20,344 bases of DNA from Nitrospinota bacterium (GCA_036231405.1 JAZAHK010000008.1:1-20344), one strand, 5' to 3'; positions 1-20,344 are shown, counted from the first letter of the stretch. A program made the numbers and translations. The notes: generated from the letters alone by a model not told the origin.

Positions 1-1
1 A

Positions 2-292
2 AAAGAAGCATGGATTCCTCCAGTTCTGAAAGCACAGGCACTTGAAGGAATTGGCATTGATATTGTTATTGATAAAATACAACAATATCAAAACTTTATG
101 AATAATAATCTAGAAATAAAATTAAATAAAGAAAAAAAGAAAATAGAAAATATTCTTTTGGAAATATGCAAAGAAGTAGCTGCCGAGAAACTATTTGAAA
201 GTGTAGAAACTCATTTAGATGAAAATGACATAAATTTGATTCTTGATAGAAAAAAAGATCCTTATTCCGTTGGTAGAGATGTGATATTCTAA
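2..292 (+). CDS. meaB: Methylmalonyl-CoA mutase-associated GTPase MeaB/ArgK, C-terminal fragment (5' end outside window)
   Basis: Frame is open from base 2: KEAWIPPVLKAQALEGIGIDIVIDKI...DRKKDPYSV. The W-x-PPVL-x-x-x-A-x-x-G-x-GI and terminal DPYS motifs are typical of MeaB/ArgK C-termini. The 98..292 ORF in the track is only its tail. Confidence 0.75.
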   Translation, partial: KEAWIPPVLKAQALEGIGIDIVIDKIQQYQNFMNNNLEIKLNKEKKKIENILLEICKEVAAEKLFESVETHLDENDINLILDRKKDPYSVGRDVIF

Positions 293-321
293 AATTAAAT
301 TTTTATAAATGGATATGATAA

Positions 322-651
322 TTGGAAAAAGCTGATAATTTCTCCGTCGTTTTCGTAACTGTTCCCACAAAGGAAGAGGGTGAAAGCATTGCGCGCGCTT
401 TAGTAGAAAGAGATCTGGCGGCATGTGTTAATATCATTCCTTCTGTGCAGAGTGTGTATAAATGGGACGGAAAATTGAATATAGATGATGAACTTTTACT
501 TGTCATTAAAGGAAGTTCCAGTGAACTGGAGACCATAGAAAAAAAGGTTCTCCAATTACATAGTTATGACACCCCTGAGGTGATTTCTTTTGCTTTAGAT
601 AAAGGAAACAAGGAATATCTGGATTGGATGAGTAATACGCAAGAAAAATAA
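322..651 (+). CDS. cutA: Divalent-cation tolerance protein CutA
   Basis: 109 aa with VFVTVP, IARALVERDLAACVNI, SVYKWDG, LHSYDTPEVI and YLDW, all CutA motifs. TTG start is uncertain. Confidence 0.95.
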   Translation: MEKADNFSVVFVTVPTKEEGESIARALVERDLAACVNIIPSVQSVYKWDGKLNIDDELLLVIKGSSSELETIEKKVLQLHSYDTPEVISFALDKGNKEYLDWMSNTQEK

Positions 652-681
652 ATAAATTCATATCGTTGTTTTGGAGGAGAC

Positions 682-858
682 ATGATCAAGATTTATAGTA
701 GCGTTATCATCCGCTTCTTAGTTGTCTTTTCGTTTTCAATAATTTTCCACATAAATGTATTTGCCTATGATGCAGAAGATCTGGCGAGATTTAAAAGTTC
801 TCAAACGTGTCCAAGATGCGATTTGAGTAATGCGGACTTGGAAGGTTTTAGAGAATAG
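682..858 (+). pseudogene. Truncated exported pentapeptide-repeat protein (58 aa remnant)
   Basis: GGAGG RBS at 673-677 and ATG at 682. Translation: MIKIYSSVIIRFLVVFSFSIIFHINVFA-YDAEDLARFKSSQTCPRCDLSNADLEGFRE*. This is a signal peptide (VFA), a CxxC cap and two pentapeptides (CDLSN, ADLEG), then TAG at 856-858 inside the 3' end of the convergent glnA. Confidence 0.65.
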
Positions 859-2194
859 TGAGATAATTATCTAGCTCAAAATCCGTTACCTGCCTTCTTG
901 ATCGCTCCCATTCAAGCTTTTTATTGCCTATAATCTTGGAGTGCAGTTCTTCTCCGAAAGTTTTCTTCATAAGTTCGCTATCTTCAGCTAGTTTGATTGC
1001 CTCGTTCAAATCAGAGGGCAGGGTGGCTATCCCTCTTGATCCACGATCTTCATCAGTTAGTTCGTGTACGTTTTCTTCCACAGCATCTACCGGATCATAA
1101 TTCTTTTCAATACCTTCAAGACCTGCAGCTAACATACATGCAAAGGAAAGATAAGGGTTACATGCGGAGTCAGGAGAACGAATTTCAATTCTGGTATCAG
1201 AATCTCTTCCTTTTCGTATGCTGGGGATTCGTATTAGGTCACTTCTGTTTTTATGAGCCCAAGAAACATAGATTGGGGCCTCAAAGCCAGGAACCAGTCT
1301 CTTATAACTATTCAACCATTGATTAAAAATTAACGTCATTTCGGGAGTATGTTTTAGCAATCCAGCAATAAAAGATTGGCAAACATCTGATAGTCCATCT
1401 TTTTTGTTTTCATCGAAGAAAATATTCTGTGAACCCTTGAAAAGAGATAGATGGGTATGCATTCCATTGCCGTTAGAATCACTTAGGGGTTTTGGCATAA
1501 AAGTTGCGTAAACGTTATGTCTTAATCCAACTTCTTTCACAACAAGACGATAAGTCATTGCATTGTCTGCCATGGCAAGAGCATCGCTGTATCTGAGATC
1601 GATTTCGTGCTGACTTGGACCCACTTCATGGTGACTGTATTCCACTCCTATTCCCATTTTCTCAAGAGTAATAACCGTCTCTCTCCGAATATCACTAGCG
1701 ACATCAAGAGGGGTAAGATCAAAGTATCCACCTTTATCAAGTGGTTCTAATGGCAATTCAGAAGATTTAAAATAGTAATGTTCGAATTCCATACCAGTAT
1801 AAAATGTGTAGCCTTTTTCGTTTGCCTTCTGAAGAGTTTTCCGAAGAACGTTTCTAGGATCTCCGTCGTAAGAGGTGCCATCCGGTAATCTGATGTCGCA
1901 GAACATCCTCGCTACTGTCCCACCATCTTTTGGGCGCCAAGGTAGTACACAGAAAGTCGTGGGATCTGGATGTGCGAACATGTCGCTTTCTTCAATACGA
2001 CTAAATCCTTCGATGGATGAACCGTCAAAAAGATGTCCATCATATAGCGCAGTTTCAAGTTCTTCTTTTGTGATAGCAAAACTTTTAAGAAAACCGAGAA
2101 TGTCCGTAAACCACAAACGTATAAATCTTACCTCCAATTCCCTGGCTTGTTTAAGAACAAATTCTCTATCTAGATTAGCATCTTTATTGTTCAC
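848..2194 (-). CDS. glnA: Glutamine synthetase type I (alpha-like)
   Basis: Motifs IRLWFTDILG, FDGSSIEGF, HHEVGPSQHEI, ATFMPKP, NGNGMHTHLS, NSYKRLVPGFEAP, IEIRSPDSACNPYL. Start moved to GTG 2194 because GGGAG lies 5 nt upstream (2204-2200); the track uses 2206. Confidence 0.95.
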   Translation of the reverse strand: MNNKDANLDREFVLKQARELEVRFIRLWFTDILGFLKSFAITKEELETALYDGHLFDGSSIEGFSRIEESDMFAHPDPTTFCVLPWRPKDGGTVARMFCDIRLPDGTSYDGDPRNVLRKTLQKANEKGYTFYTGMEFEHYYFKSSELPLEPLDKGGYFDLTPLDVASDIRRETVITLEKMGIGVEYSHHEVGPSQHEIDLRYSDALAMADNAMTYRLVVKEVGLRHNVYATFMPKPLSDSNGNGMHTHLSLFKGSQNIFFDENKKDGLSDVCQSFIAGLLKHTPEMTLIFNQWLNSYKRLVPGFEAPIYVSWAHKNRSDLIRIPSIRKGRDSDTRIEIRSPDSACNPYLSFACMLAAGLEGIEKNYDPVDAVEENVHELTDEDRGSRGIATLPSDLNEAIKLAEDSELMKKTFGEELHSKIIGNKKLEWERSRRQVTDFELDNYLTIL

Positions 2195-2237
2195 AGTTGC
2201 TCCCACTTTTATTTTAGGTATTTAATCTCAGAAGGTT

Positions 2238-2909
2238 TTATCCCTCTTCATCTTTTATAAATTTATACCCAACATTTCTGATGGTTTTAATATAATTTTT
2301 TCCTTTTGCCTCTATCTTCGAACGTATCCTTCTCACATGCACATCGACAGTCCTAGGACCACCAAAATAATCAAATCCCCATACCAGATTCAAAAGTTGT
2401 TCTCTATCGAATACTCTTTCGGGATTTTGAATCAAATGTTTTAAAAGTTCAAATTCTCGGAAAGTTAAATCAACAATTTCTCCATCTAATCTAATCTCAT
2501 ATCGGTCTTCATCTACCGTCAACCCTTCATTATTATAACCATTTTCTATGGGATTGTTCAGTTCGTGGTCTTTTTGTATACAAAGATTTTTGACACGTAG
2601 GATTAATTCCTCTTCACGGATAGGTTTTGTAATAATATCATCGGGCTCAAAAGGAGTTCCTATATTGGAGAGACGTCCAGTTTCAGATAAAAGAAGGATT
2701 GGAAGTGTAGTCCATTTTCTGATTTCAGAAACTTTAGGCAGAGCAGGAGCGTCATCAAGAAGAACAAGAGAAAGGCCGTGAGTTTTAATGCCAGAAAGAG
2801 CAGATTCCTCTTCCACCACTGTGCTGCAAAAATGACCTTCTCTGCGTAATGCTCTTTCTAGAGCATCTCCGAGTGATTCATCTGCAGTGTAAATTAATAA
2901 TTTTGCCAT
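2238..2909 (-). CDS. OmpR/PhoB-family response regulator with atypical receiver, GlnR-like
   Basis: C-terminal winged helix LTFREFELL...VWGFDYFGGPRTVDVHVRRIRSKI...TIRNVGY. The receiver keeps LLD and KP but has YTADE where the acidic pocket (VEDD) normally sits. Lies directly upstream of glnA; no kinase in the window. Confidence 0.88.
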   Translation of the reverse strand: MAKLLIYTADESLGDALERALRREGHFCSTVVEEESALSGIKTHGLSLVLLDDAPALPKVSEIRKWTTLPILLLSETGRLSNIGTPFEPDDIITKPIREEELILRVKNLCIQKDHELNNPIENGYNNEGLTVDEDRYEIRLDGEIVDLTFREFELLKHLIQNPERVFDREQLLNLVWGFDYFGGPRTVDVHVRRIRSKIEAKGKNYIKTIRNVGYKFIKDEEG

Positions 2910-2925
2910 GATTTGTTATCTTTTT

Positions 2926-4188
2926 TTAAATTTGTGCAATTTTATTTGTCATCACTATAAGACTATCAAGATTGTGTGCTGACATAAATTCATCACAGTA
3001 GGGTAGAGCAGTTCTCATGCCGCGGTCAATTGGTCTATATCCTGGACTGCCAAGAAGTGGGTTAAGCCAAATTAATTTATGACATTTTTTTCTCAGACGA
3101 TCCATCTCTTCTGACAGCAGATCTGTATCGCCTCGGTCCCAACCGTCTGAAATAATGATGGCAATTGTTCTGCTATTTAAAATTGTTCGACCATATTCAA
3201 AATTAAATGTTTTAAGACAGTTTCCTATTTGTGTTCCGCCGCTCCAGTCATGTACTTCAAGAGCAAGACGTTTTAAAGCTTGATTCACATCCTTATGTCG
3301 AAGATAAGGGGTTGCATCTGATAGTCTTGTGCTAAAAACAAAAGTTCTCAAAGACTTTATTTCACTTTGTAAACTATACAAAAATTGAATAAGAAATTGA
3401 CTGTAACTATCCATAGAACCTGAAACATCACAAATTAAAATGATTTGTGTTTTTTGGACTTTTCTTTTTTTTCGATACAATTGCAAGACTTCACCACCTG
3501 TTCGTACACTTTTCTTTACACTTCTTCTCATGTCAACTTCACTTGCTCTCATATCAGGTTTTCTGCGTCTGCTTATTTTTGTAGCAAGCTTTGGGATCAA
3601 TTGTGCGATGAGTCTTCTAAGTTGTGCGATTTGATTTATTTCGAGTGATGAGAAATCTTTATTGGATAATGTTTCTGAAGGGCTATAGGATGCAATGCCA
3701 TCATCTTCTTCCCCAGCCTCTCCAGGTTCTCCTCCTTCTTCGGAGTCATCTTCTTGTGGGAGTCCTGGGTTTTCGTTGCTTTGACCCTCAGCTTCTGCGT
3801 CGCCTTCTTCTCCTTGACTGGAACCTTCACCAGAATCTCCTTCTCCTTCATCTTCAAACTGTGAATCAACTTCAGCAGATTCTGCATCTGAGTTTGAGTT
3901 TCCTTTTTCGTCAAACCAGTACTGTCGAAAAATTGCCTCAAAAATTGCAGATTCATCTTGGCTGGCAATGAGATTTGATTTGCTTGCAATGTAGACATCT
4001 TCTATGCTGGTTATGTCAAGATTATCTAAGCTTCTGAATAGATCTATGATGTGACCGGAAGTTATTTTCATGCCACTTCTTCGTAGGACTCTACAGAATC
4101 CTACTACCTCACCTCGAAAACCTTTTCCGGGAATTCGTATTCGTCTTTTTTTTAGTGAACCTGTAATAACTGGTTTTATTACGGGCAT
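2926..4188 (-). CDS. vWA-domain CoxE-like protein
   Basis: MIDAS motif ICDVSGSM, plus FVFSTRL, WSGGTQIG, IISDGWDRGD and IWLNPL. Long Asp/Glu/Gly linker. Follows a MoxR ATPase. Confidence 0.9.
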   Translation of the reverse strand: MPVIKPVITGSLKKRRIRIPGKGFRGEVVGFCRVLRRSGMKITSGHIIDLFRSLDNLDITSIEDVYIASKSNLIASQDESAIFEAIFRQYWFDEKGNSNSDAESAEVDSQFEDEGEGDSGEGSSQGEEGDAEAEGQSNENPGLPQEDDSEEGGEPGEAGEEDDGIASYSPSETLSNKDFSSLEINQIAQLRRLIAQLIPKLATKISRRRKPDMRASEVDMRRSVKKSVRTGGEVLQLYRKKRKVQKTQIILICDVSGSMDSYSQFLIQFLYSLQSEIKSLRTFVFSTRLSDATPYLRHKDVNQALKRLALEVHDWSGGTQIGNCLKTFNFEYGRTILNSRTIAIIISDGWDRGDTDLLSEEMDRLRKKCHKLIWLNPLLGSPGYRPIDRGMRTALPYCDEFMSAHNLDSLIVMTNKIAQI

Positions 4189-4191
4189 AAA

Positions 4192-5154
4192 TTAACTATC
4201 TGATGAAGATTGAGATAACGATACCATTCTCTCTAGACCGCCTTCTTCTTCATTGATACGTTTGATGTCATCTTGATATTTGAGTATACATCCGATTGTT
4301 TCTGTAACGGCTATTTCATCTAATTGTGTTTTTTCTAATGCTAGTAGAGCTTGTGCCCAGTCTAAAGTTTCTGCAACACCGGGTCTTTTATAAAAATCCA
4401 TTTGACGGGCCTGTCCCATGAATCTCGTGATTTGTTCAGCTAAACTAGTAGATATTTCAGGTACTTTTGTGGAAATAATTTCTACTTCTTTATCAAAAGA
4501 TGGATAGTCTACCCAAAGATATAAACATCTTCTTTTTAAGGCGTCATGAATTTCGCGTGTTCTATTACTTGTTAAAATGACGAGAGGTTTGTTTTCTGCT
4601 TTTATAGTTCCCATCTCTGGAATCGTTATCTGAAAATCAGATAGAATCTCTAGTAAAAAGGCTTCGAACTCTTCATCGGATCTGTCTATTTCGTCTATAA
4701 GAAGCACGACCGGTTTTTCTTTAGATTTAATTAAAGCTCTTAGAAGAGGGCGTTCTATCAAATAATCTTGACTGAAGATGTCTCTTTCTACTTTTTGTGA
4801 GGAAGAGTTCTCCTGTCCTTCTTCCATTTTTATATGAAGCAATTGTTTTGCATAATTCCATTCATAGAGAGCAGAATTTGAATCTAGCCCTTCATAACAT
4901 TGTAGGCGAATGAGTTCTGTGTCTAATGAGGCAGCGAGTACTTTCGCAAGTTCGGTTTTTCCAACCCCAGCCTCTCCTTCTAAGAAAAGAGGTTTTTGGA
5001 GTTGTGAAGACAAAAAAAGTGTAGTGGATAAAGTTTTATCTGCTATATAGTCAAGTTTTTTGAGAGAATGTTCTACGGATTGAACGTTTGGAAAATTTGA
5101 AGTTTTCTTCTTTTTTCTTTTTATTCCCTTAGTTGAATTTGTAGTCAAGTTCAT
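4192..5154 (-). CDS. MoxR-family AAA+ ATPase, CoxD-like
   Basis: Walker A GEAGVGKT, IRLQCYEGLD, Walker B LLIDEIDR, TSNRTREIHDALKRRC, PGVAETLDWA. Confidence 0.93.
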   Translation of the reverse strand: MNLTTNSTKGIKRKKKKTSNFPNVQSVEHSLKKLDYIADKTLSTTLFLSSQLQKPLFLEGEAGVGKTELAKVLAASLDTELIRLQCYEGLDSNSALYEWNYAKQLLHIKMEEGQENSSSQKVERDIFSQDYLIERPLLRALIKSKEKPVVLLIDEIDRSDEEFEAFLLEILSDFQITIPEMGTIKAENKPLVILTSNRTREIHDALKRRCLYLWVDYPSFDKEVEIISTKVPEISTSLAEQITRFMGQARQMDFYKRPGVAETLDWAQALLALEKTQLDEIAVTETIGCILKYQDDIKRINEEEGGLERMVSLSQSSSDS

Positions 5155-5711
5155 TTGCCCTTCTTTGATGGTTTTCTTTTAGATGCAGCCTCAATCGCAT
5201 CTATGATTTTTACGTATCCTGTACAACGGCATAGGTTTCCTGCAATTCCTGCCTTGATTTCGTCTCTTGTTGGTTTGGGGTTTTTGTCTAGTAACTCTTT
5301 CGCAGAAACAATCATTCCAGGGGTGCAGAAACCGCACTGGATGGCACCATGTTCTATGAATTTTTCCTGAATTGGATGAAGATTGTCTATAGTGCCAATT
5401 CCTTTTACAGTCTCTATTTCTCTTCTATCAGCTTGCACACCTAAAATACAACAAGCATTTGCAGCAACGTTATCAAGAAGAATTGTGCATGCACCGCAGT
5501 CGCCTGCTTCACAACCATTTTTCACTTCTGTAAAACCAAGATCTCGAAGTAGATAAAGTAGGCTAGTATGTGCAAATGTTTCTGTTTCTACTTTTTCCCC
5601 GTTCACATTGAAAGAAATTGGATATTTCTTAGGTAGTCTGAACTTAGTTGCCTTTGATTTCTTGTTTTTAGAAGATGCCGAGGACTTTGTCCTTTTTGCG
5701 GTTGTTGGCAT
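5151..5711 (-). CDS. [2Fe-2S] small subunit of a xanthine dehydrogenase/CO dehydrogenase-family molybdoenzyme (CoxS/CutS-like)
   Basis: GCEAGDCGACT...C and QCGFCTPG...GNLCRCTGY iron-sulfur motifs. Confidence 0.95.
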   Translation of the reverse strand: MPTTAKRTKSSASSKNKKSKATKFRLPKKYPISFNVNGEKVETETFAHTSLLYLLRDLGFTEVKNGCEAGDCGACTILLDNVAANACCILGVQADRREIETVKGIGTIDNLHPIQEKFIEHGAIQCGFCTPGMIVSAKELLDKNPKPTRDEIKAGIAGNLCRCTGYVKIIDAIEAASKRKPSKKGK

Positions 5712-5759
5712 TCTTTGATCTCCTTGTAACTAAAAAATATTTTTCACAGTTTCTAAAAG

Positions 5760-6626
5760 TTATTTTTCCATTTTAATTTTGAGTGCTTGACATAGAAGTC
5801 TTCTTGGCAGCACTTCACACATTAATTTTCTATATTTTGCAGAAGCTCTGATATCGTCTATAGGGCTTGAAATTTCCATACATAATTCAGAAGCTTCTTG
5901 TACTATATTTAAGTCTGCTTTCTCTCCCTCTAGCAATTTTTCGGCATCATAACATCTGATTGGAGACTCATTCACAGAACCTAGTGAAATTGACGCTTTT
6001 TTAATCGTCTTCCCGCTTGTTTCTAGAATGACGGCGACACCTACTACGGTAATCGCCATAGCATTTCTTCTTGCTAATTTATAGTATCCCCATTTGTGAT
6101 TTTTAGGAGGTGTTGGAAAGGAGATCCGAGTTATTAATTCACCACTCTTAATAGCAGTTTTTCTATAACCCAATAAAAATTTATCGAGAGGAACAGTTCT
6201 TTTCCCTCTTGGTCCCGCTAAATTTACTATGGCTCTTAATGCAAGAAGTGGTGGTATTGCGTCTGCAGCGGGTCCACCATCTACAATATTCCCTGCGATG
6301 GTAGCGCGGTTCCTAATCATAGGCCCAGCAAACTTTTTGGCCATTGCTGCCAAAATTGGAACGTTTTTATTTAAATCTTTATTTTCAATTAAGTCTGTGA
6401 TGGTAGTAAGTGCACCTAAACTCGTAGTTTTTTTAGAAACGGTTACTCCTCGTAAGGCATTTACCCTCATTAAGTCAATCACAAGATCAGCGGGTCCATC
6501 ATGTTGATGGCGTAACTCTGGAAGAAAATTTGTACCACCAGCAATGTATTTTACTTTTTTTGATTTTTTCGCAGTACTTAAAACTTCGTTTATTGTTTTT
6601 GGGGCTACAAAATCAAAACCCTTCAT
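5760..6626 (-). CDS. FAD-binding medium subunit of a xanthine dehydrogenase/CO dehydrogenase-family enzyme (CoxM/CutM-like)
   Basis: IAGGTN, IRNRATIAGNI, PAAD, SPIDDIRASAKYR. Start set to ATG 6626 (MKGFDFVAPK) with GAGGAG at 6642-6637; the track uses 6659. Confidence 0.93.
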   Translation of the reverse strand: MKGFDFVAPKTINEVLSTAKKSKKVKYIAGGTNFLPELRHQHDGPADLVIDLMRVNALRGVTVSKKTTSLGALTTITDLIENKDLNKNVPILAAMAKKFAGPMIRNRATIAGNIVDGGPAADAIPPLLALRAIVNLAGPRGKRTVPLDKFLLGYRKTAIKSGELITRISFPTPPKNHKWGYYKLARRNAMAITVVGVAVILETSGKTIKKASISLGSVNESPIRCYDAEKLLEGEKADLNIVQEASELCMEISSPIDDIRASAKYRKLMCEVLPRRLLCQALKIKMEK

Positions 6627-6731
6627 CGCCAGTTTTCTCCTCGTTATGAAATAAGTCAAGATTCTAGGCTATATACAATAAAATAGCCTGCATCAAAATG
6701 TATATTTACAATGGCATGAAACAGACCAAGA

Positions 6732-6760
6732 ACATTATCAATACGAATTGTGATCGTCAA
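6732..6760 (-). promoter_or_regulatory. Candidate sigma70 promoter for the coxM-like to glnA run
   Basis: Minus strand TTGACG (6760-6755), 17 nt spacer, TAATGT (6737-6732), in the divergent intergenic region about 100 nt upstream of the coxM-like start. Confidence 0.4.
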
Positions 6761-6844
6761 GTCGTGACACACTTGCAGTTTGGTTTAAATAAGTCAAATA
6801 TTAGTAACTTAATATTTAATCGAAAATAGCTAGGATATCGTAAT

Positions 6845-8239
6845 TTGAAAGATTCGGCACAACTATTAAAAAGAAAACGACTTGCCCTTGTCAGTCTTGG
6901 TTGTAAATTAAATCATGCTGAAGGGGAGGCTATGCGTCATAAGTGTTCTCAGGCTGGTTTTGATTTGGTCCCGTTTAATGAAGAGGCAGACATATATGTT
7001 GTAAATTCATGTACCGTGACTTCTGAAGCAGACAGAGAAACTAAGAAACTTGCCAGAAGGGCTAGGAGAATGGGTAAAAAACGTGCGTCAGTAGTTATTG
7101 CAGGGTGTTCTCCTCAAGCAAATGTAAAGGCAATGTCTATACCTGAAGTTGATTTACTTCTTGGAAATACAGAAAAATTAGATCTCCCTAATCAATTATC
7201 TCGTGAATTTAGTTCGAATTCTTTTCCTGAGATATGCGTTGGAGAGATTCCGAAGGAGATGAAAGCTGAGGATTCTTCATTCCCTTATTTTGACAGTCAA
7301 ACTAGAGCGTTTATGAAAGTTCAGGATGGGTGTGATTTTTCTTGTTCATTTTGTGCCACGACTATTGCTCGTGGTCCAAGTCGTTCCCTTAGTTTGGAGA
7401 ATTGTTTAGATAATGCAAAGCAATTTGCTTCTAATGGCCATAGAGAAATAGTACTTACAGGGATTCATTTAGGCGCGTATGGAAAAGATTTTAGACCTAG
7501 ATTAAGCTTAAGTAAGCTTTCTGAGGCGCTATTAGATTTGGATGATCTTGTAAGGATTCGTTTTTCTTCAGTAGAACCAGGGGAAGTGACGCGTGAATTA
7601 GTTAAAGTGGTTGCTAGGAATACGTTTCAAAAAAAAGAGGGAAAATTTTATCCTTATTTTTGTAGACATTTTCATATCCCTGTTCAAAGTGGAGATGATT
7701 TTGTTTTGAAATCTATGAAACGGAATTATAAAATAGATAGATGTACGAGAAGGTTTCATGAAATCTCTTCTTCTATCCGTGGAGTGTGTCTTGGTGGTGA
7801 TTTTATTGTAGGGTTCCCTGAAGAAACTCGTTCTGCTTTTAATAAAACTTTAGATTGGGTAAGGGAAAGCCCAATTTCCTATCTTCACGTTTTCCCATAT
7901 TCTGAGAGGAAAGGGACAGATTCTTCTCTGATCAATTTTGCCGTAGATCCTAAGGAGAAAAAAAGAAGAGCAGATGAACTCCGAGTTCTTGGACAGAGGA
8001 AATGGTCCGCATTTGTTGCCTCACAAATAGGAACAGAGGCAGAAGTGTTGTTTGAATCAAGAAACAAAGAAGGATTGCTTTCAGGACTGACCGATAATTA
8101 CATTAGAGTAGTTTGTGATGCTCGAGACTCTTTGATTGGGCAGCATGTAAAAGCGCAACTTGAACCTATGCCAACTCGATTTTCTTCCGTTCATGGAAAA
8201 TTTCGTTCCGATTACCTTTGGGCTAGATTAAAAGATTAG
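6845..8239 (+). CDS. mtaB: tRNA t6A37 methylthiotransferase MtaB (radical SAM)
   Basis: UPF0004 domain SLGCKLN...VNSCTVT...AGC; radical SAM motif CDFSCSFC; EIVLTGIHLGAYG; HVFPYSERKGT; GLTDNY TRAM-like end. Confidence 0.9.
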   Translation: MKDSAQLLKRKRLALVSLGCKLNHAEGEAMRHKCSQAGFDLVPFNEEADIYVVNSCTVTSEADRETKKLARRARRMGKKRASVVIAGCSPQANVKAMSIPEVDLLLGNTEKLDLPNQLSREFSSNSFPEICVGEIPKEMKAEDSSFPYFDSQTRAFMKVQDGCDFSCSFCATTIARGPSRSLSLENCLDNAKQFASNGHREIVLTGIHLGAYGKDFRPRLSLSKLSEALLDLDDLVRIRFSSVEPGEVTRELVKVVARNTFQKKEGKFYPYFCRHFHIPVQSGDDFVLKSMKRNYKIDRCTRRFHEISSSIRGVCLGGDFIVGFPEETRSAFNKTLDWVRESPISYLHVFPYSERKGTDSSLINFAVDPKEKKRRADELRVLGQRKWSAFVASQIGTEAEVLFESRNKEGLLSGLTDNYIRVVCDARDSLIGQHVKAQLEPMPTRFSSVHGKFRSDYLWARLKD

Positions 8240-8272
8240 AAGATTTTTGTTTTTACATATTTGGAGATGAAA

Positions 8273-8911
8273 ATGGACAATTCTAAAATATTTTTCACGG
8301 TATATAGTGATTTTTTGTGACCTTGGTGTTTTAATTCAGCCGTTCGGTTGAACAATCTAAATAAAGAGTACGGAGATAAACTCGATATACAATATCGAGT
8401 TTTCATGTTACGCCCTCAGCCTGATCCTACTGCAGTTTTCAACGAATATAGAGTTACAGGATGGACGAACGCTACCACACAAGAGGAGTCAGGAGATTTC
8501 CGTCTTTGGGAATCTGAGGAAGAGTTTCCGAACTGTTCCATGCCATCTGCGAAAGCTGGGATTGCCGCACGTATTCAAGGCGCGGATATATGGAATATTT
8601 TTCATATGAACCTATTGTCCGCTTTTTTTTCTGAAAGCAGGAATATTTCAAACGAAAAAGTTGTACATGAAGTTGCCGAAATGAGTGGTTTAGATATGGA
8701 TAGATATCATGACGATATGCAGGGCGATGGTCTTCAGGAGAAGGCAAATAGAGAATTTCTTGACGCAACTAATAGGGGAATAACAGGAATTCCTTCTGTA
8801 GTAGCAAATGACCGAATGTTGATCGTTGGTGCTGTACCATCAGATCATTATAGGCAGGTAATAGATACTTACTTAGAGACGGGTTCATTGCCTCAAAGTA
8901 TTCCTCTATAG
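8273..8911 (+). CDS. DsbA/FrnE-family thioredoxin-fold selenoprotein (UPWC active site)
   Basis: GGAG at 8263-8266 and ATG at 8273 give MDNSKIFFTVYSDFL-[TGA 8318-8320]-PWCFNSAVRL, in frame with the 8348..8911 ORF, which ends GITGIPS...IVGAVP. The TGA occupies the first Cys of the FrnE/DsbA YSDxxCPWC motif. Confidence 0.88.
8335..8352 (+). promoter_or_regulatory. Bacterial SECIS-like hairpin
   Basis: TTCAGCC-GTTC-GGTTGAA: 7-bp stem with one G-U pair and a 4-nt apical loop starting GU, 21 nt after the in-frame TGA. Confidence 0.72.
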
Positions 8912-8926
8912 AAAGAAGGGATCCGA

Positions 8927-9913
8927 TTGGAAGAAAGATTATTTTCAGGATGTGTAACAGATGTAGAAGAATTTCGTTTAGGTCATGCTTCTGATCTTGA
9001 AGCATATACCGGGGTAAGTGTAATTCTTTGTCCTGAAGGAACTGTTGGGTCCTGTGAATTGAGAGGAACTGCTACTGCCACAAGAGGGATTGATGCACTA
9101 CGTGTTCAACATCTTGTTGGGAATATTGATGCAGTTGTTTTGACGGGTGGAAGCGCATACGGATTGGCCTCGTCAGAAGGAGTTATGCAATTTTTAGAAG
9201 AAGAGGGAAGCGGATTTCAAGCTGGAAACTACACTGTTCCAACAGTGGCATCGAGTGTGCTTTTTGATCTCAATTTTGGAAATGGCAAAGTGAGACCAAC
9301 TTCTGGAATGGGTTATTTGGCTTGTAAAACATCTTTTTCTAAAGAAGGTCCTCAGGGCAGTGTAGGGGCAGGTACGGGTGCTACTGTAGCAAAACTTCTG
9401 GGAAAAAAAGGTGCTATGAAAGGGGGACTAGGTACAGCAAGTTGTCCTCTTCCTTCGGGTGGTACAGTTGGAGCAATTGCTGTCGTGAATGCATATGGTT
9501 CTGTTTACGACTACACAACCAATACAAGAATTGCCTCTCCTTTGAAAAGCGCAAAGAGCAGGGAATTTGTTGATACTGAAGAGTATTTGAGATTGAAGGG
9601 TCGACCCATAAAAGGATTTGGAACTTCGGGTGAAAATACTACTTTGGTCGCTGTAACGACGAATGTGAATTTAAATAAAAACGAAACGCATAAACTTTCT
9701 CAGATGGCAGCCAATGGATTGATTCTTTCTGTACGTCCTTCCTATACAACGGTAGATGGTGACGTTGTTTTTGCTCTCTCTTACGGCAAGTTCGAAGAGT
9801 CGTTGGATGTAGTAGGGGAAGCTGCAAAATATGTAGTAGGTCAAGCTATTTGCAGGGGAGTTAAAGAGGCAAACGGATTCGGTATGATTCCCTCTTGGAA
9901 AGACTTGAATTGA
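8927..9913 (+). CDS. P1/S58 (DmpA-like) peptidase, L-aminopeptidase/D-esterase family
   Basis: LTGGSAYGL, GSVGAGTGAT, KGGLGTAS, AVVNAYG, ENTTL self-processing motif, DGDVVF. Confidence 0.9.
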   Translation: MEERLFSGCVTDVEEFRLGHASDLEAYTGVSVILCPEGTVGSCELRGTATATRGIDALRVQHLVGNIDAVVLTGGSAYGLASSEGVMQFLEEEGSGFQAGNYTVPTVASSVLFDLNFGNGKVRPTSGMGYLACKTSFSKEGPQGSVGAGTGATVAKLLGKKGAMKGGLGTASCPLPSGGTVGAIAVVNAYGSVYDYTTNTRIASPLKSAKSREFVDTEEYLRLKGRPIKGFGTSGENTTLVAVTTNVNLNKNETHKLSQMAANGLILSVRPSYTTVDGDVVFALSYGKFEESLDVVGEAAKYVVGQAICRGVKEANGFGMIPSWKDLN

Positions 9914-11094
9914 CAAAGGATATTACTACAAAAAGAGTTTTGAGAAATTGGAAAATTAGAGACACCTTCGATCTAGGTTTGATTAGTTCTGCACATGGAA
10001 TGAGCGATGGTTTCGCTAACTTGATGGTTCCAGTTCTGGTTATGATTGTTGCAGAATTTAGTCTTTCTCCTATACAGTCGGGAATGTTAATTGGTTCTCT
10101 TAGCCTTTCCGTTATGTTATTTCAGTATCCTCTTTCTATTTATTCTGATTTTTCTGGGAAAAGAAAACCAATTCTTTTGGCTGGAATGTTCTTAGCTACT
10201 ATGTCTTTTCTCTGTGTGGGGCTCGTTTCAAGCTTCCATTTTTTGCTATTACTTACATTTTTGGCTGGTGCAGGGAACTCAGTTTATCATCCATGTGGAA
10301 CTTCCATGGTTGCAAAAAGATTTGAAGAGAATCGCGCGTTCGCAATTTCGGTTCATGGATTAGGTGGGAATGTGGGAATGGGTATTCTTCCAATTCTCCT
10401 TACTTTTTTTGCTGCTTATTTAGGATGGCGTTCCGCTGTAGTTATTTGTGTGTTTCCTACTCTTATATTTTTATTTTTAATCTATCATCGCTTCTCTGAC
10501 GTTGTAGATAAACGGTCAGTTGAGAATCAAAAAGTAAAAGTAATTTTGCGGGATGTTTTTAGAAACAACAAAGTAGTAATTTTGGCAATTGCATATATGC
10601 TTCGAGGTATGTGTACTAAAGGGACAGTTGGTTTCTTCCCTCTCATTGCAGCTTCTAGGAATGTTGACATATCTCTAATTGGGGTTGCCATTTCCATACA
10701 TTTTATACTAGGTGCAATTACGAAACCTATAATGGGTTATCTTTACGATAGGTTAGGAGCAAAGTTCGCTCTAATGGTTCCTTTCTTTATCACTGGGGTC
10801 TTGGTTTTTGCAATTCCATTTACTAGATCCACCATAGAACTTTTAACTGTTTTTGCTTTAGTTGGTGCATTTAGTCACGTAAGTCCTATTATACTTACTG
10901 CAACTGCAGATTTTGCAGACAAAAATGTTTTAACTTCTTCTGTAGGGTTTATTTATACTTGTCATGGATTGAATTTTCTTTCTCCTCTCATAGGCGGAGT
11001 AATCGCTAACGAAGTAGGAATCGATGCGAGCTATTTCTTCTACAGTTTTTCTGCTTTGCTAGGACTTTGGTTTGTTCTTAAAATGGAGAAATAA
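9895..11094 (+). CDS. MFS transporter
   Basis: About 12 hydrophobic segments; motif A variants SDFSGKR and GYLYDRLG; AH..SD and GNSVYHP motifs like the Fsr-type subfamily. Start uncertain. Confidence 0.9.
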   Translation: MERLELTKDITTKRVLRNWKIRDTFDLGLISSAHGMSDGFANLMVPVLVMIVAEFSLSPIQSGMLIGSLSLSVMLFQYPLSIYSDFSGKRKPILLAGMFLATMSFLCVGLVSSFHFLLLLTFLAGAGNSVYHPCGTSMVAKRFEENRAFAISVHGLGGNVGMGILPILLTFFAAYLGWRSAVVICVFPTLIFLFLIYHRFSDVVDKRSVENQKVKVILRDVFRNNKVVILAIAYMLRGMCTKGTVGFFPLIAASRNVDISLIGVAISIHFILGAITKPIMGYLYDRLGAKFALMVPFFITGVLVFAIPFTRSTIELLTVFALVGAFSHVSPIILTATADFADKNVLTSSVGFIYTCHGLNFLSPLIGGVIANEVGIDASYFFYSFSALLGLWFVLKMEK

Positions 11095-11140
11095 GATACT
11101 TATATATACGACTAACTCAGATTCTTTGAAAGGAAGTTAA

Positions 11141-11530
11141 ATGAATCGTGAATATTTTAAAGGTACGTGGCAAGAAAACAGATCTTTCTCTCCAGCAGTT
11201 GTGACCCAAGGCGGGAAACAAATTTGGTTAGCAGGAGTTGGGATGTGGCAGGACGAGGATGGGAATTCCCTAGACGGCAATTTTGAAGCACAAGTACATG
11301 CTACCTTTCGCCAAATAGAGAGGAATCTTGCAACTGCAGGTGGAAAATTGTCGGATATTGTGACTATGACAGTTTTTATAAAGGATGTTAGAAATGGAGA
11401 TAAACTAACAGAGCTAAGAAAGCAATATTTTCAGGATGGTTATCCAGGTAGTGCTCTTATTACAGTAAGTGCTTTTGCGAGACCTGAAATGATGGTTGAA
11501 ATTCAAGCTATTGCTGTTGTAACCGATTAA
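11141..11530 (+). CDS. Rid (YjgF/YER057c/UK114) family protein
   Basis: FSPAV, IWLAG, LATAGGKLSDIV, MVEIQAIA; AAGGAAG RBS. Has PGS in place of the PAR catalytic motif. Confidence 0.9.
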   Translation: MNREYFKGTWQENRSFSPAVVTQGGKQIWLAGVGMWQDEDGNSLDGNFEAQVHATFRQIERNLATAGGKLSDIVTMTVFIKDVRNGDKLTELRKQYFQDGYPGSALITVSAFARPEMMVEIQAIAVVTD

Positions 11531-11595
11531 TTTCATGCTTTATGGCTTGACTAGAAGGTTTAATATGTAGTTTCCTAGGGGTCTGTATTTTGTGT

Positions 11596-11670
11596 GCGGG
11601 AATAGCTCAGTGGTAGAGCATCACGTTGCCAACGTGAGGGTCGGGAGTTCGAATCTCCTTTCCCGCTCCA
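11596..11670 (+). tRNA. tRNA-Gly(GCC)
   Basis: Acceptor stem GCGGGAA/TTCCCGC, D arm GCTCAGTGGTAGAGC, anticodon arm TCACG-TTGCCAA-CGTGA, T loop TTCGAAT, encoded CCA. Confidence 0.98.
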
Positions 11671-11750
11671 AATTAGATTGGTTTGGAAATTTCTTTTAAA
11701 GTATTGTATGGTGTTTTGGAGTAAGCTTTATTTTTTTTGGAGGTATTCCT

Positions 11751-12068
11751 ATGTCAATGATTTACTGTTCAGGTTGTGGTTCTGAAATACATAGTACCGC
11801 GAAAAATTGTCCATCATGTGGTGCGGCTCAACCAGGAATAGAGGGGGGCAATAGTGAAGCTAGTCCTAAAAAAAGATTAGTTGCATTAGTCTTAAACTTT
11901 CTTTTGGGAATTTTGGGTGTACACAGATTTTACGTTGGGAAGGTCGGAACAGGTGTTTTGCAGTTCTTTACCTTGGGAGGTTTATTTATTTGGTCTTTCA
12001 TAGATTTCATCTTAATTCTTTGTGGAACTTTCAAAGATATTGATGGGAAGAGATTGACCAATTGGTAA
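11751..12068 (+). CDS. Zinc-ribbon plus TM2 domain membrane protein
   Basis: CSGCG...CPSCG ribbon; TM2 motif LGILGVHRFYVG...TLGGLFIWSFID; GGAGG RBS. Confidence 0.88.
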   Translation: MSMIYCSGCGSEIHSTAKNCPSCGAAQPGIEGGNSEASPKKRLVALVLNFLLGILGVHRFYVGKVGTGVLQFFTLGGLFIWSFIDFILILCGTFKDIDGKRLTNW

Positions 12069-12104
12069 ATTATTTTTAATTTTTCCTATTTTCTGGTCTT
12101 AAAA

Positions 12105-12530
12105 ATGCCATCTAGTGCTCTGGAAGATTTCGTACGTGATTTGAAGAAAAAATTTCTATTTTGGGTTAAAAATCAAGACCGATTTGTACTTATAGGTCTT
12201 ATTTTTTCTATGATACCGATTCCTCCATCATTTTTAATTGGGTTGTTCATCGGTTCAATAAACCTTTTCCTCTTTCTAACAGGAAAATTGGAAAGAAGAC
12301 ATTTTAATTTAATCCTTTTGACTATTTTTATTTCAATTTTTAATTTATTGTTAACGGGCTATATTTATTTTTCTATATACAAGACTTTCTGGATGCTGGA
12401 TATTTTCAGGGTTGGTGTGATAGGTTTCACAAAAAATTATTTTTCGTTAATTGAACGATTTCTTTTTTGGGTGCTTGACTTTGTGAGAAATTTTTTTCTA
12501 GGGCACGATAAAATGGCTCAGACTGTATAA
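12105..12530 (+). CDS. Hypothetical membrane protein
   Basis: 141 aa ORF with 2-3 hydrophobic segments, co-oriented and tightly packed between the two TM2 genes. Confidence 0.65.
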
Positions 12531-12541
12531 AGGGATATGAT

Positions 12542-13012
12542 ATGGAAGAGAACCGAAGGAGTGACGAAAAGTATTGTTTTTCTTGCGGGAAAGTTCTACA
12601 TGATAGTGCCGATTCCTGCCCCCATTGTGGTGCAAATTTAAATACAGAGATTCAATCCGTTGCACCTTCTTCCCAAAGTAAAATGCCTCAAAATGTAATT
12701 AGCGATGAGGTTTTTTGCAGACATTGCGGTTCTGCGATTCATAAGAGTGCTCCTACATGTCCTAAATGTGGAGGGATGAATATGTCTACCACTAGTTCGG
12801 GCATGATCAAAAGTAAGACTACTGCTGGTATTTTAGCTCTTCTTTTAGGTGGTTTTGGAGTACATAAATTCTATTGTGGGAAGGTTGGTTTGGGCTTCTT
12901 ATATTTAATCTTTTTTTGGACCTTTATCCCAGGAATCATTGCCTTTGTTGAAGGAATAATATACTTAACACAAAAATCTGACGTTGAATTTACTCGAAGA
13001 TATTGTGCATAA
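12542..13012 (+). CDS. Double zinc-ribbon plus TM2/NINE domain protein
   Basis: CFSCG...CPHCG and CRHCG...CPKCG ribbons; [24 protein letters not shown]...[17 protein letters not shown] is a TM2/NINE motif. Confidence 0.88.
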
Positions 13013-13182
13013 ACGAGCGTTTTTTTTCGAAACTTTTTGTTTCATCATCTTATAAGAACAATTGCAATTAATAGTCATAAAATGGTGTTGCTTTATATCT
13101 AAACCATTTGATATTATTTTGGTTGAATCTGAATCTCCTTTACTGTGCTGCTTTTCTTGTCTAAGGTCCGAAAGGTTTTAAA

Positions 13183-13479
13183 ATGAAGAAAATATTTGTT
13201 TTGATAATACTTTTACTTTCTATTTCCCTAGTGACTACTTCTGCTTTTGCTGGAAGAAGGCATAGACATCATCACTATCGTCATAATAATGGGATTGTAG
13301 TTGGTCTCTTGGGTGGAATACTTCTTGGGAATATGCTTGTTCATCACCATAGGCCCTATAACAGGAATTATTACCGCTACAGAAAAATTTGTACCTACGA
13401 AAGAGAAGTATATGAAATTGACGAATACGGTGATAGGTACTATTTGGGAACGGAGACTATTCAGCGTTACTGTAGATGA
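13183..13479 (+). CDS. Small secreted His/Arg/Tyr-rich hypothetical protein
   Basis: MKK, hydrophobic core and AFA signal peptide; RRHRHHHYRH; GxxxG-rich hydrophobic stretch; two C-terminal Cys; AAGG RBS. Confidence 0.75.
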   Translation: MKKIFVLIILLLSISLVTTSAFAGRRHRHHHYRHNNGIVVGLLGGILLGNMLVHHHRPYNRNYYRYRKICTYEREVYEIDEYGDRYYLGTETIQRYCR

Positions 13480-13593
13480 TGTTTTAATATAATAAAGCGT
13501 CTTTTTTATGTACCATTATACTTTATCTGCCCTAATTTAAATTCATTTCTTGAAAACTCTGTGCTGGTAAATCTTCAAATTTTGGAGGAATTT

Positions 13594-14442
13594 ATGGGTG
13601 TCTTCGCGAAAATTCTGGATGGTATAAATAGTTTCACAGATAAGTCAATAGAATTTATTGGGAAAAAAATAAGTGGAAAAGTTTGTGATTTCCTTCTATT
13701 GCAACTTAACAAATTCTATGCACCTTTAATATTAATTACGATCGTATTGTTCCTTCTCAATACTCTTAAATTAGGGTTTATATACTTTTTACTGTCTCTT
13801 ATTTTTGCTGTGCCAATCCTTTTGATTTTCAATTATATAGGAGAGAAGTTTCATGGGGCTTGTAATAACTTGATTTCTGCTAATAAAACAGGTCTCAGCG
13901 ATGATGCGATTTTGAGATTACTTTCAATTTCTTATATTTTGGGAGGAATTTTCTTTTTTCTTCTTTCTGTGCTACTAAGTGCGAATTCGAGCCTCCTATA
14001 TGCTTCTGATTTTGGTTTTGGAGGATATATACTTCCATTCCTGTTAGTCGGTTTGTGGATATTGTCTCTTATTCATTTTCTCGCAACCGTTCCCATTGCC
14101 AATCCAGACCTTATTAATGTTGAAATATCTAAGGATAATACGTCTGCAGAAGATGCTATCTGTATTCTTACTCTTCCATTAAAGATAATGTTGTATTTTG
14201 AGGAATTGACCTCTAGGCTTTTAATTGTTTCTTCAGCATTTCTTTTTATTCGTTTTTTATTATCCTCTAGTGCTTTTTCTGATTTTATGATGCTGGGTTA
14301 TGCATTTACATTTCTCTGTCTGGGCTTAGCTTATCCTCTGGTGATTTATTTCGTTTTTTTAATGTTTAATTTTTGGTTTTCTTTTATGCTTTCTATATTG
14401 GGGGTGGCAAAAAATATTTCATCTGGGATTGCAGGTAAATAG
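13594..14442 (+). CDS. Hypothetical polytopic membrane protein
   Basis: About 6 hydrophobic segments. ATG 13594 is preceded by GGAGG (13584-13588); the track uses GTG 13561. Confidence 0.75.
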   Translation: MGVFAKILDGINSFTDKSIEFIGKKISGKVCDFLLLQLNKFYAPLILITIVLFLLNTLKLGFIYFLLSLIFAVPILLIFNYIGEKFHGACNNLISANKTGLSDDAILRLLSISYILGGIFFFLLSVLLSANSSLLYASDFGFGGYILPFLLVGLWILSLIHFLATVPIANPDLINVEISKDNTSAEDAICILTLPLKIMLYFEELTSRLLIVSSAFLFIRFLLSSSAFSDFMMLGYAFTFLCLGLAYPLVIYFVFLMFNFWFSFMLSILGVAKNISSGIAGK

Positions 14443-14499
14443 AATGATTTAAAAAATATTTATTGCCTTTAATTTTACAAACAGTTTTAAGGATTTGCT

Positions 14500-14691
14500 T
14501 TGCAAGAAATTGAGCATTTTTTTCATTGCCCTTATTGCCTACAAAAAATCTCGATGCTTTTGGATCTTTCATCAAACATCCAAGAATACATAGAGGATTG
14601 CGAGGTTTGCTGTCAGGGAATACATATCTCTTATCATTCATCTAACGAAGAAGTGAAGGATTTTAGAGTTTTAAGACTAGATTCTGTCTGA
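14500..14691 (+). CDS. CPXCG-motif cysteine-rich protein
   Basis: CPYC...LLDLS...QEYIEDCEVCC pattern characteristic of the Cys_rich_CPXG family. Confidence 0.85.
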   Translation: MQEIEHFFHCPYCLQKISMLLDLSSNIQEYIEDCEVCCQGIHISYHSSNEEVKDFRVLRLDSV

Positions 14692-14708
14692 TAAATTAGG
14701 ATGGATTT

Positions 14709-16316
14709 TTATTCAAGAAGCAGACTTATGGAGGGCAATACCTTTTCAGACGTGAAGGGTAAATAGGTGTCTTCACTGAAGATGGGCATGCCTATCGATG
14801 AAGGGTTAATGAAAATTATTTTAGCACTGTTTCTTCTCGCTTCTGCGACTAATTCTACTGCAGAAGAAATTTTTAATTGCGTCCCAATGATTATAAGAGA
14901 ATCACAAGTTTTGAATTTTTCCTTAGACTGTTCCCAATCTTTGACATTTAAATTTTCTCCGATTGCGATTACGGAAGGTTTTAAGAATCCATTGCAAATC
15001 TCGCAAATCATTTCTGCATTTTCCCAGATAGTGTTCTGAGGCCAATTTGTTTCATTTTGACAATTTAGACACTTGACTTTTTGGATATTTCCATGCAGTT
15101 CAATTACATTTATAGAACCTGCTTTCTGATGGAGCCCGTCCACGTTTTGAGTGACGATACTATTTATCCAACCTTTCTTCTCCAAATCTGCTAGGACATT
15201 GTGAGAAATATTAGGGGTTGCTTTAGTGGATATATTTCTGAAATTTGAACAGGCAGACCAATATTTTTTTCTAGAGAGAGGTGAAGTTAAGAAATTGCCA
15301 TATTCATATTCTGCAACTGAATCCCCACGTGGTAACCAGATACCTGACGCATAATCAGGTATTCCAGAAGCTGTGCTAATTCCCGCTCCAGAAAGAACGA
15401 TAGTTTTTCCTTTGTATTTTTTGGTTTCTTTTATTTTTTTTACTGCATCCCATACAAGCGGATTTAAGGAGAGTCTCGATTTATCTTTATTTTTTAGCGT
15501 GATAAGTATAGATATCCACGTTCCCAAAATAAACGGCATCATTAAAGGTTCGGGTACCCATTTGAAATTCAAGTAATAATAAACAATCCAAATAAGGCTT
15601 GAAGAGATAGTTGCAAGAATTCCAGTTTGGACGCCAATTTTAGAATTAGGAAGAAAAATCGCAAAACAACAAAAAAATGCAGGTGCAACAGTAAATCCCC
15701 AAAGTGAAACTGGTCCAATCCAAGAGTTGAAAAGAAGTTGTCCTGACATTGATGAAAAGATAGCAACAATTACAAAAGATGATAATGCAGGGAGTGGTGC
15801 TTCCAAAAATAAGACCAATCCAACGAGGAATACACAGATAATAGCTCCTATATTACCGAAAGAAATTAAATTAGAACTTATCCAAAATGAATCTCCGAAC
15901 ATTAAGAAGATCGTCTCGAAGATCCATGCAGTAATCAGGGATGAAAATGCAAGTGGCGGAATCTTGAGACTTTCGAAATAGGGTCTTGTGAATCGATCTA
16001 TTGCTATGCATAAAAAAACTGATGGCAAAAAGAGAAAACTCTTTGAATCAAGTCTAGATAGAGTGGCTCCCCAAATAATTCCAAGTATTGCCGGATTGTA
16101 ACCAAGAATTCCTAATAACCAGTAAGGGTTATTAGATCTGCGTTTTGGTCTAATGGATTCTACGGCAATAGATGCGCCGATCAATGCACCTGCAGCGCCA
16201 AATGGAGAAACAAAGAAAATAGCTAAGAGAATTAAAAGACCATTGATGGGTTTATTAGAGAACGCAATTTGAGCTAGACTCGAAAAAATAGCGTTGATAG
16301 ATTTTTTAAAATTCAT
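14709..16316 (-). CDS. Urea-transporter (UT) family membrane domain fused to a C-terminal Sir2/sirtuin NAD-dependent deacylase domain
   Basis: N-terminal UT-like motifs LAQIAFSNKPINGLLIL, GILGYN, PPLAF, LWGF, PLMMPFILGTW. C-terminal sirtuin motifs SGAGISTASGIPDY, PNISH, TQNVDGLHQKAG, ELHGN, CLNC...CEIC, LKP, IGT, INP. One uninterrupted frame. ATG 16316 overlaps the upstream stop. Confidence 0.85.
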   Translation of the reverse strand: MNFKKSINAIFSSLAQIAFSNKPINGLLILLAIFFVSPFGAAGALIGASIAVESIRPKRRSNNPYWLLGILGYNPAILGIIWGATLSRLDSKSFLFLPSVFLCIAIDRFTRPYFESLKIPPLAFSSLITAWIFETIFLMFGDSFWISSNLISFGNIGAIICVFLVGLVLFLEAPLPALSSFVIVAIFSSMSGQLLFNSWIGPVSLWGFTVAPAFFCCFAIFLPNSKIGVQTGILATISSSLIWIVYYYLNFKWVPEPLMMPFILGTWISILITLKNKDKSRLSLNPLVWDAVKKIKETKKYKGKTIVLSGAGISTASGIPDYASGIWLPRGDSVAEYEYGNFLTSPLSRKKYWSACSNFRNISTKATPNISHNVLADLEKKGWINSIVTQNVDGLHQKAGSINVIELHGNIQKVKCLNCQNETNWPQNTIWENAEMICEICNGFLKPSVIAIGENLNVKDWEQSKEKFKTCDSLIIIGTQLKISSAVELVAEARRNSAKIIFINPSSIGMPIFSEDTYLPFTSEKVLPSISLLLE

Positions 16317-17703
16317 GTCCAGGTTGGCGTAGTCGTTTCGGTACAAAATCTAATGCAAAAACGTCCTCCCATATTTCCTTCCTACGAATCGTTTCAGGAC
16401 CTTGAGGCCCAAGGAGCACTACAGGAGGTCTTGTCTGAATGAACTGCATCGATTGTGTAAGACAATACGCTCCCACATTAGCGAAGAGCAGGGGAGACCC
16501 TACTTTTAATTCTGGAAGAAGAACACGATCTCTTAGAATGTCAATTTGCATACATAGTGGCCCGTAAATCCGGACAGGGTGAAGATTTTCGACTAACTCT
16601 TCTGTTTCCTGAGGTGTTTCAACGTTATGGTTATACCAGTATGCAGTAGGAAGTATATTTACTCCAGCATCCACTACGACCGCAGTTCCTTGATTAAGAA
16701 TTTCTTTTTTTGATATGACAGTGCAAATTAGGAAACAAGGAGGATCTATAATAGCTCTTCCCGGTTCTAGAATAAGAGTAGGCTTTTCTTTGAAAAGATT
16801 TTTTTCGTTTTTGATCTGATTTAAAATTATTTCAGCATAAGGTGCAAAGGTTATTTTCTGATTTGGTATTTTTTGTTGCCCATTAAATTCTGGTTTGAGT
16901 TGATTTCCGGAGGGAAAGCCACCACCGAGATCAATAGAATTAGGATGTAATCCTAGTTTCTTTGCCTCTCCTACTGTTGCAAGCAATTTTGCGGCACCAT
17001 ATTTGTATACGTTGGGGTCCATTACATATGTTCCCCCATGAAAATGTAAAGTATCTAGTCTAAGTTTAGGGTTAGATGCAATTATTTCTAATGCTTTTTG
17101 GCAGTCTCCATTTTCTATATTGAAACCAAATTTAGTCCATGAATTTGTATCGTAGAAAAAATTGATTCGTATCCCAACTCCAATTGGATTTTTGTATTTT
17201 GATACGATTTGTATGATCCTGTTTAGTTCTTCGAAATTGTCAATATTAACTAAGGCCCCTTCTTTAAGTGCTATTTCTAATTCTGAATTCGTTTTGTGAG
17301 GCCCGTTAAAAATTATATTTTCTGGTGATACTCCAAGTGATTTAGCAAGAGAATATTCCATTCCAGAAACTACTTCTGCGAGAGCACCTTCTTCATGAAG
17401 AATCGAGCATACTGCAGGTAAATAATTGGTTTTATAGGAGTATGCTATTTTAGTATTTATTTCAGATGTTGTAAAAGTGTCTCTAAAGAGTCGGAATTGA
17501 GATCGTAAGGTACTTTCCGAAATAATAAATACTGGGGAGCCAAATTCTTCAATTATTTGATTGAGGTTATACGGTTCTGGGAGAGAAGAGACCTCATTCG
17601 CTTCCCGGATTTGATCTGATACTTCAAGAAGTCGATGTTTTCCAATTGAATTTACAGAAAGGTACTCAAGTAATGGTGGTTCGTACTTCTTAAGATTGCT
17701 CAT
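16306..17703 (-). CDS. Fold-type III PLP-dependent decarboxylase (LysA/Orn-DAP-Arg family), atypical
   Basis: YSYKTN (PLP lysine), IIFNGPHK, KFG, HFHGG, DLGGGF, EPGR, DAG, GPLC, GAY. ATG 17703 with GAGG upstream; the track uses 17763. Confidence 0.88.
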   Translation of the reverse strand: MSNLKKYEPPLLEYLSVNSIGKHRLLEVSDQIREANEVSSLPEPYNLNQIIEEFGSPVFIISESTLRSQFRLFRDTFTTSEINTKIAYSYKTNYLPAVCSILHEEGALAEVVSGMEYSLAKSLGVSPENIIFNGPHKTNSELEIALKEGALVNIDNFEELNRIIQIVSKYKNPIGVGIRINFFYDTNSWTKFGFNIENGDCQKALEIIASNPKLRLDTLHFHGGTYVMDPNVYKYGAAKLLATVGEAKKLGLHPNSIDLGGGFPSGNQLKPEFNGQQKIPNQKITFAPYAEIILNQIKNEKNLFKEKPTLILEPGRAIIDPPCFLICTVISKKEILNQGTAVVVDAGVNILPTAYWYNHNVETPQETEELVENLHPVRIYGPLCMQIDILRDRVLLPELKVGSPLLFANVGAYCLTQSMQFIQTRPPVVLLGPQGPETIRRKEIWEDVFALDFVPKRLRQPGHEF

Positions 17704-19843
17704 GGTGTAAAATTCCTCTAGAAGCGTATAAAGCAAATCTTTCCGCTTCGACTTTATATTCATGACAAGTTCGTAGAAAAATTAAATCCTCTTTTCGTTC
17801 TTTTGGAAGTGTGTCTATTCCAAAAAGAGAGAGCACGGTAGTTAGTGGTAAGTTTACACCGAGATCAGATGTAAACCCAATCCAAGCTGGAAAGCGGGGA
17901 TTAATTTCGATTAAATTCAAAGTCTCTTTTGTTATGTCTCTTATAAATTCAAGTTCAAAGGGGCCTTTCCATTGTAGTTTTGAAAGATAAGGGGCTAAGT
18001 TTTCTGTTAGACCAGGTAATGATACTTTTATTGCACCCCAAGTATTTCCCTTTTCACATTGAAGAAGCTTTTTTACCCCAACCACTTGCAATAAATTAGA
18101 ATTATGGTCACATACCCCTGCAACTGTAAATTCATCTCCAGCAATAAATTTTTGCACTATAATTTCTTCATGTCCGTTATTTTTCATTTCCAGCCATACG
18201 GCGTGAGCGTGTTGGTAGTTATACACTTTCTCTGATCCTCCATTAATACCCTTTATAACAAGAGGAAAGCCAAGAGTCTTTAACGACCTAGAAAGCTGAC
18301 TATCATTATTCACCATCATACTTTCAGGAATTCTAAAAGCCGTCCAATTTTTTTGCTTCATGTTGTGCAGATGTTTTTTTGAACGATTTTCGTAAGTTTT
18401 TAAAGAAGGTAATAACATTTTAACATCTATTTTCTTAAGATTATCTTCTATTCTAATAAATTTTTCTATTTCATGATCTAGACATGGAAGGATGACATCA
18501 AGACCTAAATTTTCCTTGATTTGTTTTATACATTTCGTGAGATCGGCTTCGTTATCTGTATCAGGGAGCCTATAAATAGAGTCAAAAAGAGAAGGGTTGT
18601 GTGCACCCGAATCGTACGGACCATATCCTAGGCCATATAGTTTTTCTATTTCAGCTTCATTACGTAACGCCCTAGCTACACCAAGACCAGGCATGACTAC
18701 ATCAAACGAGCTTATTCCTGTGACAGCAATTTTGTATCCATTCTTGGTAGATTTTATTCTTTTGTGATTATTAGAAAGTGGTGCAGAGATCTCTCCAAAG
18801 CGTCCAAATTTATCAATCAAATCAGCGGGTAGGGAAAATTCGTATGTATCGCGAACGTAAGCGGTGCCTGCTCTTGGTTTTGGAATTCTGCGACGACGTG
18901 GTTCTAAAATCTCACGAAGGAGGAGCCCAGGTAGGTTACAACCTGCAAATTCAGAGACGACGATCCAATTCGGGAATCTACAATTTATTTCTATTAGGTA
19001 GAATCGTCCAGCTTCTTGTTGTTGGCTAATAAATTCCAATTCTAATGGTCCACGCCAGTGGAGTTTCTTTATTATTGTACGTGCATGTTTCTCCAATTGA
19101 GGGTCCTCAATAACTGAGCCAACAACCCCTTTTCCTCTTTCATTGATTCCTAATTTCCTTACTGGAGTCATACCAAGTATTGAATTATCTTGACGGCAGA
19201 CGACAGCAACAACGTACTCGTCTCCTTCTATGAACGGTTGAAGAAGAACCCCACCTCCCCATTTTGCGTTTAAGCGAGAAGCCTCGTAAATTACACTTTC
19301 TCTAGAATGAACTTTTTTAGAGTCTGCGACGGTTCCTTTTACGATCAGTGGGTATCCGATTTGATCTGCATAAAAAGGTACGTTTGCTATATTGGGTACA
19401 TGAATCGTATTGGGAGTTAAAATATCGTTTCGGTAACAAAAATAGGGTAGAAATATCTTTTTTACAGCATCCAAATCTTCTTGATTTGGAAGCAATGTTT
19501 TAATTCCATTTCTTTCAAGTTGTCTTGAAAGTCTGGAGTAAGTTTCCACTTCAAGGTCAAGACACGGAATGATTGCATCTATTGGTCGTTTGGCGTGTAT
19601 TTCGAGAATTCTGTTTAACGTAGTCTGATCACCAGAAGAGAGAGGTGGCATAAGATGGAGTCGGTCTATTAACCCTGAAGGCCAAGCTCCAGAAGACCAA
19701 ACATCGTAGGTTAACCCTTCAATTTCTATGCTGTTCCCAAAGTCATATCTTAGCGTTCTTGCTACTGCATTTCCGGGTTCAGGATTGTCTAAGCCTGAAA
19801 ATCCAGAGACAGCGACCCTTATTTTACTTTTCTTCTTTCGCAC
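17690..19843 (-). CDS. Tandem double ATP-grasp (carboxylate-amine ligase-like) protein
   Basis: Two homologous halves: GYPLIVKG/GFPLVIKG, QPFIEGDEY/QKFIAGDEF, WRGPLELEFI/WKGPFELEFI, LIEINCRFPNW/LIEINPRFPAW. Confidence 0.9.
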   Translation of the reverse strand: MRKKKSKIRVAVSGFSGLDNPEPGNAVARTLRYDFGNSIEIEGLTYDVWSSGAWPSGLIDRLHLMPPLSSGDQTTLNRILEIHAKRPIDAIIPCLDLEVETYSRLSRQLERNGIKTLLPNQEDLDAVKKIFLPYFCYRNDILTPNTIHVPNIANVPFYADQIGYPLIVKGTVADSKKVHSRESVIYEASRLNAKWGGGVLLQPFIEGDEYVVAVVCRQDNSILGMTPVRKLGINERGKGVVGSVIEDPQLEKHARTIIKKLHWRGPLELEFISQQQEAGRFYLIEINCRFPNWIVVSEFAGCNLPGLLLREILEPRRRRIPKPRAGTAYVRDTYEFSLPADLIDKFGRFGEISAPLSNNHKRIKSTKNGYKIAVTGISSFDVVMPGLGVARALRNEAEIEKLYGLGYGPYDSGAHNPSLFDSIYRLPDTDNEADLTKCIKQIKENLGLDVILPCLDHEIEKFIRIEDNLKKIDVKMLLPSLKTYENRSKKHLHNMKQKNWTAFRIPESMMVNNDSQLSRSLKTLGFPLVIKGINGGSEKVYNYQHAHAVWLEMKNNGHEEIIVQKFIAGDEFTVAGVCDHNSNLLQVVGVKKLLQCEKGNTWGAIKVSLPGLTENLAPYLSKLQWKGPFELEFIRDITKETLNLIEINPRFPAWIGFTSDLGVNLPLTTVLSLFGIDTLPKERKEDLIFLRTCHEYKVEAERFALYASRGILHHEQS

Positions 19844-20141
19844 TATCTATCAATCCCATGTATTCAAGTTGTTTTAATAAATTTTGAATATCTTGATCTG
19901 CGTCTTTTTTGGATACTTCATATTCGTTTATTAGTGCCAAAGACAATTTTTGTAGTGTCGACCCTGAAGAAAGAAGTTTTAAAAGAGTCCAAGCAGAAGA
20001 GTTGCATGTCAAAAGGGCAGCAGTGTATGTGTCAAACAATATTCCTCCACCATTCCCATTTGTGCCGTTAACGGCGCTACTGTCTAGTCGCGCTCTTACA
20101 TGTAGTTTCCAAATAGTGTTTTTCTTTTTTTGTGTTTTCAC
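19824..20141 (-). CDS. PqqD-family / RiPP recognition element (RRE) protein
   Basis: About 100 aa: GILFDTYT beta region, N..A..LL, then L..EYEV....A..DI..LL..L...GLI, the typical PqqD helical signature. GTG start overlaps the upstream TGA (GTGA). Confidence 0.82.
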   Translation of the reverse strand: MKTQKKKNTIWKLHVRARLDSSAVNGTNGNGGGILFDTYTAALLTCNSSAWTLLKLLSSGSTLQKLSLALINEYEVSKKDADQDIQNLLKQLEYMGLIDSAKEEK

Positions 20142-20344
20142 TTCTTTCCCTTTATCGATTGCATGCCACGTTTAGCATCAGGATAATAAGGATTAGTTTT
20201 CAAAGCATCTTGGAAGTATTTTTTTGCTTTGTCAGTTTTTTTCAATTTCAAAGACACATATCCTAATCCAGTCAAAGCATCTAAAGAGAAAGGATTTTTT
20301 TGTATAATTTTCTGAAATTGCTTTTCAGCTTTTTCGGTTTTTCC
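20138..20344 (-). CDS. Tetratricopeptide-repeat protein, C-terminal fragment (5' end outside window)
   Basis: Not in the ORF track. Translation GKTEKAEKQFQKIIQKNPFSLDALTGLGYVSLKLKKTDKAKKYFQDALKTNPYYPDAKRGMQSIKGKK* fits TPR consensus (A..LG, A..YF..AL...P). Confidence 0.85.
   Translation of the reverse strand, partial: GKTEKAEKQFQKIIQKNPFSLDALTGLGYVSLKLKKTDKAKKYFQDALKTNPYYPDAKRGMQSIKGKK

Follow-up and report, generated by a model that had tools for sequence, protein, structure and literature searches.

In butirosin biosynthesis (BtrI/BtrJ/BtrK) an ATP-grasp enzyme works on a tethered substrate both before and after a fold-III PLP decarboxylation, and a gamma-glutamyl cyclotransferase later takes off a protecting acyl group. 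In Francisella rhizoferrin synthesis by FslA/FslC (FigA/FigC), and in the SbnH-type steps of staphyloferrin B synthesis, a fold-III PLP decarboxylase acts on an acid-amide-linked amino acid, also between two ATP-dependent ligations. Passages of PMC7857480 place FigC in a subfamily outside polyamine synthesis and have FslC/FigC act on an N-acylated amino acid, with one ligation before it and one after.

The locus described here is a conserved bacterial operon, so far undescribed, that probably builds an amine-bearing compound and then removes an acyl group from that compound at the membrane. Full-text literature searches found no description of this form of the operon, in agreement with the first-pass annotation, which had considered its composition uncharacterised. 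The nearest solved relative of its decarboxylase is FslC (7kh2; E 3e-54), and BtrK is detectably related (2j66, 7ru7; E ~4e-21), but the likenesses are partial. The rhizoferrin pathway employs an NIS synthetase (none was found among the window genes or the Pfam-scanned cassette families) where this locus has an ATP-grasp ligase; its route out of the cell is an MFS exporter, without a PqqD-like protein, UT-fold fusion, sirtuin or secreted TPR protein; and the decarboxylase of the present locus scores far under the NCBIfam FslC cut-off (NF041039; 229.2 vs 500). In comparison with butirosin, a PqqD-like protein stands where the acyl carrier protein would be (no carrier family was found among the five window proteins and the scanned G001 and G029 neighbours), a sirtuin would take the place of the cyclotransferase in removing the acyl group, and nothing there corresponds to the membrane and periplasmic parts.

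The window, that is, the whole stretch of DNA that was analysed, is the entire contig C8 (20,344 nt) of a Nitrospinota bacterium. The five genes lie on its minus strand: the end of a TPR gene, open at the contig end (20344..20138; the last 68 residues only); a stand-alone, RRE-type PqqD-like protein (20141..19824; 105 aa); a tandem ATP-grasp ligase (19843..17690; 717 aa); a PLP decarboxylase (17763 or 17703..16306; 485 aa from ATG 17763, 465 aa from ATG 17703); and a UT-Sir2 fusion (16346 or 16316..14709). They are one coupled unit, with overlapping ORFs at every junction, just as the first-pass annotation had it. There are 4 nt of overlap between the PqqD start and the TPR stop, and 20 nt between the ligase and PqqD genes; with starts at ATG 17703 and ATG 16316 the other two overlaps are 14 and 11 nt, exactly the values first given, while the longest ORFs yield 4, 20, 74 and 41 nt. 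(The public call for the fusion, P0121, 535 aa, has the same start as the first-pass annotation.) The domain assignments of all five genes were borne out by Pfam matches above the gathering cut-offs, and the anticipated co-occurrence was found: gene set and order recur in two genomes of the same genus (G001, G003), in one from another family of the class (G029), and in the Proteobacteria-labelled loci L015-L018 and L025. Recurrence of the same set in the same order in unrelated genomes is more than chance.

The C8 fragment of the TPR gene matches Pfam TPR_1 (39.1 vs cut-off 27.8), and the sequence upstream of the contig end, whose retrieval had been suggested, was located on contig C11. The rest of the TPR gene (3964..2; the first ~1318 residues) is found there, and GNAT and SDR genes also lie at the start of that contig. 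By tblastn, the 1554-aa G001 orthologue aligns over residues 2-1318 with C11 (89% identity) and over residues 1487-1550 with C8 (92% identity); the complete protein has ~1550 aa, and the gene order in G001 is SDR, GNAT, TPR, PqqD, ATP-grasp, decarboxylase, UT-Sir2. The G001 orthologue has a hydrophobic signal-like segment at its N-terminus, and every one of 46 cassette TPR proteins begins with such a segment or a lipobox; these proteins are most likely exported, to judge by their N-termini. With such signals they would not hold a cytoplasmic substrate, and the earlier idea that the TPR protein does so alongside the RRE finds no support. The GNAT, 50-53% identical, is encoded upstream in L015, L018, L025 and the genus itself, in only four of the seven lineages with an active Sir2; it is of the Acetyltransf_3 (RimJ/RimL-like) rather than the Pat-like type.

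The decarboxylase is, on the evidence of its sequence, a fold-III (alanine-racemase-fold) enzyme of an FslC/FigC-like branch (Pfam Orn_Arg_deC_N 115.2, cut-off 23.4; Orn_DAP_Arg_deC 50.6, cut-off 23). The N-citrylornithine decarboxylase structure, 7kh2, is matched better than that of DAP decarboxylase (E 1e-37), and in the phmmer alignment with 7kh2 the KT, HxHxGT, DLGGG, EPGR, CMQxD loop and VGAY elements all correspond: PLP lysine, PLP-stacking His, Gly loop, EPGR and catalytic Cys loop are all present (roles assigned from passages of PMC7857480). It also falls below the cut-off for LysA (TIGR01048; 209.1 vs 297.9), and a separate LysA-like gene of this genome lies on contig C26.

The ligase consists of an N-terminal module (18779..19843, minus strand; ~residues 1-355) bearing K169/E285/N287/R289 and a C-terminal module (17690..18745, minus strand; ~residues 367-717) bearing K531/E646/N648/R650, so that each has the ATP-binding Lys and the E-x-N-x-R Mg/phosphate motif of ATP-grasp enzymes; we take these KENR positions to be the catalytic ones. 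Pfam ATPgrasp_Ter (63.7 bits, cut-off 29.1) and NCBIfam each recognize two stretches, and the AF2 model of the whole chain is of high quality (pLDDT 92.9, pTM 0.92). Among 129 tandem ligases the C-terminal tetrad is retained in 128 and both tetrads are intact in 107. The single-module structure nearest to the C-terminal module is 2pn1 (TM 0.86 by target); biotin carboxylases and an L-amino-acid ligase come next. The two halves score 168 and 163 bits against the single ligases of a sister cassette (described below); since they are about equally near, the tandem looks like a duplication inside the family.

The fusion protein begins with a 10-helix UT-fold membrane domain (15462..16316, minus strand; ~285 residues) that belongs to Pfam UT (PF03253; 56.4 vs cut-off 25; 113.4, in two stretches, for the G029 orthologue) and is no equivalog of TIGR03441 yut (38.2 vs 274.6). 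The urea transporter signature, given in passages of PMC5311045 as two LPxxTxPF motifs, is missing from both UT halves of the window even as a loosened pattern (the halves read IPPLAFSS and PLMMPF at this site), and a UT domain without this pore signature may conduct nothing, so that import of a small substrate through it, as first suggested, would be hypothetical. The AF2 model of the fusion (pLDDT 91.9, pTM 0.85) is helical to ~residue 300. C-terminal to the UT domain comes the Sir2 domain (14709..15461, minus strand; Pfam SIR2 138.9 vs cut-off 24), with GAGIS, TQNVDGLH, ELHG and four Zn cysteines (CxxC...CxxC), the motifs of a sirtuin, for which NAD-dependent deacylase activity is predicted; across the 80 UT-Sir2 proteins the catalytic motifs are complete in 76 and the four cysteines in all. 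Sir2-Af2 (1ma3, E 3e-32) and then Sir2Tm (1yc5) are the nearest structures, and Sir2Tm with acetyl-peptide provides the top Foldseek matches. With the free sirtuins (CobB, Sir2Tm, Sir2-Af2) the domain has in common a complete catalytic core and Zn ribbon (most columns match in the phmmer alignments, and Foldseek gives 27-29% identity); unlike them it is joined to a UT-fold domain inside a ligase-decarboxylase operon, and unlike CobB it scores below the CobB-type cut-offs (NF040867, 171.1 vs 320; NF001753, 176.3 vs 243). No second sirtuin was found in the genome by tblastn (E 1e-4).

The operon is the rarer of two forms. The common form, described in the first-pass annotation as PqqD/ATP-grasp/LysA-like/UT clusters whose UT often bears an M23 peptidase, is indeed present in the fetched loci: it encodes PqqD, a single ATP-grasp ligase, the decarboxylase, a UT-M23 peptidase, a signal-bearing barrel-like protein and a secreted TPR protein, and has LytTR-type regulators upstream in Bacteroidota. 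In these loci tandem ligases accompany UT-Sir2 (10 fusions), single ligases accompany UT-M23 (53), and none is mixed; in a phylum sample centred on G041 the Sir2 form was found in 1 of 401 genomes and the single-ligase form in 47. The two cassettes share the PqqD, ligase, decarboxylase, UT-fold and TPR families and the core order, and their decarboxylases belong to a single family, those of the Sir2 type being a clade either within it or next to it. The window represents a distinct variant, as had been surmised: its ligase is duplicated in tandem, a sirtuin stands in place of the M23 peptidase (HxH present in 51 of 51) and the peptidase's C-terminal domain, the TPR gene is upstream and far larger, and a GNAT is often added. 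On both kinds of fusion the M23 or Sir2 domain comes after the last UT helix, no more hydrophobic segments follow, and the linkers are positively charged; this topology makes both domains most likely cytoplasmic.

What does the N-terminal ligase module have to do with the sirtuin? In one derived subclade both have lost catalytic residues. The Sir2 catalytic His is Tyr or Leu in L019, L021, L024 and L107, and the Sir2 domain is absent in L023; these five loci, together with L020 and L022, keep an intact C-module but have a degenerate N-module tetrad, and each encodes a signal-bearing alpha/beta-hydrolase with a GxSxG elbow, either downstream or as a fusion. All 8 loci with an active Sir2 have an intact N-module tetrad and a TPR gene; all 7 hydrolase-type loci have a degenerate tetrad, and none of the 7 has a TPR gene or the GNAT. 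The hydrolase-type loci are monophyletic (SH-aLRT 99, quick tree), so that the joint loss, confined to one subclade, counts as a single evolutionary event, and it may reflect general decay instead of functional coupling. The notion that the sirtuin reverses a mark gains indirect backing, in that loss of the Sir2 His accompanies N-module decay, from one clade only.

The PqqD-like protein (Pfam PqqD 34.8 bits, gathering cut-off 23.4; NCBIfam lasso PqqD chaperone 39.4 bits, under its cut-off of 70) is called in 65 of 83 loci and, where found, immediately precedes the ligase. An RRE domain adjoining a modifying enzyme is one mark of a RiPP cluster; the other, a precursor gene in or beside the cluster, was not found: 65 loci examined upstream of PqqD, and 83 examined over ~6-8 kb around the ligase gene, yielded no small ORF that is conserved. 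Ligand sensing is suggested by the Zetaproteobacteria, whose PqqD domain is joined to a TetR HTH. (A technical note: the predicted PqqD-ligase complex scores 0.52, against 0.10 for the best of three controls, with at least 84% of contacts agreeing between runs and a partner pLDDT of at least 76; this is a weak pass: of 80 solved complexes 58 reach the mark, as do 2 of 110 mismatched pairs, yet passing scores of 0.60 or lower are found for only 7 of the 80 and for both of the passing mismatches.)

How might these parts work together? We tentatively favor an envelope-spanning pathway, at somewhat short of an even chance, in which two ligations flank a decarboxylation and an NAD-dependent deacylation follows at the UT-fold channel. 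In the cytoplasm the PqqD-like protein would cooperate with the tandem ligase, whose always-conserved C-terminal module would join a carboxylate to an amino acid as an amide; the FslC-like decarboxylase would strip the alpha-carboxylate from the conjugated amino acid to leave a primary amine; and the N-terminal module would form a further amide bond, with GNAT acylation instead of or besides this step in some lineages. The sirtuin, at the cytoplasmic mouth of the UT-fold domain, would then deacylate an acyl-lysine-like N-acyl-aminoalkyl group at the expense of NAD+, and the product would be passed across the inner membrane to the giant secreted TPR protein. We infer the order of the steps and the chemistry of the substrate and the product; it is likewise conjecture that the sirtuin later cuts the very bond made by the N-module, and that the UT domain lets anything through. 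Two general considerations count against the pathway: sirtuins are known as protein-lysine deacylases, a role on a small-molecule or peptide-borne diamine being hypothetical, and a PqqD/RRE domain normally implies a peptide, for which no conserved small ORF was found.

A rival proposal, close to the RiPP-like pathway first envisaged, is that PqqD presents a ribosomal peptide from an unlinked or fast-evolving precursor gene. ATP-grasp would add or cross-link residues on it, the decarboxylase would trim a residue that is C-terminal or has been appended, and the fusion would process and export the result. The PqqD match above its Pfam cut-off, with lasso-peptide chaperones as nearest NCBIfam models, its overlap with the ligase gene and the weakly predicted contact with it, the sister's M23 on a channel, which resembles a leader peptidase on an exporter, and the LytTR-type regulators all fit a classical RiPP; we nevertheless consider it unlikely, given the failed search for a small ORF, the many loci in which PqqD abuts the preceding gene, the ligand sensing suggested by the TetR fusion, and the facts that a UT-fold pore offers little room to a peptide and a sirtuin is no peptidase. 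Protein acylation offers another use for the same enzymes: the GNAT would acetylate, and the tethered sirtuin deacetylate, a ligase or decarboxylase lysine (as with Pat/CobB), and the UT domain would sense a signal from the periplasm or the membrane. The structures nearest to the Sir2 domain are those of ordinary protein deacetylases, the fusion is the sole sirtuin found in the genome, and the GNAT is present only where Sir2 is intact, but it is not Pat-like and is missing from three of seven active lineages; an M23 peptidase in Sir2's place in 53 sister proteins is unlike a reversible switch, and the decay of the N-module alongside Sir2 is left unexplained. We rate this scheme as decidedly unlikely.

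The sister's M23 domain, weak NCBIfam/Pfam matches to D-Ala-D-Ala ligase and LysA, and the secreted TPR and signal-bearing barrel-like proteins bring to mind the modification or salvage of a peptidoglycan-type peptide, with TPR and outer-membrane partners in the periplasm; this is very unlikely, considering that the decarboxylase is closer to FslC than to LysA and below the LysA cut-off, that the LysA-like gene is elsewhere, that the M23 and Sir2 domains are most likely cytoplasmic, and that no Mur or Ldt genes were found in the cassette. Over its whole chain the tandem ligase is matched best in fold by carbamoyl phosphate synthetase (CPS) large subunits (Foldseek E ~1e-29), single modules resemble biotin carboxylases, and an ExNPR-type motif is found in both modules, so that two modules activating bicarbonate and then carbamate might make a ureido compound, to be moved by the urea-transporter-like partner. 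The match to CPS, however, is at 12% identity, rmsd 13-14 A and TM 0.46 by query, TIGR01369 scores 38.8 against a cut-off of 1027, and the 717-aa chain is without the extra (oligomerisation and allosteric) domains of CPS; the tandem looks like a within-family duplication, a single module suffices in the sister cassette, an L-amino-acid ligase matches about as well, and the UT signature is missing in the window. Such CPS-like chemistry strikes us as extremely unlikely.

A more specific version of the envelope-spanning pathway, itself improbable, has the sirtuin co-opted into biosynthesis for release or "deprotection": NAD+ would be spent at the UT-fold channel on cleaving the N-module amide from the amine that the decarboxylase exposed, the M23 peptidase of the sister cassette and the secreted alpha/beta-hydrolase of the derived subclade would be interchangeable with it for amide cleavage, and PqqD would assist the ligase with no gene-encoded precursor peptide involved. 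If that is true, the N-acyl-aminoalkyl group would mimic acyl-lysine, and its cleavage would take place as the compound exits the cytoplasm.

The operon runs along the minus strand from 20344 to 14709. A TPR protein of which 68 residues are present, open at the contig end, is followed by a PqqD-like protein (105 aa), a ligase with two ATP-grasp modules (717 aa), a fold-III PLP decarboxylase, and a fusion of a urea-transporter (UT) membrane domain to a Sir2 domain (545 aa, or 535 aa from the second ATG). The five overlapping genes and their domains, as named in the first-pass annotation, are confirmed by ORFs and by Pfam assignments that all exceed gathering scores: the start codons of that annotation give junction overlaps of exactly 4, 20, 14 and 11 nt (4, 20, 74 and 41 nt with the longest ORFs), and the public gene call for the UT-Sir2 protein (P0121, 535 aa) has the same start. 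The truncation of the TPR gene is an assembly effect only. The window is the entire contig C8 (20,344 bases) of a 2.09-Mb genome in 48 contigs (completeness rating 91.9%); the start of another contig, C11, encodes the first ~1318 TPR residues together with a GNAT acetyltransferase and an SDR protein. The assembly break thus lies inside a giant TPR gene (window 20138-20344 and C11 2-3964), probably because of long internal repeats: the TPR orthologue of the same-genus genome G001 gives a second alignment to C11, at 49% identity over query residues 440-1547. The gene order in G001 is SDR, GNAT (178 aa, Acetyltransf_3), TPR (1554 aa), PqqD, ligase, decarboxylase, UT-Sir2.

Convergent with the operon, 17 nt from the UT-Sir2 stop, is the gene of a 63-aa cysteine-rich CPXCG protein (14500-14691, plus strand; PF14255, 59.6 bits). 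Also on the plus strand, a 141-aa ORF with no Pfam match lies between two zinc-ribbon and TM2-domain membrane proteins (11751-13012), and a peptidase S58 (DmpA-like), an MFS transporter and a RidA-like protein stand in a row, overlapping or closely spaced (8927-11530). The minus strand encodes a CoxM-like FAD subunit, a CoxS-like 2Fe-2S subunit, an AAA (CoxD/MoxR-like) ATPase and a CoxE-like VWA protein (2926-6659), with no molybdopterin large subunit in the window; it also encodes, adjoining a glutamine synthetase gene, a protein with an OmpR-type DNA-binding domain (2238-2909; Trans_reg_C, residues 144-217) and no match to a receiver domain in its first 140 residues. The same FAD/2Fe-2S/MoCo families adjoin the cassette in one locus from another genome (L077), and G029, a genome from another family of the class, has a MoCo large subunit next to the cassette; this proximity may be due to chance.

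Is the adjacency of the five operon genes itself fortuitous? That is ruled out, because their order is kept across distant taxa: in the window's own genus, in G029 (all five genes in identical order, at much higher G+C), and in loci whose records carry proteobacterial titles. The expectation that these genes would co-occur in other genomes is thereby borne out. A scan with one genome per prokaryote species yielded 80 loci, and tblastn and gene clustering of the fetched loci resolved two architectures. The common one (sixty-odd loci) has a core of PqqD (~80 aa), a single ATP-grasp ligase (~350 aa) and decarboxylase (~450 aa), with a UT fusion protein of 710-760 aa that also contains an M23 peptidase and one more C-terminal domain; a 200-aa TPR protein comes in addition, often together with a barrel-like protein that bears a signal. 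Its record titles range over Cloacimonadota, Ignavibacteria, Bacteroidota, Planctomycetota, Myxococcota, Zetaproteobacteria, a cyanobacterium and others. The tandem-ligase form is represented by 11 full-length loci and a fragment, L030 (titles mostly Proteobacteria), in addition to the window's genus and G029. Among the fetched loci the pairing is strict: 53/53 UT-M23 proteins go with a single ligase and 10/10 UT-Sir2 proteins with a tandem ligase, with none mixed. The first-pass statement that such clusters often carry M23 on the UT protein was therefore right, and the window holds the rarer variant.

Rarity is also evident close to home. In a sample of just 51 genomes of its own phylum, the tandem ligase is found in all three other genomes of the genus (in one, as pieces only), in 0/38 other genomes of the family, in neither of two genomes of the order's other families, and in one of seven from another family of the class (G029). 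A second phylum sample, 401 genomes centred on the carrier G041, has the tandem form in G041 alone and a single-module match in 47. The family as a whole is nevertheless not a small one: in protein databases tandem ligases make up 125 clusters (E 1e-10 or better) and UT-Sir2 proteins about 75, named 'ATP-grasp domain-containing protein', 'urea transporter', 'NAD-dependent deacetylase', hypothetical, or not at all, and in the ESM Atlas the tandem ligase belongs to a cluster of 344 members that has no functional name. Since the tandem-ligase matches include cultured organisms (Sulfuritalea hydrogenivorans sk43H, Magnetovibrio sp. PR-2 and Colwellia psychrerythraea), the gene set is accessible to bench work. 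In a quick maximum-likelihood tree of the decarboxylase, every Sir2-type sequence falls in one clade (SH-aLRT 95), in which the window's genus is nested among sequences from proteobacterial records and its classmate G029 is basal; this placement and the patchy distribution suggest that the Sir2-form cassette has spread by horizontal transfer.

Several parts of the tandem-ligase cassette change jointly. In L019, L021 and L024 the catalytic His of Sir2 has become Tyr and the NAD motifs are degenerate, in L107 the His has become Leu, and in L023 the Sir2 domain is absent; exactly these loci have an alpha/beta-hydrolase after the UT gene or, in L021, joined to the UT protein following an extra hydrophobic helix. 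These hydrolases are DLH/S9-like with a GxSxG elbow, and they most likely work in the periplasm, because the free ones have a signal peptide, lipobox or signal anchor at the N-terminus. The N-terminal ATP-grasp module of the ligase has a catalytic Lys, Glu, Asn, Arg tetrad that is intact in 8/8 active-Sir2 loci and degenerate in 7/7 hydrolase-type loci (the truncated L020 and L022 included); 128 of 129 tandem ligases retain the tetrad of the C-module. (In two database proteins, P0085 and P0098, the N-module Glu is replaced by Gln.) The TPR gene is present in 8/8 active-Sir2 loci vs 0/7 hydrolase-type loci, and the upstream GNAT gene (50-53% identity across distant taxa) is found in 4/7 active-Sir2 lineages and in no hydrolase-type locus. 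Adjoining PqqD in hydrolase-type loci only, where the TPR gene is absent, is a signal-bearing protein of ~205 aa (L020 9326-9958, L021 9001-9618, L107 5961-6482); the L107 copy is 53% identical to that of L020, and the L021 copy has no Pfam match.

Because of this covariation the second ligase module, active sirtuin and TPR protein, often with GNAT, behave as a single functional set, and what does not vary is a core of one active ligase, decarboxylase, PqqD and UT domain. There is a serious caveat: the hydrolase-type loci make up one subclade of the quick decarboxylase tree (SH-aLRT 99), and their joint loss is consequently one evolutionary event, not seven. That M23, Sir2 and the alpha/beta-hydrolase, unrelated cleavers of amides or esters, all occur at or beside the same UT protein suggests that a cleavage step is coupled to passage across the membrane.

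What might the core enzymes make? The closest structure to the decarboxylase is the N-citrylornithine decarboxylase FslC/FigC (E 3e-54), ahead of DAP decarboxylase (1e-37) and BtrK (4e-21), and the PLP lysine, His, Gly loop, EPGR and catalytic Cys loop (for the roles of these residues see PMC7857480) all match FslC/FigC in alignment. The genome has a separate LysA-like gene, and the cassette enzyme scores below the curated cut-offs of FslC and of LysA; none of the operon proteins, in fact, passes as a curated CobB, Yut, LysA, FslC or CPS equivalog, and their family-level memberships hold. FigC and SbnH act on amino acids already amide-linked to an acid (PMC7857480), and by analogy an amide-conjugated amino acid is the best hint to the type of substrate. 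The tandem ligase (AF2 model very confident, pLDDT 92.9, pTM 0.92) looks like a duplication within its own family, because sister-cassette single ligases are nearly equally similar to both halves (168 and 163 bits); its single modules find 2pn1, biotin carboxylases and an L-amino-acid ligase as fold matches, and a search for a motif specific to the tandem ligase found none conserved enough.

The Sir2 domain retains GAGIS, TQNVDGLH, the catalytic His (ELHG) and four Zn cysteines; 76/80 UT-Sir2 proteins keep the His and 80/80 the cysteines. AF2 models the fusion with confidence (pLDDT 91.9, pTM 0.85), and among the Foldseek matches listed for the model there are sirtuins only; the UT fold rests on Pfam. 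As a urea transporter this Pfam UT family member is, to judge by its sequence, unorthodox: it scores 38 against the Yut equivalog (cut-off 274.6), and the LPxxTxPF signature, described as highly conserved in urea transporters from bacteria to man (PMC5311045), was not found in either half. Many M23-type relatives retain that signature with Ser replacing Thr. A free-standing second Sir2 protein (279 aa) is encoded two genes downstream of UT-Sir2 in L016 (17101-17940).

PqqD probably binds the ligase. The predicted complex scores 0.52 (best of three controls, 0.10), with at least 84% of contacts shared between runs and a partner pLDDT no lower than 76, which lends the pairing weak support: of 80 solved complexes 58 reach the mark, as do 2 of 110 mismatched pairs, but just 7 of the 80, plus both passing mismatches, do so at 0.60 or less. 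The idea that PqqD might be a carrier of the LysW kind, which would have a conserved acidic tail, was rejected, its C-termini being unconserved. In three M23-type zetaproteobacterial loci (L083, L084 and L089; e.g., L089 1857-2648) PqqD is the C-terminal part of a 263-aa protein with an N-terminal TetR-type HTH, which suggests that the domain may act as a ligand sensor for a repressor. The clustered TPR proteins share a conserved C-terminal repeat, and 46/46 (the 1554-aa G001 protein among them) start with a hydrophobic signal-like segment or lipobox; they are therefore most likely exported, and the proposal that TPR and PqqD/RRE together hold a cytoplasmic substrate is not borne out.

The pathway we favor, at a confidence somewhat short of even, follows the logic of rhizoferrin and butirosin assembly. 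A first ligation would couple an acid to an amino acid; an FslC-like enzyme would decarboxylate the conjugate, exposing an amine that a second ligation or GNAT acylation would cap; the sirtuin, on the cytoplasmic side of the UT-fold domain, would strip an acyl from the acyl-lysine-like group so formed; and a secreted TPR protein would receive the product. The second ligase and the sirtuin may, on this hypothesis, be a write-and-remove pair at a channel. The FslA/FslC and BtrJ/BtrK routes are similar in outline, but the NIS synthetase of the former and the ACP of the latter have no counterpart here, and the operon adds parts unmatched in both.

Other readings are to be set beside this pathway. 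The PqqD protein brings to mind a RiPP pathway, whose precursor gene would have to be unlinked: no conserved precursor gene was found upstream of PqqD, nor any conserved precursor among 1096 small ORFs near the ligase gene, which cluster only as decarboxylase antisense shadows and two missed PqqD genes. We consider it unlikely. (Three tandem 135-aa ORFs upstream in G001 were rejected as precursors by eye: they are, we presume, cupin-like, have paralogues on at least eight contigs, and are absent from other loci. The three tandem ORFs and, after them, one of 291 aa that has an HxHxDH motif and the appearance of a metallo-beta-lactamase fold lie upstream of SDR/GNAT in L012, the G001 locus, at 3256-4534, and on C11; the group was not found beside the cassette in other loci.) A regulatory switch made of GNAT and sirtuin has on its side that UT-Sir2 is the sole sirtuin detected in its genome (E 1e-4) and that its closest solved relatives, Sir2-Af2 and Sir2Tm, are ordinary protein deacetylases; GNAT is missing from part of the active-Sir2 lineages, and such a switch seems distinctly improbable.

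Envelope-peptide chemistry, to which the M23 peptidase might direct attention, has a still smaller claim. Past the last UT helix, Sir2 and M23 fusions alike have a Lys/Arg-rich linker and then no hydrophobic segment, and this, with the NAD+ requirement of the sirtuin, makes a cytoplasmic position most likely for both enzyme domains. CPS-like ureido chemistry appears slightest of all: the whole-chain fold matches of the tandem ligase are indeed CPS large subunits, at 12% identity and an rmsd of 13-14 A.

The operon is real and conserved, and no description of a counterpart was found in the searchable literature. A full-text search of the main texts of openly accessible papers found nothing on the gene set or on UT-enzyme fusions, in keeping with the first-pass view that no pathway of this composition has been characterized; the main text of an RRE survey (PMC12710340) has ATP-grasp once, in a methods list, and no decarboxylase, urea, non-RiPP or TetR. 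If the proposed pathway is true, this would be the first sirtuin placed inside a biosynthetic or export pathway, as against protein regulation, and the first enzyme-fused protein of the urea-transporter fold with an assigned job; a PqqD/RRE protein would be operating without a nearby precursor gene; and the sharing of one position by M23, Sir2 and an alpha/beta-hydrolase would be a natural experiment that marks the step to assay.
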